64,000 nucleotides of DNA, from positions 1-64,000 of IMG/VR virus record IMGVR_UViG_3300037010_003311; one strand, given 5' to 3'. Every line of letters begins with the position of its first letter. Within the stretch, counting starts at the first letter, position 1. The translations under genes and the position numbers were made by a program. Below the pieces are notes generated by a model that did not search any database, was not told the origin of the DNA, and worked only from the letters and a program-made list of their open reading frames with translations. This document shows positions 1 through 64,000 of this stretch, piece after piece.

Positions 1-24
1 ACATAGAAATTATATTATTGAATA
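1..24. repeat. dyad element A, copy 1 (right half only, cut by window edge)
   Basis: ACATAGAAATTATATTATTGAATA matches the right part of copies 2-4. Confidence 0.75.
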
Positions 25-59
25 AAACAAAAAGGCCAAAAGAGCCAAAAAGGAATAAC

Positions 60-218
60 ATGAAAAATGTCGAAATAAAAAATATTGCGCCAAGAGCGCT
101 AGTTGCCAGAACGCGTTATGCGTTCGAGCGTGCAACAATAGGTACGATTGAGTACAAAAAAGCATTAATTGCTTATGATAGGGCATTGAGAAATGCCGAA
201 AGAAGAAGAAGTGCGTAA
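60..218 (+). CDS. small basic hypothetical protein
   Basis: ATG at 60 after AAGGA; followed by a GNRA-loop hairpin. Confidence 0.55.
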   Translation: MKNVEIKNIAPRALVARTRYAFERATIGTIEYKKALIAYDRALRNAERRRSA

Positions 219-226
219 GCACTTCT
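207..226 (+). terminator. hairpin, probable terminator
   Basis: AGAAGTGC-GTAA-GCACTTCT over the stop codon, T-rich downstream. Confidence 0.6.
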
Positions 227-269
227 ATATTTGTACAGTTATTTATTTTTATTAGAGGATAAAAGGTCG

Positions 270-330
270 TTATTTCTATACTACATTAAATAATTATTAA
301 TAGTTAACATAGAAATAATATTATTGAATA
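270..330. repeat. dyad element A, copy 2
   Basis: TTATTTCTATACTA-N21-TAACATAGAAATAA then TATTATTGAATA. Confidence 0.8.
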
Positions 331-539
331 ACTAGATGGAATGATATATTAGAGGGCATTAGTTAGAGTAAATTAAATTGATAAGATTAAGTATTAACCT
401 ACTTAGTCGAGTAATACCAATTTGAGGAGTAGACGTAAAAGTTTATGAATTAGAACGATATTAAAATCAGTATAACACTTTAACAAAATGTGTTCGAAAT
501 GTTGAAGCCCATTTTAGTTTTTGTTTAAATCTATTCTTT

Positions 540-598
540 ATTTCTATGTTACCGTAAATAAATATTATAGTTTAACATAGAAATTATAATATTGAATA
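540..598. repeat. dyad element A, copy 3
   Basis: perfect 12-bp inverted repeat ATTTCTATGTTA/TAACATAGAAAT, 21-bp spacer, then TATAATATTGAATA. Confidence 0.8.
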
Positions 599-625
599 GG
601 AGATAACAGACCCTATTTGCTACCC

Positions 626-657
626 TGATTGGGCCGACGGGCCCAATCAATTTTGTT
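626..657 (+). terminator. GC-rich hairpin (terminator or leader structure)
   Basis: TGATTGGGCC-GACG-GGCCCAATCA followed by ATTTTGTT. Confidence 0.55.
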
Positions 658-679
658 AATTTTTTTAAAAGGTTATATT

Positions 680-1321
680 ATGGAAAATATTAAAAGTGCT
701 GTAGAAAGCTATTACCAAGCGGAAATTGCGCGGAATGATACCGCTCATAATTTGGATCATATTAGATCGGTTGCGGAAAAAGTTATTGTGATCAGAAAAG
801 ATCTTTATCCAGATAAGCCAGAATTTGATTATCTTTTAATTTTGTGCGCATATTTACATGATTTAAAATGTCAGGTAAGTAGAAAAATGCATAATGAATT
901 AGCATCCGAATATATTCTGACTCATTATAAAACTGACAAATTCTTAAAAGAATTATGTCTAGGAGATGTAAAACGAATAGCGAATGCTGTTTATTTGCAT
1001 AGATCATCTATCGAATTAGATGAAATGAATCCAAAGCATAAGGATCCCTTAGTTTTAATTCTACGGTTGGCCGATAAAAACCGACCAGAACTAAGGGAAA
1101 TGTTAAAGAGATCATTAAAGTTTAATAAGTATAATGCAGAAGGAGTTCTTAATCATTTAAAGGAGAAATTCTCTAGAAATGGTTATGCCTCAAAAGATAA
1201 GCATTATGCCGAATATTATAAAAAGGATCTCGAGCAATTGTGGAATAAAATAGATAAATTAACGTTGCGTAATATGGAGCGTTACAGTAAATATTTTAAA
1301 TCAATTGATTCTAATCTTTAA
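680..1321 (+). CDS. HD-domain phosphohydrolase
   Basis: H..H (AHNLDH), LHD, H and late D (LADK) motifs; ATG at 680 after AAAAGG. Confidence 0.8.
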   Translation: MENIKSAVESYYQAEIARNDTAHNLDHIRSVAEKVIVIRKDLYPDKPEFDYLLILCAYLHDLKCQVSRKMHNELASEYILTHYKTDKFLKELCLGDVKRIANAVYLHRSSIELDEMNPKHKDPLVLILRLADKNRPELREMLKRSLKFNKYNAEGVLNHLKEKFSRNGYASKDKHYAEYYKKDLEQLWNKIDKLTLRNMERYSKYFKSIDSNL

Positions 1322-1354
1322 GAAGTAAGTGGTAGTAGAAGGGAGGATATTAGT

Positions 1355-1418
1355 ATATTATTTCTATACTACCTTAAATAATTATTAATAGTTAGTATAG
1401 AAATAATATTATTGAATA
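1355..1418. repeat. dyad element A, copy 4
   Basis: perfect 17-bp inverted repeat ATATTATTTCTATACTA/TAGTATAGAAATAATAT, 21-bp spacer, then TATTGAATA. Confidence 0.85.
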
Positions 1419-1461
1419 AGGACAAAGAACCTTATTGAAATTAAAAGTACGGGAGTACAAA

Positions 1462-1638
1462 ATGAATGCGAAAAAAATAGAAAAAGAAATATTGCAAATA
1501 AAGTTGACAATATCAAAGATTGAATTGGATAGATTTGAATATATCCAAAAAGTTAAAGAGCTAAGAAACACGAGAGAAAGTCTCAAAAATGATTTGGCTA
1601 TGTTGGAGCTTATGCTCCTAGTAGCGGATGATCTATAA
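1462..1638 (+). CDS. small coiled-coil hypothetical protein
   Basis: ATG after GGGAG; helical, charged sequence. Confidence 0.55.
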   Translation: MNAKKIEKEILQIKLTISKIELDRFEYIQKVKELRNTRESLKNDLAMLELMLLVADDL

Positions 1639-1663
1639 CCAAACGGTTATAGATCATCTTTTG
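1627..1663 (+). terminator. intrinsic terminator
   Basis: 14-bp stem GATGATCTATAACC/GGTTATAGATCATC plus TTTTT. Confidence 0.8.
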
Positions 1664-1773
1664 TGACCGGAATGTCGTAAAACTATAACATATAGTGTAA
1701 CTCATTTATCGCAATGAATGAGTTTCTCACCAATTATAGTAAATAAAAAATAACTCAAAAAGAAGGAAATATT

Positions 1774-2448
1774 ATGACACAATCAAATGAAATTAAAAAC
1801 GAGAACAACACAATTACTCCAAAGTATAAACTTGGAGCAGCAAAAGAGTTTAACGGAAAAACTCTTTTTAGAATTATCGCTCTTAGATCTTTCAGCAATG
1901 TAATTGCTGGAGATATTGGCGGCTGGATTGAAAGCGAAGCCAATTTATCCCATGACGGAAACGCATGGGTATTTGACGAAGCCATGGTATATGGTAATGC
2001 CAAAGTATTTGGCAATGCCGAATTATGGGGTAATGCCGAAGTATTCGGCAATGCTCGCGTATACAACTACGCGCGCATTGCCGATAATGCCATGGTATGG
2101 GACAATACCATGGTATATGATTATGCCTTGGTATTGGATGATGCCAAGGTATATGAAAATTCCCATGTATTTGGGAATGGTGTAGTGAGAGGTGACACCT
2201 CAATATTTGGTGACGCTATAGTCACCAAAGCGGCAGTGTCGCTTCCAACCGACGAACATATGATTGTCATCACTGACAATCATATATCGATTGGGGGGAA
2301 AAATTTCCCAATCGAGAATTGGAACGAAACTGATAAAGAAATAGCCAAAATAAATTTTGGCGCTGACAATTGGTGGAAAAAATGGAAACCAATTGCCTTT
2401 GGGATAATTGAGGCTTATCCCAACGGGGCCTTCGTAAAAAGAGGTTAA
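1774..2448 (+). CDS. capped hexapeptide-repeat (beta-helix) protein, dispersed copy
   Basis: N-cap KYKLG..TLFR..ALR.F..GDIGGWIE..NLSH.G.AW, V[YF][GD]NAx repeats, C-cap ITDN.I.IG...WWK.WKPI. Confidence 0.9.
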   Translation: MTQSNEIKNENNTITPKYKLGAAKEFNGKTLFRIIALRSFSNVIAGDIGGWIESEANLSHDGNAWVFDEAMVYGNAKVFGNAELWGNAEVFGNARVYNYARIADNAMVWDNTMVYDYALVLDDAKVYENSHVFGNGVVRGDTSIFGDAIVTKAAVSLPTDEHMIVITDNHISIGGKNFPIENWNETDKEIAKINFGADNWWKKWKPIAFGIIEAYPNGAFVKRG

Positions 2449-2456
2449 CACTATAA

Positions 2457-2500
2457 CGTTTGATGCACTTAATCATACAATCGATTAAGTGTATTAAACG
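2457..2500 (+). terminator. long RNA hairpin (terminator or processing site)
   Basis: 18-bp stem whose two mismatches are G-U pairs on the + strand transcript. Confidence 0.6.
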
Positions 2501-2547
2501 TGAGGTGTTACCATCGAACTTTTTTTATTAATGAAAGGATATATATA

Positions 2548-2796
2548 ATGTTAAAATTAAAAAAAGGACTGAGTTTTGAGGAATTAGGTTTAGTCATTTC
2601 CTCGATAGAAAGTAGAGGGTCGACACTCGACTTGTTTTATATAGACCCAAAAATAATCAAAAAAATTAAAGTTGACGAAATATGTAGATATCTCGTTATT
2701 ATTAATGACGAAATCGAGATTCGTTTTAGTAGATCCGATTATGAGAAAGTCAATCTCAAACAACTCGAAGATTGGATTGATATTTATTTGATTTAA
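2548..2796 (+). CDS. hypothetical protein
   Basis: ATG after AAAGGA. Confidence 0.6.
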   Translation: MLKLKKGLSFEELGLVISSIESRGSTLDLFYIDPKIIKKIKVDEICRYLVIINDEIEIRFSRSDYEKVNLKQLEDWIDIYLI

Positions 2797-2809
2797 TTGG
2801 AGGATAAAT

Positions 2810-3790
2810 ATGAACATATTAAGGTTTGCCATTTTAGTGGCTATTTCTGCAGCAATTCTTAATGCAACCCCAGACTGGTTCCAAGATCGGTCTTTAATTG
2901 CCGATAAAACTTTTATTGGTTACGGTGAAGATGCTAATCTTCAAAATGCGGTTACCTTAGCTAGAGCTGATATTAGTAATCAGTTACAGACGAAGGTTAA
3001 TAGTAATATTAGCATTACACAAGCTGATCATAATGGTGTAATCAGTAGTGATTCTGTGCAGCAAAATGACTCAACTAGTGCTTCGGTGTTAGAGGAGTCC
3101 CAAATCATTAAGCAATCATACCAAGATGGTAGATGGTTTGTTGCGGTACAGTATCAAGAACTTACCCAAATAAATCGCTTTGTAAAAAAAGTTGAAGCTA
3201 GTAAGGGCTCAGAAAATATAACTGAGCACCAAAATCAATATTTTGTACATACTTATTTAGGTATGGAACTTAATAAGAAACTTGGTAAGATGGATATCGG
3301 TCTCCAGCGTCAAGCTGGCGAATGGTATCTTAATTATAAAGATATCTATCAAAAAATAGATATCAATATTCCAGATCTTTTTATTACGTTTTCTACTACT
3401 GAAGCAAATAGATTAGATATTGAAAAAAGCAGTAGGTTCGAAAGAATCATCAATGATGGCGAACCAGTTCACTTTCACCCAGTATCTAAAAAAAGGTATT
3501 GGAGCCTATTTGCTATGTCACCAGAGGGTGAAGTATATGTTATAGAAGACAACATGCCTATAAACATGAAACCAGGAAATTTTAATTTCAGGAAGAAAAC
3601 TGGGGACACAGAACGTCCAACAATGTTTGTAGCAGTCTTTAGTAATAGTCGTATAGATAACTCATACTTCCGTTTAATGAATGGTTATGAGTCATTAGAT
3701 ACTTACAAAAACGATAAAGTTCGTTTTAATAAATTTATCGAATTTTTAGATGACAAAGAATATGTCACTAAAAAAATGATAATTAAATAA
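2810..3790 (+). CDS. secreted LPP20-like domain protein
   Basis: N-terminal signal peptide; PDWF..FIGYG..A..ARADISNQLQTKV pattern. Confidence 0.6.
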   Translation: MNILRFAILVAISAAILNATPDWFQDRSLIADKTFIGYGEDANLQNAVTLARADISNQLQTKVNSNISITQADHNGVISSDSVQQNDSTSASVLEESQIIKQSYQDGRWFVAVQYQELTQINRFVKKVEASKGSENITEHQNQYFVHTYLGMELNKKLGKMDIGLQRQAGEWYLNYKDIYQKIDINIPDLFITFSTTEANRLDIEKSSRFERIINDGEPVHFHPVSKKRYWSLFAMSPEGEVYVIEDNMPINMKPGNFNFRKKTGDTERPTMFVAVFSNSRIDNSYFRLMNGYESLDTYKNDKVRFNKFIEFLDDKEYVTKKMIIK

Positions 3791-3803
3791 AAAAGGAGAA
3801 ATA

Positions 3804-4565
3804 ATGAAAAAATTGTTAGTTGCGAGTATGAGTGGTGGATTAGATTCAGCCACTTTGGTCCGTAAAGCATTAGGGGAAGGATATATAGTTCTTCCCGTAA
3901 ATTTTCAATATGGTCAAAAAAACTATATTGAATCCGTCGCTCAAAGCAATCTTATCGAATTTTTCGATAAGAAATTTCCAAACCAAATTTTAAAAACGGT
4001 TAGTATAGACACCACCCGTATTATTTCGGACTTTATTGTCCAATACCAAAGTGCTAGAGATAGTGGTTTGGTATTGGAGAAAACCGGGGAGGAGTTCTAT
4101 ACCCCAAGCCGAAATCTTTTATTTATGACCCTATGTGCGGTCATAGGTGAAATTACGGCAATAGGTAGTGGATACGATGAGATCAGTATTGGTCTCGGTA
4201 TTCATAAACATAGTAGTGAAAACTACAAAAAGGACTACTGGGATATAACCCCAGAGTTCGTAAACCGGTTACAAAACCTGCTGGAGTTAAATGATAGTGT
4301 GAAAATCAATATCTATTCTCCATATGTGGAAGAATTCAAATCTGGTATCATTCAAGATGCCGAAGATATGAATCTTCCATTTTCTTTAACTTGGTCATGC
4401 TATGATCCGGTTTTAGAAATCCACGAAGATGGATTTTCTTCGAAAAAAAATATTTTTAAACCATGTAAAGCATGCGAAGCATGTCTCGAAAGAGATTCAC
4501 AAGCCCGTAAAATTGGAATATATGGAATTAATGATTATTTCATAGAAACTAAAATAGCAAACTAA
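3804..4565 (+). CDS. queC: 7-cyano-7-deazaguanine synthase
   Basis: SGGLDS PP-loop, YGQK, P.RN, TWSCY and PCxxCxxC zinc motif. Confidence 0.93.
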   Translation: MKKLLVASMSGGLDSATLVRKALGEGYIVLPVNFQYGQKNYIESVAQSNLIEFFDKKFPNQILKTVSIDTTRIISDFIVQYQSARDSGLVLEKTGEEFYTPSRNLLFMTLCAVIGEITAIGSGYDEISIGLGIHKHSSENYKKDYWDITPEFVNRLQNLLELNDSVKINIYSPYVEEFKSGIIQDAEDMNLPFSLTWSCYDPVLEIHEDGFSSKKNIFKPCKACEACLERDSQARKIGIYGINDYFIETKIAN

Positions 4566-4645
4566 AACGATAGATGGTGTGGTAGTTGTAGGGATATCGT
4601 AATGATATTTCTATACTACTTTTCCTGTCGCAAAAAAGGATATTA

Positions 4646-4954
4646 ATGATAAAATTATCGTACATAAATGCCCCAGAAACTAGTGTGGGTGATATTATGA
4701 TAAAAGGGTTTGGTTCTAAAAAATATAAATTTAGTGTTTGTTTACATAATGGTATCAATCATGACCAAAGGATTAAGATAATACATGATTCTAACCCTAT
4801 ATCTTATAATCCAGGGAATGAGTATATACTATTGATTAAGACGCACCTTTTTTCGGTATGGCGTTATCCAAATGGATATGATTATTTATTTATAATAGAT
4901 CATCATCAAGTTATAGTTGATCCATTTATACCTAAGTGGTGTTATTTGGATTAA
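4646..4954 (+). CDS. hypothetical protein
   Basis: ORF with AAGGA RBS. Confidence 0.55.
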   Translation: MIKLSYINAPETSVGDIMIKGFGSKKYKFSVCLHNGINHDQRIKIIHDSNPISYNPGNEYILLIKTHLFSVWRYPNGYDYLFIIDHHQVIVDPFIPKWCYLD

Positions 4955-4989
4955 ACCTAATGCCCAAAGTGGTTCTAATAAGGAAAAAA

Positions 4990-5544
4990 ATGAAAGAGGA
5001 AACATTAAATCTAACAAGCGTTAAAAACGACTTGCAAAAAATTAAAGATAGTAATAGTAAAATAATCTATCTTTATAACGCGATAAGCTTTATGTTTAAT
5101 TTACTAAAAGAGAAAAATCTTTTAATTAAATATTGGCGAGAGCGAGCAGAAGCCCTTGGGGATAATATCCTAGTCGAAAAAGATGCGGAAATTATTAAAC
5201 TGAAGGAGCAGTTACAGAAATCCAAATGTAATCTGGAGCAGGCCAAGGCCACAGAAAAATTGTTGCTTGAGAAGCTAGCATCTTCACTCAAACAAGTCGA
5301 AGAAACATTCAAAGTTCTTAAACAAGAGCGACAGTTGAATAAATTAGGTGATATGACGGAAGCTTGGAAAAATCAAGTAAAAGTTTTAGTTGATAATGAA
5401 TTAACTATAACTACCACTAACACTACTACAATATCTTCTAGTATTCCAATCCGAGAAATTAAAGATGAAGACCGTCCAAGTTCTCGGATATTATATAAAC
5501 AGCATACTAGTTATAATAAATATGGTAATGGTTTTAGATATTAA
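4990..5544 (+). CDS. coiled-coil hypothetical protein
   Basis: ATG after AAGGA; heptad-rich. Confidence 0.6.
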   Translation: MKEETLNLTSVKNDLQKIKDSNSKIIYLYNAISFMFNLLKEKNLLIKYWRERAEALGDNILVEKDAEIIKLKEQLQKSKCNLEQAKATEKLLLEKLASSLKQVEETFKVLKQERQLNKLGDMTEAWKNQVKVLVDNELTITTTNTTTISSSIPIREIKDEDRPSSRILYKQHTSYNKYGNGFRY

Positions 5545-5584
5545 CTGGCGCATAGTAGTCGAATTTCAAATTAAAGGACTAACA

Positions 5585-6190
5585 ATGAAAATCATTACAA
5601 AATTTTTACTAACCTTTATGTTGTTGGTAAGTACCGCAATTACATTAAATGGAGCAGTGGCTCCGGCTGCCGGAGCCACTGAGGTAATTATTAATATTAG
5701 AGATGGTGACGTTTCAATAAACGGTGGTAACGTTATTTATAAAAAATCAACAACTACTAATTTACTGGACGTATTATTATCGCATACAAATGCTGGTGAT
5801 TCAAAACCAAACGATAATAATAATAATCAATCTATGATTGACAATATTATTATAGGGAAAAGTACTTATAAATTTATAGGTACTCCAGTTATCACTTTAA
5901 CTGGTACGGGAACTGGTGCAAAGTTTTATGGAAAATTAAATAATGATAGAACATTAAATTCCATTTTAACAGTTTCTCCTGGTTCTGGTTATACTCCGGG
6001 TAATGTTGTATCTATTACTGATAGCGCAACTGGAAAAGTAGTACCTATAACCACAGGTGTAGTTTTAGATAGACAAGTTAAGTTTGGAGATGGGGGTGGT
6101 AAGTTTTGGGATGGGGGTGGTTCATACTTCTCAAGTTTAGTTGTGGCGATTATGATAGTAATGTTAGCATTTGTATTCCTCTCATTGTAA
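5585..6190 (+). CDS. exported, C-terminally membrane-anchored protein
   Basis: signal peptide, Gly/Thr-rich core, hydrophobic C-terminus. Confidence 0.65.
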   Translation: MKIITKFLLTFMLLVSTAITLNGAVAPAAGATEVIINIRDGDVSINGGNVIYKKSTTTNLLDVLLSHTNAGDSKPNDNNNNQSMIDNIIIGKSTYKFIGTPVITLTGTGTGAKFYGKLNNDRTLNSILTVSPGSGYTPGNVVSITDSATGKVVPITTGVVLDRQVKFGDGGGKFWDGGGSYFSSLVVAIMIVMLAFVFLSL

Positions 6191-6292
6191 AAGTTGGTAA
6201 CCAGTCATTAAGTGTTGAGGTGAGATTTGTAACAGCTACCGGCAATGGTTTTAGATATTAGTCGAACTCAAATAATTTTTAAAGGATAATAA

Positions 6293-6550
6293 ATGTTAAT
6301 AGAAAAACAATCAGACCTACTTGCTGAGAGTGTAGCGAATTGTATGGTTGATCCACAAAAGGCGCTGGAAGATGCTTTCGGTGATGAGTACTGTGAATTG
6401 GCTCAAGCCATAGTGGAACCAAAAGGTATAGACGATGAGTACTATACCTTTATGGAAGTTGATCCCTATAACTGGATGGGGTTTGTATTAACCGTAATAG
6501 GGAGTAAGTACAAAGATTTTGTACAACATATTATCGATAATGGTTATTAA
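6293..6550 (+). CDS. acidic hypothetical protein
   Basis: RBS plus ORF. Confidence 0.6.
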   Translation: MLIEKQSDLLAESVANCMVDPQKALEDAFGDEYCELAQAIVEPKGIDDEYYTFMEVDPYNWMGFVLTVIGSKYKDFVQHIIDNGY

Positions 6551-6634
6551 ATAATAATTAAATACCAATCCAAATTAAATCTATTTGGAAAAGGTTAGAT
6601 TAGTAACTTATAATAACTTAATTCGAATAAGGAG

Positions 6635-7393
6635 GTGATGAAAGAAAAACTAAATACCAAACCAAAACTACAAAGGAGAAATATGACACAAAGTTCCCGG
6701 AGCCATTTTGTGAGCACTAGGAAAGCTTGCGAAACGGAAAACTTATTTAAAACATTTAGTTCTGGCATAAGAAAATATTTCTATATTTTCTTAATTTTCG
6801 TGGTAATGATTATTGGGGTATTCGAATATACGGAATCCGAATTTGAACATAGTACGAGATTTAACGTTTATGAGAAAAAGATACAACAATTGCAACAGCA
6901 AGTCATAGAAGCTGAAAAAGCTAAAGTGGCTGAACAGCAACAAGTTGCCAAGTTAAAGAAAATTGTTGCCCTTCAAGATCAAAAACGCACGCAGATTAAT
7001 AGTATTATTAAGGACTTAGATCGGTGTAAACATCCGAAGATAGCATTGGGTATTGGGTTTAGCGAATCGCACTTAAGATACGATGTTAAACATCCAACAA
7101 CCGATACACATGGAATAGGTGGTATTAAAGATGGGTACTGGAGTAAACAGCTTCGTGCCCATAATATACCACTGAATAGTCTGCAGGCAATAGACTATGT
7201 TTTTAATGCTTCATTAAAACTGAAAGGTAATAATTATGAAGCATTAAAGTTCTATAAAGGTTCAAAAGATAATGATTATAGTTATCGTTTGACTAAAACC
7301 TATATAGAAAAGGTTGAGCATTCGCCAAACTTTAAAAAGTTAATTGCTATCAATCAATTGCAAACCAACCTTAAGCGCGAGGTTGGTATTTAA
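6635..7393 (+). CDS. membrane-anchored coiled-coil protein with lysozyme/transglycosylase-like domain
   Basis: TM helix, coiled coil, IALGIGFSES catalytic-Glu-like motif, GIGGI, YKG. Confidence 0.55.
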   Translation: MMKEKLNTKPKLQRRNMTQSSRSHFVSTRKACETENLFKTFSSGIRKYFYIFLIFVVMIIGVFEYTESEFEHSTRFNVYEKKIQQLQQQVIEAEKAKVAEQQQVAKLKKIVALQDQKRTQINSIIKDLDRCKHPKIALGIGFSESHLRYDVKHPTTDTHGIGGIKDGYWSKQLRAHNIPLNSLQAIDYVFNASLKLKGNNYEALKFYKGSKDNDYSYRLTKTYIEKVEHSPNFKKLIAINQLQTNLKREVGI

Positions 7394-7404
7394 TTTTTAG
7401 CGCT

Positions 7405-7420
7405 GGGGGGTTCGCCCTCC
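7405..7420 (+). terminator. UUCG-tetraloop hairpin
   Basis: GGGGGG-TTCG-CCCTCC between genes; followed by an A tract, not a U tract. Confidence 0.45.
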
Positions 7421-7436
7421 TAAAAAAAGGTTAAAG

Positions 7437-7820
7437 ATGGAAGAAGAAAATACCAATAACTTGGGTGATCCAAAAGTGGTTGCCCAAAACCAAGTAAAAA
7501 AAATTGTGAACCATTTTATTTGGTCAAAAAATAGGACTCATTATTTAAAATGGGAATTATTTCACCATTTAGATAAACATTGGTCAATACGATTTTATTT
7601 TACTTTCGATCATAAAAAAGAGTATGTTGGCAAATGGGTGCTTAAGCATCATGTAGACAAAGTTTATATTATATTAACCAGCGGGGAAGCTCGCAGGTAT
7701 ATACAATATTATGCAAAACAACTAGAACCAAAAGAGTTCTGGTCAGTGAGAGAGGGTAAACGTTATCGTAGGTCTATAATTGACCATAGTACGTTGCAAT
7801 CACAATTTATATTAGAATAA
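7437..7820 (+). CDS. hypothetical protein
   Basis: ORF with RBS. Confidence 0.6.
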   Translation: MEEENTNNLGDPKVVAQNQVKKIVNHFIWSKNRTHYLKWELFHHLDKHWSIRFYFTFDHKKEYVGKWVLKHHVDKVYIILTSGEARRYIQYYAKQLEPKEFWSVREGKRYRRSIIDHSTLQSQFILE

Positions 7821-7840
7821 TTAAGTAATGAGGTATCAGG

Positions 7841-8380
7841 ATGAAAAAATTAGTTACCTTCCTATTCGCTATAGGTTTAGCTACTAATTTAGTAGCTAAA
7901 AAAATAAGCGTGTCACCAGTTGAGGTCTGGAATATTGCCAGTAAACATACTGACCAACCAGATGTGTTGGTTGGTATTGCTTACACTGAAAGCTCTTTTG
8001 GTAAAAGCAAGATTGGGGATATCCCAAAAGATGGAAACCTCTCTAAAGCCTCTTTTGGGGTATGCCAAATAAAACTGGAAACGGTAAGATTTCTTGCAAA
8101 GCGGGATAAATCATTAGCTTGGGCTAAAACAGTTAATGATCGCACTTTAATTTCGGAACTTGTGAATAATGATAAATTTAATATCATTGTTGCCAGCAAA
8201 TATATAAATTGGCTTAAACAACATAACTCCAACGAAATTAAAACAATAGGTGCCATCAGTAGATATAATGGTGGCAATAATAATATCGTTTATATAAACC
8301 GTATTATGATCGCTAGAGACATGTATATGCCAATGGTAGATACTGGTCTAGCTATACAAAATGCATTAGCATTAAACTAG
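7841..8380 (+). CDS. lytic transglycosylase (SLT family) with signal peptide
   Basis: IAYTESS, FGVCQI and AISRYNGG motifs. Confidence 0.85.
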   Translation: MKKLVTFLFAIGLATNLVAKKISVSPVEVWNIASKHTDQPDVLVGIAYTESSFGKSKIGDIPKDGNLSKASFGVCQIKLETVRFLAKRDKSLAWAKTVNDRTLISELVNNDKFNIIVASKYINWLKQHNSNEIKTIGAISRYNGGNNNIVYINRIMIARDMYMPMVDTGLAIQNALALN

Positions 8381-8389
8381 GAGTAAATT

Positions 8390-8593
8390 ATGTTAGAATC
8401 TCTCTTAATGGTGGTAATATGCCATCGGCAAGTAACTGCTACCGAAAAACTTAGTGAGGATGGTTGCAAAAAAGCAACCGAATACATTATGGATAAAAGT
8501 AGCTGTACAGCAGAATGTGTACCAATTGGTGGCCTTAAAGGCTTAAAAGATAGGGCTAAGAATGGTCTTAAAAAAGTGGAGGAAAAATTATAA
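8390..8593 (+). CDS. hypothetical protein
   Basis: GGAG RBS; stop overlaps next start. Confidence 0.55.
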   Translation: MLESLLMVVICHRQVTATEKLSEDGCKKATEYIMDKSSCTAECVPIGGLKGLKDRAKNGLKKVEEKL

Positions 8594-9480
8594 TGAAAAA
8601 AAATAAAGTTTCCAAAGCTAAGATTCTTAGTCTTTTAAAACGAATTGCAGAAGCTTCATTTACTATAACTAAATGGAATAATAAAATAGAAGTTAGGTTC
8701 CAGACTCCATTTTATAAAGATCATTACACTTGGAGGAATAATGAAGTAAAATGGATTGCTCCAGATAATAACCTTATCTGGGAAAGTAGTAGATCAAATG
8801 TATTAACCCTCAACAATGTTACAAATAACATTCTTACAAACGAGGAAAAAATGTTATTTGAACGATGTGGGTTCCAAGTTATGGGTAATGATGTTATTTT
8901 GTTTATGAGTAATTTGGAGTTATCTATTAATATTGGAACTGAGGAAAGCCTTAAAGAAATTTTTATTGCTGCAAAAAACCGGGCAGAAAAAGAAGCCAGT
9001 AAGATCACAGATCCAACAAAGTTTCATTTTAAAAAAAAGGCAATTGGTACCAATTACAAGGTGGAAGCTTTTATTCAAAAGGATGGCCGACCAACATTAT
9101 CTACTCTAATCTTAAATGAGAACGAACTTAGTTTCGTGCAGGAAGCCATAAAACTCTTCAAAAATAAGAAAGCCACTACTACCAAAATTGTAGATTTTTT
9201 TATTAAGTACAAATTTGAAGTTTGTAAAAATGTAAGATCCAGTCGGGATAATGGGTATGGTAGTTACACCTATTTCAATGCTCAATATAAATTAATACTA
9301 CCAGGTCCTGCAGTGGATCACACCAACCAGCAGGTTCTAGATTTTAAAAAGATTATGCCAATTCTAACGGATGCCTATCGTATTTATATGCAACCGAGGT
9401 CTGGTTTATATCTTGATAATGAAACGAGCACTGGATGGGCAATATATAGTACTCAAGGGGGATACACATATGTTGGATAA
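8593..9480 (+). CDS. hypothetical protein
   Basis: 295-aa ORF. Confidence 0.7.
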   Translation: MKKNKVSKAKILSLLKRIAEASFTITKWNNKIEVRFQTPFYKDHYTWRNNEVKWIAPDNNLIWESSRSNVLTLNNVTNNILTNEEKMLFERCGFQVMGNDVILFMSNLELSINIGTEESLKEIFIAAKNRAEKEASKITDPTKFHFKKKAIGTNYKVEAFIQKDGRPTLSTLILNENELSFVQEAIKLFKNKKATTTKIVDFFIKYKFEVCKNVRSSRDNGYGSYTYFNAQYKLILPGPAVDHTNQQVLDFKKIMPILTDAYRIYMQPRSGLYLDNETSTGWAIYSTQGGYTYVG

Positions 9481-9880
9481 ATTGGAACATTATAAACCAG
9501 GGAATGAAGAGTTGATTCAAGATATCAAACTTATTCATCTTAATGTAAAAAAATATGGTGTCACATTAAAAGATGCCGATATTTCCCGAGAGGATATTTT
9601 AATTATAAAAAAACCTCTAGTTGCAATACTTGAAAGTTTCGATATCCAGCTTTTAAAAACTGGTATTTTTGTCGATTTGTATAAAAAGAAACATAGTTAT
9701 TTGAAAGTAAAGATAACTATTAATCCAGTTAAATGGAAAAAGGTTGATCAGGAGTTAGTTGATAGCATATTTGATGCAGTAGATAAAGCTACTAATGGTC
9801 TGGTGAAAGTTGAATACTTTGACTCAAAGTTTCAATTTTTTAATTTATGGTTTACGGACCCAAAAAACTTAAAAGGATAA
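9470..9880 (+). CDS. hypothetical protein
   Basis: ATG after AAGGGGG. Confidence 0.6.
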   Translation: MLDKLEHYKPGNEELIQDIKLIHLNVKKYGVTLKDADISREDILIIKKPLVAILESFDIQLLKTGIFVDLYKKKHSYLKVKITINPVKWKKVDQELVDSIFDAVDKATNGLVKVEYFDSKFQFFNLWFTDPKNLKG

Positions 9881-9883
9881 ATA

Positions 9884-10324
9884 ATGATTAACAGTATTGA
9901 TTTTAAGGATAATGGTAATAGAAATTTTACTTTAAAGGGTGCCTGGTATTTCTTGGGCAATAAAAATTTTACTTTAAAAGGTGCCCGTTATTTCTTGGGT
10001 CATATGGAATTTACCTATAATGCAAAAGATCATAATTGGGAGCATTTTGTAGAACAACTTGATATCAATAAACAGGTGTTATGGTATGATAAAAATATTA
10101 TAACTTACCAAGAGGACTATGATAAAGCGGATGAGGTGATTAAGAAATATTCTTATATTTCTAGTTTTAAAAAAGAACTGAATAAGCAGACCGAAATTTG
10201 TAAACAAAAACAACTGCATATCAATGAACTTAAGCAGGCTAGAGAGACAATCCTATCTAATCAAAATGATAAGGATGCATTTATTTATGGGCTTGTGGCT
10301 GCTAAAATACTAAGATCTCAGTAA
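9884..10324 (+). CDS. hypothetical protein with a 14-aa internal tandem duplication
   Basis: NFTLKGA.YFLG twice (42-bp unit, about 9917-10000). Confidence 0.65.
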   Translation: MINSIDFKDNGNRNFTLKGAWYFLGNKNFTLKGARYFLGHMEFTYNAKDHNWEHFVEQLDINKQVLWYDKNIITYQEDYDKADEVIKKYSYISSFKKELNKQTEICKQKQLHINELKQARETILSNQNDKDAFIYGLVAAKILRSQ

Positions 10325-10360
10325 TTCAAAAATAAATATAAAAACTTAAAAGGATAAATA

Positions 10361-10915
10361 ATGAAAAACTGGAAAAATGAAATAACGGCAACAGATATAA
10401 AAGATAATGATATCCATCAGGCTATTCTAAATATCATGTATAATGAATGGAGAACTATCAAGGCCATTTCGTATGAAGATATGGTTCGTAAGTTTTGGGG
10501 TGAATATGGTGATCTCGCAGCTTTTGCTGTACTTATAGGTAAATATAATCAGCAGGTTTGTAATGGTGGTCACTATCAATACTTTGATAATGGCTATGCT
10601 GGAAAGAATATGGACCAGGATATTAGTCTTCATAAAGTTTTAATTGATCTTTTTCCAATCGAATTATTGAATGAAAAAGATCTGTTTCAAAATACAATTA
10701 TTCAAAAAGTTTATACAATTTTGAATAAGTTCAACGTTGTATTATATAATGAGGAGGATATTGATGATGATGATGATTATAGTGATGATATAGTGGCTAA
10801 TTTTAATGAACTAGAGGACTTAGACAACGAGTACTATGAAGTATCCGATCAGTTTATGATACTCTTAGAAAACTTTTTTGAAGCTAAATATCATGAACCG
10901 AGTGAAATTAAATAA
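10361..10915 (+). CDS. DMP19/DUF4375-like acidic protein (putative DNA mimic)
   Basis: QVCNGGHYQYFDN motif, very acidic, LDNEYYE. Confidence 0.6.
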   Translation: MKNWKNEITATDIKDNDIHQAILNIMYNEWRTIKAISYEDMVRKFWGEYGDLAAFAVLIGKYNQQVCNGGHYQYFDNGYAGKNMDQDISLHKVLIDLFPIELLNEKDLFQNTIIQKVYTILNKFNVVLYNEEDIDDDDDYSDDIVANFNELEDLDNEYYEVSDQFMILLENFFEAKYHEPSEIK

Positions 10916-10925
10916 AGGATAAAAG

Positions 10926-11474
10926 ATGAAAGATATAACTAAAGTATTAAAAGGCAAAATAATAGACCTTTTAAGTGGTAAGAATCAAAACGAAGGTACC
11001 TTAGAATACTCAACATCTATTAAGCAATTGATTGATACATACTATAAGTATAATACCCTTTTAGAAGCGGCTAAGCAAGTAAAATTTATAGAACCAACTA
11101 TTTTCCAAAATAGTTGGAAAACGGAGGTTGTGAAATCTAGGGGTCGACCTCGTGGTCCGGTTGGCAACATTAATCCCCAACTTGTTGATAATAAAATAAC
11201 GTTTCGGAAAAAACAGAAATCCGGCACAAAGCATACCCACCATAAATCCCCGGTATATCTAAGTCACACAATTTGGACAAATACCGAAGTTCAATTGCTT
11301 ACAGAAGCAATTGAACAATATCCGCCAAAAACTACGGTGGTTGAACTATTTAAACTATTTGACTACCGTTCAAATAGTTCAGTTTTAAGTAAGTTATATA
11401 AACTAGGTGGCTATATAAAAAATGGTCTAGTAATTAAAGATCGAAGTGATATAAATGAAAAGGTTAAAAAATGA
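10926..11474 (+). CDS. putative DNA-binding protein
   Basis: AT-hook-like RGRPR and a Myb-like WT..E..LL C-terminus. Confidence 0.45.
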   Translation: MKDITKVLKGKIIDLLSGKNQNEGTLEYSTSIKQLIDTYYKYNTLLEAAKQVKFIEPTIFQNSWKTEVVKSRGRPRGPVGNINPQLVDNKITFRKKQKSGTKHTHHKSPVYLSHTIWTNTEVQLLTEAIEQYPPKTTVVELFKLFDYRSNSSVLSKLYKLGGYIKNGLVIKDRSDINEKVKK

Positions 11475-11833
11475 ATGCAAAAAATATAATCAAAAATCTA
11501 AAACTATATGAGGACTTAGAATATTGTTCATTTGATGTTCCGATGATACCATTAGAAATAATCAGTTGGAGAGGCTCATATTCGGAACCGGCAATTGTAT
11601 GTACTACTAGTTCGAATTATCCAAAAACTAGTGTAAAAGAATGGATTGAGTTTTTTGAAAAAATTGAAGGGACTACAGTAACTGGTTATAAGGGTGGAAC
11701 GTTTACCCTTTCTGAAAATGATGACATATGGTTAGTATCTGGCCCAAGTAATGTTCACCATTGTGGAATTTCGCATATAACATGCGTTGATAACTTCGAA
11801 GTTATTATTCATACATGTTATCAGAAAGTATAA
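11471..11833 (+). CDS. phage hypothetical protein
   Basis: SWRGSY and GYKGG motifs. Confidence 0.6.
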   Translation: MNAKNIIKNLKLYEDLEYCSFDVPMIPLEIISWRGSYSEPAIVCTTSSNYPKTSVKEWIEFFEKIEGTTVTGYKGGTFTLSENDDIWLVSGPSNVHHCGISHITCVDNFEVIIHTCYQKV

Positions 11834-11835
11834 AA

Positions 11836-12105
11836 ATGAATACGAATGATAAACTAAATAGTTATGTATTTACTTTTGGATCCGGACAATTAAAAAAATT
11901 TAATGTTTCGAATCCAAATGATATAGCTTTACTAATTAAAGCTAAAACCGAGTCTGAAGCCAGACGAATAGTTTTTGATGATCCAGATATTGGATCAGAG
12001 TTTTGTACAAGTTATACACTTGATACATTCAATGAACAATTCCAAATTTATAGAATAGAATTGCTAGATCTAGTTGCTTTAAAAAAAAGGAAAACTGATG
12101 CCTAA
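11836..12105 (+). CDS. phage hypothetical protein
   Basis: YVFTFGSGQ motif. Confidence 0.55.
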   Translation: MNTNDKLNSYVFTFGSGQLKKFNVSNPNDIALLIKAKTESEARRIVFDDPDIGSEFCTSYTLDTFNEQFQIYRIELLDLVALKKRKTDA

Positions 12106-13633
12106 AGAAATAATCGAAATAATCACTAACGTTAGTAACTGCTCGAAAAGTAGTGAGAAAAAGAAAATATTAGAGGAAATAGATCTTAATACCGATTTAG
12201 GGAAAAAGTTTATAACATATATGAATTATGTTTATAACGAAGCGGATTATGTTTACAATATTAAAAATTTATTGAGTCTTTTTGATCAGGACGATATAAT
12301 TAATGAAAAACATGGTACCTTTGATATAGGAGATCTTTTTTTATTACTTGAGCAACTTAATGCTGGATCTGGGGGAAAAGATGAAAAACAATTAATTCGT
12401 GACTTTATAGACAATTCCAGTTTCGACTTATATCAGTTACTTGAGTACGCAATTGATCGCACTATTCGAGCTGGGATTGATGTTAAAGGATTAGTAAATG
12501 CTATCCCAGAACTGAGCTATTTAATTACTCCATATATGAGATGCGAGAAAGAAGAGAAGCTGGATACTAGAATTACGTATCCAGCGATTGCTCAGGTTAA
12601 GGCTGATGGTCTATTTATAAATATGATCTGTGATGAAGATATAAAATTTGTAACTCGTTATGGTAATAAGGTTGATTTTGATGGCCCCTTAAAAGTTGCT
12701 TTAAAAAACCTTTTAAGTGAAATAGTTGGTGAAAAAAGTACGGATATTAGTACCCAAGTTATAATGGGTGAGCTACTAGTACTTGATCAAAATGGTGAAC
12801 CACTACCTCGCGAGGTAGGTAATGGTTTACTAAATTCATTATTTAAACGTGTAGCAACTGAGAGAGGTCTGGAAGCAAAACTTATTAAAGCTAAAACACC
12901 AAAAGCTAAAAAGAAGTTAATGGAAGAACAGGCCTTAAATATTAGCGAATGGGAAAATACGAGAAAGAATATTGTAGCAAAAGTTTGGGACATAGTTCCT
13001 TATGAAGATTATAAGAAACTTTCATGTAGTATTCCATATAGTGATAGACTAGAAACTCTCAAAACTTTACTAGCTAATGTCCCATCGCCTAGTATAAACA
13101 TCATCGATACTAAAATAGTGAACTCAAAAAATGATATTTACAATTACTACGGTGAAGTGCTAGACAAAGGAGAAGAGGGATTAGTTGTTAAAAATTTTAA
13201 TATTACTTGGAAGCATGGTACTAGCACCGAGGGTATGATTAAAATGAAAGAATTCTTTGACTGTGATCTTAAGATCACTGGTTGGGTACCAGGTGAAGAT
13301 AGTTATACTGGTGGTATTGGAGCACTAATATGTGAAAGTTCCGATGGAATAATAAAGGTTGACCCTAGTTCTGGATTAAGTATGGCTCAACGTGGACTAC
13401 AAAGAGTCGACGAAGAGGACTCAAGTAAAGGTTGGGAACCGATCCCATGCTTCGATTTAAATCAATACACAGGTTTAATAGCAGCAATAAAGTTTAATAC
13501 TCTTATGGTTGAAAAGGAAGATGGTACTAGATCTCTATTTTTACCAAAAATTGTAGAGATTCGGGATCCATCGGATAAACGCGAGGCGGATAGTATAGAA
13601 GATATATTATCAGAAATTAAATCAAAAAAATAG
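12098..13633 (+). CDS. ATP-dependent DNA ligase (T4 gp30-like)
   Basis: KADG adenylation motif, MGEL, EGLVVK, C-terminal SLFLP..VEIR..DK. Confidence 0.92.
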   Translation: MPKEIIEIITNVSNCSKSSEKKKILEEIDLNTDLGKKFITYMNYVYNEADYVYNIKNLLSLFDQDDIINEKHGTFDIGDLFLLLEQLNAGSGGKDEKQLIRDFIDNSSFDLYQLLEYAIDRTIRAGIDVKGLVNAIPELSYLITPYMRCEKEEKLDTRITYPAIAQVKADGLFINMICDEDIKFVTRYGNKVDFDGPLKVALKNLLSEIVGEKSTDISTQVIMGELLVLDQNGEPLPREVGNGLLNSLFKRVATERGLEAKLIKAKTPKAKKKLMEEQALNISEWENTRKNIVAKVWDIVPYEDYKKLSCSIPYSDRLETLKTLLANVPSPSINIIDTKIVNSKNDIYNYYGEVLDKGEEGLVVKNFNITWKHGTSTEGMIKMKEFFDCDLKITGWVPGEDSYTGGIGALICESSDGIIKVDPSSGLSMAQRGLQRVDEEDSSKGWEPIPCFDLNQYTGLIAAIKFNTLMVEKEDGTRSLFLPKIVEIRDPSDKREADSIEDILSEIKSKK

Positions 13634-13687
13634 AAATAATAGTTATTTTTATTTCTATTTAAATTAAATAAAGGATAAAGGATAAAG

Positions 13688-14278
13688 ATGATGCAAGAAC
13701 CTCTTACCGAAGAAAAAGGGATTGAAATACTTAAAGAGTATTTTGAACACGATGCCGATGCTCAGAAATATTTAAAAGCTTTTGAAGATGGTGAAACCTT
13801 AGTTAACTGTTTAAGACGTATTTCAATGCGTCGAAGTAATGGTGTAAAACCAAAGGTAATTGCTTGGAACTTTTACCAAGCTAAATTGATCAACTTGGCT
13901 CAACTTGGTTTTATAATCAACATCGGGCCAAACGAACGATTAATCACACAAAAATTAAAAAGCTTTAATTCTACATATTTTTTAGAATCTGATGGTTGTA
14001 ACTTTGCTTTCTCTACTATTAGTGATTCAGTTATGGCTAAATATTTTTTAGGGGAAAGGTTCACCAAGAATACTACTTTCTCGAACCAGATACAGATAGC
14101 TAAAACTAAAAAAAATTCGTCTGATATTGATCCGGATTGGTATAAAAATGCTATCGAAGATTGGATGAAAAAAAATAATTTTACCGAGATTCCTTATTAT
14201 GAGGGAAATAAACCTATAAACAGAGAAGCAAAACTTCAAGTTAAGCGGCAACGCATGAATACAAAAGATAAGGACTAA
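13688..14278 (+). CDS. hypothetical protein
   Basis: ORF with RBS. Confidence 0.65.
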   Translation: MMQEPLTEEKGIEILKEYFEHDADAQKYLKAFEDGETLVNCLRRISMRRSNGVKPKVIAWNFYQAKLINLAQLGFIINIGPNERLITQKLKSFNSTYFLESDGCNFAFSTISDSVMAKYFLGERFTKNTTFSNQIQIAKTKKNSSDIDPDWYKNAIEDWMKKNNFTEIPYYEGNKPINREAKLQVKRQRMNTKDKD

Positions 14279-14279
14279 T

Positions 14280-14903
14280 ATGTGTGAAAAATATAATGAT
14301 AATCAAGTTAAAGTTAATTTTGGGAAAATTATACAAACTACAAAAATCGTTCCAGGATTTAAATACATCAAACCATCTAAAATAGTTGGGGAGGTTAATG
14401 GTAAGAATATTGAATGGGAATCAATTAAACAAAAGGATTCGGTTCATATTATTATTAATGACAAAGTTCGGGAGGAGATTATTTTAGTTCTCCAAGTAAG
14501 GTTACCGGTTTATGTAAATGATCGAAACCATAATGGGTTTGTATTTGAGGCATGTGCTGGTCTGGTTGATAAAGAATTCTCTGGTACTAAAATTGAAAAT
14601 CTTAAAAAGATTGCTCAAGAAGAACTAGCAGAAGAGATAGGTTTAATCGCCTCAACTAACAGTTTAAAGTATATTCGGACTATTAAAACAAACGTTGGTA
14701 TTAGTGGTAGTAATGCTTATTTATTCTACCTCGACTTCCAAAATTGTATGATGGCTAAACCAAAAGAGGAAGACCTCCCGATCAGTCTTGCAAAATTATC
14801 ATATAATGATGTTAATGAATTTATTATGGATGATGAAATAAATACTGATGCAGTAACTTTATTTCTTATTTCCTATGTAATGAATCGTGAGTTTGAAAAA
14901 TAG
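14280..14903 (+). CDS. Nudix hydrolase (NudF/NudK-like)
   Basis: Q.R.P, EACAGLVD..AQEELAEEIG Nudix box. Confidence 0.85.
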   Translation: MCEKYNDNQVKVNFGKIIQTTKIVPGFKYIKPSKIVGEVNGKNIEWESIKQKDSVHIIINDKVREEIILVLQVRLPVYVNDRNHNGFVFEACAGLVDKEFSGTKIENLKKIAQEELAEEIGLIASTNSLKYIRTIKTNVGISGSNAYLFYLDFQNCMMAKPKEEDLPISLAKLSYNDVNEFIMDDEINTDAVTLFLISYVMNREFEK

Positions 14904-14911
14904 GGGGTAAA

Positions 14912-15121
14912 ATGGGTAATAATATATATATCAAACATGGTTTCAAATCAAGAAACGATTATTTACTTGATTTGGCTGATAGCTATGGAGTAGAACCCGA
15001 AAAGGTTTTTCAATTGGCTAATATGCTTGGGGAAACCGAAGATTTTGATGGTTTAGTAACTGCTATTCAGGATATGGATTGGGATATGAAAGGTTACGAT
15101 GATAATTGGGATGACGAATGA
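14912..15121 (+). CDS. small acidic hypothetical protein
   Basis: RBS; overlaps topoisomerase start. Confidence 0.6.
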   Translation: MGNNIYIKHGFKSRNDYLLDLADSYGVEPEKVFQLANMLGETEDFDGLVTAIQDMDWDMKGYDDNWDDE

Positions 15122-17016
15122 AAGAAAATAAAGTCAAAAAACTCAATTTTATTGAAAAGGTTTTGAAGCGACCCGCTCGCTTCATTGGTAGTACGCAAAT
15201 ACAAACTCATACCCGGCACATATTAAACGATGAGACTAAAAAAATTGAATATAAAAGTATTCAATATTCGCCAGGGTTAATCAAAATATTCAAAGAGCCT
15301 TTGGATAATGCATTGGATGAAGCAGTACGTACAAACTTTAAAATTTGTAATAAAATTGAGATAACTATTAAAGATGGTTGGATTGAAATTATAGATAATG
15401 GTCGAGGAATTCCTTCGGAAATTGGGGAAGATGAACACAAGGTGCCGACATTAGTTGCTGACTTATGTTGGTGTCATCTAGATGCTGGATCAAATTTTGA
15501 TGATGAAGAAACCAACCAAACTGCTGGTCAGAATGGGGAAGGGGTTTGTCTTACCAATATTTTCAGCAAAGAATTTATTGGGGAAACACAAGATGGTAAA
15601 TTATTTACTACTTTAAAATGTAGTAATAATCTTGGTACAAAAGATTTGAACCAAAGTAAAATTAAAAATAAAAAAACTTTTACCAAAGTTAAATTTTTAC
15701 CCGATTATAGTAAGTTTAATGTTACTAGTATAGAAGATTTTGATCATATGGCATTAATTAAATTCGATATAATTAATGCTAGTGTAAATTTTCCACTTGT
15801 AGATATCTATCTTAATGGGGAACTGGTTAAATATAGTTTTAGTGATTACTGTGGCCTATTCCAAGTAGAAACTTATGAATCTTTCAGATACCGGGGTTTG
15901 GATATTATGGTGTTCCCTAGTGAGGAGGAGTTTCAGTTTATACATTTTATTAATGGTATAAACGTTAATCGTGGTGGTACTGCTTTAGATTGGGTAACTG
16001 ATAATATAGTAGATGAACTTCGTGATAAATTGTCTCGAGGTTGTAAAGGTATTAAACCAGGGGATATTAAAAACAAGCTTGGGCTAATTGCTATATTTTA
16101 TGGGATGTATAATCCTAGGTTTGAAGATCAGGCTAAAACGATTTGTGAAACTACTTATGTACAATTTAAATCACAAATCGAAGATATTAATTTCGAAAAG
16201 CTTGGTAATACAATTTATAAAAATAAAGTAATTATCGATCCAATAATTGCACTATTCCAAGCTAAAGCCTCGGCTGAGGATATGAAAGCTATTAAAGCCA
16301 AAGATAAAATTCTTAAGAAAAAAGAGGTTGAGAAATATAAACCGGCTTTTAAAAAGAAATATGGTTTAATACTATCCGAAGGAGATAGTGCGATCGATTC
16401 TGTTGTAGCAAATGTTGGTAGAGAGAACTATGGGTTCTTACCCACTAGTGGGGTTCCACAAAACTCACTAGAAAAAGAGACTAGTAAAATCATTAATAGT
16501 GATAAATTTGCAGATCTCGCAGTGGTACTTGGTATCGAGTTTAGTAAAGCACCAAAGGAGGTATTAAATTATGAAATCATTATTCTGGGTATGGATGCCG
16601 ATTACGATGGCATTCATATTATTGGGCTTTATCTTGCCTTTTTTTATAGGTATTGTCCTGCCTATTTATTTGGTGGAAAAATTTTTATATTTAAAACGCC
16701 AGTAGCGATGTTAAAAGATAGGAATGATAAAACCATAGATGTATTCCTTACCCAAGCTGAATTCGAAAAGTATTCCAAAAATCCAAAAGCTAAATACCAC
16801 ACGGAAATTAAAAAAGGTCTTGGTTCACTAAGTGAAACTGAATGGGATGAATTTTTTAATATAATCCCATTTGAAAAAACTCTGGAGCCACTTATAGTTA
16901 AAAATAAAGAAGCCGTCGAGGATATACTTTATAACTGGTTAGGTGACTCTAATCATAATATTACTTACAGGAAGCAACAGATAATCGATTATAGAAAAAA
17001 TAAAAAGGAGACGTAA
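15118..17016 (+). CDS. type IIA DNA topoisomerase large subunit (GHKL ATPase + TOPRIM; T4 gp39+gp60-like)
   Basis: EPLDNALDE, DNGRGIP, GQNGEG, EGDSA, DADYDG, KGLGS. Confidence 0.95.
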   Translation: MKENKVKKLNFIEKVLKRPARFIGSTQIQTHTRHILNDETKKIEYKSIQYSPGLIKIFKEPLDNALDEAVRTNFKICNKIEITIKDGWIEIIDNGRGIPSEIGEDEHKVPTLVADLCWCHLDAGSNFDDEETNQTAGQNGEGVCLTNIFSKEFIGETQDGKLFTTLKCSNNLGTKDLNQSKIKNKKTFTKVKFLPDYSKFNVTSIEDFDHMALIKFDIINASVNFPLVDIYLNGELVKYSFSDYCGLFQVETYESFRYRGLDIMVFPSEEEFQFIHFINGINVNRGGTALDWVTDNIVDELRDKLSRGCKGIKPGDIKNKLGLIAIFYGMYNPRFEDQAKTICETTYVQFKSQIEDINFEKLGNTIYKNKVIIDPIIALFQAKASAEDMKAIKAKDKILKKKEVEKYKPAFKKKYGLILSEGDSAIDSVVANVGRENYGFLPTSGVPQNSLEKETSKIINSDKFADLAVVLGIEFSKAPKEVLNYEIIILGMDADYDGIHIIGLYLAFFYRYCPAYLFGGKIFIFKTPVAMLKDRNDKTIDVFLTQAEFEKYSKNPKAKYHTEIKKGLGSLSETEWDEFFNIIPFEKTLEPLIVKNKEAVEDILYNWLGDSNHNITYRKQQIIDYRKNKKET

Positions 17017-17450
17017 TGAACAGATATGAAAAGCGGTTTTTACGAATTGATAGGGAAAAAGCCAGAAAAAATAAAATGGTGAAACCTAAACCAGTAATCA
17101 ATACTGAGCGAGTAAAGGCTATCTCATTAGCGATAGCTGAATACTTTAAAAATTCGGAAAAATATAAACAGGAACCAAAACCGCGACCAAAACAGTATTA
17201 TACTGTGCCCAGAATATTGAAACGATTTCAAAAAGAAGTATCCATAACATTAATAAACGAAATTAAAAACTTACCAAGAGATCGGATTAATATTAATTAT
17301 CTCAGTAAGAAATTTAACGTTAGTATCAAGACCATATATAGTTGGAAAAAATTTGGGTTTGATATTATTAACAGCGAAGTAGATAAAATACAATTTATTG
17401 AGGCTGTACAAAATAGCCCGAAAAAATTTATAATTCGGTGGGGTGAATAA
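17016..17450 (+). CDS. basic helix-turn-helix protein
   Basis: INYLSKKFNVSIKTIYSW HTH-like segment. Confidence 0.55.
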   Translation: MNRYEKRFLRIDREKARKNKMVKPKPVINTERVKAISLAIAEYFKNSEKYKQEPKPRPKQYYTVPRILKRFQKEVSITLINEIKNLPRDRININYLSKKFNVSIKTIYSWKKFGFDIINSEVDKIQFIEAVQNSPKKFIIRWGE

Positions 17451-17462
17451 TGAGGACTAACT

Positions 17463-18938
17463 ATGTTTATTGAAGATTTCTTTAATGAGGAATACGTAGT
17501 TTTTGCGAACTACCGGACGACGCAACGGTTACCAAATTACGATGGATTAATTGAAACCCAACGTAAGGTGGTTTATACATTCCTGGAATTAAATAAAACC
17601 GGAAAAGAGAAAACCGTAACCTTAATATCAGACGTAATGAAACATACCCATTATAATCACGGGGATAAATCGGTTGGTACCGTTATTAATACTTTAGCTG
17701 CGAGTTGGGGAAATAATATTCCTTTACTTACTGAAGATGGTTCATTTGGTTACAGGTCTAATAACCGAGCTGCCGATTCCAGATATACCTATACTAGGAT
17801 GAAAGAGTATTTAAAAGTACTTTTTAATCCAATTGATAATGAACATTTCGTAGATAAAAAGACAGATGGTGATGGCAATAAAATAGAACCAAATTCTTTA
17901 ATACCAATTTTACCACTCTTAATAATAAATGGGCAAAATCAAATTGGTGTAGGATTTGCTACTAAGGTCTTACCGAGAGATCCAAAGGTTATAATAGGTC
18001 TTATTAAGGATATATTAGAAAAGAAAACCACTAAAATACCAAGTAATATTGCTCCTTGGTATTGGTGCTTTAATGGTACCATAGAACCAGTATTAAATAG
18101 TTCGAGTTGGAATATCAATGGTTTATGGAGCAGAGGTAAAAATAATACAATTATAATTACAGAAGTTCCATTTAAGTATGATCGAGACGGGTATTTAAAG
18201 CTATTAAACGATCTAAAAGAACCACAAGTAGTCAAAGCTATTAAAACCAAGAAAGGTGACCCTAAGCTTGAGATTACACCAGTTATAAGTTATAAAGAGA
18301 ATATAAATAAAAATTCTTTTTATCTAGAAGTTAAAGTAGATAAACTGATTTACGATCTACCGGATAATAAATTAGAAGAATTTTTATCGTTGACTTCTAC
18401 CGAATCGGAATTCTTCACAATTATAAATGAAAAGAATGAAATAGTTAGTATAGAAAACATTGGGGTATATCTTTATAACTTTATTAAATGGCGGCTTGGT
18501 ATTTATACTAAACGAAAAGCATATTTGCTAAAAAAGATGAAAGATGATATCCAGACTATTAAAGAAATAGTTCGATTCATTAACTTAGTGAATAATAATG
18601 TTATCATTATCCATAAGCAGAGTAAAGCCAATTTAATTAAGCAGATTGAAAATAACCAGTTTCTACCAATTAATGATTCTTTTAATTATATACTTAATGT
18701 AAAAATTTATGAACTTACAACGGAAAGGATTATTGATTATTTAGATGAAGTAGATAAGTTACAGAAAGAACATGATAGGCTTGAAAAGGTTACAATTTCT
18801 GAACTTTGGTTGGAGGATATTAAAAAATTTGAAGCTTTATTTTTTAAAAATGAAAAGGTTCCAAAAGTATTAAAACCAAAACCAGAGAAGTTAGGAAAAC
18901 CAGAGAAAAAGACAAGAACCAAAAAAGGAGCAATATGA
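17463..18938 (+). CDS. type IIA DNA topoisomerase breakage-reunion subunit (T4 gp52-like)
   Basis: DGL..QRK, YNHGD, AADSRY catalytic Tyr, IGVGFAT, ITEVP. Confidence 0.95.
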   Translation: MFIEDFFNEEYVVFANYRTTQRLPNYDGLIETQRKVVYTFLELNKTGKEKTVTLISDVMKHTHYNHGDKSVGTVINTLAASWGNNIPLLTEDGSFGYRSNNRAADSRYTYTRMKEYLKVLFNPIDNEHFVDKKTDGDGNKIEPNSLIPILPLLIINGQNQIGVGFATKVLPRDPKVIIGLIKDILEKKTTKIPSNIAPWYWCFNGTIEPVLNSSSWNINGLWSRGKNNTIIITEVPFKYDRDGYLKLLNDLKEPQVVKAIKTKKGDPKLEITPVISYKENINKNSFYLEVKVDKLIYDLPDNKLEEFLSLTSTESEFFTIINEKNEIVSIENIGVYLYNFIKWRLGIYTKRKAYLLKKMKDDIQTIKEIVRFINLVNNNVIIIHKQSKANLIKQIENNQFLPINDSFNYILNVKIYELTTERIIDYLDEVDKLQKEHDRLEKVTISELWLEDIKKFEALFFKNEKVPKVLKPKPEKLGKPEKKTRTKKGAI

Positions 18939-19228
18939 ATTATGATATAAGTGTCGTAGTAGATCTTATTCGTATTAAGGTTGAAAATGCTGGCTATAAA
19001 CTCCGGCAGATAAATTTGAAAAAAATAGATAGTGAAATTTTTTGTTTCACTATACAAGGCGCTGATGGCAGAAGAGCCCCTTTAACTATTAGTAATAATC
19101 GGGATTGGTCAAAATTCGTAATGGAAAATATCACTAGGTTTATTTATCCAGGTTGGGGGATACTTTGTGGTGGAGCTGGAAATTTTTCAGAGCCATATTA
19201 TTTTAAACTTTATAAAGTTAATAGCTAG
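18935..19228 (+). CDS. hypothetical protein
   Basis: AAGGAG RBS, coupled start. Confidence 0.55.
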   Translation: MNYDISVVVDLIRIKVENAGYKLRQINLKKIDSEIFCFTIQGADGRRAPLTISNNRDWSKFVMENITRFIYPGWGILCGGAGNFSEPYYFKLYKVNS

Positions 19229-19255
19229 GGATCTAAAATTAAATAAAGGATAAAG

Positions 19256-19627
19256 GTGACACATGAAATTAAGGAAATAACTTTTTTACATACTAATACT
19301 ATGTGTAAGTTATTAAAGATAAAAAAATATATTGAGGAGGATGATCCGGTTTGTTTATTTGATAAAATGAGATTATACTTTAATATATCCGATATTTTTG
19401 TATTCAAATTGAATACCAGAAAAGATCATTCATTACTAATACCTAAACCTCTTATCCAGAGAGATATGATTATTAAGGTACCAATTTATCTTCGAGAAGA
19501 TATCGGTTCATTCGTAGGCAAAAAAGCTAATAACCTTAAACGGTTATTAACAGAAATAAACGAATACAGTTCCCGATATAATCTATCAGAAGTTAAAACA
19601 ATAAACTATGTGGGATTCGACTTATGA
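19256..19627 (+). CDS. protein with KH-like RNA-binding motif
   Basis: IGSFVGKKANNLKRL resembles the KH GxxG region. Confidence 0.45.
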   Translation: MTHEIKEITFLHTNTMCKLLKIKKYIEEDDPVCLFDKMRLYFNISDIFVFKLNTRKDHSLLIPKPLIQRDMIIKVPIYLREDIGSFVGKKANNLKRLLTEINEYSSRYNLSEVKTINYVGFDL

Positions 19628-19866
19628 AAACCTTAATAATATTAATAATTTTAATAAGTTCAATTTTTGCCACAACGAATACACAAAATAAATGTGATTT
19701 ACCATTTGAAACATTTATTAAAAATAGAGAGCAAGAAAATTGCAAAAGTATAAAAATTGCAGCTCTAGCTTTTACTCAACTCCAATCATTAAGGTGTAAA
19801 CTAGATGACCTAGATATAGATCTTGGACATTATGTATTGGAACAAGCGAAATATTGTACCGATTAA
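19624..19866 (+). CDS. small secreted Cys-containing protein
   Basis: signal peptide, four Cys. Confidence 0.55.
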   Translation: MKTLIILIILISSIFATTNTQNKCDLPFETFIKNREQENCKSIKIAALAFTQLQSLRCKLDDLDIDLGHYVLEQAKYCTD

Positions 19867-19878
19867 AAGGAGAGAAAA

Positions 19879-20160
19879 ATGGAAATATGTGCAAAAGACC
19901 TAAAGCAGTTTGGTTATAATTCCGAGCAGTCTAGATCCATAATTACAACTCTGATCCGAGAAAATGTACCATATGTATCCCAGCTACCGGAAGGAACTAC
20001 AAACTTACGTCTCAGTACTCGGTATTTAGATATTGATGTTTGCATTAATACTTTAACTAGGATTATTCAAGAAAATCGGGTCCCTTGGATAAAAAATCAT
20101 ATTGAGCATAAGAAAAAAATACTAGAAGCTCTAATAGAGATTAAAAAGATTAAAAATTAA
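19879..20160 (+). CDS. hypothetical protein
   Basis: AAGGAG RBS. Confidence 0.6.
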   Translation: MEICAKDLKQFGYNSEQSRSIITTLIRENVPYVSQLPEGTTNLRLSTRYLDIDVCINTLTRIIQENRVPWIKNHIEHKKKILEALIEIKKIKN

Positions 20161-20170
20161 AAGGATTAAA

Positions 20171-20782
20171 ATGTTTAGTGATGATAAAGATTGGGAATTA
20201 ACTTTAGATGTTAAAAAACAAGAAGAATTAAATGTTATAGAACCTGCGATAAAAGCATTGGAAGATATAGCATCAGATTGTAAAATTTTAACGAATGAAG
20301 TGACCCGGTTGACGGAAGAAAAAATTGCTTTAATGCAAGAAGTTGATTTATTAAAAATGCAATTAATGGAATCTAAAGCCCAGATCCTAAACCGCGAGGT
20401 TACCCCATGGGAACCAAAGGGTGGTAGTTGGTATATTTTAATAGAAGGTGTAAGATTCTCAACGAGCTCTAAGAAACATAGACAATTTGGTCTCGTATAC
20501 GAAACTGAAGAGCAAGCAAAGTTAGCTAGAGATAATATGCGAACCCGTAATCGTTTACTCGCATATGTGGCGGAGCATGATATAGATGAAAATGGTAACC
20601 AATGGGTTCCAGTTTGGAAAGATAATAAGCAACCTAAAGGATTAGTATTATACGATGGTTATAGGGAAACTTATGAAGCTACTACAGTATGGGGTAACCA
20701 ACTTGTAGGCGCAGTATATATGTCACAAAAATGTGCTGAAAAGCTAGCAAAAGATTTAAATTCAGGGAGAGTAAAATTATGA
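20171..20782 (+). CDS. phage hypothetical protein with coiled coil
   Basis: 203-aa ORF with RBS. Confidence 0.7.
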   Translation: MFSDDKDWELTLDVKKQEELNVIEPAIKALEDIASDCKILTNEVTRLTEEKIALMQEVDLLKMQLMESKAQILNREVTPWEPKGGSWYILIEGVRFSTSSKKHRQFGLVYETEEQAKLARDNMRTRNRLLAYVAEHDIDENGNQWVPVWKDNKQPKGLVLYDGYRETYEATTVWGNQLVGAVYMSQKCAEKLAKDLNSGRVKL

Positions 20783-21645
20783 GCAAAGATAAAAAAGGGT
20801 TATCTCTAGAAATGGAAAAAATAAAATTACCAACCATAGTTTTTATAGGTTTTGGTGTAGTTGGTCAATCAGTATATAATGCATTAGTCCCGAAAGCAAA
20901 AGAAAATGTTTATATAGTCGACCCAAATAAAATCATAGATACTAAGCATCAATGGGACCTAGCAGTTAGTATAAGTGATTCGGCCGATGGGTATCAGGAT
21001 GCTATTATTTTTTTAAGTGTACCAACTAGTACTGGTTTAGATATTAATGCTGAATATAATCCAGAACTAGTGGTTTATTATTTAAATGAATTATACGTTG
21101 CTGGATATAAAGGATTGGTGGTTATAAAAAGTACTATCCTTTATGCTGATATTATGAGTTTTACTAATAAGTTAAAAATTATTTATTGGCCAGAGTTCTT
21201 AAATGATCTTACACCAAATAGTGATTTCATAAATGAAATTGATATAATTCTTGGTTCTGATATGATGGAGCAGGATACTATTAAAAATTGTATACTGATA
21301 GAAAGTGTATTTGATCATATTGAAAATATAGATTATTTATCAATATCAGATGCCATAAATTTTAAATATATACGCAATAGCTATATTGCTTGGAAAATTA
21401 CATTCTGGAATATGATGGCAGATAGTAGTTTAATGGATCAACGGACACTTAAAAAGCTGATGAGAAAATATCCATTAAAATCAGAAATGATTGAAATAGC
21501 TTTGGATGGGAAACTTGGTTATGGTGGTAAATGTATTCCAAAGGATTTTGATGCATTCCATAGCACATTATCTAATAAATCAAAAATTATGTTTGAAGCA
21601 GTGAGCTCTTTTAATAGAATAATTAGAAAATTTGAAAAGGAATAA
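20779..21645 (+). CDS. UDP-glucose/GDP-mannose dehydrogenase family protein (short form)
   Basis: GFGVVG Rossmann motif, VPT, IKST, PEFL, KY..N, GYGGKCIPKD; no C-terminal domain. Confidence 0.85.
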   Translation: MSKDKKGLSLEMEKIKLPTIVFIGFGVVGQSVYNALVPKAKENVYIVDPNKIIDTKHQWDLAVSISDSADGYQDAIIFLSVPTSTGLDINAEYNPELVVYYLNELYVAGYKGLVVIKSTILYADIMSFTNKLKIIYWPEFLNDLTPNSDFINEIDIILGSDMMEQDTIKNCILIESVFDHIENIDYLSISDAINFKYIRNSYIAWKITFWNMMADSSLMDQRTLKKLMRKYPLKSEMIEIALDGKLGYGGKCIPKDFDAFHSTLSNKSKIMFEAVSSFNRIIRKFEKE

Positions 21646-21646
21646 A

Positions 21647-22150
21647 ATGAATAAATTGAATGAATTGAATAAATATCAAAAATTATTTGATATTTTTGAT
21701 TTAGTTATCCAGGATTTTCAGCATCCGGATGGCAGTGTTGGTTTTACAACAGCTGAAAAGTTTAGAATGCTAAATGAATACCAAAACTTATTAGCTGACC
21801 GTATCGAACATTCAAATAATAAACAGATGCAAAGCGCTATGAGTCGAACAGCAATGTATGAACTCAATGAAGTATTCCAAGATATTAAAAGGGCTGAAAA
21901 ACTTAAAAAATGGAGTCATAAATACCACCGGTTGGTAAATATGTTTTGTCTTAATATCACTAGTGTTGATATGTTGGAGCATCTAACCCCACTAGATATT
22001 AAGGTATATGATTACTTAATGTCTAAGAAAGAAGACATACTTGAACATTCTGGTTGGTATTATAGAGTAATACCTGAATCAATTTGGTTGTTAAAACATA
22101 TGTTTGCAATAAAGGATTCCGAAAATAATATAACCAAGGATAAAAAATGA
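21647..22150 (+). CDS. hypothetical protein
   Basis: ATG after AAGGA. Confidence 0.65.
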   Translation: MNKLNELNKYQKLFDIFDLVIQDFQHPDGSVGFTTAEKFRMLNEYQNLLADRIEHSNNKQMQSAMSRTAMYELNEVFQDIKRAEKLKKWSHKYHRLVNMFCLNITSVDMLEHLTPLDIKVYDYLMSKKEDILEHSGWYYRVIPESIWLLKHMFAIKDSENNITKDKK

Positions 22151-22473
22151 GAGAATATGCAAAATTATGGGTAGGTATTGCGATAGGTTTTGCAGTTTGT
22201 TGTATGACAACTTTTCTGGAACCATTTCATTTAAGAGGTGTAATCGAAGCTTTAAAGGATAATAATATGGCTTATTACAATAAAGCCGGTAATTTTGTTT
22301 TAAATAGACCTACACCATTAGTATGTAATAATCTTAGTGTAGTTAATAATGAGATTATATCTAATGAAGTCGAAGTTACTAATTGGTCTTTAACGGACCA
22401 AAAGGTTATACGAGATAATGAAACGAAGAGCCTTTACTCATTCGAAGGTTGCAAAATTTCAAAAACCAAATAA
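22147..22473 (+). CDS. membrane-anchored protein, paralog of 23126-23470
   Basis: N-terminal TM; shared MAYYNKA.NFVLNRPTPLVC..VTNWSLTD. Confidence 0.75.
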   Translation: MREYAKLWVGIAIGFAVCCMTTFLEPFHLRGVIEALKDNNMAYYNKAGNFVLNRPTPLVCNNLSVVNNEIISNEVEVTNWSLTDQKVIRDNETKSLYSFEGCKISKTK

Positions 22474-22775
22474 AAGGACAAAGAATAGAATATATTCAAT
22501 ATTTGATTATTAGATTAATCAGAAAACTTAAAAATAAAATGGCATATTTTTACTGGCGGATGCGACTTAATAACTTAACCGATTATAGATTAAGCTTATC
22601 TTTTTATGAAACGGTTTTTAATAAAAATTACCGTTTAACATTATGGTATATTGCTGGTAAGCGGCATGGTTACCGGGGCGCTATTCATTATGCATTCTTT
22701 AAAGTATATCACTTTTGGGGAATGGATATCTTAGATGAAAAAGAAGCAGAAGGCTTCTAATTAAAAGGAATTAAA

Positions 22776-22871
22776 ATGGGATTAATATTTTTAATAATTA
22801 GTGTTGTGTGCTTGTTCACTGGAAATTTTCTATTTGCATTAATATTTTTTACATTAATGTTTCTAGTATAA
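22776..22871 (+). CDS. 31-aa hydrophobic membrane peptide (not in ORF track)
   Basis: AAAAGGA RBS; MGLIFLIISVVCLFTGNFLFALIFFTLMFLV fills the gap between genes. Confidence 0.55.
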   Translation: MGLIFLIISVVCLFTGNFLFALIFFTLMFLV

Positions 22872-22880
22872 GGATTAAAG

Positions 22881-23111
22881 ATGGGAGAAAATCAATGTGG
22901 TCCAATTATTGAATTCACATTCGATCATTTGGATGATTTTGGGCGCAAAGTTTATAAAGGTAAATGCGAAGGATTTTCATTTACTGATATTTATAAGATG
23001 GTGAATGGTATAATTCATTACTGTACAAAAGATGGTGAACCAAGTGCCCCAACGGCGTATAATTATGTAATCATAAAAGATTACGAAGGGGTAGATCACA
23101 CATCAAATTAA
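22881..23111 (+). CDS. hypothetical protein
   Basis: RBS plus ORF. Confidence 0.6.
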   Translation: MGENQCGPIIEFTFDHLDDFGRKVYKGKCEGFSFTDIYKMVNGIIHYCTKDGEPSAPTAYNYVIIKDYEGVDHTSN

Positions 23112-23125
23112 ATAAAGGATACGAA

Positions 23126-23470
23126 ATGAGATTATTTACCAAAACTGGGTTATGGTGTGGATTAGGTTTTATAGTTTTTTGTATAGCAACTTTTTTTCAG
23201 CTAATTAGTGTAAGACATGAACTGGTTAAAAACGATATGGCTTATTACAATAAAGCCGATAATTTTGTTTTAAATAGACCAACACCATTAGTATGTAAGA
23301 GAGATACATTCATTAATAATGAGTATACTGTTAAAGAATTCGACGTTACTAATTGGTCTCTAACTGATGAAAAGTTTATACTAGATAACGAGACGAATCG
23401 GCTTTTCACATTTGAAAGTTGCAAAATTTCAAAAGATGTTATTAAAAAGGGGATAAATGAAAATAGTTAG
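23126..23470 (+). CDS. membrane-anchored protein, paralog of 22147-22473
   Basis: clear protein and DNA similarity to 22147-22473. Confidence 0.75.
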   Translation: MRLFTKTGLWCGLGFIVFCIATFFQLISVRHELVKNDMAYYNKADNFVLNRPTPLVCKRDTFINNEYTVKEFDVTNWSLTDEKFILDNETNRLFTFESCKISKDVIKKGINENS

Positions 23471-24053
23471 AGATATGAATGTATTTGATTATATTAATAC
23501 TATAAAAGAGAAACCAGAGAAGGTACATTATGGGTTTGAAACTCTGCAGCGGAAGTATCAGACAAGTTCTGGACCAAGTACTATACTAAATTTAATTATG
23601 CTTGGTAACGAGTACGATGATGAATTAATCATACCTGACTACCAAAGAGATCTAGTTTGGACCTTAAAACAGAAGCAAGATCTTATATTAAGTATTTTAT
23701 TTGGTAATCCAATCGGAGACTTTATTTTTAAGAAAGTTAAATATAAAGGTAGTACTACGCATATAATCTGGTCGGTTATAGATGGTCAACAACGCATGAA
23801 TGCAATAAAAGGTTTTGTGACCAATGAATTTAATCTACCAGATGGAAGAAAATTTGAAGATCTTGAGTATTGGGATATACGCGAGTTTATAGATGGATAT
23901 CAATTGCAATCATATGTGGTTGGTGATATATCCAAAGAGGCCGAACTGGAACTATATTTCAAAAGAAATTTTGGTGGTACAGCTCACTCATTAGAAGATT
24001 TGAAACGTTTTTATGAAATAGATTTAAAAATAAAGGATACATACGGACAATAG
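23457..24053 (+). CDS. DUF262 (GmrS/ParB-Srx-like) domain protein
   Basis: IPDYQRDLVW, P.G, IDGQQR motifs. Confidence 0.85.
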   Translation: MKIVRDMNVFDYINTIKEKPEKVHYGFETLQRKYQTSSGPSTILNLIMLGNEYDDELIIPDYQRDLVWTLKQKQDLILSILFGNPIGDFIFKKVKYKGSTTHIIWSVIDGQQRMNAIKGFVTNEFNLPDGRKFEDLEYWDIREFIDGYQLQSYVVGDISKEAELELYFKRNFGGTAHSLEDLKRFYEIDLKIKDTYGQ

Positions 24054-24176
24054 AACACCGAGTAGAAACACTGGCGCTAAGTATCTAGGTTGGGTAAGAT
24101 ACCTGAAGATGAAGCTGATTTAACTAAACCGTTAGATCATAAATTATATAATAACTTTGGTTATTAAGGAGATAAA

Positions 24177-24821
24177 ATGGAAATCAAAATTTTAATGGAT
24201 ACTGAGTTTACTAGAGTGATTAAAATACAGGATAAGGTATTTAAACTTATTTATATTAATGAGTGCCATACTAATGGTACTATCAAATATATTTTCACAA
24301 TTGATACCTTACTGCCTAATAATACTTGGGAACGGGTCGCTACTCATTTAGATACTGACTATAAACCAGGAAAAGGAACTTGGGCGGTGGGTGAAAAAGC
24401 TAAAGATCAAGAACAATATTACGAAAGCATGATATCTTACATTAAAAAAGTTTTTTTAGTCGATACCGAAACAGAAGATAAAAAATATACAAATATACCA
24501 ATTAGTGGTATATTATTAGAAATTGATCGAGAAATTGGTAAAATCACTTTAGATAATAATTGGACATATGATTTTGGGAGCCTCAGCCTAACTATGATCA
24601 AAAATATCCACAGTGATGAAAGTTATAATGATATTTTTATTCATAATGGTATGCAACTATCGGATAGCGGATATCTAGCTCATACAACGAACAATGGAAT
24701 ACGACTTGGCCATACTGAACTTATATTGAATGAAGCTTCAAGCCTTCAAAAAAATAAGTTACTAACAATGATCGCTTCAATTGCTGATGGAGCAAAACTA
24801 GTTAATTGGGAGAATCAATGA
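24177..24821 (+). CDS. hypothetical protein
   Basis: AAGGAG RBS. Confidence 0.65.
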   Translation: MEIKILMDTEFTRVIKIQDKVFKLIYINECHTNGTIKYIFTIDTLLPNNTWERVATHLDTDYKPGKGTWAVGEKAKDQEQYYESMISYIKKVFLVDTETEDKKYTNIPISGILLEIDREIGKITLDNNWTYDFGSLSLTMIKNIHSDESYNDIFIHNGMQLSDSGYLAHTTNNGIRLGHTELILNEASSLQKNKLLTMIASIADGAKLVNWENQ

Positions 24822-25045
24822 AAAAGGGGCAAAAATCAAAAGATGGTAGAGAGATAATTACAAAAACAGTATTAAAAACAATGTTTGATGAGGTACTTAA
24901 TGATAAGGGCCCTATCGATATTTATGGTACTGAATATTTACCATCTAATATTCATAAGCGTTTAAATTCTAAAAAGTACGAAAGAGGACTTAAAGAATTT
25001 TATGATAGTGTAGGTCGGTTCTACTGTAAAACCTACGAGGGTTAA
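24818..25045 (+). CDS. hypothetical protein
   Basis: ATGA overlap with upstream gene. Confidence 0.55.
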   Translation: MKKGQKSKDGREIITKTVLKTMFDEVLNDKGPIDIYGTEYLPSNIHKRLNSKKYERGLKEFYDSVGRFYCKTYEG

Positions 25046-25066
25046 AATTAAAATAAAGGCTATAAA

Positions 25067-25498
25067 ATGGATACAATGTCCCTTATAGGGCTTATTCGGA
25101 ATAATGGGATTGATTTAAATCAATCAGAAAATGAGTTATGGTGGGATATTATCGAGGTGGCTAATTTTAGCTTAGAAACACATGGTGATGATATGGCTTC
25201 GGAATTAATCGATGAGCTAATGAGAAGCAAAAAATATTATATTGATATATGGGAGGAAATGATTTTACCGGCTCTTAAAAAACGTAGAGCCCAAGGAAAA
25301 ACTATTGATCCTTTTCGGGTTATTTATGTTTTAGTGAACTATCATCCAGGGAAACATAAGCATACCGATATAGATATGATAAAAGAACATTTATTATCAG
25401 CTCTAGGTTTATATCACCAACGGATGTTACCGGAAGAGGTCGTAGATTATTTGAAAGCAGAAGAACTATATCCAGAAGAGTGGATAGAAGAACTATAA
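25067..25498 (+). CDS. acidic hypothetical protein
   Basis: ORF with RBS. Confidence 0.65.
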   Translation: MDTMSLIGLIRNNGIDLNQSENELWWDIIEVANFSLETHGDDMASELIDELMRSKKYYIDIWEEMILPALKKRRAQGKTIDPFRVIYVLVNYHPGKHKHTDIDMIKEHLLSALGLYHQRMLPEEVVDYLKAEELYPEEWIEEL

Positions 25499-25516
25499 CA
25501 GTAAGAAAGGTTATAA

Positions 25517-25918
25517 ATGTTTAAGGGTGCAAAAATTGGAGATAAAGTTTGGTACATAGGTAGAGGATGGGGAACAATAGTTGACATTGTTCCTAATTCA
25601 TCATACCCAATCGTGGTTGAGTTTAAACTGGATCAGGTGATTTCCTTTTTAGTTGATGGCCGTTTATTTATAGAGGATGAGTATCCAGTATTATTTTGGA
25701 ACGAGGTTGTTATATCAGATAGTGCTTATAAAAAACCTTTACCTAAAGATACAAAAGTTCTGGTATGGGATATAGATGAATTTGAAGCATTAAAAAGACA
25801 CTTTAGTCATTTCGATAAAGATGGTAGAATTTGGGTATTTAATTGTGGTACCACATCGTGGTCATCGAATACAGTAAGTTCGTGGCCTAATTATAAAATA
25901 GTTGAGGAGAATGAATGA
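25517..25918 (+). CDS. phage hypothetical protein, possibly distantly related to the 40.5-42.8 kb family
   Basis: YPIVV..F..DG and VLVWD..HFSHF...G segments. Confidence 0.6.
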   Translation: MFKGAKIGDKVWYIGRGWGTIVDIVPNSSYPIVVEFKLDQVISFLVDGRLFIEDEYPVLFWNEVVISDSAYKKPLPKDTKVLVWDIDEFEALKRHFSHFDKDGRIWVFNCGTTSWSSNTVSSWPNYKIVEENE

Positions 25919-25964
25919 TTATACGTTTCGATCCTTTTAAAATAGAACACTTAGGAGATGATTA

Positions 25965-26195
25965 ATGGAATTACGAGAAACCCACACAACTGTTTCAGTT
26001 GAAATGACTCTTCATGAAATCGAGTACATTCGCCGTATGACTCAGAATTATATGGCTGGACCCGAGGAATCATCAACTGATTTCCAAACTCGTTTATCCT
26101 TATTCGTAGGATCATCAAGAATATTAGGTTATGATATGGAGGACGACGGTTCCATAAAAAAGGCAAAAGAAATTATAGCTATACTGGATCAGTAA
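25965..26195 (+). CDS. hypothetical protein
   Basis: AGGAG RBS. Confidence 0.55.
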   Translation: MELRETHTTVSVEMTLHEIEYIRRMTQNYMAGPEESSTDFQTRLSLFVGSSRILGYDMEDDGSIKKAKEIIAILDQ

Positions 26196-26227
26196 GCTAT
26201 ATAAAATTATATACAACGGACAAAAAA

Positions 26228-26458
26228 ATGAATTATGATTTAAAAGCAGACGATAAAAAATTTACGGTAAAGATCGATTCAGCCAAACAATATGGATATT
26301 TTGAACATCACACGTATGGTGATGAAATGGGTGGTGGATTGTGGTTTGAGAATAAAATCTTAACCGATTTCGATGGAATGATGGTACTTCCTAAAGAAGT
26401 GGCCAATCTTATAAATGAATTAGGCTATTATGCCAACTTGGAGGAATTTTGTGAGTAA
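26228..26458 (+). CDS. phage hypothetical protein
   Basis: GYFEH..GGLWF..DFDG...LPKEV. Confidence 0.65.
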   Translation: MNYDLKADDKKFTVKIDSAKQYGYFEHHTYGDEMGGGLWFENKILTDFDGMMVLPKEVANLINELGYYANLEEFCE

Positions 26459-26684
26459 TAAAAAATTTATACAACTGGTACCAAAATTTAAAATGGGGCA
26501 ACTGGTTTGGTTAGCGAATGGATCATCGGGTAGAGTATCAGAAATTACTATTCGTGAGGATACTATACTGTATCGGCTGAATAATATTCATAGCGAAATG
26601 AAGCTTGAATACCAGGTATTTAGTGATAAAGATGAATATCTAAATTTTCATGCTTCACAATTTAAGGAGAGTAACGATGAATGA
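26451..26684 (+). CDS. hypothetical protein
   Basis: GTG after GGAGG. Confidence 0.5.
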   Translation: MSNKKFIQLVPKFKMGQLVWLANGSSGRVSEITIREDTILYRLNNIHSEMKLEYQVFSDKDEYLNFHASQFKESNDE

Positions 26685-26937
26685 AATCGAACGCAATACG
26701 ATAGTTAAAGCAACTAGAACTAAAGATGGTTTTAGTTATCAAGCAAAATATTATGCTAAGTGTGGAGATAAGCATGCTGTTGATTTCAATGGTACGAATG
26801 CTATGTTAGTCGATGAAGTAGAAGTACTTTCAACTTTATCCAAAAAAGAAGCGAAGCAAATCATTTCGCAAATGTTTAGTAAAGGTCGAACCCCGACATC
26901 TAGCATGATTCGGGAAGTTATTGATCTTATACAATGA
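26677..26937 (+). CDS. hypothetical protein
   Basis: ATG after AAGGAG. Confidence 0.55.
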   Translation: MNEIERNTIVKATRTKDGFSYQAKYYAKCGDKHAVDFNGTNAMLVDEVEVLSTLSKKEAKQIISQMFSKGRTPTSSMIREVIDLIQ

Positions 26938-26979
26938 GTCAAAAATTAGATAAAATAAACAACGCATAAAGGAAATAAA

Positions 26980-28194
26980 ATGCAAAACTGTTATAAATCA
27001 AACCCATATAGTGGGTCAGTGTTAGATATTAATATTGCTAAACAACTAGTTCGTAATATAGTAAATTTATGCGAATCGAAATCTATATTGCTATCCGATG
27101 GTAAAAGCAAAATCGAAACAATTTTCATTGGACTTGATTTGGTAAGAACTATTTATAATGTACTTGGGATTGATTACCAAGAATCAGTAACTGGGGACAA
27201 AGAAATAGACAACAAAAATTTTTTGGAATCGATTACATCAAATATTGAAAAATTTATAAAATATTATGATGGAGGAATATTTATGGGATTCGTGAAAAAA
27301 AATAAGGACTATTATTTGATATTAGATACAACTGATGAATCAGTTCGTCAAGCATTAAGAGATGGTAGTTTATTCGCACCAACTGGAGATGAACCAGTTG
27401 ATGATAAAGTTAGTTTAGATGATCAGAAAGAAACCACAGGAGATTATTCTCCTCAAATTTCAACATTGTTAGAGTGTTTTGGTATTCAACTTGAAGACGT
27501 TATAGATGAAACAATTGAAAACATTAAACTAAAAGATCTAGAAAAAACTAGAAAAGAGTTTGAGAACCTAGTAATCAAACATAATGAAAAAGTTGAGCAG
27601 CTATTTACTAGTAACTCAAAATGGGGCCATATCATGGAAGCTGCTAAACAGCTTAACCCAAATATTACACCGGAGTATTTAAACCAGTACAGTGCACTAT
27701 CGATTCTCAATAATCAATATGTTGATGATAATTTTGATTTAATTTCAATTTTTAAAGCTTACATACCAACAATTGAAAATGCTGCAACGGATATTAATCC
27801 AGATTTAAAATTACCAGTCATTTTCGTGGATGGTACTGGCTTGTTTGTAGAAATTACTGGTAAAGTTAAAATAGATGTTAACTCTAAATTATATTCTATG
27901 GAGGAAATTAATGACGAATTAACCGAATTAGTTTATAAAATTCGTGTGATACCAAATGTTTGGTTCTATCATACCGATAATTTATCTGATCATTATAAGG
28001 ATATAATTGAATATCTAAATACAGATTTTTACAAAATTGATTCAATTTCCACGTTTGAGACAATACTCGGTTACCAATATATTAAATTAAAAGAAAATAT
28101 TGATAAAATATTGGGACTCTATGTTAAGATTTTTCAATATATGTTAGTTGCTTCGAATATGCAAAAACTTGATAACTATGATTTAATCTCATGA
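26980..28194 (+). CDS. large acidic hypothetical protein
   Basis: 404-aa ORF with RBS. Confidence 0.75.
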   Translation: MQNCYKSNPYSGSVLDINIAKQLVRNIVNLCESKSILLSDGKSKIETIFIGLDLVRTIYNVLGIDYQESVTGDKEIDNKNFLESITSNIEKFIKYYDGGIFMGFVKKNKDYYLILDTTDESVRQALRDGSLFAPTGDEPVDDKVSLDDQKETTGDYSPQISTLLECFGIQLEDVIDETIENIKLKDLEKTRKEFENLVIKHNEKVEQLFTSNSKWGHIMEAAKQLNPNITPEYLNQYSALSILNNQYVDDNFDLISIFKAYIPTIENAATDINPDLKLPVIFVDGTGLFVEITGKVKIDVNSKLYSMEEINDELTELVYKIRVIPNVWFYHTDNLSDHYKDIIEYLNTDFYKIDSISTFETILGYQYIKLKENIDKILGLYVKIFQYMLVASNMQKLDNYDLIS

Positions 28195-28538
28195 AATTAG
28201 TAGTTATTGGAAGTCGAGGCTTTAATAACTACTAATTGTTATTTCAAACACTAGAAAAAATCAATGAATCTGGAAATATAGAGTTAATTGTTTCTGGTGG
28301 AGCAGCTGGTGCAGATAGTTTAGCTGAACGTTATGCTAAAGAACGTAATATTCCTATTCTTATCATTAAGCCAGAATGGGAACTTTATGGTAAATCGGCT
28401 GGTTTCATACGTAATGAAAAATTATGGAATGCCGCAACACAAGGTATAGCATTCTGGGATGGGCAAAGTAAAGGTACTGCCCATTCATTCCAGATTGCCA
28501 AAAAGCAGAATAAACCACTTACTATCATAAGGTATTAA
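28191..28538 (+). pseudogene. SLOG/YspA (DUF2493-like) protein interrupted by an in-frame TAA
   Basis: ATG at 28191 reads MKLVVIGSRGFNNY*LLFQ..., continuing in frame into VSGGAAGAD..AG.IRN..AFWDG.SKGT. Confidence 0.75.
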
Positions 28539-28539
28539 T

Positions 28540-28752
28540 ATGAATAAAAAAAATAAAAGGATGCCAGTCCATAAATTAAAACGTGGTAGCCAATTTTCAT
28601 TACTAGATGATGATGGGAATATACTTAAGTGTACTTTTATAAAATGCGATGGGGCTTATGCCCAAATTATAATACAGTCTACAAATGAGTTACAATTTAT
28701 AGGTTGTATGACCGAGATTGAGGTTGTTCCGGACAGAAAGGATACCAAATGA
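28540..28752 (+). CDS. hypothetical protein
   Basis: ORF packed between neighbours. Confidence 0.55.
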   Translation: MNKKNKRMPVHKLKRGSQFSLLDDDGNILKCTFIKCDGAYAQIIIQSTNELQFIGCMTEIEVVPDRKDTK

Positions 28753-29003
28753 AAAAAGGTGATTGGATATATGACCCAAATGATGGTGATATCTGGCAGC
28801 TAGAGATTGATGCTGAACCGGGTAGTTACGCAATGGAGGACTGTATTTTATGGGAACCGATCCATGGTTCAGATTATATTGCAATTAAGAACGATGAGGA
28901 TGAAAACAGTTTCACCGTAGCTATATTTAATAAGCAATTACATGATAACTTAAAGTATGAACCATATCTTGGTCCATTACCAACCTGGTTATTAAAAAAT
29001 TAA
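28749..29003 (+). CDS. hypothetical protein
   Basis: ATGA overlap, RBS. Confidence 0.6.
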   Translation: MKKGDWIYDPNDGDIWQLEIDAEPGSYAMEDCILWEPIHGSDYIAIKNDEDENSFTVAIFNKQLHDNLKYEPYLGPLPTWLLKN

Positions 29004-29016
29004 AAAAGGATAAATT

Positions 29017-29334
29017 ATGGCAACACCATGTGTAATTAAAATTGAAGGTATAAATTTTGCAAAAATCTATAAACATTGGGATGGGGATAGTGACGATCTT
29101 TTCATCTGGTTACAAGATTTCAATAAAAAGTTTGAAGCTATTAGAAAGAGTGACCCAGAATATAAGTTTGCACAATTATTGCGAAATGCTTATGCAGATG
29201 CTTTAAATTCCCCAAATTCCCCACTAGATGGTTCATTGGATACTGGTTGGGGGGTCGTTAGCTTTAATGACCAAACTGGGGCATATGTTGAATACCTTCT
29301 AACTGGAACTGAGGTTATTAAAAAAATTTTATAA
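29017..29334 (+). CDS. phage hypothetical protein
   Basis: IYKHWDG motif. Confidence 0.65.
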   Translation: MATPCVIKIEGINFAKIYKHWDGDSDDLFIWLQDFNKKFEAIRKSDPEYKFAQLLRNAYADALNSPNSPLDGSLDTGWGVVSFNDQTGAYVEYLLTGTEVIKKIL

Positions 29335-29342
29335 AGGCACCA

Positions 29343-30428
29343 ATGATGAAAATGATTAATACTAAAGCCGAGCTAATAGAATATTTATTTGAATTATCAA
29401 AAGATACAATCCAAATAAATCCAGATTTAAATGGTATAGTAGTTGATATTCACAGGAAGTTATTAGATCAACCAAAGATCAAAAAACAGATTAAAGGTGT
29501 TGATATTATTTGGATTGATGATAGCAATGAGTTGATAAATAGACATAAAGGATTAATTGAAAAATTCGATATAAAGCGTAGTGCTTTATTTCCATTTAAA
29601 ATCAATGATCTATTACAATGGTTATTTGATGGAGCTTCTGTGGAAATCCCGGAGTTATTTCTATATTACAAGAAAGAGATAGATGGAATACTTTGGTATC
29701 TTCATAATAGCTTTTTAAAGAATATAAGATTTGTAGTTCTTTTAAATGAACATGGTAATAGTCTTTATAACAATGATACTTTCCAGGTATTAAAGTTTTA
29801 TAAGTTTTTGATTCAGCAACAGAAGTTAAATCAATCACAACTGATGCAATATTTTCCAAATAAAAACTATCGTAAAGAATTTGTAGCTAGGATGAATGAA
29901 ATCCAACTTGCCGATACGGGGAATGCTAAATCACTTTATGAATTACTATTATCTGGAGCATTTGGAAAAAATTATAGTGCCGCAGATATTCAAAAACTTA
30001 TCGAATCAACTTATGGTGAAGTAGTTGATACTAAAACAGATACCACTACACTTGAGGAAATCAATAATATTTTATCCAGTCATGAAGATAGTAAACGTAT
30101 GCAAGATTCTAAAGTTATTACTACTCTTAACCAGCAAGTAATAGATGATCTCCAACTGACTATATTTGATGTAAGGACCATCAAAGCAAAGAATCTTATA
30201 TTATATATCTTTATCGATAAAGATAATAATAAACGGTATTATTACGAACCATTTAGTTATACTTTTTTCATATCTATGAATCCAAGTATTATTCAAAATG
30301 ATTATTTGGTTGATTACGATCCCCAAATTCATATACCATACACTATGACTAATTATGATCAGGTTACAAAATTTAAATTTGCAATAACCGATCTATATAA
30401 AAAGCATATGGTTAAATTTTTAAAATAG
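29343..30428 (+). CDS. hypothetical protein
   Basis: 361-aa ORF. Confidence 0.75.
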   Translation: MMKMINTKAELIEYLFELSKDTIQINPDLNGIVVDIHRKLLDQPKIKKQIKGVDIIWIDDSNELINRHKGLIEKFDIKRSALFPFKINDLLQWLFDGASVEIPELFLYYKKEIDGILWYLHNSFLKNIRFVVLLNEHGNSLYNNDTFQVLKFYKFLIQQQKLNQSQLMQYFPNKNYRKEFVARMNEIQLADTGNAKSLYELLLSGAFGKNYSAADIQKLIESTYGEVVDTKTDTTTLEEINNILSSHEDSKRMQDSKVITTLNQQVIDDLQLTIFDVRTIKAKNLILYIFIDKDNNKRYYYEPFSYTFFISMNPSIIQNDYLVDYDPQIHIPYTMTNYDQVTKFKFAITDLYKKHMVKFLK

Positions 30429-30440
30429 AATTGGGGGTTA

Positions 30441-30653
30441 ATGATGAGTAAACATGTCGTATATATTAATCGTGGTGATGAAAAAGAAAAAATTGTAATC
30501 GTAATAAGTGATACAACGGTGGCCACAAAACCTCACAATATGCTAATCGAAGATGCTGTAGTAGAAATGATAGAGGATATTGGAGAATTTGATTATGCCT
30601 ATCTTAAAGAATTGGTACAACAGGATTGTCACTTGCATCCAGGGAGTATGTGA
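30441..30653 (+). CDS. hypothetical protein
   Basis: ORF with GGGG RBS. Confidence 0.5.
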   Translation: MMSKHVVYINRGDEKEKIVIVISDTTVATKPHNMLIEDAVVEMIEDIGEFDYAYLKELVQQDCHLHPGSM

Positions 30654-30720
30654 GAGCGTAGTGGTACTAAGTACTAGATAAATCGTTCGAGAGTTGATGA
30701 ATATATAATGGAGATTATAA

Positions 30721-30933
30721 ATGGCACAAATGACTTTTTGTAGAGACAAAGATGGAGTAATAGTTAGAGCTACTACAGCGTTGGGCGTGAAAAAGCTCTA
30801 TGCTATAGGTTGCAAAATTTTATTCGCTATTAGTGGTAGGAACTTATCCTTTGTTGATATTCATGATAATTGTATTTTAGCAAATGAATATTTAAGGGGT
30901 AAAGATATAAATAAAGTTTCGATAAAGGAGTAG
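30721..30933 (+). CDS. hypothetical protein
   Basis: GGAG RBS. Confidence 0.5.
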   Translation: MAQMTFCRDKDGVIVRATTALGVKKLYAIGCKILFAISGRNLSFVDIHDNCILANEYLRGKDINKVSIKE

Positions 30934-30940
30934 TGATTCA

Positions 30941-31411
30941 ATGGCTAAGAAAAAGAACGAACAAGAAGAACTCCTATGGTATGATTATAATGTTGCGGAC
31001 GAGAAGCAGTTTAAAATGGTAGTTAAAGCCATACAAAAGGTTTGTCGGGGGTCTTTGGAATATGATCAGTGGCAAACTAGAACTAAAGCTGGTTCTAAAA
31101 CCTGCCCAATATGCGACGAGTTTTATACGTATATGAAATCAGAAACTCATCATTATCCCAAAACAATGTATTCAGTCTGCGAGGAAGTAATAGAAAAACA
31201 TATATACGAAAACACATTAGATGAACAATCAGGATTTGGTATTTGCCAAGAGATTATGAATAAACATATACTTGGTAATGTTGAATACATAGTGCTTTGT
31301 AAAAGCTGTCATGAGAAATTTCATGCCGACCATCCGGAAGTTTGTACTAAAGTTAGTGAAGTATATAAACAACAGTTGCTGGATAAGCAGAATAAGCTAG
31401 ATAATAAATAA
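30941..31411 (+). CDS. HNH-like zinc-binding protein
   Basis: CPIC, ETHH, LCKSCHEKFH. Confidence 0.6.
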   Translation: MAKKKNEQEELLWYDYNVADEKQFKMVVKAIQKVCRGSLEYDQWQTRTKAGSKTCPICDEFYTYMKSETHHYPKTMYSVCEEVIEKHIYENTLDEQSGFGICQEIMNKHILGNVEYIVLCKSCHEKFHADHPEVCTKVSEVYKQQLLDKQNKLDNK

Positions 31412-31427
31412 AGGGTAAAGATAAAGA

Positions 31428-32453
31428 ATGACAACAGTTAAAATTAAAAATAAAGATAAAACAGTTGGGCCAAAATATAAACTAGGTGAGCCAAAAGATT
31501 TTAACGGAAGAACTCTGTTTAGAGTTATAGCATTAAGAGCTTTTAGCAATGTAAATATTGGCGATATCGGTGGCTGGATTGAAACCGAAGATAACTTGTC
31601 CCATAGTGGTGACGCTTGGGTAGGCGATGAGGCAAGAGTCTATGACGAGGCAAGAGTATATGATAATGCTCATGTATTTAATAATGCCTGCGTGTATGGT
31701 AAGGCTCAAGTTAGGGGCGATGCCAGAATATATGACCAAGCTACTATATTTGGTAAAGCTAATGTATTTGGTAAAGCCCAAATATTTGAGGATGCAAATA
31801 TATACGATGAGGCTAAGGTTTATAATAATGCAAGAGTGCGTGGTAATACCAAAGTATATAATAATGCTAAAATACATGATCGAGCTAGAGTAAGTGATAA
31901 TGCTAGAGTAAGTGATAACGCAATAATAGATGGATCGGCTCAGGTATATGGTAATGTTAGGATATATGGGAATTCTAGAATTTTTGGTAATGCCAAAGTA
32001 TATGATGATGCCTGCGTGTATGGTAAGGCTCAAGTTAGAGGTGAGGCCAGAATATATGACGAAGCTACTATATTTGGTAAAGCTAAGGTATTTGGTAAAG
32101 CTCAAATATATGAGGAAGCAAATATATATGATGATGCTCAAGTGTACGGTAATACTAAAATATCTGGTTATGGTGAAGTATATGATAATGCTCAGGTATT
32201 TGGTAATGGATTGATTAAGGGTAATACCCAAGTATATGGTGACGCCATAGTTACCAAAGCCGTTAATACAATATCCACTTCTAGATATGATATTACGATT
32301 ACCGACAATTATCTAAAAATCGGGAGTGAAAATCACCCAATCGATGATTGGGAAGCTTTTACAGACGAGCAGATAGCTGACATGGATACCGGAGCACTAG
32401 AGTGGTGGAACATTTGGAAGCCAAGCATATTCAGCATGATAAAAAAGTATTAA
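31428..32453 (+). CDS. capped hexapeptide-repeat protein
   Basis: N-cap, long repeat tract with an internal block duplication, C-cap. Confidence 0.9.
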   Translation: MTTVKIKNKDKTVGPKYKLGEPKDFNGRTLFRVIALRAFSNVNIGDIGGWIETEDNLSHSGDAWVGDEARVYDEARVYDNAHVFNNACVYGKAQVRGDARIYDQATIFGKANVFGKAQIFEDANIYDEAKVYNNARVRGNTKVYNNAKIHDRARVSDNARVSDNAIIDGSAQVYGNVRIYGNSRIFGNAKVYDDACVYGKAQVRGEARIYDEATIFGKAKVFGKAQIYEEANIYDDAQVYGNTKISGYGEVYDNAQVFGNGLIKGNTQVYGDAIVTKAVNTISTSRYDITITDNYLKIGSENHPIDDWEAFTDEQIADMDTGALEWWNIWKPSIFSMIKKY

Positions 32454-32555
32454 ATTATAATAATTTTAATTTATAATGTGACTGAGGGTTGAGGTTTAGA
32501 ATTCCATATTATATAACGATTCGCGAAGCTGAATCGGTAAAGAGAAAGGTAACTT

Positions 32556-32855
32556 ATGAAATACGTAATACTTGATTTTAATAACGGTAAAGTCTTCCCA
32601 GATAATCATTTATATCAAGAAGCTTTAAACTTTTGTAATTCTGATATGCAAACTATAACGATTGGGTCCGAATTATTTTTTCATCAGTTTAGACTGTTGG
32701 TTAAAACCAAAGTTATCAATAATGAAGATTATCAGTTTATTTTCAAAACTGATAATCACGAAATGTTATTAAATGTTAGCTCCGATGGTGCGTTATGTGA
32801 ATGGTATCCATCGGATTATAATGTATCATTTAATACAATTATCAAAATTATATAA
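32556..32855 (+). CDS. hypothetical protein inside the repeat-gene cluster
   Basis: ORF with RBS. Confidence 0.6.
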   Translation: MKYVILDFNNGKVFPDNHLYQEALNFCNSDMQTITIGSELFFHQFRLLVKTKVINNEDYQFIFKTDNHEMLLNVSSDGALCEWYPSDYNVSFNTIIKII

Positions 32856-32951
32856 CTGGAATATTATGACATTACAAAAAGAAATTAAAATCCTTTAGAA
32901 GATGTTCAATTACTGTATAAATAAAAAATAACTCAAAAAGAAGGAAATATT

Positions 32952-33785
32952 ATGACACAATCAAATGAAATTAAAAACGAGAATAAAGCAATTGCACCAA
33001 AATATAAACTTGGTGAAGCAAAAACGTTTAACGGGAAAACTCTTTTTAGAGTTGTAGCATTGAGAACATTTAGCAATGTTGCTGCTGGTGATATCGGTGG
33101 CTGGATTGAAATCGAAGCTAACTTGTCCCATAGTGGAGATGCTTGGGTTTATGACGAAGCTATGGTATATGATGGGGCAAGAGTTAGTGGTAATGCTATG
33201 GTATTGGATCATGCTATTGTATTTGGTAACTCGATGATATACGATAATGCCATGGTATTGGATCATGCTATTGTATTTGGTAACTCGATGGTATTTGATA
33301 ATGCCATGGTATTTGATAATGCTATGGTATTTGATTATGCTATGGTATTTGATAATGCCATGGTATTTGATTATGCTATGGCATATTGTAAAGCTAGGGT
33401 ATATGGTGATGCTCGGGTATTTGGTAATGCTGAAGTATATGGTGATGCTCGGGTATTTGGTAATGCTGAAGTATATGGTGATGCGGTTGTATATGGTAAC
33501 TCGATGGTATACTCCGGAGCTAAAGTATATGGTGGTGCTCAGGTGTATGGCGAAACTGAGATTTCAGATAGTGCTCAAGTATGGGGTAATGCAAAAATTT
33601 TTGGTAAAGCAAAAATTTCTGGGAACGCAAGAGTTTTTGATAAAGCCGAAGTTTTTGGTAATATTTGGGTTTATGGTGATACATTAGTTCATGATAACAC
33701 AAAAATTTATGATAATGCTAAAATTTCTTGTAAAACAATCATTTGGGGCAAAACACTTATTACTGAAACATACAAGGATAAGTAA
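32952..33785 (+). CDS. hexapeptide-repeat protein without C-cap
   Basis: N-cap and repeats; divergent end. Confidence 0.9.
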   Translation: MTQSNEIKNENKAIAPKYKLGEAKTFNGKTLFRVVALRTFSNVAAGDIGGWIEIEANLSHSGDAWVYDEAMVYDGARVSGNAMVLDHAIVFGNSMIYDNAMVLDHAIVFGNSMVFDNAMVFDNAMVFDYAMVFDNAMVFDYAMAYCKARVYGDARVFGNAEVYGDARVFGNAEVYGDAVVYGNSMVYSGAKVYGGAQVYGETEISDSAQVWGNAKIFGKAKISGNARVFDKAEVFGNIWVYGDTLVHDNTKIYDNAKISCKTIIWGKTLITETYKDK

Positions 33786-34489
33786 TGATAGAATTAAAAT
33801 ATAAACTAGGTGAATCAAAAGAGTTCGAAGGGAGAACTCTTTTTAGGGTCGTAGCACTGAGATCATTTAGCAATGTAACAGCCGGTGATATCGGTGGCTG
33901 GATTGAAATCGAAGATAATTTGTCACATAGTGGAGATGCTTGGGTCTATCGTGATGCTAAGGTATATGGGAATGCCCGAGTATTTGGTGATGCTCATATA
34001 AGTAATAATGCTCAGGTATTTGGTAATGCTCGAATAAATGATGATGCCTGGATAGGCAATAATGCTCAGATATATGGTAATGCTTGCGTGCATGGTAATG
34101 CTCAGGTATATGATAATGCTGAAGTATATGATAATGCCGAAGTATTTGATAATGCCGAAGTATTTGATAATGCCTGCGTATATGGTAATGTTCAGGTATT
34201 TGATAATGCTGAAGTATATGGTGATGCCCGGGTGGTTGATAATGGTGTAGTTGATAGTAATGCTCAAGTATGTGGCAATGCTTTGGTAACTAAAGCAGTT
34301 AATACAATAACCACCAATAAATATATTATCACGATTGCTGACAATTACATGAAAATCGGTTGTCGGAATCACCCAATCGATGATTGGGAAGCTTTTACAG
34401 ACGAGCAGATATCTGACATGGATACCGGAGCATTAGCTTGGTGGAAAGTTTGGAAGCCAATTATATTTACCATAATAAATGCTTATTAA
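33785..34489 (+). CDS. capped hexapeptide-repeat protein
   Basis: N-cap, repeats, C-cap ending WKPIIFTIINAY. Confidence 0.9.
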   Translation: MIELKYKLGESKEFEGRTLFRVVALRSFSNVTAGDIGGWIEIEDNLSHSGDAWVYRDAKVYGNARVFGDAHISNNAQVFGNARINDDAWIGNNAQIYGNACVHGNAQVYDNAEVYDNAEVFDNAEVFDNACVYGNVQVFDNAEVYGDARVVDNGVVDSNAQVCGNALVTKAVNTITTNKYIITIADNYMKIGCRNHPIDDWEAFTDEQISDMDTGALAWWKVWKPIIFTIINAY

Positions 34490-34516
34490 ATAAGCTAACT
34501 ACAAAAAGGAAAGATT

Positions 34517-35167
34517 ATGATACAATCAACTGAAATTAAAAACGAGAATAAAGCAATTGAACCAAAATATAAACTTGGAGGCACAAAAACATTTAACGGG
34601 AGAACTCTTTTTAGAGTTATAGCATTAAGATCTTTTAGCGATGTGATGGCTGGTGATATCGGTGGTTGGGTAGAAACTGAAGATAACCTAGCACAAGATG
34701 GTGACGCTTGGGTCTATGATGATGCTATGGTATATGATGGGGCAAGAGTTAGTGGTAATGCTGTGGTATTGGATCATGCTATTGTATTTGGTAACTCGAT
34801 GATATACGATAATGCCATGGTATTTGATAATGCCGTGGTATATGGTAATGCCATGGTATATGATTATGCTATGGCATATTGTAAAGCTAGGGTATATGGC
34901 AATGCTCGGGTATTTGGTAAGGGATTGGTTAAAGGTAAAGCCCAAGTATATGGTAACGCCATAGCTACCAAAGCAGTTAATACGATGCATACTGATGCTT
35001 ACAATATTACCATTATTGATAATTATATAACTATTGGGTTCGAAAATCACCCAATCGCTGATTGGGAAGCATTTACCGACGAGCAGATAGCTGACATGGA
35101 TACTGGAGCCCTAGCGTGGTGGAAAGTTTGGAAGCCAATTATATTTGCTATAATAAATGCTTATTAA
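34517..35167 (+). CDS. capped hexapeptide-repeat protein
   Basis: N-cap, repeats, C-cap. Confidence 0.9.
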   Translation: MIQSTEIKNENKAIEPKYKLGGTKTFNGRTLFRVIALRSFSDVMAGDIGGWVETEDNLAQDGDAWVYDDAMVYDGARVSGNAVVLDHAIVFGNSMIYDNAMVFDNAVVYGNAMVYDYAMAYCKARVYGNARVFGKGLVKGKAQVYGNAIATKAVNTMHTDAYNITIIDNYITIGFENHPIADWEAFTDEQIADMDTGALAWWKVWKPIIFAIINAY

Positions 35168-35194
35168 CTAAGCTAACTGCAAAAAGGAAATAAT

Positions 35195-35974
35195 ATGACA
35201 AAAGTAGATAATAAAGCAATTATACCAAAATATAAACTTGGTGTAGCAAAAGAGTTCGATGGGAGAACTCTTTTTAGAGTTGTAGCGTTAAGAGATTTCG
35301 GTGACATAAAAGCCGGTGATATCGGTGGCTGGATCGAAACTGAAACTAACTTATCTCATAGTGGTAACGCTTGGGTCTATGATGATGCCAAAGTACAAGA
35401 TAATGCAAGAGTGAAGGATAATGCAGTAATTTGGGATAATGTGGTTGTATATGATAACGCAATGGTATATGGTAATGCAGTAATTTGGGATAATGTGGTT
35501 GTATATGATAACGCAATGGTATATGGTAATGCAGTAATTTGGGATAATGTGGTTGTATATGATAACGCAATGGTATATGGTAATGCCCGGATATTGGATA
35601 ATGCCAAAGTATATGATAACGCAATGGTATATGATAATGCAAGAGTTAGTGATACCGCCCAGGTTTATGGTAATGCTAAAATATATGGTATGGTTGAAGC
35701 ATACGATAATGTTCGTATATTTGGTGACACATGGGTTACCGGTAATACTTAAGTATATGGTAACGCCATAGCTACCAAAGCAGTTAATACGATGCATACT
35801 GATGCTTACAATATTACCATTATTGATAATTATATAACGATTGGATTCGAAAATCACCCAATCGTTGATTGGGAAACATTTACAGATGATGAAATATCTA
35901 AAATGGATACCGGAGCACTAGCGTGGTGGAAAGTTTGGAAGCCAATTATATTTGCTATAATAAATGCGTATTAA
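35195..35974 (+). pseudogene. capped hexapeptide-repeat gene with a single in-frame TAA (35750-35752)
   Basis: GGT AAT ACT TAA GTA TAT here versus GGT AAT ACT CAA GTA TAT in the paralog at 36427-36444; frame continues to an intact C-cap. Confidence 0.85.
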
Positions 35975-35991
35975 ATAAATAAGGATAAAAA

Positions 35992-37584
35992 ATGGTAGGA
36001 AAAAAATATAAACTTGGAGAATCAAAAAAGTCCCAAGGAAGAACTCTTTTTAGAGTTGTAGCGTTAAGAGATTTCGGTGACGTAAAAGCAGGTGATATCG
36101 GTGGTTGGATAGAAACTGAAACTAACTTATCTCATAGTGGTGATTCTTGGGTCTATGATGAGGCCAGAGTTAGTGGTGATACTTGGGTCTATGGTAATGC
36201 CAAAATATCCAATAATGCACAGATATTCGGTAATGCCTGCATATATGGTAATACCAAAGTAGGGGATGAAGCTCAGGTATTTGGTAATGCCATCGTATAT
36301 GGTAATGCTTTGATATATGGTTCTACTCAGGTATTTGGTAATGTTGAAATATATGAGAATGCCCAAGTATTTGGTATGGCTAAAGCATACGATAATGTTC
36401 GTATATTTGGTTATGCATGGATTACCGGTAATACTCAAGTATATGGTAACACCATAGTTACCAAAGCGGTTAATACAATATACACTGGTGAGTATGATAT
36501 TATCATTACTGACAACTATATAAAGATTTGGTGGGAAAATCACCCAATCGACGTTTGGGAAGCATTTACCGACGAGCAGATAGCTGACATGGATACCGGA
36601 GCGCTAGCGTGGTGGAAAGTTTGGAAGCCAATTATATTTGATATAATACAAAAAGGAAATAATATGACATCACAAAAAGAAATTAAAAACTTCTGGGAAA
36701 AGATGCTTAATTACCGTATAAATAAAAATAACTCCAAAAAAGAAGGAAATAATATGATGCAATCAAATGAAATTAAAAACGAGAATAAAGCAATTGTACC
36801 AAAATATAAACTTGGTGAAGCAAAAACCTTTAATGTAAGAACTCTTTTTAGAGTTGAAGCTCTGAGATCATTTGGCAATGTGTCTACCGGTGATATCGGT
36901 GGCTGGATTGAAAACGAAGATAATTTGTCTCATAGTGGAGATGCTTGGGTCTATGACGAAGCTATGGTATATGGTAATGCTCGAGTGAGTAATGACGCAA
37001 TAGTGAGGGATAATGCCTGCATATATGGTAATACCAAAGTAGGGGATGAAGCTCAGGTATTTGGTAATGCCATCGTATATGGTAATGCTTGTATAAGTGA
37101 TAATGCTCAGGTATATGGTAATGCTCGTATAAGTGATGACGCCCAAGTATACGATACAGCTCATGTATTCGATAACGCATATATAATCGATAATGCTTGG
37201 ATAGGTAATAATGCAAGAGTATGTGGCAATGCGCGTATAACTGATGATTCGCGAGTATACGATAACGCATTGATTAGTGGTCATTCCTTGATTTCTGATA
37301 GGGCTTTGATATATGGCAATGCCCAGGTATTTGATAATGGCTTGGTTAAGGGTAATACCCATGTATGGGGTAACGCCGAAGTTACCAAAGCAGTTATTAC
37401 GATACATACCGATGCTTACAATATTACCATTACTGATAATTATATAACTATTGGGTTCGAAAATCACCCAATCGCTGATTGGGAAACATTTACTGATGAT
37501 GAAATATCCAAAATGGATGCAGGAGCGTTAGATTGGTGGCGAGTCTGGAAGCCAATTATATTTGCTATAATAAATGCTTATTAA
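35992..37584 (+). CDS. in-frame fusion of two capped hexapeptide-repeat genes
   Basis: two complete N-cap/repeat/C-cap units; former intergenic DNA with its RBS is read through; internal start near 36754. Confidence 0.85.
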   Translation: MVGKKYKLGESKKSQGRTLFRVVALRDFGDVKAGDIGGWIETETNLSHSGDSWVYDEARVSGDTWVYGNAKISNNAQIFGNACIYGNTKVGDEAQVFGNAIVYGNALIYGSTQVFGNVEIYENAQVFGMAKAYDNVRIFGYAWITGNTQVYGNTIVTKAVNTIYTGEYDIIITDNYIKIWWENHPIDVWEAFTDEQIADMDTGALAWWKVWKPIIFDIIQKGNNMTSQKEIKNFWEKMLNYRINKNNSKKEGNNMMQSNEIKNENKAIVPKYKLGEAKTFNVRTLFRVEALRSFGNVSTGDIGGWIENEDNLSHSGDAWVYDEAMVYGNARVSNDAIVRDNACIYGNTKVGDEAQVFGNAIVYGNACISDNAQVYGNARISDDAQVYDTAHVFDNAYIIDNAWIGNNARVCGNARITDDSRVYDNALISGHSLISDRALIYGNAQVFDNGLVKGNTHVWGNAEVTKAVITIHTDAYNITITDNYITIGFENHPIADWETFTDDEISKMDAGALDWWRVWKPIIFAIINAY

Positions 37585-37610
37585 ATAGCTAACCGCAAAA
37601 AGGAAATAAT

Positions 37611-38360
37611 ATGATGCAATCAAATGAAATTAAAAACGAGAATAAAGCAATGGTAACTCCAAAATATAAGCTTGGTGAGTCAAAAGAGGTCTTAGGGAGA
37701 ACTCTTTTTAGAGTTGTAGCGTTAAGAGATTTCGGTGACGTAAAAGCAGGTGATATCGGTGGTTGGGTAGAAACTGAAGATAACCTAGCACAAGATGGTG
37801 GAGCTTGGGTAGAAACTGAAGATAACCTAGCACAAGATGGTGGAGCTTGGGTCTATGATGAAGCTATGGTATATGATGGGGCAAGAGTCTATGATGACGC
37901 AAGAATATTTGATAAAGCGATTGTATGTGGTAACTCGCTGGTATATGGTAACTCGCTGGTGCGCGAGTATGCTATGGTATATGATAATGCTGAGGTAGCT
38001 GGTAAGGCCGGGATAGCTGGTAATGCTAAAGTATATGATAACGCGTTAGTTAGTGGCTATTCCTTGGTCTCTGGTAATGCTTCGATATATGGTGCAGCCC
38101 GGATATTTGATAATGGGGTAGTTGATAGTATCGCCCAAGTATGCGGTAACGCAGTAGTTACCAAAGCAGTTAATACCATACACACTGATAAATATATTAT
38201 CACGATTACTGATAATTATCTAAAAATTGGATGTCAGAATCACCCGATCGACGTTTGGGAAGCATTTACCGACGAGCAGATAGCTGACATGGAGGTAGGA
38301 GCATTAGATTGGTGGCGAGTCTGGAAGCCAATTATATTTACCATAATAAATGCTTATTAA
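37611..38360 (+). CDS. capped hexapeptide-repeat protein
   Basis: has a 42-bp tandem duplication encoding WVETEDNLAQDGGA twice. Confidence 0.9.
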   Translation: MMQSNEIKNENKAMVTPKYKLGESKEVLGRTLFRVVALRDFGDVKAGDIGGWVETEDNLAQDGGAWVETEDNLAQDGGAWVYDEAMVYDGARVYDDARIFDKAIVCGNSLVYGNSLVREYAMVYDNAEVAGKAGIAGNAKVYDNALVSGYSLVSGNASIYGAARIFDNGVVDSIAQVCGNAVVTKAVNTIHTDKYIITITDNYLKIGCQNHPIDVWEAFTDEQIADMEVGALDWWRVWKPIIFTIINAY

Positions 38361-38387
38361 CTAAGCTAACTATGAAAAGGAAAGATT

Positions 38388-38963
38388 ATGACAAAAGTAG
38401 ATAATAAAGAAATTACACCAAAATATAAACTTGGTGAAGCAAAAGAGTTCGATGGGAGAACTCTTTTTAGGGTCGTAGCGTTAAGAGATTTCGGTGACGT
38501 AAAAGCCGGTGATATCGGTGGTTGGGTAGAAAATGAAACTAACTTGTTTCATAGTGGTGACGCTTGGGTCTATGATGAGGCTAGAGTTAGTGGTGATGCT
38601 TGGGTCTATGATGAGGCTAGAGTTAGTGGTGATGCGCGGGCATATGGTAATGCCTGCATATATGGTAATACCAAAGTAGGGGATGAAGCTCAGGTATTTG
38701 GTAATGCCATCGTATATGGTAATGCTTGTATAAGTGATAATGCTCAGGTATATGGTAATGCTCGTATAGGTAATAATGCGCGGGTATATGGTAATGCTTG
38801 CGTGCATGGTAATGCTCAGGTATATGGTAATGCTGAAGTATATGGTAATGCTGAAGTATATGGTAATGCTGAAGTATATGGTAATGCTGAAGTATATGGC
38901 AGCGCAAAAATATCTAACAATATTTGGATATTTGATAATGCCCGTATATATGGTAAGGCCTAA
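38388..38963 (+). CDS. truncated hexapeptide-repeat protein (decaying copy)
   Basis: TAA at a Q position of the repeat; degenerate repeat sequence continues to about 39045; no C-cap. Confidence 0.75.
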   Translation: MTKVDNKEITPKYKLGEAKEFDGRTLFRVVALRDFGDVKAGDIGGWVENETNLFHSGDAWVYDEARVSGDAWVYDEARVSGDARAYGNACIYGNTKVGDEAQVFGNAIVYGNACISDNAQVYGNARIGNNARVYGNACVHGNAQVYGNAEVYGNAEVYGNAEVYGNAEVYGSAKISNNIWIFDNARIYGKA

Positions 38964-39077
38964 ATATTTGATAACGCTCAAGCATACGATAATGCATTGA
39001 TTAGGGGGTTAGTCCACGATCTCTGGTAATGATTTGATATACGCGGATTAAATAGCTAAATACAAAAAGGAAAGATT

Positions 39078-39857
39078 ATGACAAAAGCAGATAATAAAGG
39101 TGTGACACCAAAATATAAACTTGGTGAAGCAAAAACCTTTAATGGAAGAACTCTTTTTAGAGTTGTAGCATTGAGAACATTTAGCAATGTTGCTGCTGGT
39201 GATATCGGTGGCTGGATTGAAATCGAAGCTAACTTGTCCCATAGTGGAGATGCTTGGGTCTATGATGAAGCTATGGTATATGGTAAGGCCAGAGTTGGTA
39301 ATGACGCAATAGTGAGGGATAATGCCAGAATGAGTGATAATGCTCATGTATATGGTAATGCGTTGATAGGTGGTAATGCGGTTGTATATGGTAACGCAAT
39401 AGTATACGCTAGAGCGCAAGTATATGATAATGCACAAATATCTGGTGATACCCATGTGTGCGATAATGCTAAGGTATTTAATAATGCTAAGGTATATGGT
39501 AATGCTCAAATTTCTGGTTATGCTAAGGTATTTAATAATGCTAAGGTATATGGTAATGCCCATATCCATGGTAATGCTAATGTTGGGGATAATGCTAAAG
39601 TATATGGTAATGGTTTGGTTGGCGGATATACTAGGATATATGTTGATACGATAGTTACCAAAGCAGTTAATACCATATTCACTGATAAATATGAGGTTAC
39701 AATTTCTGACAATTATATAAAAATCGATTGCGAGAATCACTCACTATTCGATTGGGAAAATTTTACTGATAATCAGATATCCAAAATGGATACTGGAGCA
39801 TTAGAATGGTGGAAAGTTTGGAAGCCAATTATATTTGCTATAATAAATGCAGATTAA
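39078..39857 (+). CDS. capped hexapeptide-repeat protein
   Basis: N-cap, repeats, C-cap. Confidence 0.9.
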   Translation: MTKADNKGVTPKYKLGEAKTFNGRTLFRVVALRTFSNVAAGDIGGWIEIEANLSHSGDAWVYDEAMVYGKARVGNDAIVRDNARMSDNAHVYGNALIGGNAVVYGNAIVYARAQVYDNAQISGDTHVCDNAKVFNNAKVYGNAQISGYAKVFNNAKVYGNAHIHGNANVGDNAKVYGNGLVGGYTRIYVDTIVTKAVNTIFTDKYEVTISDNYIKIDCENHSLFDWENFTDNQISKMDTGALEWWKVWKPIIFAIINAD

Positions 39858-39912
39858 ATTAGAATAATTTAATCCCGTATAAGAATAACTACGAAAAAAG
39901 AAGGTATTTAAA

Positions 39913-40167
39913 ATGAAAATTAAAGGATTACGAAATAAACAATACTGAACATTTAAATGGTACGGGTAAAAGTAAATATACCCATGTAATGATAAACCGG
40001 TTCAAATATTGAGTACGGATAGAAAAAATAATTTATATCCAGTATTAGCGCACAGTGATGAATTCCAAGAAGAATGTGGCGTAAGGGCATTTACTAAATT
40101 TGGAAAGTTTACTCACGGAATAGATTCGGTATATGATCTAGTAGAGTTGAATACATTAAAACTTTAG
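39913..40167 (+). pseudogene. frameshifted remnant of the MKISM-KKYT family
   Basis: frame from 39985 reads CNDKPVQILSTDRKNNLYPV...FT..G...YDLVE; upstream KYT and MKI are out of frame. Confidence 0.6.
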
Positions 40168-40215
40168 AATCAATAATTTATAATTTTGGATTAAAAAAAT
40201 AGTAAAGGAGTTATC

Positions 40216-40527
40216 ATGCATGTACATGATTGGATAAACGAAAGAATGTATGGGAAATGCCCGGATGAAGAAAAATATGCTGTAGCTTTTTTACATATAA
40301 AGGCTACTACAACAGCAGTAAGTACTTGGGTTATAGAACCCATAATGAAACAACATAAACTTTTTTGTACGTACAAAGGAAGCAAATATAGAGTCACTGG
40401 ATGCAGCCGTATGGGTGATATATGGTTAGTAAAAAATTATAATAAAGATAATGGATACGATCTTAGAGTAGACGTTGAAGAGTGTACGGATTGGTCTGAA
40501 AAATTGGATAAAGAAAAAGGAGAATGA
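40216..40527 (+). CDS. phage hypothetical protein
   Basis: YRVTGCSRMGDIWL..GYDLRV. Confidence 0.7.
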   Translation: MHVHDWINERMYGKCPDEEKYAVAFLHIKATTTAVSTWVIEPIMKQHKLFCTYKGSKYRVTGCSRMGDIWLVKNYNKDNGYDLRVDVEECTDWSEKLDKEKGE

Positions 40528-40528
40528 T

Positions 40529-40882
40529 ATGAAGATATCAATGGATAAAAAATATACATGTTGCGGAGAGCCAATACGTATATTATGTATAGATGGAAAT
40601 GACAGTCTCTATCCGGTCATTGGGCTGAGAGATGATGGAACTATACTTAAATTCAGAGAAGATGGGAAATGTTCGCCAGAGTATAACCTCGTGGAGGTTT
40701 GGGAACCAGTAGTAGAAGAATGGTGCCTATTTACCGATGAAACATTAGTTGGGGCATGGTTGTTGCAATTTCTTGATAATGAAGATGGTCGTTTTTATGC
40801 CCTGGGGGTATCGGATAGTTTTGATAAATGTTATAAATTTACGGGAACCATCCCTAAACACTTAAAAGGAAATTTAAAATGA
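40529..40882 (+). CDS. tandem family 2 member (MKISMDKKYT...LPEHL type)
   Basis: shares RILC.D, NLVEVWEP..EWC.F and CYKF.G with neighbours. Confidence 0.85.
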   Translation: MKISMDKKYTCCGEPIRILCIDGNDSLYPVIGLRDDGTILKFREDGKCSPEYNLVEVWEPVVEEWCLFTDETLVGAWLLQFLDNEDGRFYALGVSDSFDKCYKFTGTIPKHLKGNLK

Positions 40883-41238
40883 AAATAGAAATGGGTAAGA
40901 AATATACGAGTAATGGTGACTCTGTTCGAATATTATGTACCGATAGACCTAACGATAATGGGTACACAGTTGTTGGATTATTTGAAAATGGCATGATAGG
41001 CTATTTTACAGAAGACGGGGAAAGTACAACTACTGATCGTCGTAACTTAGTTGAGGTCTGGGAACCGCAACGTGGCGAGTGGTGCCTATTTACAGATTCA
41101 TCATTTAATGGAGCAATGCTGATGCAATTTCTTGTTTGTACAATTTATGGTAGATTTCATGCGATGGGGTCGTACCGCAGTTTTGATCACTGTTATAAAT
41201 TTGATGGAATACTCCCAGAACACTTAAAAGGAGAATGA
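40879..41238 (+). CDS. tandem family 2 member
   Basis: same motif set. Confidence 0.85.
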   Translation: MKIEMGKKYTSNGDSVRILCTDRPNDNGYTVVGLFENGMIGYFTEDGESTTTDRRNLVEVWEPQRGEWCLFTDSSFNGAMLMQFLVCTIYGRFHAMGSYRSFDHCYKFDGILPEHLKGE

Positions 41239-41239
41239 T

Positions 41240-41956
41240 ATGAAGATATCAATGGATAAAAAGTATACAAGTAATGGGCAAGCAGTAAGAATTTTGTGCA
41301 TAGACCGAAAGAATGATTTGTCAGTCGTAGGAATGCTTACGAATAGTAAAATATGTTATTTTTCGGATAACGGTCATAGTCTCGCCGGAGAATGTTATAA
41401 CTTAGTAGAAGCATGGGAACCGCAACGTGGAGAGTGGTGCCTGTTTTATAATATTCTGCAGCCTCACATCATTTTAGATCAATTTGTAGAAATGACTGAT
41501 CAAGGAGAATTCAAAACTCCCGATAATTTAAGTTGGAAATATTGTTATAAATTTACTGGTATTCTACCAGAACATTTACAAGTGCAGAAAAAATATATAG
41601 AACTAACGGTAGAAATGGATAAAAAATATACGTCTGATGGAAGGCCAGTTCGCATATTATGTAATGATAGACCAAGTGGTGATTCTGTAGTAGGACTTTA
41701 TGAAAATGGCGATTTATGTTATTTTACTGGTAAAGGTTATAGTCTCGCCGGAGAATGTTATAACTTAGTAGAAGCATGGGAACCGCAACGTGGAGAGTGG
41801 TGTTTATTTTGTAATGTTCTGAAACCACACAACACTATTTTAGATCAATTTGTAGAAATGACCGAACTCGGAGAATTCCAAACTCCTGATAATTTAAGTT
41901 GGAAATATTGTTATAAATTTACTGGTATTCTACCAGAACACTTAAAAGGAGAATGA
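41240..41956 (+). CDS. tandem family 2 member with two fused units
   Basis: unit repeated twice, second halves near-identical. Confidence 0.85.
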   Translation: MKISMDKKYTSNGQAVRILCIDRKNDLSVVGMLTNSKICYFSDNGHSLAGECYNLVEAWEPQRGEWCLFYNILQPHIILDQFVEMTDQGEFKTPDNLSWKYCYKFTGILPEHLQVQKKYIELTVEMDKKYTSDGRPVRILCNDRPSGDSVVGLYENGDLCYFTGKGYSLAGECYNLVEAWEPQRGEWCLFCNVLKPHNTILDQFVEMTELGEFQTPDNLSWKYCYKFTGILPEHLKGE

Positions 41957-41957
41957 T

Positions 41958-42314
41958 ATGAAGATATCAATGGATAAAAAGTATACAAGTAATGGACAAG
42001 CAGTAAGAATTTTGTGTATAGATGGGTATAAAGAAGATTACCCAGTCGTCGCGATGTATTTAGATGGTGATATTAGATATTTTACTGAAGATGGAGAAAG
42101 TGCAACTGGTGCTCATCGTAACTTAGTTGAGGTATGGGAACCGCAAGTTGGTGAGTGGTGTTGGTTCTGGGATAGTAATGATCAAAAACATGCATCTTTA
42201 TATGAATTCGTAAAAATGGATGATGTTGGAAAATTTACCTCCACTGCTGGTTGTCATTGGAAACATTGTGCCCAATTTGATGGAACTCTCCCAGAACACT
42301 TAAACGGAGAATGA
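41958..42314 (+). CDS. tandem family 2 member
   Basis: same motif set. Confidence 0.85.
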   Translation: MKISMDKKYTSNGQAVRILCIDGYKEDYPVVAMYLDGDIRYFTEDGESATGAHRNLVEVWEPQVGEWCWFWDSNDQKHASLYEFVKMDDVGKFTSTAGCHWKHCAQFDGTLPEHLNGE

Positions 42315-42315
42315 T

Positions 42316-42834
42316 ATGAAGATATCAATGGGTAAAAAGTATACAAGTAATGGAAAGAACTTACGTGTAGTTTGTATAGATAGAGAAAATACATTTGGGT
42401 ATAAAGTTGTTGGGGTATTTGATGATGGAGATATAAAATGCTTTAGATCAAATGGTGATAGCGCGCTTGACTCAAAATATGACTTACAAGAAGTATGGGA
42501 ACCAACTGAAAACGAGTGGTGTTGGTTCTGGGATTGTAATGATTCACAACATATAATTTTATCTAAATTTAAGGAAAAGAATGCTGATGGAATGTTCGGG
42601 TCGGTCGATGGATATTTCTGGATTTATTGTGCTAAATTTACTGGAGAACTACCAGAACATTTACAAGAGAAGACTATAGATTTTAAAAAAACTTTTGTAG
42701 CGAGGGAAGCCAGATGTCAGGATTGTACATATTTGCTTGAATTAGATGGTGAGGGGTATTGTAATTCGGTTAATGATATAGTTAAGAATATAATCGACTG
42801 TCCTTATGGCCGCAGCGAAATTCATAATTGTTAA
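42316..42834 (+). CDS. tandem family 2 member with Cys-rich C-terminal extension
   Basis: unit plus CxxC...C...C tail. Confidence 0.85.
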   Translation: MKISMGKKYTSNGKNLRVVCIDRENTFGYKVVGVFDDGDIKCFRSNGDSALDSKYDLQEVWEPTENEWCWFWDCNDSQHIILSKFKEKNADGMFGSVDGYFWIYCAKFTGELPEHLQEKTIDFKKTFVAREARCQDCTYLLELDGEGYCNSVNDIVKNIIDCPYGRSEIHNC

Positions 42835-42915
42835 ACGTACCCAATATGAGCTTAGTATTATTTGGGATAATTGATGTTGATATGCATAAATAGAAAAATA
42901 TAAAAAAGGAAATAA

Positions 42916-43482
42916 ATGGCTACTAAAGAACTTGAATTAACAGAAGAACAACAGGCCAAGTTTAAGTTGTATTATGAAAATGTTCATTATAAAATGTTGG
43001 GTATTAAACGGGTTAAATACACTTTTTATAAATGTGAGGTGTGCATCAGAGAAGTTGAAGTTAAATTGAACGAAATTAAACGTAGAATAAAAGTAGGTAA
43101 ACCTTTAATTTGTAGTAAATGTAGAGCAAAAGGTTTACACCTCTTGGCACCAAAATTTTCATCCGATGAATATTCTAAGATGATTTCTTCTCGAGGATTA
43201 AGTAAAACTAATACATCCGGTTATTTAGGTTCATCTCTGTATACCACAAAAGGTTATACATGCGTACGCAACCAAGTTAGGTACAAACTAGTACGAAAAT
43301 GTTTTCATATTCCGTATAACTCAGATGATGATTTAAAATGGGGGGCCTGGTTACGCGATGATTATATTAGGAGTATGGGGTACCCACATGCTTTAAATTT
43401 TTCAGATGAAGAACATGAAGCGTTACGCATTAAGTACCAGGACCACCCAAAGAAAGATTGGGTATCAAAAAATAAGGGATAA
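42916..43482 (+). CDS. zinc-ribbon plus AP2-like DNA-binding protein
   Basis: two CxxC; NTSGY.G ... A..RD ... LNF AP2 signature. Confidence 0.7.
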   Translation: MATKELELTEEQQAKFKLYYENVHYKMLGIKRVKYTFYKCEVCIREVEVKLNEIKRRIKVGKPLICSKCRAKGLHLLAPKFSSDEYSKMISSRGLSKTNTSGYLGSSLYTTKGYTCVRNQVRYKLVRKCFHIPYNSDDDLKWGAWLRDDYIRSMGYPHALNFSDEEHEALRIKYQDHPKKDWVSKNKG

Positions 43483-43485
43483 AGT

Positions 43486-43653
43486 ATGTATGATGCATTA
43501 ATCAAAGCCACTAGCCTTATGGTTATAATGGTAGCGATACTACTTATACTGGGGGAAATTGCAATAACTGTGGTTTATGGTCATTGGGGTTATGCAATTG
43601 GTGAAATATTTATAATATTATTTTTTGCGGCATTATATGACTTACGAACGTAA
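43486..43653 (+). CDS. 55-aa membrane protein (not in ORF track)
   Basis: RBS; hydrophobic; shares YGHW.Y.IGEIFII with the next ORF. Confidence 0.7.
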   Translation: MYDALIKATSLMVIMVAILLILGEIAITVVYGHWGYAIGEIFIILFFAALYDLRT

Positions 43654-43695
43654 TTCATATAGTTATGAGAAAAAATTAAATAAAAAGGTTAAAGA

Positions 43696-43866
43696 ATGTT
43701 TGATGCGTTACGAAATACAATTATTTTGGTGGTTATAGCGGCATTGATGTTACTTATACCGGGCGGAATCGTAATAACCATGATTTATGGTCATTGGGAT
43801 TATATAATTGGTGAAATATTTATAATATTCTTTGCTATTGTATTATCTTACGTCTACGCCGAATAA
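43696..43866 (+). CDS. 56-aa membrane protein, tandem paralog (not in ORF track)
   Basis: paralog of 43486-43653; shared downstream TTATGAGAAAAAATTAAATAAAAA. Confidence 0.7.
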   Translation: MFDALRNTIILVVIAALMLLIPGGIVITMIYGHWDYIIGEIFIIFFAIVLSYVYAE

Positions 43867-43909
43867 TGAAATAATTATGAGAAAAAATTAAATAAAAAAA
43901 GGATAAAGA

Positions 43910-44308
43910 ATGAAATATGTACACTGCGCAGACTGGTGTGACACGGATGAAATCGAGATCACAGAAGTTATTAAATACGAGGTACTAGTAACTTTTGGTG
44001 GTGGAATGGGTGGAGCAAATATTACTTATTATAGTAAGGATATTATGAAATCAACTATAATAGATAATGAAAATTATATTAGTATTGATCATTTTGGTGA
44101 TATAATTGAATTAAATCTTGCTCACGTAGTTGAACTAAAAAAATGTTTAGTAATTGAAATGCTTAATAAAACCAAAAATAGTTTTAGAGTATTTAAGGTT
44201 GGCAGAATAGATACAAACTATGAAATTGTATACCGCTACACTGGAGACTGGTATAAATCTTTATTATATGAAATAAAAAATCTTGAAACTGACACAAAGG
44301 ATATATAA
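43910..44308 (+). CDS. hypothetical protein
   Basis: RBS plus ORF. Confidence 0.65.
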   Translation: MKYVHCADWCDTDEIEITEVIKYEVLVTFGGGMGGANITYYSKDIMKSTIIDNENYISIDHFGDIIELNLAHVVELKKCLVIEMLNKTKNSFRVFKVGRIDTNYEIVYRYTGDWYKSLLYEIKNLETDTKDI

Positions 44309-44523
44309 TGAAAGTAAAACTAAAACACGTTGCTAGCCACCGGTTAGCTCATTTTGAAAATTGTGTAGGGGAATTGGAATTCTTACCAAATAATGTTTTT
44401 ACATTTAAAACTTCTGATCGTGAACTAACGTCTACGACGATTACTGAAATAGAAGAGTATGATAAGCATATCAATATTTATACTATTAATTCAGTATTTG
44501 CGTTCAAGAAAAAAGATAAGTAA
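44308..44523 (+). CDS. hypothetical protein
   Basis: TAATG coupling at both ends. Confidence 0.6.
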   Translation: MKVKLKHVASHRLAHFENCVGELEFLPNNVFTFKTSDRELTSTTITEIEEYDKHINIYTINSVFAFKKKDK

Positions 44524-45347
44524 TGAAAGTTTGTAGAACCTTACGAGTAGAAGAACTAGTAGATGTCAACTGGGCGGAAGAGATATTAAATAATTTTCAT
44601 CAAACCTTAAAATCAAAAGGTTTTAATTTTTGCGAAATTAGGTATAGCGGATTTAATTCGCAAGGTGATGGAGCATCATTTACTTTTAATTCCGTCGATG
44701 TCGAGCGGTTTATTAAAATAAATAGCTGTGCTAGTAAATACAAACATTTACTTAAAGCTATTAATAATGGTATGACCCAACTAACCTTCCATAGTCAAAT
44801 TGTGAATCATTTTTACGCTCATAATAAAACCATTATTATTGAGGCATCTAAATATATATCAGATAATGTTTCGGAAAAAAAATGCATTAAAATAAATAAC
44901 GAAATTATCGAACTACAAAATGAGATTGAAGAAAAATATATATCATTATGTGATGAGATCTATAAGGAGTTAGAACAAGCATATTATGGTTTGGTTGAGA
45001 ATATAGAAGAAGATCTCAAGGAAGAAGAAGAAACCAAACGTAAAAATGAAGAAATATTTAAAAAGTATAATGGTGAACTGGTAAAATTTCAGTGCCTTGG
45101 AAAATTTAGACCGGGTTTAGTAATTGGATATGATTATGATACAACATGTCTTAGAATTGCAACACCCTCTGGTCTCGGAACTGCGACCTTTCCAGAGTTT
45201 GGGATTGTTGCGCCAGAAGTACAAAAAAGCTTTCTAATCATATTACCAATTAAGGATTGTGAAATTATTATAACTGATCCTAATATGGTTAATGATATTA
45301 AAGCTGGAATTCTAGCTGCTTTTAATAAAAGATATGGAGATGACTAA
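44523..45347 (+). CDS. phage hypothetical protein
   Basis: YSGFNSQGDGASF motif. Confidence 0.7.
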   Translation: MKVCRTLRVEELVDVNWAEEILNNFHQTLKSKGFNFCEIRYSGFNSQGDGASFTFNSVDVERFIKINSCASKYKHLLKAINNGMTQLTFHSQIVNHFYAHNKTIIIEASKYISDNVSEKKCIKINNEIIELQNEIEEKYISLCDEIYKELEQAYYGLVENIEEDLKEEEETKRKNEEIFKKYNGELVKFQCLGKFRPGLVIGYDYDTTCLRIATPSGLGTATFPEFGIVAPEVQKSFLIILPIKDCEIIITDPNMVNDIKAGILAAFNKRYGDD

Positions 45348-45751
45348 TGATTAACCCGGAGATATTTACAGTACCAGAAAGAATCAATACCCTTAAACCA
45401 AATGAGGTTTTTGTATTTGGTTCTAACTTGGCGGGTATACATGGTGCTGGTGCAGCACTGCTTGCTCGTAATAAGTTTGGTGCGGCCCAAGGTTTTGGGT
45501 ATGGTTTATGTGGACAATCGTTTGCAATACCAACTAAAGATATGCAGATCAAAACATTACCATTAAGTAAAATTAAAAATTATGTTGATCTGTTTATATT
45601 GGAAGCCGCTAAGCACCCAACTAAAACATTTTTGATTACCCAAATCGGTTGTGGACTAGCTGGTTATAAACCAGAAAACATGTTTCCACTTTTTGAAAAA
45701 GTACCAAGTAATTGTAGATTACCAATAGCTTGGTCATATTTAAATAAATAA
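45347..45751 (+). CDS. macro-domain-like phage protein (A1S_2505-like family)
   Basis: VFVFGSN..G.HGAGAA, GQSFAIPT, IGCGLAG. Confidence 0.75.
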   Translation: MINPEIFTVPERINTLKPNEVFVFGSNLAGIHGAGAALLARNKFGAAQGFGYGLCGQSFAIPTKDMQIKTLPLSKIKNYVDLFILEAAKHPTKTFLITQIGCGLAGYKPENMFPLFEKVPSNCRLPIAWSYLNK

Positions 45752-45761
45752 AGGATTACAA

Positions 45762-46304
45762 ATGAAATTCGGATTAATCGAAAATAAAAAACGTTTACCA
45801 TTCTTTGGTTTTATGTGGTTAGTGCTTATAGTTGGATTTTTTCTTGGTTCTAATGTAATTGGAAATGAATTAAAATCAACGGAATTAATATGTACCAATG
45901 CTGAAATTAAAAATATTATAACTGATGGTTATAATAAAAGTGGTCATAATTTATTCGGTCAGATGTTTTTTAATACAGAATCCGCTATTTCGAGTAAAAA
46001 TAAAAATATTGTAAAAATTTGGTTATATTTTATGTTTAATCAAATTGGTGCCCATGAAATAACGACTTATGCTTCGGATAGAGATTTATTATATTTTAAC
46101 CCATTAGGATATCAAAAGTCGTTAGTTGAAATCGATTTAAATAAAAATTTAATAAGAAAATCGTCTGATTCGTATTATGATTGTAATGGTAGAATTATAT
46201 CAAAAAATGTAATTTCCGAAAAATGGGAGCCGATAAGTGTTGGATCACCTAATAATTATGTATTAGAAGTTCTTAAAAACAGTAGAAACCAAATGGGTAA
46301 ATAA
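45762..46304 (+). CDS. exported protein, surface-adhesin-E-like
   Basis: N-terminal TM; VKIW..., YYD.NG..I...W.PI..GS. Confidence 0.5.
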   Translation: MKFGLIENKKRLPFFGFMWLVLIVGFFLGSNVIGNELKSTELICTNAEIKNIITDGYNKSGHNLFGQMFFNTESAISSKNKNIVKIWLYFMFNQIGAHEITTYASDRDLLYFNPLGYQKSLVEIDLNKNLIRKSSDSYYDCNGRIISKNVISEKWEPISVGSPNNYVLEVLKNSRNQMGK

Positions 46305-46660
46305 TGAAGTTTAAGCGAATTGGATTCAATGTTGCCAAAACAGTAGCGGCCATTATTGGTATATTTGGTTTATTAATAAATTCCCAGTTTATTATAAGTG
46401 AGTCAAAATTATTATGTGATAATGACAATAATACGAATCTTATTTCTAATTATATCATTACTAATCAGTTAGCAAATGGCTCAACATATCAGATACTTAG
46501 TATTAAAGAGCAACAACTGAATACCGAACATAATTTGAAACAATGTCAAATTACTTATAGTGATGCAAAAAATGAGCAAACTACCTTAATATATTCAATT
46601 GGGATAAATAATAATCAGATTGAACTTATCGATGTAAAACCAGAGAATTTAAATATTTAA
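46304..46660 (+). CDS. membrane-anchored hypothetical protein
   Basis: N-terminal TM. Confidence 0.6.
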   Translation: MKFKRIGFNVAKTVAAIIGIFGLLINSQFIISESKLLCDNDNNTNLISNYIITNQLANGSTYQILSIKEQQLNTEHNLKQCQITYSDAKNEQTTLIYSIGINNNQIELIDVKPENLNI

Positions 46661-46845
46661 CTATTTTATTTATCTTAGTATAAGGGGCAATATGTTTAAT
46701 ATATTATAGTAGTGCAACTATGATCATAAATATAGAAATATATTAGTGTTTCGCTTATTTTAAAAGTACATAAGCGATATGTATACTGATATCGTCTTCC
46801 GTACATAAGGTACGAAAAATAATTTAAAAGGTAAAAGGATTAAAA

Positions 46846-47577
46846 ATGGCAAGTAAAGTTATTTCTACTTATTATATAGGAAATGTTCCAGTATATGCCG
46901 GAGCTCAAGGTGGTGCTCATACTCAAAATGGGTGCATGTTTAATTTTAACATCCGAGTTAAACCAGAAATCAATAATGTTGGGATTATGATTATTAAAAC
47001 GAATGATCCAATAATTCATAGTTATGATAATACAACTAGGGCTCCAGAATTCGAATTGGATCTTAGTAATCTCACAAAACTGATTACGCTTTTAAAAGTA
47101 AGAGGTTTCGCTAGCCCAACACAAGGAGCTCAGGAGTTTATTAAACTTGGAGTGACTACTCAAGCGAAATATGCAGACCGCATAAAAATGGCATGGGTTA
47201 AATCTTTTCAAGATACTACAACCTTTATAATTGAAACTAACGGTCAACAAGAAATGTTCGTGGTAGAAGGGATATTTCAAAATGAATATCTATTAGATGT
47301 ATTACAATCAACAAGAGAACTTTTAATTAGCTCTAAAGTAGCCGATGAAATAATCGTTACTCGTGGTACAACTAATAATGTTGGAAATTCGATGCCTGGT
47401 ATTCCAGGTGGAATAGGTATGTCACCAGTATCTACCGTTGGAACAATGTTACCAAACTTTACTGGAACTCCAGCGGCACCTACTGCTCCAGCGGCACCTA
47501 CTGCTCCAGCGGCACCTACTGCTCCAGCGGCACCAGCAATACCAGGTGTACCAAATATGCCTGGATTGCCGGCTTAA
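46846..47577 (+). CDS. hypothetical protein with Pro/Ala-rich tail; candidate Whirly/PC4-like ssDNA-binding protein
   Basis: SYD...FELDLSNLTKL segment; low-complexity tail. Confidence 0.4.
   Translation: MASKVISTYYIGNVPVYAGAQGGAHTQNGCMFNFNIRVKPEINNVGIMIIKTNDPIIHSYDNTTRAPEFELDLSNLTKLITLLKVRGFASPTQGAQEFIKLGVTTQAKYADRIKMAWVKSFQDTTTFIIETNGQQEMFVVEGIFQNEYLLDVLQSTRELLISSKVADEIIVTRGTTNNVGNSMPGIPGGIGMSPVSTVGTMLPNFTGTPAAPTAPAAPTAPAAPTAPAAPAIPGVPNMPGLPA
47468..47534 (+). repeat. 18-bp in-frame tandem repeat (PAAPTA, about 3.7 copies)
   Basis: CTCCAGCGGCACCTACTG repeated. Confidence 0.9.
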
Positions 47578-47610
47578 TAAATTAAATAAATTTCAAGGAC
47601 CATATATAAT

Positions 47611-48378
47611 ATGTTAACCGAGCAAGATAAATTAAAAATCGTTTTAAAAAGTATGTCTAAAAAAAGATATAAAGCAGCGTTAAAAGAGCTTAACAATATT
47701 CCGTTATTTAAAGCTGATGGCAACTATCCGTTGTCGTTAGATGTTAGAGCTGTAATGGCGAATGAGGGTTCGATTGGTTTGGCTAAACTTTTAAGAGATA
47801 CGTTTAGATTTGATTTAACAGATCCAAACGTTAAAGATACCCCAAGTAGAGTAGCTAGTATGTGGGTAAATGAACTTATGGTTGGCAGATATACGGATAA
47901 ACCACGTCTGGAAGCATTTCCCGTCGAGGAAAAACATTTAAGTAAACATAGTATAGAAATGTTGCACGAAGATGCCTCTGTTTTAGAGTACGATGGGATA
48001 ATCATTAAAAAGATTGATGTTCGATCATTATGTTCGCATCATCTTATGCCTTTCTTTTCTGATGGTAAAAAGTCTTTTGCTTTAGTAGCTTATATACCAA
48101 CAACTAAGTTTTTAGGTATTAGTAAAATTCAACGTTTATCTAATTGGTATGGTGCAAGACCATCACTACAAGAGCAATTAACTTGGTCAATATATAAAGA
48201 GATGTGTGACACTCTTGGTACAGACGATGTATTTGTAATTATGAAAAACATTACACATACTTGCGAAACTCTACGTGGAGCTAAAACTGAAGATGGTAGT
48301 ACTACTACTATGTTCTATGGTGGAAAATTTAAAGATATCAAGAAACGTAATGAAGTAATCAATTTGGCAGCAGATTAA
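47611..48378 (+). CDS. folE: GTP cyclohydrolase I
   Basis: DTP.RVA, SLCSHHLMPF, GISKI.R, LQE, HTC..RG. Confidence 0.93.
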   Translation: MLTEQDKLKIVLKSMSKKRYKAALKELNNIPLFKADGNYPLSLDVRAVMANEGSIGLAKLLRDTFRFDLTDPNVKDTPSRVASMWVNELMVGRYTDKPRLEAFPVEEKHLSKHSIEMLHEDASVLEYDGIIIKKIDVRSLCSHHLMPFFSDGKKSFALVAYIPTTKFLGISKIQRLSNWYGARPSLQEQLTWSIYKEMCDTLGTDDVFVIMKNITHTCETLRGAKTEDGSTTTMFYGGKFKDIKKRNEVINLAAD

Positions 48379-48418
48379 TCGTTTAGGTTAAGTTATATCC
48401 AAATTAGAGGAGGTAATT

Positions 48419-48877
48419 ATGGAGAATAATGCAATTAATGATCTATGGTTTCTACCATTAGATTTCATTGAAAAGACCGAAAACGATAAGCGTTTAGTGT
48501 ATAGTGATACTGATTCTGTGGTGGGAAATTCAATTATTATAGTAAATGGTAAACCTATTAAAATTGAAGATTTTTATAATTCTTTACCTAATAACTATAT
48601 TGAAGAAAAAGATCATCACTTTGTAAAAAAAAGTGATGGTTTTGTAACGTTAACCGTTAATGATAATCATGAGCTCATAGATAAAGAAATTATTTATTGT
48701 ATGAAGCATTTAGTAAAAAAAAGATTTTTCCGAATTAAAACTGATACAAATGAAGTAATAATCACAGAGGATCATTCATTGATGGTTAAAAGAAATGGTT
48801 ATTTAATTGGTATAAAAGTTAAAGAACTGATGGAAGGTGATGAAATATATGAAATTTCAGAATCCCCCACTTTGTAG
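48419..48877 (+). CDS. family B DNA polymerase fragment (32-aa N-extein ending YSDTD) fused to split-intein N part
   Basis: YSDTD|SVVGNS block A, ITEDH block B; ORF ends after about 120 intein residues. Confidence 0.88.
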   Translation: MENNAINDLWFLPLDFIEKTENDKRLVYSDTDSVVGNSIIIVNGKPIKIEDFYNSLPNNYIEEKDHHFVKKSDGFVTLTVNDNHELIDKEIIYCMKHLVKKRFFRIKTDTNEVIITEDHSLMVKRNGYLIGIKVKELMEGDEIYEISESPTL

Positions 48878-49022
48878 AACGTGCTCTAATAAATTGATTG
48901 ATGATTCAATTTGGCAAAAATATATTAATGGTGAAACCGATCTAAAGGATAAAAAATTTTTCAATAATTTTTATTCTAAACTTAAAAAAAGGATATCAAA
49001 TGATATTAAAATTGAAAAATGA
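48849..49022 (+). CDS. small CxxC ORF between the split-intein halves (possible homing endonuclease remnant)
   Basis: MKFQNPPLCRTCSNKL; overlaps both flanking ORFs in a third frame. Confidence 0.45.
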   Translation: MKFQNPPLCRTCSNKLIDDSIWQKYINGETDLKDKKFFNNFYSKLKKRISNDIKIEK

Positions 49023-50004
49023 TTTTATAGTTGAAGATTTAGGTATTCGAGAAGAATGGGTTTATGATATAGAAGTTAAAGATAATCATAATTTCTTTGC
49101 AAATAATATCTTAGTACACAATTCCGCATATTTGCTATTCGATTTACCATTCAATAAATTTGATGATATCCGGCAACTGGTTGATTATATACAGCAGTTG
49201 TCGACTAAAATTGATACAGAATACAATAATGCTTTAAATTATTATGGTTCAATGTTTGCGGGGTTAAATCCTGAATTCAATATTATGAAATTTAAATCAG
49301 AAGTTGTAGCGTATCAAGGCTTCTTCAACACCAAAAAGTTTTATGCATTGAGTAAAGCTTGGGACGAAGGAGCTTTCTTTGATACGCCAGAAATTAAAAA
49401 GACCGGTGGCCAAATTAAGAAAGCAGACGTTACTAAGATATCGGAACAGCTTTTATCCTTAGTCTATAAAATACTTGTTTTACCATCAGAAACTAAAGAT
49501 CTTGAGTCATTATATAAAAAGATCTTTATTGAGACTAAAAACCGTATTAAAATGCAACTAAAGCATGATATAGATAATCTTGATTTTAAAAGTTTCGGTG
49601 TACCAAAAAAATGGAGTTTTAAAGCTACAAAAGATATGCAGTGGGTAACCGGTGCAAGATTGTATAATCAAATAGTGGAGGATCTTCACCGCCCTGGAGA
49701 TTCAATGTTAACTCTTCCAATTAAAGGGAATTTTAACATTCTTCAAAACTATGATGAACAATTATCTTTAAAAAATAAAGATTTAACTTATCTACTTAAA
49801 GCTGATGATTATAATGATATATCTACTTTAAGTATTCCACCGAATATGAATTCTGAACAAGTACAAAAACTATCAGCGGCATTTGAAAAATATTCAATTC
49901 GAGTAGATTTTGATCAGGTAATGTTATTTAATATAGATATGAAATTGGAAGTATTTGAAAAACTATTTCCCCCAGAAATTAAATTATTGGTAAAGGGAGA
50001 TTGA
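49000..50004 (+). CDS. split-intein C part (41 aa) fused to family B DNA polymerase C-terminal palm/thumb
   Basis: own AAAGGA RBS; VYDIEV..NHNFFANNILVHN|SAY; downstream FKSE and KKFY PolB-like motifs. Confidence 0.88.
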   Translation: MILKLKNDFIVEDLGIREEWVYDIEVKDNHNFFANNILVHNSAYLLFDLPFNKFDDIRQLVDYIQQLSTKIDTEYNNALNYYGSMFAGLNPEFNIMKFKSEVVAYQGFFNTKKFYALSKAWDEGAFFDTPEIKKTGGQIKKADVTKISEQLLSLVYKILVLPSETKDLESLYKKIFIETKNRIKMQLKHDIDNLDFKSFGVPKKWSFKATKDMQWVTGARLYNQIVEDLHRPGDSMLTLPIKGNFNILQNYDEQLSLKNKDLTYLLKADDYNDISTLSIPPNMNSEQVQKLSAAFEKYSIRVDFDQVMLFNIDMKLEVFEKLFPPEIKLLVKGD

Positions 50005-51089
50005 TGTTAATAGATCCTGCGAATACTCATATTTGTACCCCAGAACTTTATCAACAGTTAATGGATATGATTAAAAAACAACAAATTGCATTTCATCAAT
50101 TTTATAACGTTGAGATAGAAACTGATGAATTACCATTTCTAAATTTCATGCAAACCTATAAAGATAATCAAGCTACAAAGGTTTTAAATAAAACCTACTA
50201 CGATATCGAAACTTATGGTGTCAATGAAAATGGTGAAATAGTAGATGAATTCCCGGAAGTAGATAAAGCTGCGTTTCCAGTAAACGCTGTAGCCTTATAT
50301 AACAATATTACTAATGAAGCTACCATTATATCTTATGTAAATGATTGTAACATTACTGATCCAGTAGCTTTACAAGCTGGGGTTGAAGAATACTATGCTA
50401 AAACGGTCATAGAAAATCCAATCTATGAAATTCAAGATTTAAAAATCATAGTCGAAATAGTTGAAAATGAAAAACAACTTTTCCAATCATTTCATACCAA
50501 AATTCATTCGTTAGATACACTAATGTTGATTGGATTCAATAGTTCATTATTCGATGATGTATATATGATGAATAGAGGATCTAAGCTTTTTGGTGAGGAA
50601 GTATATCATAGTATGGTTTCAGAATTTCAAGTTACCAAATATAGTAGCCGGGTATTTGAGTGGCCAGATTATCTTTTGGTTGATCTATTAAAACTATACC
50701 AACCAGTTGATTCTGGTGGTATGGGCCTAGGCCAATCATTATCAAGTTATAAGCTAGATAATATTGCCGAAGTTGAATTAGGTATACAAAAATTAGATCT
50801 TGATGGGGGTTTCGTAAAAACCTATAGAACCAACATCGTTCAATATTTGACATACAACCTGATGGATACACTATTGACTTTTAAATTAGATCAAAAACTT
50901 CAATTTATTGAGCAAATTTATAGCTTATCGAAGTATAATAATTCGTCGATTGGTGCAACTATTAATGGTCGGTCAATCATGTATAAATATAGAAACGATC
51001 TTATTTATGCTAATCAAAAAAAATTGATCCGTGCTAAAAAATATTCTAGGGAAGTTTTTTATCAGATTGAAAAGGAGGTTAAAAAGTGA
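50004..51089 (+). CDS. family B DNA polymerase 3'-5' exonuclease domain as a separate gene
   Basis: ExoI YDIET, ExoII GFNS..FD..Y, YKLD.IA..ELG..K, ExoIII YN..D. Confidence 0.88.
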   Translation: MLIDPANTHICTPELYQQLMDMIKKQQIAFHQFYNVEIETDELPFLNFMQTYKDNQATKVLNKTYYDIETYGVNENGEIVDEFPEVDKAAFPVNAVALYNNITNEATIISYVNDCNITDPVALQAGVEEYYAKTVIENPIYEIQDLKIIVEIVENEKQLFQSFHTKIHSLDTLMLIGFNSSLFDDVYMMNRGSKLFGEEVYHSMVSEFQVTKYSSRVFEWPDYLLVDLLKLYQPVDSGGMGLGQSLSSYKLDNIAEVELGIQKLDLDGGFVKTYRTNIVQYLTYNLMDTLLTFKLDQKLQFIEQIYSLSKYNNSSIGATINGRSIMYKYRNDLIYANQKKLIRAKKYSREVFYQIEKEVKK

Positions 51090-51529
51090 AACAACTTGGA
51101 TCCGAGAATTTAACTATAATTGATAAATTAGAAAATATTAATAAGTTAACTTCCGATATAGACCAAAATATAAAACTGTGTAAATCAATTATAACAGTAA
51201 ATAATAAAGTCTCCGAGGATACATTAGAGCTCATCGAATCTATAAATTTAGATATTGATAAGCTTAAACAAGAGCAATTTTATATACTCGAAAATAATTA
51301 TAATTCAAAACTAACGTTCCGTGGCATCGAATATCGAGTATTAGAATTGATTAAAATTAAAGAAGCGTTAAAAGCTAAAATGGATGCAATTATTGATTAT
51401 TTAAAAGTCATGGAAGATCAGGAGATTGATCAATACCACCTTAGAGTCCAAACCTTATTAAATACAATAAAAACGGAATACCGAGATATAAATAGAGTGT
51501 TGTATCTCCACAATACTAAAAAGGCTTAG
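51086..51529 (+). CDS. coiled-coil hypothetical protein
   Basis: GTG after AGGAGG. Confidence 0.6.
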   Translation: MKQLGSENLTIIDKLENINKLTSDIDQNIKLCKSIITVNNKVSEDTLELIESINLDIDKLKQEQFYILENNYNSKLTFRGIEYRVLELIKIKEALKAKMDAIIDYLKVMEDQEIDQYHLRVQTLLNTIKTEYRDINRVLYLHNTKKA

Positions 51530-51540
51530 AAAGGCGCAAG

Positions 51541-52383
51541 ATGAAAGAAAACGAAAAAAATAGATTCGAGTTAAGTGAAAGGGATCCATATCTTTCACAA
51601 ACTTTTTATAGCTTAGAGGGTGAAGGAATGACTCTAGGGCGAACAGCTTTATTCTTAAGAATAAATGGTTGTAATGCTACTTGTACATTCTGTGACACAA
51701 GTTTTAGTATCAAGGGTGAAGAAAAATATAATCTTGTAAATATGGCAGAACCAGAATTTGTGGATTATCTTCGTAAAGAATACCAGCATCTTGATATTGA
51801 ACATGTGAATTCTATTACTATAACCGGTGGTGAACCACTTAAAAATATTAAACAGTTTAATAGAATGTTTAAAAATATTCTACATGTGTTTCCTAAAGTG
51901 GAGCATGTAATATTCGAAACTAATGGTACCTACCTAAGTTCGACTAGTAACTGTTTAAAGCTATTACGAGAAATTGGAGAATTTATTAATATAGATCAGA
52001 TTAACTTTACTTTAAGTATCAGTCCAAAACTATCCAGTAAAATGAGCTGGAGTAAAACAGATGATGCTGAAGTTTTATCTTGGTATAACGATATTCTTCA
52101 TAATTATAAATATTATCTAAATCGTTATTTAGATATACAAATGAAGTTTATTCAATTTCCAAATGATAGTGAATACTTTAATTTGAATCAAAATCTAATA
52201 AATTTATGTAAGGAATACAATATTCCAAACTATAAGATATTGATTATGCCTTTTACTCCACCAGATCCACTTGGTAAAGATAGTGCTATTTGGACAGAAT
52301 CTAAAGATACTGCGGCGAGATATGCGTTAAAGCATAATTTTAGATACAGTCCTCGTATCCATATTGATCGCAAATTGGATTAA
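51541..52383 (+). CDS. queE: 7-carboxy-7-deazaguanine synthase (radical SAM)
   Basis: FYSLEGEG, FLR..GCNxxCxFCDT, TGGEP, ETNG, ISPK, SPRIH. Confidence 0.92.
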   Translation: MKENEKNRFELSERDPYLSQTFYSLEGEGMTLGRTALFLRINGCNATCTFCDTSFSIKGEEKYNLVNMAEPEFVDYLRKEYQHLDIEHVNSITITGGEPLKNIKQFNRMFKNILHVFPKVEHVIFETNGTYLSSTSNCLKLLREIGEFINIDQINFTLSISPKLSSKMSWSKTDDAEVLSWYNDILHNYKYYLNRYLDIQMKFIQFPNDSEYFNLNQNLINLCKEYNIPNYKILIMPFTPPDPLGKDSAIWTESKDTAARYALKHNFRYSPRIHIDRKLD

Positions 52384-52385
52384 TT

Positions 52386-53666
52386 ATGGGAAATGTTAGT
52401 ATCCGGGATATTACTGCTTATGTTTGGAATACATCTCTTAATAACTACAGTCCGGTAGCTACATCTGATTTCGAAGTACATAAAGATCCGATCAGGACCC
52501 AACACAGTGATGGTAACCAGTATCGATTAAAGATTAATGCTATCTCAAGTACTATAGATGAGGTTAATCCAGTTTTTAATATGTTTGGTATTATTAATAC
52601 AACTGATACAAATAATGAGCATTTCTGGCTTAAAAAATGTTTTAAAGTTGAGGTTAACATATCATCTCAAATTAAAGTAATTTATCTGTTACCAATGTCC
52701 TATAATGTTAACTTGGAGAAATCAGTAACTTATATCTGTATGGAAATGAGCGAACGATTATTAGAGCTTGGAAATTTTAAATACTTTACGGAATTAGGAT
52801 TATCCGATTTTACAACATTTTTCAAAAATCGGATAACTGAAGCAAATAACTATTTAAATGAATTGGCCAAGTTAGCTTGCAAGCTTGATAAGTCTTTTGA
52901 AGGATTTAAGATTATTCCGAGAGCACCAGTTAGTACTATGGATCGGGCTTCTAATCAGATAAATAATAATAACATTATGCAGCTAGCCGATCAGTTATTC
53001 GAACTCGGCTGGTTTAAATGTCCAGCATATGCGAGTTATGATTCCTTTGATTTACAAGCTATGTCAGCTAACCCAAAAGATAAGTGTATTATAACGTATA
53101 AGATACTTGATCTAGGGGATATTCGAAAAATAACTAACGCAGTAAATGTTACTACTATGGCTCTATATTCTGGGTTACAAGATCAAACAGTGAAGCCATT
53201 TTTTGATACCGCATTTTTTGATAATTTTATCAATAAGAAAGCTACATTTGAATTTTCAAAATATGGTTCTTGGGTAAACTGTCTTATGGATGGTGGGCTT
53301 GAACAGGGTGATAGTACTAATCGTATTGAATTGGAAGCATTATTTGGTTCCAAAGAAAATATGGAAGCTAAACTCTGTTGTTTAAAACAACTCGTAGCTA
53401 TTAATCCACAAGTCTATTCATATGTATTACCAAATATGTTGTTAGGCGCAGATTTTGGGGTTTATAATCTTGGCTCGGGTGGTATTACTGCCTATGATTT
53501 TATAGTAGCTATAAACTATTCGGCCACCAATTTAGATGGCCGAACGGATGGTAGCAATTTAACGTTTACTACTAAATTAAAAACGCTAAAATTTAATTAT
53601 CCGATAATACAAACGGATTTTTATAATAACTTAAATATTAATGGGACACCATGTTTAAATGGATGA
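52386..53666 (+). CDS. hypothetical protein
   Basis: 426-aa ORF, no motif recognised. Confidence 0.75.
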   Translation: MGNVSIRDITAYVWNTSLNNYSPVATSDFEVHKDPIRTQHSDGNQYRLKINAISSTIDEVNPVFNMFGIINTTDTNNEHFWLKKCFKVEVNISSQIKVIYLLPMSYNVNLEKSVTYICMEMSERLLELGNFKYFTELGLSDFTTFFKNRITEANNYLNELAKLACKLDKSFEGFKIIPRAPVSTMDRASNQINNNNIMQLADQLFELGWFKCPAYASYDSFDLQAMSANPKDKCIITYKILDLGDIRKITNAVNVTTMALYSGLQDQTVKPFFDTAFFDNFINKKATFEFSKYGSWVNCLMDGGLEQGDSTNRIELEALFGSKENMEAKLCCLKQLVAINPQVYSYVLPNMLLGADFGVYNLGSGGITAYDFIVAINYSATNLDGRTDGSNLTFTTKLKTLKFNYPIIQTDFYNNLNINGTPCLNG

Positions 53667-53697
53667 CATTAATAACAATAACCATTAAAGGGAAATC

Positions 53698-54168
53698 ATG
53701 GGAACGCACAAACGAAAGTCGAAGCGAGTAGAACTCCTTGAATTATCAAGGCAGCAGGAATTAAGAAGTGTATTAACTCCAGAAGAATACGATTATAAAT
53801 TTAAGTCGTTTCTGACAGAGTTTAATATTGATCCGGCTTATATGAATTTTTATAAATTTTTACAAGATCCGGAATTCGAATTACCTCTTCAGGGGCTTTT
53901 AAGTCTTATACGTGGCGCTGGTTTTGATCTTCAGTTAACACTAGTGAATAAAAATTTTAAATACGATGATGCAAAAGAGTGGGACCAATTCCTAACTCAT
54001 TTAAAAAATGTAGTATTTAAATACCATGTACCTAAAAAGATTATTGACCCAACAGATGGAAAACCTCTCAAAAAGAGAGTTAGTTCGAAAACAATAATGA
54101 CTTCTATGAACGAGGTTGATACAATATCTACTTCAGAATTACAAAATCTTATGGATGAGGTTTGGTAA
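53698..54168 (+). CDS. hypothetical protein
   Basis: ORF with RBS. Confidence 0.65.
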   Translation: MGTHKRKSKRVELLELSRQQELRSVLTPEEYDYKFKSFLTEFNIDPAYMNFYKFLQDPEFELPLQGLLSLIRGAGFDLQLTLVNKNFKYDDAKEWDQFLTHLKNVVFKYHVPKKIIDPTDGKPLKKRVSSKTIMTSMNEVDTISTSELQNLMDEVW

Positions 54169-54189
54169 TTTAATATATAAAGAGGTTTT

Positions 54190-54942
54190 ATGACAGGATT
54201 ACCAGGGGCGGGAATACCAGGACAAGGTGTACCACAATATCAACAACAGGTACCATCATCATATCAACAAGTTGGTGTACCACAAGCTACGGTGCCAATG
54301 CAACAAGCTACGGTGCCAATGCAACCAATGCAACAAGCTACGGTGCCAATGCAACCAATGCAACAAGCTACGGTGCCAAGCAACGGATTACCAGGACCGA
54401 CGAATACTAGTACCTACCGAAATTTAATTACTGTAGGAACTATTACCCATACTGGTAACCAACTATTTGAAATTAATGGTAGAATTGATATTACCGATAA
54501 ATTCCCAGATGAATTTGCGTTTGTTTGGATTGCACCATCAGTTATTAATAATACTAAACAATCAAATAGAAGTTATGTATTGACTGATAAAATTAATATG
54601 AAATTCAGTTCAGAAGAGTTGCATGGATTAGCAGAAGCTTTAACAGAAGCTGGTATGTGGGGACGTTGTTCTTTTATTAAATTTAGTGATCCAAAAAAAT
54701 CGGGGTCGAACAATAACACTACCTCAAATGATTCAAAAAAGTTTACTGTTACTGCAAGCGTAGAAGGTGATAAAGTTAAAGTATTTATGAACATCATACA
54801 GGGTTCTAAAAAAATAGCTATGCCATTAGAAAAGTATACCGCATTAGGTTTAGCTCATCAAATACATGATTTAGCTACGGAAATTAATAGAATGAAATTT
54901 GAGCTAGATAGAGAAAGAGCAAAAAATTTTATTAAACAATAG
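54190..54942 (+). CDS. candidate Whirly-like ssDNA-binding protein with Gln/Pro-rich N-terminus
   Basis: IAP..RSY...K..MKFS..E, F.DP.K, KKFTV, IAMPL in the same order as plant Whirly motifs. Confidence 0.55.
   Translation: MTGLPGAGIPGQGVPQYQQQVPSSYQQVGVPQATVPMQQATVPMQPMQQATVPMQPMQQATVPSNGLPGPTNTSTYRNLITVGTITHTGNQLFEINGRIDITDKFPDEFAFVWIAPSVINNTKQSNRSYVLTDKINMKFSSEELHGLAEALTEAGMWGRCSFIKFSDPKKSGSNNNTTSNDSKKFTVTASVEGDKVKVFMNIIQGSKKIAMPLEKYTALGLAHQIHDLATEINRMKFELDRERAKNFIKQ
54283..54379 (+). repeat. in-frame 21/30-bp tandem repeat (QQATVPM(QPM))
   Basis: CAAGCTACGGTGCCAA four times. Confidence 0.9.
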
Positions 54943-54953
54943 GATTAGACAAT

Positions 54954-55406
54954 TTGAAACTTGATTCTAATATTTCGAATCAGACTTATACTGATTATCT
55001 ATTATCAAAATCAAATCGGTCTTTACGAGATACCGGGATACCCGGTATTCATATTCATTATTCCAGGAATAGGAGCGAAGTTTTTTTCCGGCCAACCCTA
55101 AAGATAAATAAAAAAGATATAATGAAACATCGTAATTTTGATTTAAACTATTTTGGGCTTTGGATAGCAATCCGATATTACAATAAAATAGTTTTAGATT
55201 TTGCAACAGATGAAAAAAATAAGGATACTCGGTTAAATATAAATACAGTTTTCGATTTTATGTTATTCAATAACGTAAAACTTGATCAACAAGTATACGA
55301 AGCTATTGCAAATAGAGATGAAAAATCTTTACAATTGCTTTATGAAATTACTTTCAATCAAAAACCATTTGATTTCGAAAGTATTATTAACGATATACAA
55401 ACGTGA
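54954..55406 (+). CDS. hypothetical protein
   Basis: TTG after AGGA. Confidence 0.55.
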   Translation: MKLDSNISNQTYTDYLLSKSNRSLRDTGIPGIHIHYSRNRSEVFFRPTLKINKKDIMKHRNFDLNYFGLWIAIRYYNKIVLDFATDEKNKDTRLNINTVFDFMLFNNVKLDQQVYEAIANRDEKSLQLLYEITFNQKPFDFESIINDIQT

Positions 55407-55433
55407 AAAATATAAAGGTTAAAAGGATTAATT

Positions 55434-55865
55434 TTGATAGATTTAAAAATGAGTGAAACAGAAGTATCTCCACCAGCAATTGCGGAAGTAAATGCCTCTA
55501 CCGATTTAGATACTGGTGGGAAATATACAAAGATTATAAATCTTACGAATCATAAACTAACGGAAATTCTTAGTGGGATCCAAATTGATTTCTCTGAGAG
55601 TGGCGTAGCTAGAGTTGATTGTAGAGATGAAATCATTTATCGTGATCCATCTGGTTATACAATTTCTCGTACAAAATATGTACATATTGTTGGCATCGAT
55701 TTGGATAATATTAATCCAAATCATTTATACATAGTTTCAGCTGTGGTATTGAATGCCATTCGTGAACGTGGATTACAATTTGATAATATTGTGGCACCAG
55801 CTAAAATCATTAGGGATAGTGATAACAACGTTATTGCGGCTAGGGGGTTCCGAGTAAATGGTTAA
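55434..55865 (+). CDS. phage hypothetical protein
   Basis: NLT.H, SGVARV, YIVS, RD..N.I...GF motifs. Confidence 0.65.
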   Translation: MIDLKMSETEVSPPAIAEVNASTDLDTGGKYTKIINLTNHKLTEILSGIQIDFSESGVARVDCRDEIIYRDPSGYTISRTKYVHIVGIDLDNINPNHLYIVSAVVLNAIRERGLQFDNIVAPAKIIRDSDNNVIAARGFRVNG

Positions 55866-57418
55866 TGGAAAAGTTAAAATTAGAAATTGAGCAAAAATTA
55901 TTCAATTCCAGGAACCGAATCGATTATGTATATTTGAAAAAATATCCAGAAATCTTAAATCGGGCCCAAGAGCATATGACTGGATTTGATGATAAGATTA
56001 CTTCATCTCAATTAGTTTTATTTTTTTACGAAGGTATATTGTCACCACCTAAGTGTCAGAACGCACATTGTGAAAAATATGTTAAGTGGTGGTCGAATAA
56101 AAAATGCTTTTCCAAATATTGTTGCATAAAATGTAGTAATTCTGATCCAGAAAAAGATCAAACAACTATTAAAAATAATATGGAAAAATATGGTGTACCA
56201 AGAGCATCTATGACCACTGAATCTAAACAGAAACTTTTAAATACTAATTTGTGCCGGTATGGTGTAAGTAGTACCGCTCAATTAAAAGAAGTAAAAGATA
56301 AAGCTAAACAAACCTGTTTAAAAAAGTATAATTATATATCAAGTTCTATATCCGATATAAAAAATCTGGAAGAATATTCTAATCGGGATTTTATAATTGA
56401 AAATTTTATAAACGATAATATTTTTGATTTATATGGATTTCGAAATTATTTTAATTGTGGTCAAGTTGCTGCTCATAATACTTTAAACCGCTTAAATATT
56501 GATTATAATAAGTACGCGGCAAGAAATACTTTTATAGAGCGGATCGTTGAAGATTTTTTAAAAGAAAATAATATAACTTTTATCAAAAATGATAGAATGG
56601 TTCTTAATGGTAAAGAACTTGATTTCTATTTACCAGAGCATAAGCTTGGAGTAGAATTAAATGGTTTATATTGGCATAGTTATAATACAAAAACAAAAAT
56701 TTTAAAATCAAAAAAAGATATTAAAAATTTTCACCGTATTAAAACCGATAGATGTGAAGAACAGAATATACAACTTTTTCATATATTCGAAAATGAAATT
56801 CTTTATAAGTTTGAGATATGGAAATCAGTATTAGAAAACACTCTTGGTAGAAGCATACAACTAGAAGCCGAGGATCATACTATTAAGCCGGTACCCAAAT
56901 ATGATATAAAACCATTTCTAGAAGCTAATCACTTACAAGGTTACTGCTCAAGTTCAATTGCTTATGGTCTGTATTATAATAACAATAATACTGGAATACC
57001 AGAGCTAATAAGCATTATGACTTTTACTAAAGGTAGTGGAAGTGCTGATTGGGAGCTAATGCGATTTTGTAATAAACTTGGTTATAATGTTTATGGTGCA
57101 GCAAGCAGATTGCTTAAAGCATTTCGGGTTGGGTACAAAGGAAATATTAAAACCTGTGTAAATAGGCGCTGGTCGAATGGTAACTTATACCGACAACTTG
57201 GTTTCCAAGAAATTGGTATAAGTGAACCGAATAAATTCATTATTAATTTTAATAAGATTAATAATTTATATAGTAGACTAGCTTTTCAAAAATACAAATT
57301 GCCAAAAAATTCAAATTTCGATAATACTTTATCAGCTGATGAAAATATCATAAATAATGGTTATGGAATCATTTGGGATTCTGGTCAAATAAATTTTATC
57401 TTAAAAGGAGATATATGA
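55865..57418 (+). CDS. Hef-like free-standing homing endonuclease with C-terminal GNAT-like region
   Basis: N-terminal Cys cluster, KYG repeats, ELDFY..GVELNGLYWHS nuclease motif, NHLQG..ELMRF..GAASRL..LGF..WDSG. Confidence 0.75.
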   Translation: MEKLKLEIEQKLFNSRNRIDYVYLKKYPEILNRAQEHMTGFDDKITSSQLVLFFYEGILSPPKCQNAHCEKYVKWWSNKKCFSKYCCIKCSNSDPEKDQTTIKNNMEKYGVPRASMTTESKQKLLNTNLCRYGVSSTAQLKEVKDKAKQTCLKKYNYISSSISDIKNLEEYSNRDFIIENFINDNIFDLYGFRNYFNCGQVAAHNTLNRLNIDYNKYAARNTFIERIVEDFLKENNITFIKNDRMVLNGKELDFYLPEHKLGVELNGLYWHSYNTKTKILKSKKDIKNFHRIKTDRCEEQNIQLFHIFENEILYKFEIWKSVLENTLGRSIQLEAEDHTIKPVPKYDIKPFLEANHLQGYCSSSIAYGLYYNNNNTGIPELISIMTFTKGSGSADWELMRFCNKLGYNVYGAASRLLKAFRVGYKGNIKTCVNRRWSNGNLYRQLGFQEIGISEPNKFIINFNKINNLYSRLAFQKYKLPKNSNFDNTLSADENIINNGYGIIWDSGQINFILKGDI

Positions 57419-58737
57419 AATATGCAGCGGTATTAAGCTCACAACCTGGTGCGGATGTATATACGCCAATCTTTAATTACTTCCCGGATTACTTAATTAC
57501 GCTTGGTGAACCAACAGCTGGTAATGCAAATAAGATTAAAACAGCAGGTTGGGATATCCAAACAATTGTAAAGCATGCAAAAAAAATAATCTATAAAGAG
57601 AATATGGGGGATGGAAAAAATCTTTACATAGATTCAGGTGGTTTTCAAATCATCAAAGGGCACATCACTAGAAATATGCTATCGGTATACGAGCAATGCT
57701 TCCATGATATTATTGAAAAAATGTATAGTGACATCTATCGTATATTTTCATTAGATATTTTTAATTTTAAGATGTCCCCAGAAGATGCCCATTACTATAA
57801 TATGGTTAGTATTCGTGACAGTATTGATCTAATTAAAATGATACCATCTATTGCAGATAAAGAACTATTTGTAATTCAAAGTACGAATAAGAATATGTTT
57901 GATCTTTGGAAACAGATTATGGTAGAACAAAAAGTTTTTGATTATTTTAAACTATGGTCACTTGGTGGGTTAGTTGGTTTAAAAAAAGATACTAATGCTG
58001 ATTTCAGTCATGCAGTACCAGCTACTTTGTGGTTACTAACCTATGCTAAGCACTATAATGGTACAATTAACCAGGTGCACTGGTTAGGGCAAAGTTCAAG
58101 GCTTGCGTTTTTAAGTATGGCAATGATTGAATCATTATATGGTATAAACATGACTGCTGATAGCAGTCAGTTAATAAAATTCGCCCCGATTGAGCAGAAG
58201 ATGCCATTTATGTCTTTTGATGATGATATACAAGATTTCGTACTAGCCCAAGATCATATATCGATCGAAAAAATGCTTGCTAAACATTCACTTGGGTCAG
58301 CACATAGTAAAAAAGCGTTACAAAGTTTTAAAAACTATGCAATTAATAGCTCAACGTTTGTTGTTGCAGATCATGATGGTTCGGAAGAAGAACTATCCGA
58401 AGCCGATTACGATGATGCAATTTCTAATTTTTCTAAAAAATCGAAAAGCAAATTCAGTATCCCAAATGAAGATATAATTGAATTGCAGTCTCAAAATATA
58501 TTTTACGAGATGAAATTTGCTGAGAAGATTGTTACAGAATTGCTCAAGCATCCACTAGAGCATTGGAATACCGATAACCTAAAAGAGGTACACCCAATTC
58601 TTAATCGCGGCCGTATTGCTAAAGAGTTTAATAACAATCTAAACTATTTTAGAATCTTCGCTCCAATCATTGAAGCTGGTGATATTAAAGCGGCCGATGA
58701 AGTTATGTACAGTGTTCTAGAAAAATTCTCGAGATAA
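57415..58737 (+). CDS. divergent DpdA/TGT-like guanine transglycosylase
   Basis: YIDSGGFQ, SLD, VIQ, SLGGLV, H.LG, ADSS TGT-barrel motifs; context with queC, queE and folE. Confidence 0.72.
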   Translation: MKYAAVLSSQPGADVYTPIFNYFPDYLITLGEPTAGNANKIKTAGWDIQTIVKHAKKIIYKENMGDGKNLYIDSGGFQIIKGHITRNMLSVYEQCFHDIIEKMYSDIYRIFSLDIFNFKMSPEDAHYYNMVSIRDSIDLIKMIPSIADKELFVIQSTNKNMFDLWKQIMVEQKVFDYFKLWSLGGLVGLKKDTNADFSHAVPATLWLLTYAKHYNGTINQVHWLGQSSRLAFLSMAMIESLYGINMTADSSQLIKFAPIEQKMPFMSFDDDIQDFVLAQDHISIEKMLAKHSLGSAHSKKALQSFKNYAINSSTFVVADHDGSEEELSEADYDDAISNFSKKSKSKFSIPNEDIIELQSQNIFYEMKFAEKIVTELLKHPLEHWNTDNLKEVHPILNRGRIAKEFNNNLNYFRIFAPIIEAGDIKAADEVMYSVLEKFSR

Positions 58738-58746
58738 GGAATAGTT

Positions 58747-58926
58747 ATGGAAAAAAAATTTAAATTAGTTGAAATACTAAATGGTTGTAAAACTGGTGAA
58801 AGTATAACTCTTACCGAAGATGAATACAATAAGCTTAATCTAAAAAATGTTTTTAAAATCCATAAAGGGAATAACGTGCAAGAAATTGCGGTCGACAATA
58901 CATATTTTAAAAGCTTAAAATCATGA
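58747..58926 (+). CDS. 59-aa hypothetical protein (not in ORF track)
   Basis: AAGGA RBS; ATGA overlap with the next gene. Confidence 0.55.
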   Translation: MEKKFKLVEILNGCKTGESITLTEDEYNKLNLKNVFKIHKGNNVQEIAVDNTYFKSLKS

Positions 58927-59387
58927 GTGGTACAAACCACTCGGATACTATCTTAAAGACGATTGTCTTAATAAGTTGCGTCTCCAAGAAAAAGGCTGGT
59001 AAGCAACCAGCATGTAACTTATATGGTGGCCCATTGTTTTCAAGCAGTTGGGAATACGCCAAAAATCTTAAACCAGACTTCATTCATATTATGAGTGCAA
59101 AATATGGGTTAATTGATTATAAAGAGGTTATTGAACCATATGATGTTACATTAAATGATATGGATAAAGAAACAATACAAGTATGGTCAGATAAAGTATT
59201 CGAAGATTTAAAATCTAAATACGATATCGAAAAAACCAAGTTTATTATTCTTGCGGGTAAAAACTATTATTCTGGATTTATCGATAAATTACCACATATT
59301 GAATTACCACTTGGTAGTCTCCCTATTGGTAAAAGAGTACAATATCTTCAAAATCTGAATAAAAAATATAATCAAGGATTGTTATGA
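58923..59387 (+). CDS. DUF6884/YaaA-like protein
   Basis: LISC..KK, A..LY.G..F, SAKYGLI, I.PYD, AG..Y, IGKR. Confidence 0.75.
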   Translation: MSGTNHSDTILKTIVLISCVSKKKAGKQPACNLYGGPLFSSSWEYAKNLKPDFIHIMSAKYGLIDYKEVIEPYDVTLNDMDKETIQVWSDKVFEDLKSKYDIEKTKFIILAGKNYYSGFIDKLPHIELPLGSLPIGKRVQYLQNLNKKYNQGLL

Positions 59388-60118
59388 AGTATAAGGAAGA
59401 TTCCAGGGATAATCAAACGTTATTTCTATGGTTAGATCTTGAGACTACTGGTCTTAATAGTAAGACTTGTGGTATTATTGAAGCAGCTGGATGCTTTGAA
59501 TTAAATGGAGAAGTGTTAAAAGAATTTGAACTTTTAATTAACCCGTTTACATATCCAAATCAAATTGAAGTACAAGAAAAGGCTCTAGCTGTAAACAATC
59601 GAACTATTCCAGAAATACAAACATTCCTGGATCAGAAACAATGTCTAGACTGGTTAAATAGTTGGATCGAATACTACATAACACAATATGGTTGTAATAG
59701 GCCATATATAGTTGGGTATAATGTTGGATTCGATGTAGATTTCGTTAAAGAGTGGTACGCGGCTAATAACGTGAAGTATTCATTGTATTTTCAATATAAA
59801 TTTATTGATGTGATGCAACATGTTATGATGTTAAGCTATCTTGGAGTACTTGATCCTTATAATAACACCCTAAAAGAGATGTGTTTAAAGTTTGGGATTA
59901 ATATTGATAATGCTCATACGGCAATTGCTGATATCCGAGCAACAAGAGAATTAAGTCAAAAGTTAGTACAAACTCATAAATATATACAGTGGTTAAAACC
60001 AACACCTATAGAGGAGGGAAGCACAGACATAGATAGTATTGTAGCAAACTGGGGTTCAAAAAGAGTTACTGAAAAATTAGGTTTAGTACAACATGATGTT
60101 ACTAAAGATTATAATTAG
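59384..60118 (+). CDS. DnaQ-like DEDDh 3'-5' exonuclease
   Basis: DLETTG, GYNV.FD, AH.A.AD. Confidence 0.88.
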   Translation: MKYKEDSRDNQTLFLWLDLETTGLNSKTCGIIEAAGCFELNGEVLKEFELLINPFTYPNQIEVQEKALAVNNRTIPEIQTFLDQKQCLDWLNSWIEYYITQYGCNRPYIVGYNVGFDVDFVKEWYAANNVKYSLYFQYKFIDVMQHVMMLSYLGVLDPYNNTLKEMCLKFGINIDNAHTAIADIRATRELSQKLVQTHKYIQWLKPTPIEEGSTDIDSIVANWGSKRVTEKLGLVQHDVTKDYN

Positions 60119-60160
60119 AATTCATTCTAATTCAAAATAAAATAAGATAAAGGCTAAAAG

Positions 60161-61615
60161 ATGACATATGATATTTCCAACTCAAGCATTCTTCTAATGG
60201 AGAATAACAAGAAAAAGTTTATAAATCTGGACGCGACATTTAAACCATTCGAACCAGAATTATTAAAAATGATCCTTATTGATCAAAAATCTTTTACAGA
60301 AATTTGTAATTTTGTAGATTCAAAAATTAATGCGTTAGTTAAGGCGGTTGAATCAACAACTACCCCGACCGAATTAAAAATGGTCAAGATAGATGACTTC
60401 TTGGATGATACACCTCTTACTGGAGAAGAGGCAAAAATAATTAACTCTGATAAATTAGAAGAGTTAATTGAATTTAGTTCTGGGCAATTAACTATAAAAG
60501 ATAATACTTTATATTGGAGAGGGGAACCTATCTATAATAAAAAGATGATTGAATTCATTAGTCATTATCAATCAAATATGGTAAATATTGAATTCGTTGA
60601 ACGTTTTTTAGATAAAGTCTATCAGAATCCAGATGTAAACGTTCGTAACGATATTTTCGATTTCATTGTTAATAGATGTGGTATCTTAAGCGATGGGGAT
60701 TTCTTAGCCTATAAAAGAGTTCGTGATTCATATATGGATATTCATTCTAATTCTATGGATAACAGTATTGGAAAAATAGTTTTTATGGACCGTATAAAAT
60801 GTGATCCAAACTCTAATCGCACCTGTTCTAGAGGGCTTCATGTTTGTACGAAGGGTTATTTATCTTCGTTTTCTGGAGATAGAATAGTACTTTGTAAAGT
60901 TAATCCAAAAGATGTTGTAGCTATACCAGTTGATTATAGTGCTATGAAAATGCGTACATGCTACTATAAAGTAGTAGGTGAAGTTAAAAGTAATAGTGAG
61001 TTTTCTGATATCTTAGCAAATCTATATGATGATCCAACCAGTGGTGATAAATTATTTATGGAAGTAGCGGAAATCAATGACAATATTGAAGTTGGTATTC
61101 AAGTAAACACAACTACCGTAGAAACTGATTCTCGAGTTCCAGTTACTCCGGCTGGTAAAGTTATAGATATAGAAGTAACAACTCCGGAAGAAACATTATT
61201 GTTAATTTTCGGTAATGATTCTAAAGTACTAAGTTCCTTAAATGTTGCTAAGAAAGCTTATGCTGAACATAAGGATTTAGATTTATATAATACTGATCTT
61301 ATTAATAGGGCTACAAAAATTAGACCTAAAAATACTAAACTATTATATGCTATTGATGTTTGGTCTACTAGAACTACTAAAGCCAAACAACTTGATGAAG
61401 TGTTAAAAAACAATGCTTCGGTTACTGATGATGCTAAAACAATTAAAGAAGTAATTGAACTCTTTAGTACGGACACTAAGGTAGCAAAAGCATTAGAAAA
61501 AATAGTGGAACCTGAAGAGAATAAAAATTTATTCGAAACTATAGTTGATCGGATTAAACAACTGCGTCCAACTAGTGCTAAACTAGTTAAGTTTCTAGAT
61601 AATTTAAAAAAATAA
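60161..61615 (+). CDS. rIIB: RIIB-like protein with C-terminal extension
   Basis: DG.FLAYK.V, D.HS, CSRGLH, KVNP.DVV.IP.DY...KMR.C.Y. Confidence 0.88.
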   Translation: MTYDISNSSILLMENNKKKFINLDATFKPFEPELLKMILIDQKSFTEICNFVDSKINALVKAVESTTTPTELKMVKIDDFLDDTPLTGEEAKIINSDKLEELIEFSSGQLTIKDNTLYWRGEPIYNKKMIEFISHYQSNMVNIEFVERFLDKVYQNPDVNVRNDIFDFIVNRCGILSDGDFLAYKRVRDSYMDIHSNSMDNSIGKIVFMDRIKCDPNSNRTCSRGLHVCTKGYLSSFSGDRIVLCKVNPKDVVAIPVDYSAMKMRTCYYKVVGEVKSNSEFSDILANLYDDPTSGDKLFMEVAEINDNIEVGIQVNTTTVETDSRVPVTPAGKVIDIEVTTPEETLLLIFGNDSKVLSSLNVAKKAYAEHKDLDLYNTDLINRATKIRPKNTKLLYAIDVWSTRTTKAKQLDEVLKNNASVTDDAKTIKEVIELFSTDTKVAKALEKIVEPEENKNLFETIVDRIKQLRPTSAKLVKFLDNLKK

Positions 61616-61662
61616 AAAACTTACCGGATAACCCGGTAAGTTTTCCTGTCGCTAAAAAAGGA
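61616..61662 (+). repeat. hairpin element B, copy 1 (probable terminator plus CCTGTCGC box)
   Basis: AAAACTTACCGG-ATAAC-CCGGTAAGTTTT then CCTGTCGCTAAAAAAGGA. Confidence 0.8.
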
Positions 61663-61699
61663 GATGGTATGAAAGCAGAAAGGGCAAGAGGGAATATAA

Positions 61700-62629
61700 A
61701 TGGTAGAAAAAAAATATAAACTTGGTGAGTCAAAAGGGTTCCAAGGAAGAACTCTTTTTAGAGTTGTAGCAATAGTTGGATTCGCTGATGTAAACATTGG
61801 TGAAATCGGTGGTTGGGTAGAGAAAGAAAATAACCTAGCTCACGATGGTGATGCCTGGATCTATGGTGACGCTATGGTATATGGGGATGCTCGAGTTAGT
61901 GGTGATGCTATAGTATATGGTGATGCCCGAGTTAGTGGTGAGGCCCGAGTATATGGTAAGGCTCACGTTAGTGGTGAGGCTCGCGTTAGTGGTGAGGCTC
62001 ACGTTAGGGATAATGCTGAAGTATATGGTAATGCTCAAGTATACGGTTATGCTATGGTATATGGTAATGCTGAAGCATATCGTTTTGCCAAAGTATATGA
62101 TTATACCGAAGTGTATGATAATGCAGAAGTATATGGTAATGCTGAAGTATATTGTGATGCTCGAGTTAGTGGTAATGCTAAGGTGCATGGTAATGCGATG
62201 GTATATGGTAATACTCGAGTTAGTGGTAATGTTATGATACATGGTAATGCGATGGTATATGGTAATTCTGAGGTATATGATAGAGCTCAAGTATATGGGG
62301 AGGCCCAAGTGTATGATAATGCCAAAGTGTATGGTGATACTTATATATATGATAAAGCCATTATATACGATGATGCTGAAGTGTATGATAATGCTAAAGT
62401 ATATGATAATGCCCAAGTGTATGGTTTTGCTGAAGTATATGATAATGCTAAAGTATATGATAGGGCTCAGGTATCTGGTATTGCTGAAGTATATGGTAGG
62501 GCTCAGGTATCTGGTATTGCTGAAGTATATGATAGGGCTCAGGTATATGGTATGGCTCAGGTATATGGTTGGGCCAAAGTATATAACGATACTCATGTAT
62601 CTGGTTATGATGAAGTCTATAGTGTATGA
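61700..62629 (+). CDS. hexapeptide-repeat protein, second cluster, no C-cap
   Basis: N-cap plus repeats ending NDTHVSGYDEVYSV. Confidence 0.9.
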   Translation: MVEKKYKLGESKGFQGRTLFRVVAIVGFADVNIGEIGGWVEKENNLAHDGDAWIYGDAMVYGDARVSGDAIVYGDARVSGEARVYGKAHVSGEARVSGEAHVRDNAEVYGNAQVYGYAMVYGNAEAYRFAKVYDYTEVYDNAEVYGNAEVYCDARVSGNAKVHGNAMVYGNTRVSGNVMIHGNAMVYGNSEVYDRAQVYGEAQVYDNAKVYGDTYIYDKAIIYDDAEVYDNAKVYDNAQVYGFAEVYDNAKVYDRAQVSGIAEVYGRAQVSGIAEVYDRAQVYGMAQVYGWAKVYNDTHVSGYDEVYSV

Positions 62630-62714
62630 TATCAAAGTAATACCATCATATAAACCAAAGTTGCCAATACCGGACCGAGGACATACTACTTCAGAACTTG
62701 AAGCTAAGTTATGA
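62626..62714 (+). pseudogene. frameshifted and internally deleted copy of 63358-63630
   Basis: shares SYKPKLPI and TTS.LEAK; its ATG is out of frame. Confidence 0.55.
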
Positions 62715-62729
62715 AGATTGAAACGAAAG

Positions 62730-62769
62730 AACTTACCGGATAACCAGGTAAGTTTCCCGGTCGCTAAAA
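62730..62769 (+). repeat. hairpin element B, copy 2
   Basis: AACTTACCGG-ATAAC-CAGGTAAGTT then CCGGTCGCTAAAA. Confidence 0.75.
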
Positions 62770-62827
62770 TGTTACAGATTGAAATTTGATACAATATACT
62801 AGCGGTCGATCATTAAAAGGAATATAA

Positions 62828-63361
62828 ATGGTGGAAAAAAAATATAAACTTGGTGAGTCAGAAGAGTTTCCATCTGGAACTCTTTTTAGAGTTATAGCAT
62901 TAAAAGATTTTAACGATGTAACTGCTGGTGAAATCGGTGGTTGGATCGAAAAAGAAGATAACCTAGCGCAAGATGGTGACGCTTGGGTCTATGGTGACGC
63001 TATGGTATATGGTGATGCTCGAGTTAGTGATGATGCTCAGGTATATGGTAATGCCCGAGTTAGTGGTGAGGCTCGAGTATATGATAAGGCTCACGTTAAG
63101 GATAATGCTGAAGTATATGGTAATGCTCAAGTATATGGTTATGCTATGGTATATGGTAATGCTGAAGCATATCGTTTTGCCAAAGTATATGATTATGCCG
63201 AAGTATATGATTATGCCGAAGTGTATGATAATGCTCAAGTGTATGATTATGCTGAAGTATATGATAATGCTGAAGTATATGGTATGGCTCAGGTATACGG
63301 TTGGGCCAAAGTATATAACGATACTCATGTATCTGGTTATGATGAAGTATATAGTGTATGA
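62828..63361 (+). CDS. hexapeptide-repeat protein, shorter paralog of 61700-62629
   Basis: same C-terminal 25 aa, fewer repeats. Confidence 0.9.
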   Translation: MVEKKYKLGESEEFPSGTLFRVIALKDFNDVTAGEIGGWIEKEDNLAQDGDAWVYGDAMVYGDARVSDDAQVYGNARVSGEARVYDKAHVKDNAEVYGNAQVYGYAMVYGNAEAYRFAKVYDYAEVYDYAEVYDNAQVYDYAEVYDNAEVYGMAQVYGWAKVYNDTHVSGYDEVYSV

Positions 63362-63630
63362 TGACAAAGTATATGCTATCCTATAAACCAAAGTTACCAA
63401 TACAAGAACTCAGCGAAGAAACTTTTAAAAGGGAATACCTAAGCGAGGATATACTTTACGCTAAGTCATATAATATGTGCGGTGAATGTATTTTCTTTGA
63501 ACCGGGTCGTGGGTGTACTACTTCAAAACTTGAAGCTAAGTACGGGAATAGTCGTACACCAGCCTGCGAAGAATTTAAAATAAAAGGAATGAGCAATGAC
63601 AACGAAAGAGCTTACCGGGATATCCGGTAA
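63358..63630 (+). CDS. small Cys-containing hypothetical protein
   Basis: CxxC...C...PAC..F. Confidence 0.55.
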   Translation: MMTKYMLSYKPKLPIQELSEETFKREYLSEDILYAKSYNMCGECIFFEPGRGCTTSKLEAKYGNSRTPACEEFKIKGMSNDNERAYRDIR

Positions 63631-63650
63631 GCTCTCCTGTCGCGAAAAAG
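63607..63650 (+). repeat. hairpin element B, copy 3
   Basis: AGAGCTTACCGG-GATAT-CCGGTAAGCTCT then CCTGTCGCGAAAAAG. Confidence 0.8.
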
Positions 63651-63707
63651 AAGACATAATGAAATTGGATATACTATACTATCGTATGATCATTAAAAGG
63701 AATATAA

Positions 63708-64000
63708 ATGGTAGGAAAAAAATATAAACTTGGGGAGTCAGAAGAGTTCTTAGGAAGAACTATTTTTAGAATTATAGCACTAAGAACATTTAATGATGTA
63801 TCTATCGGAGACATTGGTGGATGGGTCGAAAGTGAAAATAACTTAGATCATAATGGTGGTGCCTGGATTTATGGTAATGCTATGGTATATGGTGATACTC
63901 GAGTTAGTTGTAATGCTATGGTATATGGTAATGCTATGGTATATGATAATGCTCAGGTATATGGTGATGCTCAAGTATACGGGGATGCCCAAGTATATGG
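63708..64000 (+). CDS. hexapeptide-repeat protein, partial (runs off the window)
   Basis: MVGKKYKLGE..TIFRIIALR.F..GDIGGWVE then VYG[DN]A repeats. Confidence 0.88.
   Translation, partial: MVGKKYKLGESEEFLGRTIFRIIALRTFNDVSIGDIGGWVESENNLDHNGGAWIYGNAMVYGDTRVSCNAMVYGNAMVYDNAQVYGDAQVYGDAQVY

What the first reader, a model, noticed from the sequence alone, without database searches (positions are those of the whole stretch)
1..1418. Four copies of a 60-bp dyad element with a fixed 21-bp spacer and compensatory changes
Seen: TTTCTATnnTA-N21-TAnnATAGAAA followed by TATTGAATA. Copy 3 has GT/AC and copy 4 has AC/GT at the paired variable positions. Copy 2 combines the copy-4 left arm with the copy-3 right arm, like a recombinant. 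Each copy precedes a short gene or a non-coding stretch, and several of these units end in hairpins. Inference: phage-specific early promoters or operators (possibly cruciform-forming), origin iterons, or recombination sites bounding single-gene cassettes.
Basis: partly seen in the sequence, partly recalled or inferred. Interest (0 to 1): 0.62.

Follow-up and report, generated by a model that had tools for sequence, protein, structure and literature searches.

The report
Palindromic early-promoter cassettes of a jumbo phage
The repeated 60-bp dyads are most likely promoter cassettes of an uncultivated giant phage that carries its own RNA polymerase: each is two inverted copies of the phage's standard promoter core in front of a short early gene, and the copies also act as recombination hot spots.

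Summary
The window is the left end of a 226,657-bp jumbo-phage contig. The contig breaks inside copy 1; copies 2-4 are complete, and a diverged fifth copy lies at genome position 90,185.

The arm core ATAGAAAT is not private to the dyads. It is a genome-wide, strand-oriented intergenic motif (T-A-W-T-ATAGAAAT-A) lying 19-114 nt before about 16 replication and nucleotide-metabolism genes. I read it as the phage's early/middle promoter core.

Support for compensatory change is weak (p about 0.05).

A dyad is therefore two inverted promoter cores. The rightward core is followed by a fixed 6-nt gap and a conserved ATTGAA. This layout resembles the "AT-rich box, 6 nt, conserved start" of virion-RNA-polymerase promoters in AR9 and phiKZ.

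Dyads persist at a syntenic site in relatives with 72-73% RNA polymerase beta identity. They occur in clusters before small ORFs, or between divergent genes, in relatives at 46-49%.

Near-identical sister strains concentrate 15 of 18 differences in the 88 bp around copy 2, and assemblies break at the copies. The elements therefore also behave as recombination junctions.

No transcription data could be obtained. The iteron reading is not supported.

The parts
1..24 (+). Copy 1, cut by the contig start. It holds the end of the right arm (ACATAGAAA, 1-9) and the tail TTATATTATTGAATA (10-24).
   Evidence: Sister assemblies also break at the copies.
60..218 (+). Short ORF of 52 aa (66 aa from the TTG at 18) driven by copy 1. 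It has no family match.
207..226 (.). GC-rich hairpin at the end of ORF 1. It is terminator-like on both strands.
270..330 (+). Copy 2: left arm 273-283, 21-nt spacer 284-304, right arm 305-315 (TAACATAGAAA), tail 316-330.
   Evidence: This copy is polymorphic in sister strains.
331..540 (+). Non-coding 210-nt stretch between copies 2 and 3. It holds no credible ORF and has no Rfam match. Fold z-score is -2.6.
538..598 (+). Copy 3: left arm 541-551 (GT), spacer 552-572, right arm 573-583 (AC), tail 584-598.
626..660 (+). Strong hairpin plus T-run in the leader, about 27 nt after copy 3 and before the HD gene. It is terminator- or attenuator-like.
   Evidence: z -3.8
680..1321 (+). HD-domain protein gene (213 aa) downstream of copy 3.
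1355..1418 (+). Copy 4: 17-bp perfect arms 1355-1371 and 1393-1409 (core arms 1361-1371 AC and 1393-1403 GT), spacer 1372-1392, tail 1404-1418.
1462..1638 (+). Short ORF (58 aa) driven by copy 4.
1627..1658 (+). Perfect 14-bp hairpin followed by TTTT. It is the terminator of the copy-4 unit.
   Evidence: I20
4607..4631 (+). Isolated left arm ATTTCTATACTAC, identical to the left arms of copies 2 and 4. It is fused to the second intergenic motif, TTTTCCTGTCGC, 23 nt before the ATG at 4646.

Best explanation
Each dyad is a compound promoter cassette of a jumbo phage that encodes its own multisubunit RNA polymerase.

The right arm, GTTA-nn-ATAGAAAT, is a copy of the phage's standard AT-rich promoter core and points into the downstream gene. 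It is followed by a fixed 6-nt A/T gap and a conserved ATTGAA, which probably holds the transcription start. The left arm is a second copy of the same core in inverted orientation. It may act as a divergent promoter or as a symmetric recognition element.

The cassettes head short early-gene units that end in hairpin terminators. In two cases they head a leader that itself carries a terminator.

Because the cassettes are about 60-77 bp long and near-identical, they also serve as substrates for homologous recombination and gene conversion. This shuffles the small-gene units, much as PeSL elements do in T4-like phages.

Shown: the anatomy, the genome-wide distribution of the core, its conservation in relatives, and the strain-level breakpoints.

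Inferred: promoter activity, which polymerase uses it, the start site, and the role of the left arm.
For: 1. The phage encodes RNA polymerase beta' and beta genes at 77-86 kb. Complete relatives have two beta genes.

2. ATAGAAAT lies outside ORFs in 30 of 49 occurrences. Composition-matched permutations average 8%.

3. Sixteen single sites are co-oriented with genes and lie 19-114 nt before start codons. Their consensus is T-4 A-3 W-2 T-1 ATAGAAAT A+8. They precede the clamp loader, dNMP kinase, a DNA polymerase piece, the RNase H-like gene and others.

4. The dyad 'TA' and 'nn' positions match the conserved -4/-3 and the low-information -2/-1 positions of that motif.

5. Synteny. The copy-5 site keeps the dyad and ATAGAAAT-W6-ATTGAA in two relatives, although the rest of the spacer region has diverged. 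The site between the RecJ-like and RNase H-like genes is a dyad in relative A but a single core in this genome.

6. Relatives at 46-49% RNA polymerase beta identity:
   - G001 has four identical 28-bp perfect palindromes, TTTCTATCTTTATCGATAAAGATAGAAA, within about 0.7 kb. Their right-hand cores lie 26-35 nt before the ATGs of small ORFs (52 nt for the first), too close for anything but a core promoter. A fifth TTTCTAT-ATAGAAA match nearby lies inside a coding sequence.
   - G002 packs at least six arms into a 300-bp region between divergent genes. One leftward arm lies 55 nt before the leftward ORF.

7. The layout 'conserved AT-rich box, 6 nt, conserved start' matches the early promoters of AR9 and of phiKZ-type phages (PMC5312081, PMC7598289).

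8. Recombination. Of the 18 differences between a sister strain and the window, 15 fall in window 254-341; in a second strain all 14 do. Copy 2 of those strains carries the copy-4-type GT arm. Independent assemblies break at 342 and 1416. An orphan left arm is fused to another promoter-like motif at 4607.
Against: There are no transcription data.

Only one RNA polymerase set is present in the 226 kb. Which polymerase reads these sites is therefore unknown.

The left arm has no leftward gene to serve in this genome.

The tail ATTGAA is absent from single sites and from the more distant relatives.

Only five dyads are seen, fewer than the 30-40 early promoters known in AR9. About 19% of the genome is missing, however.

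Perfect palindromes in G001 and the 17-bp arms of copy 4 suggest that symmetry itself is selected. The simple 'two promoters' picture does not explain this.
Confidence: 0.6

Rival explanations
1. The dyad is an operator. A dimeric phage regulator, either a shut-off repressor or an activator of early genes, binds the two inverted half-sites. The promoter is the overlapping tail region. This could coexist with the promoter reading.
For: The dyad symmetry is strict, with arms of 11-17 bp. The spacer is fixed at 21 bp in copies 2-4, giving 32 bp (three helical turns) centre to centre. G001 has perfect 28-bp palindromes. Copies 2 and 4 contain a weak sigma-70-like TTAATA-16-TATTAT.
Against: The TTTCTAT-to-ATAGAAA gap ranges from 14 to 35 nt in relatives, so helical phasing is not kept. 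The half-site occurs singly before about 16 genes. The sigma-70-like match is absent from copy 3, and such matches are not above chance in the region: 30 found against 35 expected. No candidate regulator was identified.
Confidence: 0.15
2. The dyad works as a nucleic-acid hairpin. Either a DNA cruciform or hairpin is recognised by the phage polymerase (as with N4), or an RNA stem-loop in read-through transcripts terminates, insulates or stabilises the units.
For: The dyads fold better than shuffles: z -2.0 to -5.1 as DNA and -2.0 to -4.3 as RNA. Several complementary nn variants exist: GT/AC, AC/GT, GG/CC, AT/AT and CT/AG. The spacers of copy 5 and of G003 are themselves palindromic, and G001 is a perfect palindrome.
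Against: Covariation is only marginal (p about 0.05 and 0.11), and half of the dyads are mismatched at nn. The stems are A/T-rich with 21-nt loops in this genome. No U-tract follows them. Separate GC-rich terminators already end the units.
Confidence: 0.12
3. The copies are origin iterons, or purely recombination or packaging sites without promoter function.
For: The cluster sits at the contig end, where cumulative GC skew is lowest. The rightward gene block starts here, and the leftward block runs to the contig's other end. In G002 the arms cluster with other short repeats in a divergent intergenic region. Strain breakpoints lie at the copies.
Against: The copies are 268-820 bp apart with genes and terminators between them. 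One lies 90 kb away inside a co-directional block, and it is syntenic in relatives. No initiator gene is adjacent. GC skew simply follows gene orientation. The core is shared with about 16 gene-proximal single sites.
Confidence: 0.06

Closest known systems
Early (virion RNA polymerase) promoters of jumbo phages that encode RNA polymerases (AR9: AAATATATATTAT-6N-G+1; phiKZ, phiR1-37)
   Same: The phage encodes a multisubunit RNA polymerase. A short, highly conserved AT-rich box can be found by motif over-representation upstream of early operons. A conserved position lies 6 nt downstream of the box (PMC5312081, PMC7598289).
   Different: The sequence is different. Here the box is duplicated in inverted orientation to give a 43-47-bp dyad, which has not been described for AR9 or phiKZ. 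No start site has been mapped. The same core also precedes replication genes as a single site. The second polymerase is not in the assembled 226 kb.
PeSL (promoter-early stem-loop) cassettes of T4-like phages (Arbiol 2010, PMC2839356; Comeau 2014, PMC4122927)
   Same: These are small, repeated, composite promoter-plus-inverted-repeat cassettes between small non-essential ORFs. They are clustered in a plastic region and act as points of homologous exchange between close relatives.
   Different: PeSLs have sigma-70-type -35/-10 boxes and a separate GC-containing terminator stem-loop just upstream. Here no conserved sigma-70 promoter is present, and the inverted repeat is made of the promoter core itself.
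Hairpin promoters of the phage N4 virion RNA polymerase (from my own knowledge, not read here)
   Same: These are early promoters clustered at one genome end whose recognition involves an inverted repeat.
   Different: The N4 hairpins have 5-7-bp stems and 3-nt loops and are read by a single-subunit polymerase. Here the arms are 11-17 bp and the spacers 10-31 bp, and the polymerase genes found are multisubunit.
Clustered strong early promoters at the leading end of phage genomes (T7 A1-A3; from my own knowledge)
   Same: Several near-identical promoters are stacked within about 1.4 kb at the start of a co-directional gene block.
   Different: The T7 promoters are host sigma-70 promoters without dyad symmetry. 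Whether this contig end is a physical genome end is unknown.

Membership tests
Jumbo-phage virion-RNA-polymerase early promoter | The phage encodes multisubunit RNA polymerase(s). | tested here: met
   Beta' (NSDYDGD at 78,914) and beta (83,931-85,907) are present. Complete relatives carry two beta genes. Only one set is in this contig.
Jumbo-phage virion-RNA-polymerase early promoter | A highly conserved AT-rich box of about 10-13 nt is over-represented upstream of early operons. | tested here: met
   TAWTATAGAAATA lies outside ORFs in 30 of 49 cases, against 8% for controls. It is oriented with genes and precedes replication and nucleotide-metabolism genes.
Jumbo-phage virion-RNA-polymerase early promoter | A conserved transcription start lies about 6 nt downstream of the box, and transcription is independent of the host polymerase and of protein synthesis. 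| not testable with these tools
   The sequence fits (ATAGAAAT-W6-ATTGAA in five copies and two relatives). No RNA data could be obtained.
PeSL cassette | A sigma-70-like -35/-10 early promoter. | tested here: not met
   Only a 9-of-12 match exists in copies 2 and 4 and none in copy 3. Sigma-70-like hits in 1-7000 number 30, against 35 expected.
PeSL cassette | A stem-loop immediately upstream of the promoter that terminates the upstream unit. | tested here: inconclusive
   An inverted repeat is present, but it includes the promoter core, is A/T-rich and has no U-tract. Separate GC-rich terminators exist.
PeSL cassette | Located between small ORFs in a plastic region, with exchange points between close relatives. 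| tested here: met
   Differences between sister strains are confined to 254-341: 15 of 18 in one strain and 14 of 14 in another. Assemblies break at the copies. A dyad in one genome corresponds to a single core at the syntenic site in another.
N4-type hairpin promoter | A short hairpin (5-7-bp stem, 3-nt loop) read by a single-subunit virion polymerase. | tested here: not met
   Arms are 11-17 bp and spacers 10-31 bp, corresponding to a 14-35 nt gap between TTTCTAT and ATAGAAA. There is no PF00940 hit, although the control genomes did not ring for that family either.
Replication-origin iterons | Closely spaced direct repeats next to an initiator gene and an unwinding element. | tested here: not met
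   The copies are 268-820 bp apart and separated by genes and terminators. One lies 90 kb away.

The most novel reading that the evidence does not exclude
The symmetry is functional. The promoter-specificity apparatus of this clade's multisubunit virion RNA polymerase recognises an extruded hairpin or cruciform, or a symmetric pair of cores. This would be an N4-like structured-DNA promoter mechanism that arose independently in a cellular-type polymerase. The palindromes would also generate short antisense RNAs that gate the neighbouring early cassettes.
Probability: 0.12. Interest if true: 0.7.

Novelty: new variant of a known kind. Interest (0 to 1): 0.45.

Why it matters
Promoters of jumbo-phage RNA polymerases are known for only a few cultured phages. 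Here a whole uncultivated clade shows a readable regulatory code. RNA polymerase beta in this clade is only 22-24% identical to that of AR9 and PBS1.

That code has three parts:
- an ATAGAAAT core used singly before replication genes;
- the same core paired as palindromes before small early cassettes;
- a second hairpin-TTCCTGTCG motif before tail-fibre and homing-endonuclease genes.

If the code is confirmed, temporal classes could be predicted in metagenomic jumbo phages. Compact, orthogonal promoter parts would become available. It would also extend the idea that promoter cassettes drive modular gene shuffling beyond T4-like phages. On the practical side, these repeats explain why assemblies of this phage break here.

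Tried and rejected
- Megablast of window 1-6000 against GenBank phages found nothing.
- Single-protein searches of IMG/VR with the HD protein and topoisomerase II found no relatives.
- Exact-pattern scans of IMG/VR and the JGI metagenomes returned only chance or unrelated matches. The patterns were the tail 22-mer, the arm pair with a variable gap, and the arm plus tail. The matches were coding sequence or other repeat families. Relatives were reached only through RNA polymerase beta.
- Rfam found no credible family in 1-3000, and there are no tRNAs in the window.
- Walking left of the window with the first small ORF failed, because its product is not on record.
- Walking past the contig's right end found only more copies of a tandem paralog family and no dyad.
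- I considered that the spacer is inverted between the G002 and G004 dyads. I dropped this because the flanks are not homologous, so orientation cannot be fixed.
- I considered a MITE-like mobile element. I rejected it because the unit is asymmetric (it has a conserved tail) and its arms are the generic promoter core.
- I considered that 7-deazaguanine modification marks the single G of the core. There is no TGT/DpdA homologue in the 226 kb, so I did not pursue this.
- No T7-like polymerase or sigma-70 region-2 hit was found. The control genomes for the former did not ring, so that absence is uninformative.

Full report
**Observation**

The window is the first 64 kb of a linear IMG/VR virus contig of 226,657 bp that CheckV rates 81% complete. 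The contig has about 31% G+C. Its genes run rightward from 1 to 97.7 kb and leftward from 98.5 kb to the end.

The pattern TTTCTATnnTA-N21-TAnnATAGAAA occurs at 273-315, 541-583 and 1361-1403. The expectation is 0.04. The right half plus tail, ATAGAAATnATAnTATTGAATA, occurs four times: at 3-24, 309-330, 577-598 and 1397-1418. Copy 1 is cut by the contig start.

The rest of the genome has no further close copy. It does have one diverged copy at 90,185-90,245, with a 24-nt spacer and the tail TAATTATATTGAAAT.

Copy 2 differs from copy 4 at 3 of 58 positions. The repeat unit extends to 77 nt.

The units are:
- copy 1, a 52-aa ORF, then hairpin 207-226;
- copy 2, then 210 nt without a credible ORF;
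- copy 3, hairpin 626-649 plus a T-run, then an HD-domain gene;
- copy 4, a 58-aa ORF, then hairpin 1627-1658.

**What the phage is**

The phage encodes rIIA, split topoisomerase II, an ATP-dependent ligase, NrdA, a clamp loader, QueC-like proteins and a terminase.

It also encodes a multisubunit RNA polymerase. The beta' catalytic motif NSDYDGD is at 78,914, and beta lies at 83,931-85,907. Beta is only 22-24% identical to that of AR9 or PBS1.

Complete relatives (281 kb and 272 kb) carry two beta genes, whereas this contig has one. The second polymerase, presumably the virion one, is therefore probably in the missing part. No sigma-70 region 2 was found.

**The key finding: the arm is a generic promoter-like core**

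An 8-mer enrichment analysis of intergenic DNA gave two outstanding motifs: ATAGAAAT and TTCCTGTCG.

ATAGAAAT lies outside ORFs in 30 of 49 occurrences. For 150 composition-matched permutations the mean is 8%.

Besides the dyads, 16 single sites are co-oriented with the next gene and lie 19-114 nt, mostly 33-60 nt, before its start. Their consensus is T(-4) A(-3) A/T(-2) T(-1) ATAGAAAT A(+8), and an ACTAT-like box often lies 9-15 nt upstream.

These single sites precede the clamp loader, a dNMP kinase, a DNA polymerase piece, the RNase H-like gene, an epimerase, a radical-SAM protein and the terminase.

The second motif is a variable hairpin followed by TTTCCTGTCGY and often AAAAACAAATA, present at 16 sites. 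It precedes tail-fibre genes and two HNH homing-endonuclease genes. The two motifs therefore look like early/middle and late classes.

The 'nn' positions are its low-information -2/-1 positions. A dyad is thus two inverted copies of the generic core. The rightward copy has a dyad-specific extension: a fixed 6-nt A/T gap followed by ATTGAA.

This layout matches the published description of jumbo-phage virion-polymerase promoters, which have a conserved AT-rich box with a conserved start 6 nt downstream, for example AAATATATATTAT-(6N)-G+1 in AR9 (PMC5312081, PMC7598289).

**Relatives**

RNA polymerase beta has many metagenomic homologues.

Relative A is 72% identical (Logan SRR18331992_206) and relative B 73% (GCA_043956535.1). 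Both keep the dyad and ATAGAAAT-W6-ATTGAA at the site syntenic with copy 5. The upstream gene there is 64-66% identical, the downstream gene 42-45%, and the next QueC-like gene 46-53%. The remaining spacer DNA has diverged.

The site between the RecJ-like and RNase H-like genes is a dyad in relative A but a single core in this genome. The left arm is therefore an optional addition to a promoter-like site.

The single site after rIIA and the hairpin-TCCTGTCG motif are also conserved.

IMG/VR relatives at 46-49% identity still use the core:
- G001 has four identical 28-bp perfect palindromes, TTTCTATCTTTATCGATAAAGATAGAAA, within about 0.7 kb. The right-hand core lies 26-35 nt before the ATGs of small ORFs (52 nt for the first). 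This leaves room only for a core promoter and a Shine-Dalgarno sequence. A fifth TTTCTAT-ATAGAAA match nearby lies inside a coding sequence.
- G002 has at least six arms in a 300-bp region between divergent genes. One leftward arm lies 55 nt before the leftward ORF, so a 'left arm' can serve a gene.
- G003 and G004 have dyads with a 29-nt gap between TTTCTAT and ATAGAAA.

Reversed-pattern controls gave 0-1 hits per record. More distant relatives (41-45%) lack the motif.

**Is the symmetry structural?**

The dyads fold better than shuffles: z -1.8 to -5.1 as DNA, and -2.0 and -4.3 as RNA. Several complementary nn pairs exist across genomes.

Across 16 distinct dyads, however, within-dyad symmetry exceeds shuffled pairings only marginally. 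For nn, p is about 0.05. For the six inner positions, p is about 0.11. The outer flanks show no excess. The gap between the TTTCTAT and ATAGAAA cores ranges from 14 to 35 nt.

The evidence therefore does not establish a hairpin or cruciform mechanism, or a rigid dimer operator. The perfect palindromes of G001 and the 17-bp arms of copy 4 keep both readings open.

**Recombination**

Contigs from sister samples that carry the identical HD protein all break at the copies. Two start about 20 nt before copy 2. Logan contigs run from exactly 342 to 1416, and from 486 to 1416.

In the 5.9-kb sister contig, 15 of 18 differences from the window fall within 254-341. In the 1.9-kb contig all 14 do.

In those strains copy 2 has a GT right arm like copy 4, a spacer 2 nt longer and a diverged left flank. 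It is best explained by exchange or conversion between copies.

An orphan left arm, identical to the left arms of copies 2 and 4, is fused to the TTTTCCTGTCGC motif at 4607-4631.

**Comparison with PeSLs and other readings**

These features match the behaviour of PeSL cassettes in T4-like phages (PMC2839356, PMC4122927). The defining sigma-70 promoter is not present, however. Copies 2 and 4 give only a 9-of-12 match and copy 3 none. Such matches number 30 in the region against 35 expected by chance.

The iteron reading fails on spacing and context. Cumulative GC skew is lowest at the contig start and highest at 96 kb, but it simply follows gene orientation.

**Limits**

No transcript data were obtainable. 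Promoter activity, the start site, the polymerase involved and the function of the left arm are therefore inferences. What lies left of copy 1 is unknown. The contig's right end is a tandem paralog family without dyads.

**Verdict**

The promoter interpretation and the recombination-site interpretation are supported. The iteron interpretation is not. The compensatory-change argument is weak.

The element is a new, palindromic variant of phage early-promoter cassettes in an uncultivated clade of jumbo phages that encode their own RNA polymerase.

Noticed in passing
genome-wide, e.g. window 4620-4631, 61641-61652, 63632-63643; G000 110052, 121952, 136767, 162064, 189579, 201946, 225041 (minus strand): A second conserved intergenic cassette: a variable GC-containing hairpin followed directly by TTTCCTGTCG(C/T) and often AAAAACAAATA. 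There are 16 copies, 15 of them outside ORFs. They precede tail-fibre genes and homing-endonuclease genes and are conserved in relatives. This is probably a late-promoter/terminator cassette and is closer in build to a PeSL than the dyads are.
   Followed up: partly
G000 120,498-121,952 and 135,095-136,767: Two HNH homing-endonuclease genes (467 and 521 aa) are each flanked on both sides by near-identical copies of the hairpin-TCCTGTCG cassette, as if the cassette had been duplicated on insertion.
   Followed up: partly
G000 132,600-134,900: The terminase large-subunit gene (132,735-134,660, minus strand) is flanked by inverted repeats of about 75 nt. Each holds a hairpin and an ATAGAAAT core, one pointing into the gene and one pointing away.
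   Followed up: no
window 599-680; G000 90,246-90,357; L155:6790-6926; L027:14060-14197: The dyad promoters of copy 3 and copy 5, and the orthologues of copy 5, are followed by a leader with a strong hairpin plus T-run before the first gene. This suggests attenuation or read-through control. The two relatives also share a tiny ORF in the leader (MEGISTNPPKW / MEGITITPPAWD).
   Followed up: partly
window 331-540: A 210-nt stretch without a credible ORF lies between the rightward core of copy 2 and the leftward core of copy 3. Fold z-score is -2.6 and there is no Rfam match. It could be a small RNA or a decayed cassette.
   Followed up: partly
G000 224,800-226,657 and L188: The contig's right end is a tandem family of at least five paralogous genes of about 160 aa that share their 5' parts (88-100% identical over 130-170 nt). 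A sister-sample contig shows a different arrangement. This is a second repeat-induced assembly break.
   Followed up: partly
G000 210,134 (+) and 210,432 (-); 98,347 (-): Dyad-type arms (AAAAGTTAGTATAGAAATA) occur as a convergent pair 300 bp apart in a 440-bp spacer. A single one lies at the convergence point of the two gene blocks and is followed 20 nt later by a hairpin.
   Followed up: no
window 3804-4565 and G000 90,835-92,271: There are two QueC-like genes, of 253 aa and 478 aa. Relatives also carry PTPS. No TGT/DpdA homologue was found in the 226 kb, so whether the DNA carries 7-deazaguanine is open.
   Followed up: partly
window 1774-2448: A gene built of 18-nt periodic repeats encodes a YdcK-type beta-solenoid or hexapeptide-like protein. 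A larger paralogue lies at 35,992-37,584.
   Followed up: no
window 13,627-13,665: At the end of the ligase gene, two ATAGAAAT cores face each other (AAATAGAAATAA-N9-TTATTTCTATTT). This is the opposite arrangement to the dyads and forms a 12-bp hairpin.
   Followed up: no

What the first reader, a model, noticed from the sequence alone, without database searches (positions are those of the whole stretch)
31428..39857. Expanded, recombining repertoire of capped hexapeptide beta-helix genes
Seen: ten gene units in 8.4 kb, plus one at 1774 and three at 61.7-64 kb (about 14 in the window). All share a conserved N-cap of about 50 aa, a V-[YF]-[GD]-[ND]-A-x tract that differs in length and sequence in every copy, and an optional Trp-rich C-cap. 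Single genes of this type occur in many phages, but this copy number is exceptional to my knowledge. Inference: a gene accordion producing variable-length, variable-surface beta-solenoids, comparable to an antibody-like or effector repertoire (anti-defence decoys or host-factor binders). There are no signal peptides and the genes sit in a non-structural region. This is the best candidate for an undescribed system, but the function is unknown.
Basis: partly seen in the sequence, partly recalled or inferred. Interest (0 to 1): 0.88.

Follow-up and report, generated by a model that had tools for sequence, protein, structure and literature searches.

The report
Fourteen-copy phage beta-helix gene family
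A large T4-like phage from microbial mats carries 14 diverged, recombined copies of a widespread but uncharacterised phage rod protein (a capped beta-helix related to YdcK), about two to three times the most seen in any other phage checked, and what the protein does is still unknown.

Summary
A profile of the N-cap finds exactly 14 units in the 226.7 kb genome, all on the + strand: one at 1774, ten at 31428-39857 and three at 61700-64295. Nine also carry the Trp-rich C-cap. The repeat tracts are loop-free hexads (V-Y-G/D-N/D-A-x), 14 to 42 per unit.

The family is already catalogued (Pfam PF18836 YdcK solenoid, PHROG 5070/7964, PDB 2f9c/2pig). No function is known for it.

The copy number is exceptional. 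The maximum is 5 among 50,697 phage records and 5-6 in the IMG/VR contigs examined.

The copies are old (dS about 0.7-0.8) and their caps are under purifying selection (dN/dS about 0.2). The N-caps and C-caps have conflicting histories (p about 1e-8), which shows recombination between paralogs. Some units are decaying: two carry premature stops, one ORF fuses two units, and some have lost the C-cap. Contigs sharing the module carry 1-3 copies.

This is a birth-and-death multigene family, not a recent accordion, an assembly artefact or a DGR.

New lead: the C-cap is mainly a C-terminal module of phage pentapeptide-repeat proteins (102 of 124 sampled). That suggests non-enzymatic rod-shaped binders. 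The function remains an inference.

The parts
1774..2448 (+). Unit A0: dispersed copy with N-cap, 14 hexads and a diverged C-cap. Its upstream spacer is the same type as that of B2 and B6b.
   Evidence: N-cap HMM 98 bits and C-cap HMM 99 bits; tract; spacer
31428..32453 (+). Unit B1: N-cap, 35 hexads (with an internal duplication of about 46 aa) and C-cap.
   Evidence: PF18836 75 bits
32556..32855 (+). Unrelated 99-aa gene embedded in the array. In contig L042 an 88%-identical copy lies after three tandem solenoid genes.
   Evidence: phrog_12026
32952..33785 (+). Unit B2: N-cap and about 35 hexads, no C-cap. Its end overlaps the start codon of B3.
33785..34489 (+). Unit B3: intact, 19 hexads. 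This is the protein that was modelled.
34517..35167 (+). Unit B4: intact, 14 hexads.
35195..35974 (+). Unit B5: 22 hexads, including a 54-nt repeat of 4.1 copies. It is broken by an in-frame TAA at 35750-35752, where the paralogs have CAA. The C-cap continues in the same frame.
   Evidence: the stop is present in run X2 contig 35584-35780
35992..37584 (+). One ORF fusing two units. B6a has 17 hexads and a C-cap that lacks its last residues and its stop codon. B6b starts at 36754 and has 24 hexads and a C-cap. Between them, at about 36655-36753, is a remnant of a unit's 5' end.
37611..38360 (+). Unit B7: intact, 17 hexads, with a perfect 42-nt tandem duplication at 37763-37852 at the end of the N-cap.
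38388..39030 (+). Unit B8: N-cap and at least 20 hexads. A TAA stop at 38961-38963 is followed by solenoid-like remains. Most of the C-cap is deleted.
39078..39857 (+). Unit B9: intact, 22 hexads, C-cap.
61700..62629 (+). Unit C1: 42 hexads, no C-cap, ends in ...EVYSV. A degenerate remnant of a downstream gene follows it, up to about 62720.
62828..63361 (+). Unit C2: 20 hexads, no C-cap. It is the most acidic unit (pI 4.2).
63708..64000 (+). Unit C3: it continues to 64295 in the genome, beyond the window. It has about 23-26 hexads and no C-cap.

Best explanation
This is a birth-and-death multigene family of YdcK-type capped left-handed beta-helix proteins. It lies in the accessory (early-type, non-structural) region of a distant T4-like jumbo phage.

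Shown:
- There are 14 units, each with a conserved N-cap and a loop-free hexad rod of 14-42 hexads. Nine have a C-terminal Trp-rich domain.
- Tract length changes by slippage or unequal exchange, mostly in steps of 18, 36 or 54 nt.
- Whole N- and C-terminal modules have been exchanged between paralogs.
- Nonsense changes and deletions truncate or fuse some units.
- The caps are under purifying selection, and the variation sits mostly at outward-facing hexad positions.
- Array size differs between contigs that carry the same module.

Inferred:
- The products are non-enzymatic, cytoplasmic rod-shaped binding proteins made early in infection. Each rod presents a different surface and length, so together they bind or block a range of host factors, most likely host defence or DNA-handling proteins.
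- The shared C-terminal domain is the constant part, acting either as a dimerisation module or as a common docking module. In most other phages this domain sits on pentapeptide-repeat solenoids.
For: - Copy census.
- Family identity: PF18836 at 43-97 bits against a cut-off of 30; PDB YdcK 2f9c at E = 3e-22 including the N-cap; Foldseek best hit YdcK at E = 1e-8; AF2 model pLDDT 80 with both caps above 90; ESM Atlas model pLDDT 0.92, with nearest clusters that are mostly viral.
- Loop-free 6n+1 tracts and per-position entropy: position 6 has 3.4 bits, against 1.0 and 1.2 bits at the inward positions 1 and 5.
- Recent intragenic duplications.
- Caps: dN/dS 0.21-0.22 and dS 0.67-0.81.
- Recombination: Mantel r = -0.23 between the N-cap and C-cap identity matrices; triplet site tests give p = 2e-8.
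- Decay: TAA in place of CAA in B5; fusion scar in B6.
- Exceptional number.
- Variable arrays in contigs sharing the module.
- C-cap on pentapeptide-repeat proteins: 102 of 124 sampled cluster representatives, seen directly in L030, L033 and L101.
- Early or replication-gene neighbourhoods in other phages and here (topoisomerase II, ligase, DNA polymerase, rIIB).
- No conserved catalytic-type residue in the rod: the invariant rod columns in alignment A1 are Ala, and Val where nearly invariant.
- All units are acidic, pI 4.2-6.3.
Against: - No experiment or expression data exist. No RNA run could be listed.
- No partner or target is known for any member, including YdcK.
- The position-wise dN/dS in the rod (0.2-2.3) rests on hand-picked colinear blocks and few synonymous sites, so positive selection is not shown.
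- Three to five of the 14 units are damaged. Part of the array may therefore be dispensable.
- The oligomeric state could not be modelled.
- Short-read contigs do not prove the full order of the array.
Confidence: 0.6

Rival explanations
1. The rods are DNA-mimicking decoys of graded length. They would be analogous to the pentapeptide-repeat proteins Qnr and MfpA, and would occupy DNA-binding clefts of host nucleases, restriction or defence systems, or topoisomerases. The C-cap would pair two rods tail to tail.
For: - The same C-cap is attached mainly to pentapeptide-repeat solenoids in phages, and both solenoid types occur within 4 kb in L101.
- Pentapeptide-repeat proteins are described as DNA-mimicking solenoids that dimerise through C-terminal helices (PMC10886550).
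- All units are acidic, with net charge -1 to -11 per 100 aa.
- Acidic residues concentrate at hexad positions 3 and 4.
Against: - The net charge is modest in several units (B1 and B9 about -1 per 100 aa).
- The fold is triangular and left-handed, not the quadrilateral fold of Qnr and MfpA.
- No binding data exist.
- A text search of a catalogue paper covering 268 anti-defence proteins found no mention of a solenoid, pentapeptide or hexapeptide member.
Confidence: 0.15
2. They are hexapeptide-repeat acyl- or acetyltransferases (trimeric LpxA-like enzymes) that modify a host or phage molecule.
For: Pfam Hexapep PF00132 is above its cut-off in four of the nine array ORFs (42-47 bits against 27), and three more are at or just above it. 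There are weak NCBIfam hits to LpxD, LpxA and NeuD. Sources annotate relatives as 'acetyltransferase-like isoleucine patch'.
Against: - The tracts are uninterrupted hexads with no substrate-binding loops.
- The number of turns varies threefold, and the phase modulo 3 is not kept.
- Alignment A1 shows no invariant His, Asp or Ser in the rod.
- All enzyme-family scores are far below their curated cut-offs.
- The closest structure, YdcK, has no shown activity.
Confidence: 0.07
3. They are bactofilin-like polymerising scaffolds that organise something in the infected cell.
For: Pfam Bactofilin PF04519 is just above its cut-off in two units (34.0 and 29.7 bits against 27.9). Sources name some relatives 'polymer-forming cytoskeletal protein'.
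Against: - Most units score below the cut-off.
- The hits overlap the generic repeat.
- Both ends of the rod are closed by dedicated cap domains with confident models, which argues against end-to-end polymerisation.
- The sequence and fold relative is YdcK, not a bactofilin.
Confidence: 0.08
4. They are virion parts (a beta-helical fibre or spike), or the array is functionless repeat-driven junk or an assembly artefact.
For: - There are weak PHROG hits to baseplate, tail-fibre and structural families (E = 1e-5 to 5e-4).
- Several units are broken.
- The Logan contigs in the region are fragmented, with odd joints.
Against: - The genes sit among early and replication genes, here and in other phages.
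- The products are small, with no fibre domains.
- Cap dN/dS of about 0.2 at dS of about 0.7-0.8 shows long-term constraint.
- The units are 72-87% identical, which short reads can resolve.
- Identical pieces and junctions occur in three runs.
Confidence: 0.06

Closest known systems
YdcK family (Pfam PF18836 B_solenoid_ydck; NCBIfam NF040481; PDB 2f9c/2pig, Salmonella YdcK, structural genomics)
   Same: The N-terminal cap and the first turns align (phmmer E = 3e-22, residues 18-129 of the query to 25-135 of YdcK). The repeat type is the same, and YdcK is the best Foldseek hit.
   Different: The phage units are shorter and have perfectly regular tracts. They carry a different C-terminal domain or none. 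They score 85-143 bits against the 350-bit equivalog cut-off. YdcK itself has no known function and is a single-copy gene.
PHROG families 5070 and 7964 (phage proteins of unknown function; for example Streptococcus phage Sfi19 orf229 and Lactobacillus phage LfeInf gp098-105)
   Same: Full-length matches at E = 1e-49 to 1e-102. The position is similar, among early and replication genes.
   Different: These phages carry one copy, at most five (LfeInf); here there are 14. No published function was found.
Phage pentapeptide-repeat proteins with the same Trp-rich C-terminal domain (for example Rheinheimera phage Barba proteins; L030, L033, L101)
   Same: The C-terminal domain of about 65 aa is the same (IGC..H...W..F.D..I..MD..AL.WWK.WKP). 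It is also at the C-terminus of a small solenoid protein in a phage accessory region.
   Different: The rod is a right-handed pentapeptide solenoid, not a left-handed hexapeptide one. This genome has no pentapeptide-repeat protein.
Expanded repeat-protein multigene families of large DNA viruses, and poxvirus gene accordions (from general knowledge)
   Same: Tandem paralogues in an accessory region, with copy number that differs between relatives.
   Different: The copies here are old and mosaic (dS about 0.7-0.8), not recent near-identical amplicons. The fold is different, and the virus is a phage.

Membership tests
YdcK-type beta-solenoid (Pfam PF18836) | Score above Pfam's gathering cut-off (30 bits) | tested here: met
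   42.9-97.3 bits in all nine ORFs of the array
YdcK-type beta-solenoid (Pfam PF18836) | N-terminal cap homologous to that of YdcK, and a YdcK-like fold | tested here: met
   phmmer against PDB 2f9c gives E = 2.8e-22 and covers the N-cap. The best Foldseek PDB hit is 2f9c at E = 1.2e-8.
YdcK equivalog (NCBIfam NF040481) | Whole-protein score of at least 350 bits | tested here: not met
   85-143 bits: a homologue, not an equivalog
Hexapeptide-repeat acyltransferases (LpxA-like) | Hexapeptide left-handed beta-helix | tested here: met
   Hexad consensus V-Y-G/D-N/D-A-x over 327 hexads. PF00132 is clearly above its cut-off in four ORFs and at or just above it in three more.
Hexapeptide-repeat acyltransferases (LpxA-like) | Loops or insertions and conserved catalytic residues forming an active site; curated enzyme-family score | tested here: not met
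   The tracts are loop-free. The invariant rod columns are structural Ala, with Val where nearly invariant. Scores against LpxA, LpxD, NeuD and GlmU are 12-50 bits against cut-offs of 150-700.
Hexapeptide-repeat acyltransferases (LpxA-like) | Trimer with active sites at the interfaces | not testable with these tools
   Only monomer prediction was available
Bactofilin (PF04519) | Domain score above the cut-off, and open ends that allow polymerisation | tested here: inconclusive
   Two units are just above the 27.9-bit cut-off and the others are below it. Both ends are capped in the model.
Pentapeptide-repeat proteins (Qnr/MfpA type) | Pentapeptide repeats (PF00805) | tested here: not met
   No PF00805 match anywhere in the genome. 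Only the C-terminal domain is shared.
Diversity-generating retroelement targets | Reverse transcriptase in the genome | tested here: not met
   No PF00078 match in the 226.7 kb held. The record is estimated to be 81% complete.
Recent gene accordion (poxvirus type) | Near-identical tandem amplicons | tested here: not met
   Units are 72-87% identical at the DNA level, and only one 191-nt stretch reaches 93%. dS is about 0.7-0.8.

The most novel reading that the evidence does not exclude
Phages may use small capped beta-solenoid rods of two unrelated folds (pentapeptide and YdcK-type hexapeptide), joined to one common Trp-rich C-terminal domain, as a general class of intracellular decoys. These could be DNA-shaped or protein-binding. 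This phage would have turned the hexapeptide version into a recombining repertoire of rods that differ in length and surface, to cover many host targets.
Probability: 0.15. Interest if true: 0.8.

Novelty: new variant of a known kind. Interest (0 to 1): 0.55.

Why it matters
The protein family is large: at least 2,454 proteins at E <= 1e-10 among the 8,000 candidates scored. Its nearest Atlas clusters are mostly viral. It is present in phages of many hosts, yet it has no known function.

A genome in which this family is the largest paralogue group, is kept under selection and has been shuffled gives unusually rich comparative material. The 14 natural variants show which parts are constant (the caps) and which are free to vary (rod length and outward-facing positions). 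The link between the C-cap and phage pentapeptide-repeat proteins gives a concrete and testable starting point for assigning a function to two common groups of phage 'hypothetical proteins'.

Tried and rejected
- Megablast of the array against phage records found nothing.
- The single-sequence structure prediction was unusable, with pLDDT 45.
- PADLOC gave no hits.
- Literature searches for YdcK, LfeInf, hexapeptide or beta-helix paralogues, pentapeptide anti-defence, polyvalent proteins and beta-solenoid DNA mimics found no functional study of this family.
- The sigma-70 promoter scan showed no enrichment.
- The T4 late-promoter motif TATAAATA is not enriched in the window, 21 matches against 24 expected. 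It lies upstream of B2 and B6b only.
- Searching viral and metagenome contigs with the embedded 99-aa gene found nothing.
- A tree of the N-caps, including copies from other contigs, was unresolved with only 50 columns. I could not tell in-lineage expansion from ancient paralogy.
- The joints reported by read laying have short sides (18-44 letters, most under 30). I did not take them as evidence of structural polymorphism.
- The DGR reading was rejected because no reverse transcriptase is present.
- The long antisense and off-frame ORFs over the tracts are by-products of the repeat, not genes.

Full report
**Setting**

The window is the first 64 kb of a 226,657-bp IMG/VR virus record, estimated to be 81% complete. 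GC content is about 32%. The large ORFs around the finding match phage families for ATP-dependent DNA ligase, both topoisomerase II subunits, DNA polymerase, a homing endonuclease and rIIB. The closest cultured relatives of the topoisomerase are T4-like phages, at only about 34% identity. A Gp23-type capsid match is weak. This is therefore a distant T4-like jumbo phage, and the finding lies in its early-type accessory region. Public runs that hold the sequence come from microbial-mat and sediment metagenomes.

**Checking the observation**

I built an HMM from the 50-residue N-cap (KYKLG...GDIGGW.E.E.NL...G.AW[VI]) and searched the six-frame translation of the whole genome.
- It finds 14 full copies, all on the + strand: one at 1822, ten between 31473 and 39111, and three at 61712-63720. 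There are none in the other 160 kb.
- One partial extra match is an internal duplication in one unit.
- A C-cap HMM finds nine copies.

The ten units at 31428-39857 lie in nine ORFs, and the last unit ends at 64295, outside the window.

An all-against-all comparison of the genome's ORFs shows this is the largest paralogue family in the genome. The next largest are seven homing-endonuclease-like genes and five ORFs of a 119-aa family.

**Anatomy**

The repeat is a strict hexad, V/I-Y/F-G/D-N/D-A-x, over 327 hexads.
- Positions 1 and 5 are nearly fixed (entropy 1.0 and 1.2 bits).
- Position 6 is the most variable (3.4 bits).
- Position 2 is Tyr or Phe in 224 of 327 hexads.

Every tract that ends in a C-cap is exactly 6n+1 residues long with no inserted loop. 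These tracts hold 14, 35, 19, 14, 22, 17, 24, 17 and 22 hexads. The C-cap-less units have about 20 to 42. The number of hexads modulo 3 is not conserved, so the two caps are not held in a fixed rotational relation.

With roughly 4.8 A rise per 18-residue turn (general knowledge of left-handed beta-helices), the rods would span about 22 to 67 A.

The products are acidic, pI 4.2-6.3. They have no hydrophobic N-terminus or transmembrane stretch.

Between most units there is a conserved spacer of about 27 nt with a ribosome-binding site. A second spacer type is shared by the dispersed copy at 1774 and by two units of the array.

**What the family is**

- Pfam PF18836 (YdcK beta-solenoid repeat) is above its cut-off in all nine ORFs. 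Hexapep, Bactofilin and other beta-helix families give weaker, overlapping hits.
- PHROGs 5070 and 7964, both of unknown function, match full-length at E down to 1e-102.
- The NCBIfam 'YdcK family' model matches at 85-143 bits, well below its 350-bit equivalog cut-off. Enzyme families score far below their cut-offs.
- Against the PDB, the only strong sequence match is YdcK of Salmonella (2f9c/2pig, a structural-genomics entry of unknown function), at E = 3e-22, and the alignment includes the N-cap.
- An AlphaFold model built from a 32-sequence alignment (A1) has pLDDT 80 overall. Both caps are above 90. The middle of the rod is poorly placed, probably because of register ambiguity.
- The best PDB fold matches are again YdcK (E = 1e-8), followed by generic left-handed beta-helices.
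- The ESM Atlas holds a confident model of the same protein (pLDDT 0.92). Its nearest clusters are mostly viral 'hypothetical proteins'.
- The family is large, with at least 2,454 proteins at E <= 1e-10 among the 8,000 candidates scored. It carries only generic names.
- I found no paper that assigns it a function.

**Is the copy number exceptional?**

Yes, within what I could survey.
- tblastn of the N-cap against 50,697 phage records finds 66 records and 79 places. The maximum is 5 (Lactobacillus phage LfeInf), then 4 (Bacillus phage KLEB27-3). Nearly all other records listed have 1.
- In IMG/VR, an exact scan for DNA encoding GDIGGW[IV]E finds 56 stretches with at most 2 matches each. This genome alone has 12 such sites and is left out of that result.
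- HMM counts per fetched locus are 44 with one copy, 8 with two, 1 with three and 1 with five.
- The largest arrays seen elsewhere are six in tandem on a 21.7-kb fragment, five on a complete 94-kb contig and five on a complete 312-kb contig.

**Evolutionary state**

The units are 72-87% identical in DNA. Only the first 191 nt of B5 and B8 reach 93%.

In the caps, Nei-Gojobori estimates give dN/dS of 0.21 (N-cap, 91 pairs) and 0.22 (C-cap, 28 pairs), with dS of 0.81 and 0.67. The copies are old and constrained. They are not neutral and not a recent amplification.

Inside the rods, on colinear blocks, dN/dS is 0.34 and 0.20 at the inward positions 1 and 5. At positions 2, 3, 4 and 6 it is 0.72, 2.3, 1.4 and 0.55. 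Choosing the blocks by similarity and the small number of synonymous sites make this suggestive only.

Length change is ongoing:
- a perfect 42-nt duplication at 37763-37852;
- a 36-nt repeat of 2.3 copies at 97% identity;
- a 54-nt repeat of 4.1 copies at 92% identity.

**Recombination**

The identity matrices of the N-caps and C-caps of the same eight units are uncorrelated (Mantel r = -0.23), and every unit has a different nearest neighbour at its two ends.

Site-wise triplet tests are decisive:
- B5 shares 24 sites only with B6a against 4 only with B4 in the N-cap, but 2 against 21 in the C-cap (p = 2e-8).
- B6b behaves the same way with B9 and B5 (p = 2e-8).
- Two further triplets give p = 0.003-0.007.

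The two ends of the genes therefore have different histories. No reverse transcriptase is present, so this is not a diversity-generating retroelement.

**Decay**

- B5 has TAA where its paralogues have CAA, with the C-cap still in frame downstream.
- B8 has a premature TAA and has lost most of its C-cap.
- B6 is two units fused after loss of the first unit's last codons and stop. The remnant of a further unit's ribosome-binding site and first codons lies between them.
- B2 ends in a short divergent tail that overlaps the start of B3.
- C1 is followed by a degenerate remnant of the small gene that follows C2.

This is the pattern of a birth-and-death family.

**Reality of the assembly**

Logan contigs of three runs from different samples and studies match unique parts of the array without a single difference. 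They include pieces across the B3/B4 and B8/B9 junctions and across the B5 stop codon. A fourth run holds a diverged variant, with a piece across the B5/B6 junction. The contigs are short (150-440 bp), so the full order of the units rests on the original assembly. The reported joints have short sides, and I do not rely on them.

**Other contigs that share the module**

- Contig L042 has three tandem solenoid genes followed by a gene 88% identical to the 99-aa gene that sits between B1 and B2 here. It also carries members of the 119-aa family.
- L039 has six copies of the 119-aa family followed by one solenoid gene.
- L101 has one solenoid gene followed by three 119-aa genes, the same order as in the window. 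It also has a pentapeptide-repeat protein with the C-cap 2.7 kb away.

Array size therefore varies from 1 to 10 between contigs that share this module, and the solenoid genes and the 119-aa family travel together.

**The C-cap**

I searched the 66-residue C-cap against 1.84 billion cluster representatives. It finds 1,495 clusters at E <= 0.001, almost always at the C-terminus of proteins of 120-270 aa. Of 124 of the best, 102 carry pentapeptide repeats and only 9 carry the YdcK solenoid. Examples were read directly in L030 and L033, next to a primase-helicase gene. In L012, six tandem YdcK-type genes occupy the equivalent place next to pentapeptide-repeat genes. Other relatives replace the C-cap with DUF7666/DUF5758.

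The 'optional C-cap' is thus an independent domain that evolution has attached to two unrelated kinds of solenoid rod. Pentapeptide-repeat proteins such as Qnr and MfpA are described as DNA-mimicking solenoids that dimerise through C-terminal helices (PMC10886550). That is the basis of the functional inference and of the DNA-mimic rival. It is an analogy, not a test.

**Conclusion**

The description is secure. This is a 14-member, old, selected and recombined multigene family of YdcK-type capped beta-helix proteins. It is partly decaying and is the largest such family found in any phage I could compare.

The function is not known. The evidence argues against an enzyme: there are no loops, no conserved catalytic-type residues, and the number of turns varies freely. 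It argues against a virion part (genomic context, small size) and against end-to-end polymers (capped ends). It favours non-enzymatic, cytoplasmic rods that bind host factors, with the caps constant and the rod length and surface variable.

I put about 0.85 on the structural and evolutionary account. I put about 0.25-0.3 on the binder or decoy function, of which about 0.15 is for the DNA-mimic version.

Noticed in passing
window 40475-42834 (ORFs 40475-40882, 40879-41238, 41240-41956, 41958-42314, 42316-42834): A second tandem paralogue family lies directly downstream of the array. It consists of units of about 119 aa (motif ...KKYTS.G..VRILC.DR...NLVE.WEPQRGEWCLF), six units in five ORFs. It has no Pfam or PHROG match. 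It co-occurs with the solenoid genes, in variable numbers, in contigs L039, L042 and L101.
   Followed up: partly
L030:9581-10234, L033:9644-10198, L101:5230-5859 (- strand): In other phages the Trp-rich C-cap is mostly the C-terminal domain of small pentapeptide-repeat proteins (102 of 124 sampled). It has no Pfam model of its own.
   Followed up: yes
window 49000-50004 and 50001-51089: Two adjacent ORFs match different parts of a phage DNA polymerase family (phrog_262). The first matches profile positions 581-793 and the second matches 102-350. The order is therefore reversed relative to a normal polymerase gene, or these are two separate polymerase-related proteins.
   Followed up: no
window 55865-57418, plus six more places in the genome (86035, 120525, 135121, 146294, 147603, 182522): Seven paralogous ORFs related to a homing or HNH endonuclease make up the second-largest paralogue family of the genome.
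   Followed up: no
window 31533-32231 (-), 61835-62794 (-), and other long off-frame or antisense ORFs over the tracts: Long open frames on the opposite strand and in other frames of the repeat tracts, up to 319 aa, form their own 'families'. They are a by-product of the 18-nt periodic sequence and not evidence of genes.
   Followed up: partly
window 63358-63630 and 62640-62720: A 90-aa Cys-containing ORF follows unit C2, and a degenerate remnant of the same gene follows C1. The duplicated unit in the third cluster was therefore a solenoid gene together with this small gene.
   Followed up: no
window 32916-32923 and 36717-36724: The T4 late-promoter-like octamer TATAAATA lies about 30 nt upstream of B2 and B6b. 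The motif is not enriched in the window (21 found, 24 expected), so this may be chance.
   Followed up: partly
Vibrio phage records MG592579, MG592419, MG592511 and others: In the deposited annotation of Vibrio breoganii phages, several 'CRISPR_spacer' features lie on the homologue of this gene. Whoever annotated those records marked spacer matches there.
   Followed up: no
genome 224595-226621 (- strand) and 196301-200094 (- strand), outside the window: There are two further small tandem paralogue families, of four and three ORFs. This phage tends to keep tandem duplicates.
   Followed up: no

What the first reader, a model, noticed from the sequence alone, without database searches (positions are those of the whole stretch)
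33040..39260. Identical DNA blocks shared between non-adjacent paralogs: modular shuffling or gene conversion
Seen: an 80-bp block (TAATGCCTGCATATATGG...GGTAATGCTT) is identical at 36231, 37011 and 38648, and extends to about 120 bp between the last two. The N-cap DNA of the 32952 and 39078 genes is identical over about 100 bp. The VLDHAIVFGNSMIYDNAMV and DYAMAYCKARVYG blocks are shared by the 32952 and 34517 genes. The HTDAYNIT...GFENHPI C-cap variant is shared by three genes with different N-caps. Inference: caps and repeat cassettes reassort independently by recombination in the 18-nt register, which diversifies the genes without a reverse transcriptase.
Basis: partly seen in the sequence, partly recalled or inferred. 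Interest (0 to 1): 0.75.

Follow-up and report, generated by a model that had tools for sequence, protein, structure and literature searches.

The report
Patchwork paralog array in a phage
A large T4-like phage from a microbial mat carries ten tandem copies (fourteen in all) of a beta-solenoid gene of unknown function, and these copies have repeatedly copied short stretches of DNA into one another, which is ordinary gene conversion in an unusually clear form and not a dedicated diversity machine.

Summary
When repeat units are shuffled among genes, the longest match is 48 bp at most. PHI tests and AU tests show recombination, and the N-cap and C-cap trees conflict. Contigs assembled independently from sister samples reproduce two stretches: one spans the 121-bp block in both genes, the other covers U4 and the start of U5.

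The genes are YdcK-type left-handed beta-helix proteins. Each has 14-42 hexapeptide units (always exact multiples of 18 nt) and a small C-terminal domain, which in other phages is fused to pentapeptide-repeat proteins.

The best explanation is a lineage-specific tandem expansion evolving by unequal crossing-over and patchy interlocus gene conversion. Related co-occurring phages carry 1 or 3 copies.

- Recombination without a reverse transcriptase fits, since none is found.
- The tracts ignore module boundaries.
- Sister-sample contigs are 99.9-100% identical over the two stretches they cover, so nothing points to programmed, high-frequency shuffling.

Similar 7-11-copy arrays, two of them rich in shared blocks, occur in unrelated metagenome contigs. 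Protein function is unknown.

The parts
31428..32453 (+). U1: full-length paralog with N-cap, 35 hexapeptide units and C-cap. It contains an internal 324-nt duplication (31684/32008).
32556..32855 (+). Unrelated 99-aa gene that interrupts the array between U1 and U2. It is 88% identical to a gene that follows a 3-copy array in a co-occurring related phage (L048).
32952..33785 (+). U2: paralog with N-cap and 35 units but no C-cap. It has leader type MTQSNEIKNENK.
33038..33148 (+). 111-bp exact block in the U2 N-cap, identical to 39149-39259 in U10, which lies 6.1 kb and seven genes away. The leaders upstream differ.
33785..34489 (+). U3: full-length paralog with 19 units. This is the copy that was modelled.
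34517..35167 (+). U4: full-length paralog with 14 units. Its N half is like U2 (61-bp block 33199 = 34764) and its C-cap is like those of U5 and U7.
35195..35974 (+). U5: paralog with 22 units, split by an in-frame TAA at 35750-35752 where U6 has Gln in the same motif and U4 has Gln at the aligned position. An ATG at 35792 could give a stand-alone 60-aa C-cap. It holds three tandem 54-nt copies (114-bp exact repeat 35419/35473). The 88-bp block 35751-35838 equals 34944-35031 of U4.
   Evidence: the stop is covered without differences by contigs of runs X1 and X2
35992..37584 (+). One 530-aa ORF containing U6 (35992 to about 36651, 17 units), a 30-codon linker ORF and U7 (its own ATG at 36754, 24 units). 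U6 lacks the last codons and the stop that the other copies have.
   Evidence: the independent contig L040 has the same U7
36229..36310 (+). 82-bp exact block in U6, identical to 38646-38727 in U9. From 36231 it is identical for 80 bp to 37011 in U7.
37011..37131 (+). 121-bp exact block in U7, identical to 38648-38768 in U9. The two sit one repeat unit out of step. Both flanks fall to about 55% identity on the same diagonal.
   Evidence: reproduced in the independent contig L040
37611..38360 (+). U8: full-length paralog with 17 units and a 42-nt tandem duplication in the N-cap (37763/37805). The 69-bp block 37698 equals 36040 in U6, and the 52-bp block 37749 equals 34652 in U4.
38388..38963 (+). 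U9: paralog ended by a stop inside the repeats, with no C-cap. Degenerate repeat units continue in frame after the stop. YGNAEV occurs four times in tandem.
39078..39857 (+). U10: full-length paralog with 22 units. Its N-cap is 97% identical to that of U2, but its leader and C-cap differ.
1774..2448 (+). U0: a dispersed family member 29 kb upstream, with 14 units and a divergent C-cap.
61700..64000 (+). Second cluster, U11-U13 (61700-62629, 62828-63361, and 63708 onward, which runs past the window end). These have 20-42 units, no C-cap and a common ...YDEVYSV end. They share 36-60-bp exact blocks.

Best explanation
The region is a lineage-specific tandem expansion of one phage accessory gene. 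There are ten head-to-tail copies at 31.4-39.9 kb and four more elsewhere in the first 64 kb. The phage is a 226.7-kb distant T4-like phage from a microbial mat or sediment community.

Each protein has three parts: a beta-strand N-cap, a YdcK-type left-handed beta-helix of 14-42 hexapeptide units, and usually a roughly 65-aa alpha/beta C-terminal domain.

The array evolves by ordinary homologous recombination between misaligned paralogs, acting in three ways:
1. In-register slippage or unequal exchange inside a gene changes the number of units. Tandem duplicates of 18, 36, 54 and 324 nt are present.
2. Unequal crossing-over between genes changes copy number and leaves a fusion (U6-U7) and truncated or broken copies (U2, U5, U9).
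3. Short non-reciprocal conversion patches of about 40-120 bp overwrite part of one copy with another. This gives blocks of 100% identity in a 70-75% background and makes every gene a patchwork of several donors.

The blocks, the recombination signal and the conflict between the N-cap and C-cap trees are shown. Three things are inferred. First, the agent is the recombination machinery of the phage or its host. Second, the net effect is a co-expressed panel of solenoids that differ mainly at the exposed fifth residue of each hexapeptide and in length. Third, this panel is kept by an arms race with host targets or defences. The biochemical function of the proteins is unknown.
For: Genome context: the record is a virus of 226,657 bases with T4-type topoisomerase II, ligase and rIIB genes.

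Protein family:
- PF18836 scores 43-97 bits against a cut-off of 30 in all nine copies tested.
- A family profile matches YdcK structures 2F9C/2PIG at E 1e-37.
- The AlphaFold model has pLDDT 96.4 and shows a beta cap, a solenoid and a C-terminal helical domain. Foldseek's top PDB hit is YdcK.

Recombination:
- Exact blocks stand against 70-75% background identity.
- The unit-shuffle null reaches 48 bp at most, against 121 bp observed.
- Identity steps sharply on both sides of the tracts.
- No synonymous differences occur inside the tracts.
- PHI p<=0.0005.
- AU tests reject the other module's clades at p 0.0003-0.005 in four of five tests.
- The painting shows a patchwork of donors.

Repeat structure: repeat regions are exact multiples of 18 nt, all matches are in register, and within-gene spacings are 18, 36, 54, 108 and 324 nt.

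Copy number: related phages from the same mats carry 1 copy (L045) or 3 copies (L048).

Assembly: independent contigs confirm 36700-39235 and 34368-35512.

Generality: unrelated metagenome contigs hold arrays of 7-11 copies. Two are rich in shared blocks: L078 has a 158-bp block 3.3 kb apart and 11 blocks of 40 bp or more, and L064 has 9 such blocks. L062 and L073 each have one.

Variability: the exposed position 5 of the hexapeptide has 3.4 bits of entropy, against 1.0-1.2 bits at core positions 4 and 6.
Against: - No recombinase was found in the record. RecA, Rad51 and T4 UvsX searches were empty and AAA_24 gave only a weak hit. The record is about 81% complete, so the agent is not identified.
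- The direction and timing of the conversions cannot be set without close relatives, and none was available.
- The junctions 33000-34367 and 35513-36699 rest on one short-read assembly. Logan contigs break at every block of 31 bp or more and cannot phase them.
- The adaptive value of the mosaicism is not shown. Conversion homogenises as well as diversifies.
Confidence: 0.8

Rival explanations
1. This is a programmed cassette-shuffling system. The array would be a diversity generator comparable to pilin or VlsE antigenic variation, in which caps and repeat cassettes are reassorted at high frequency to make new proteins during infection cycles.
For: - Each gene is a patchwork of several donors.
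- Truncated copies without a C-cap (U2, U9) could act as donors.
- Variation is concentrated at the exposed residue of the hexapeptide.
- Large arrays recur in unrelated contigs, two of them rich in shared blocks.
- Contigs in the same samples carry family sequences and junctions that are absent from this genome.
Against: - There is no expression site versus silent-copy layout. Every copy has its own AAAGGAAA-type ribosome-binding site and ATG.
- Contigs from two other samples, covering about 3.7 kb of the array, are 99.9-100% identical to it, with no rearrangement.
- Tracts do not respect module borders.
- No reverse transcriptase and no inverted repeats were found.
- The odd junctions come from k=31 contigs with short sides and low depth, and partly from a diverged relative in run X4.
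Confidence: 0.07
2. The mosaic is an assembly artefact. Short-read assembly of a mixed phage population would have joined pieces of different paralogs or strains across shared repeats.
For: - The record is a metagenome assembly.
- Identical blocks of 80-121 bp approach read length.
- Other family variants co-occur in the same samples.
- Logan contigs break at each block.
Against: - An independent assembly from another sample is collinear over 2536 bp, including the 121-bp block in both U7 and U9 and the U7-U8-U9-U10 order. A second covers the end of U3, all of U4 and the start of U5 exactly.
- Wrong phasing at a shared block would swap flanks but would not create the block. Its presence in two or three different contexts is seen in the unique flanks at 100% identity in runs X1-X3.
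- The U4/U5/U7 C-cap versus N-cap conflict holds under either phasing of the 88-bp block.
Confidence: 0.08
3. The identical blocks are kept identical by selection on the DNA or RNA itself, for example an embedded regulatory or structured element, and not by recent transfer.
For: The blocks are perfectly conserved, including at synonymous sites.
Against: - Each block is shared by only 2-3 of the 14 copies.
- Different blocks lie in different parts of the gene: leader, N-cap, repeats and C-cap.
- The same cassette sits at different unit positions in different genes.
- No promoter or plus-strand terminator signal stands out.
Confidence: 0.03

Closest known systems
Interlocus (ectopic) gene conversion and unequal crossing-over in tandem multigene families, i.e. 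concerted or birth-and-death evolution (general knowledge)
   Same: It shares tandem paralogs, tracts of identity far above background, tree conflict along the gene, variation in copy number and repeat number, and fusion and truncated copies.
   Different: It occurs in the accessory region of a lytic T4-like phage, and the genes are made of 18-nt coding repeats. Misaligned exchange can therefore shift a cassette by whole repeat units.
Genomic accordions and variable multigene families of large DNA viruses, such as poxvirus K3L amplification and ASFV MGF360/505 (my own knowledge, not tested here)
   Same: Both are lineage-specific tandem amplifications of a viral accessory gene whose copy number differs between related viruses. 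Here the numbers are 1, 3 and 10 copies.
   Different: No link to a host defence, and no rapid expansion under selection, is shown here. The copies are old and diverged (70-75% identical), not fresh duplicates.
Diversity-generating retroelements of phages (the Bordetella phage BPP-1 Mtd type)
   Same: Both give phage-encoded variation of exposed residues on a stable scaffold.
   Different: There is no reverse transcriptase in the record and no template/variable repeat pair. The differences are patches copied between paralogs.
Cassette gene conversion for antigenic variation (Neisseria pilE/pilS, Borrelia vlsE)
   Same: Both build mosaics by segmental, non-reciprocal copying from related copies nearby.
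   Different: There is no single expression site with silent cassettes, and no sign of high-frequency change between samples.
YdcK (PDB 2F9C, 2PIG; Pfam PF18836), an uncharacterised enterobacterial left-handed beta-helix protein
   Same: The N-cap plus the hexapeptide solenoid are homologous (profile E 1e-37; Foldseek top hit).
   Different: The score of 85 bits is far below the NCBIfam YdcK equivalog cut-off of 350. The phage proteins carry a different C-terminal domain and a variable number of units. Neither protein has a known function.

Membership tests
YdcK-type beta-solenoid proteins (Pfam PF18836) | Score above Pfam's gathering cut-off for the YdcK solenoid repeat | tested here: met
   All nine copies tested score 42.9-97.3 bits against a cut-off of 30.
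YdcK-type beta-solenoid proteins (Pfam PF18836) | Homology to, and the fold of, the solved YdcK structures | tested here: met
   The profile matches 2F9C at E 1e-37 over positions 13-179. The model has pLDDT 96.4, and 2PIG and 2F9C are the top Foldseek hits.
YdcK family, NCBIfam NF040481 (equivalog) | Whole-protein score above the curated equivalog cut-off | tested here: not met
   The score is 85.4 bits against a cut-off of 350. The protein is a relative, not an equivalog.
Tandem family evolving by interlocus gene conversion | Identity tracts longer than divergence and repeat composition allow | tested here: met
   121 bp observed against a shuffle maximum of 48 bp. Seven pairs share a 40-mer or longer against 0.03 expected. 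No synonymous differences occur in the tracts.
Tandem family evolving by interlocus gene conversion | Statistical recombination signal and tree conflict along the gene | tested here: met
   PHI p<=0.0005. AU p 0.0003-0.005 in four of five tests; the fifth gave p 0.13.
Tandem family evolving by interlocus gene conversion | Patches flanked on both sides by diverged sequence, as opposed to single crossovers | tested here: met
   Both the U7/U9 and the U2/U10 tracts have diverged flanks on both sides.
Diversity-generating retroelement | A reverse transcriptase gene | tested here: not met
   PF00078 has no match in the 226.7-kb record, while the control genomes gave matches. The record is about 81% complete.
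Diversity-generating retroelement | A template/variable repeat pair that differs at adenines | not tested
   The shared blocks are identical, and no single template repeat was seen.
Shufflon or invertible-segment system | Inverted repeats flanking the segments | tested here: not met
   No inverted repeat pairs of 20 nt or more occur in 31300-40000, and all copies are on the + strand.
Cassette antigenic-variation system | One expressed locus plus silent donor cassettes | tested here: not met
   Every copy has a ribosome-binding site and an ATG.
Cassette antigenic-variation system | Frequent variants within and between populations | tested here: inconclusive
   Sister-sample contigs are 99.9-100% identical. 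However, k=31 contigs show extra junctions and variants of unclear origin.
Genomic accordion | Copy number differs between close relatives | tested here: met
   Co-occurring related phages have 1 copy (L045) and 3 copies (L048), against 10 here. The 99-aa neighbouring gene is 88% identical.
Genomic accordion | Expansion in response to a defined selective pressure | not testable with these tools
   This needs an isolate and its host.

The most novel reading that the evidence does not exclude
YdcK-like solenoid genes may form a recurrent, phage-wide repertoire family. Independent lineages would amplify them into arrays of 7-14 co-expressed copies and use gene conversion between copies to make new combinations of exposed residues on a fixed beta-helix scaffold. 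The C-terminal domain, shared with phage pentapeptide-repeat proteins, would be the common effector or anchoring part. This would be a combinatorial binder repertoire aimed at variable host targets or defences, functionally comparable to repeat-protein immune receptors but encoded by a virus.
Probability: 0.12. Interest if true: 0.8.

Novelty: new member of a known kind. Interest (0 to 1): 0.42.

Why it matters
The array is a very clean natural example of how a virus reshapes a repeat-protein family by recombination alone. Copy number, repeat number and sequence patches all change while the 18-nt coding register is kept perfectly.

The same family forms large arrays in unrelated phage-like contigs, two of them rich in shared blocks, and its C-terminal domain is combined with two different solenoid types (hexapeptide and pentapeptide). 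These proteins therefore probably matter in phage-host conflict, yet no member has a known function. That makes the family a reasonable target for experiments. The recombination itself is ordinary.

Tried and rejected
**Searches for close relatives**
- Megablast of the array against 50,697 phage records gave no match.
- IMG/VR and metagenome scans gave only distant relatives, at most about 60% amino-acid identity.
- As a result, conversion events could not be polarised or dated.

**Reads**
- Only Logan k=31 contigs were available. They break at every shared block, so they confirm unique segments and the U5 stop but cannot phase junctions.
- Several loose ends turned out to be other paralogs of the same genome. 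Others are absent from it.

**Recombinases**
- RecA, Rad51 and T4 UvsX searches found nothing, and AAA_24 gave only a weak sub-threshold hit.

**Function**
- PADLOC gave no hit for the proteins scanned (U3, the C-cap and one copy of the 118-aa family). NCBIfam gave none for the C-cap or the neighbouring families.
- Four literature searches on phage solenoid proteins, YdcK and phage, and gene conversion in phage paralog arrays found nothing specific.
- A homotrimer prediction gave no answer and is not used as evidence.

**Other checks**
- The promoter scan showed no enrichment, and the terminator-like sites found are not plus-strand intergenic terminators.
- The long antisense ORFs across the array are a by-product of the repeat codons. 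I did not follow them.

Full report
**Setting**

The window is the first 64 kb of a 226,657-bp virus record, estimated about 81% complete. The record is JGI contig Ga0373635_0000018 of sample 3300037010. Four public runs from microbial-mat and sediment metagenomes hold the region.

GC content is about 32%, and every ORF of 150 aa or more outside the repeat arrays lies on the + strand. Topoisomerase II subunits, an ATP-dependent ligase, rIIB and homing endonucleases mark it as a distant T4-like phage. Its topoisomerase large subunit is only about 34% identical to the nearest known phages.

**The genes**

Fourteen family members lie in the first 64.3 kb.
- U1-U10 form a head-to-tail array at 31428-39857. 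It is interrupted once, by an unrelated 99-aa gene.
- U0 lies at 1774.
- U11-U13 lie at 61700-64334.

All nine copies tested pass Pfam's cut-off for the YdcK beta-solenoid repeat. A profile of the family matches the solved YdcK structures 2F9C and 2PIG at E 1e-37. The score is far below NCBI's YdcK equivalog cut-off.

An AlphaFold model of U3 (pLDDT 96.4) shows a beta-strand N-cap, a regular solenoid and a small C-terminal domain that ends in a long helix. YdcK is the best PDB match, and uncharacterised phage proteins are the best viral matches.

After the N-cap, every gene has an exact whole number of 18-nt units: 14, 35, 35, 19, 14, 22, 17, 24, 17, about 21, 22, 42, 20 and 23. The consensus unit is Y-G/D-N-A-x-V. 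Positions 4 and 6 are nearly fixed, and position 5 is highly variable at 3.4 bits.

- 121 bp: 37011 = 38648
- 82 bp: 36229 = 38646
- 80 bp: 36231 = 37011
- 111 bp: 33038 = 39149
- 88 bp: 34944 = 35751
- 61 bp: 33199 = 34764

Smaller blocks include 69 bp shared by U6 and U8 and 52 bp shared by U4 and U8.

Paralogs are otherwise 70-75% identical. Along the diagonal of each block, identity steps from 18/18 to about 10/18 per unit on both sides.

Two nulls show that this is not a side effect of a biased repeat.
- Shuffling the 325 units among genes never gave a between-gene match longer than 48 bp in 500 trials. It gave 0.03 gene pairs sharing a 40-mer, against 7 observed.
- Elsewhere, codons for identical residues are the same codon only 69% of the time. 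Inside the tracts all 17-40 degenerate codons are identical.

**Recombination**

PHI tests give p<=0.0005 for the N-cap, for the C-cap and for the two joined.

The N-cap tree groups {U5, U6, U8} and {U3, U7, U10}. The C-cap tree groups {U4, {U5, U7}} with 98-99% support. In AU tests, each partition rejected the other's clades at p 0.0003-0.005 in four of five comparisons. The clade U7+U10 was not rejected by the C-cap data (p 0.13).

A painting of each gene by its nearest paralog in 36-nt windows shows patchworks. U7 is an example:
- Its leader is like those of U8 and U2.
- Its N-cap is like that of U10.
- Its repeat block is shared with U6 and U9.
- Its C-cap is like those of U4 and U5.

**Is the arrangement real?**

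Logan contigs (k=31) break at each shared block. They confirm only the unique segments, at 100% identity in three runs, and the in-frame stop of U5.

Two JGI contigs from other samples of the same study give stronger support.
- L040 (2536 bp) is collinear with 36700-39235, with three mismatches and no gap. It carries the 121-bp block in both U7 and U9 with the same flanks.
- L042 (1145 bp) equals 34368-35512 exactly.

Misphasing at a block could swap flanks but could not create a block that sits in two or three contexts. The stretches 33000-34367 and 35513-36699 remain supported by one assembly only.

**What kind of process**

- No reverse transcriptase was found.
- No inverted repeats were found.
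- All copies are on one strand, and each has its own ribosome-binding site and ATG.
- All 38 between-gene and 22 within-gene matches of 24 nt or more are in the 18-nt register. Cassettes sit at unit offsets spread evenly over the three faces of the helix (14/13/11). Within-gene duplicates are spaced 18, 36, 54, 108 and 324 nt apart.
- The tracts cross the borders of leader, N-cap, repeats and C-cap.

This is the signature of homology-driven unequal exchange and short conversion patches. It is not exchange of discrete modules. The array also carries the usual debris of such a process:
- U6 has lost its last codons and its stop, and reads through a 30-codon linker into U7.
- U5 has a nonsense codon where U6 has Gln in the same motif and U4 has Gln at the aligned position.
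- U2 and U9 lack the C-cap.

The recombinase was not found in the record, so that step is inferred.

**Tempo**

The two sister-sample contigs are 99.9-100% identical to the array. Over the roughly 3.7 kb they cover, it is stable on the scale of these samples.

The samples also hold family sequences and junctions that are not in this genome. At least some come from related phages. A co-occurring relative has three copies upstream of the same 99-aa gene (88% identical), and another relative has one copy. Copy number therefore differs between relatives, which fits birth-and-death evolution.

**Wider picture**

Most phages with this family have one copy. Several unrelated contigs have arrays of 7-11 copies.
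- L078 has 11 copies, a 158-bp exact block between copies 3.3 kb apart, and eleven blocks of 40 bp or more.
- L064 has nine such blocks.
- L062 and L073 have one each.

The C-terminal domain also occurs alone, and it is fused to pentapeptide-repeat proteins in other phages. No library gives it, or the family, a function, and four literature searches found nothing specific.

**Verdict**

The mechanism is ordinary interlocus gene conversion and unequal crossing-over in a lineage-specific tandem expansion of a phage solenoid gene.

The recurrence of such arrays, and the unknown function of a widespread phage family, are the parts worth following up.

Noticed in passing
window 40475-42834: A second tandem family lies directly downstream of the array: about seven copies of a roughly 118-aa protein (MKISMDKKYTSNG...LPEHLKGE), one of them a two-domain ORF at 41240-41956. 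It has no Pfam hit on record in the precomputed annotation, and one copy scanned against NCBIfam and PADLOC gave no hit. It has its own 53-64-bp exact blocks between copies. Five copies sit next to the single YdcK-like gene in a related phage (L045).
   Followed up: partly
window 35992-37584: U6 has lost its last four codons and its stop. It reads through the next ribosome-binding site and a 30-codon small ORF into U7, giving a 530-aa two-solenoid ORF. The small ORF (MTSQKEIKNFWEK...) resembles the sequence at 32867, upstream of U2, which hints at an older multi-gene segmental duplication.
   Followed up: partly
window 35750-35974: The in-frame TAA of U5 lies one base before the 88-bp block shared with U4, and contigs of two runs cover it without differences. 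An ATG at 35792 could yield a free 60-aa C-cap. Stand-alone proteins of 61-76 aa that score as look-alikes of this domain form clusters in the ESM Atlas.
   Followed up: partly
L030-L036 (IMG/VR loci), e.g. L032:9323-10210: In other phages the same C-terminal domain (...IGC..H....WW.F.D..I..MD..AL.WWKVWKPIL...) follows pentapeptide repeats (ADLSYANLRY...) instead of hexapeptide repeats. One small domain is therefore combined with two different solenoid folds.
   Followed up: partly
L078:400-8253 and L064:1-6531 (metagenome contigs Ga0209702_10000737 and Ga0209187_1007996): These are independent tandem arrays of 11 and 10 family copies, without this C-cap. They have many shared exact blocks, up to 158 bp between copies 3.3 kb apart.
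   Followed up: partly
window 37763-37846: U8 carries a 42-nt tandem duplication inside the N-cap, so WVETEDNLAQDGGA occurs twice. The duplicated motif is the variant otherwise seen in U4.
   Followed up: no
window 31533-32231, 33923-34372, 35351-35857, 36868-37467, 38481-38981, 39048-39740 (minus strand): Long antisense ORFs of 150-230 aa run through every paralog. They look like a by-product of the repeat's codon make-up, which gives no stop codons in the reverse frames, and not like genes.
   Followed up: no
window about 23460-24050 and 48419-50004: A gene with a GmrSD_N domain (typical of modification-dependent restriction enzymes) lies about 8 kb upstream of the array. Two adjacent ORFs with weak intein-splicing hits follow a GTP cyclohydrolase I gene. 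Both observations come from precomputed Pfam hits.
   Followed up: no
window 33000-38999, runs X1-X4: Contigs in the same samples carry family sequences absent from this genome, for example the continuation after 35479 seen in three runs. They also carry junctions that join pieces resembling different reference paralogs, for example 33148 to 37875 in X4. These may be other mosaics in related phages, but the evidence is weak: k=31 contigs, short sides and low depth.
   Followed up: partly
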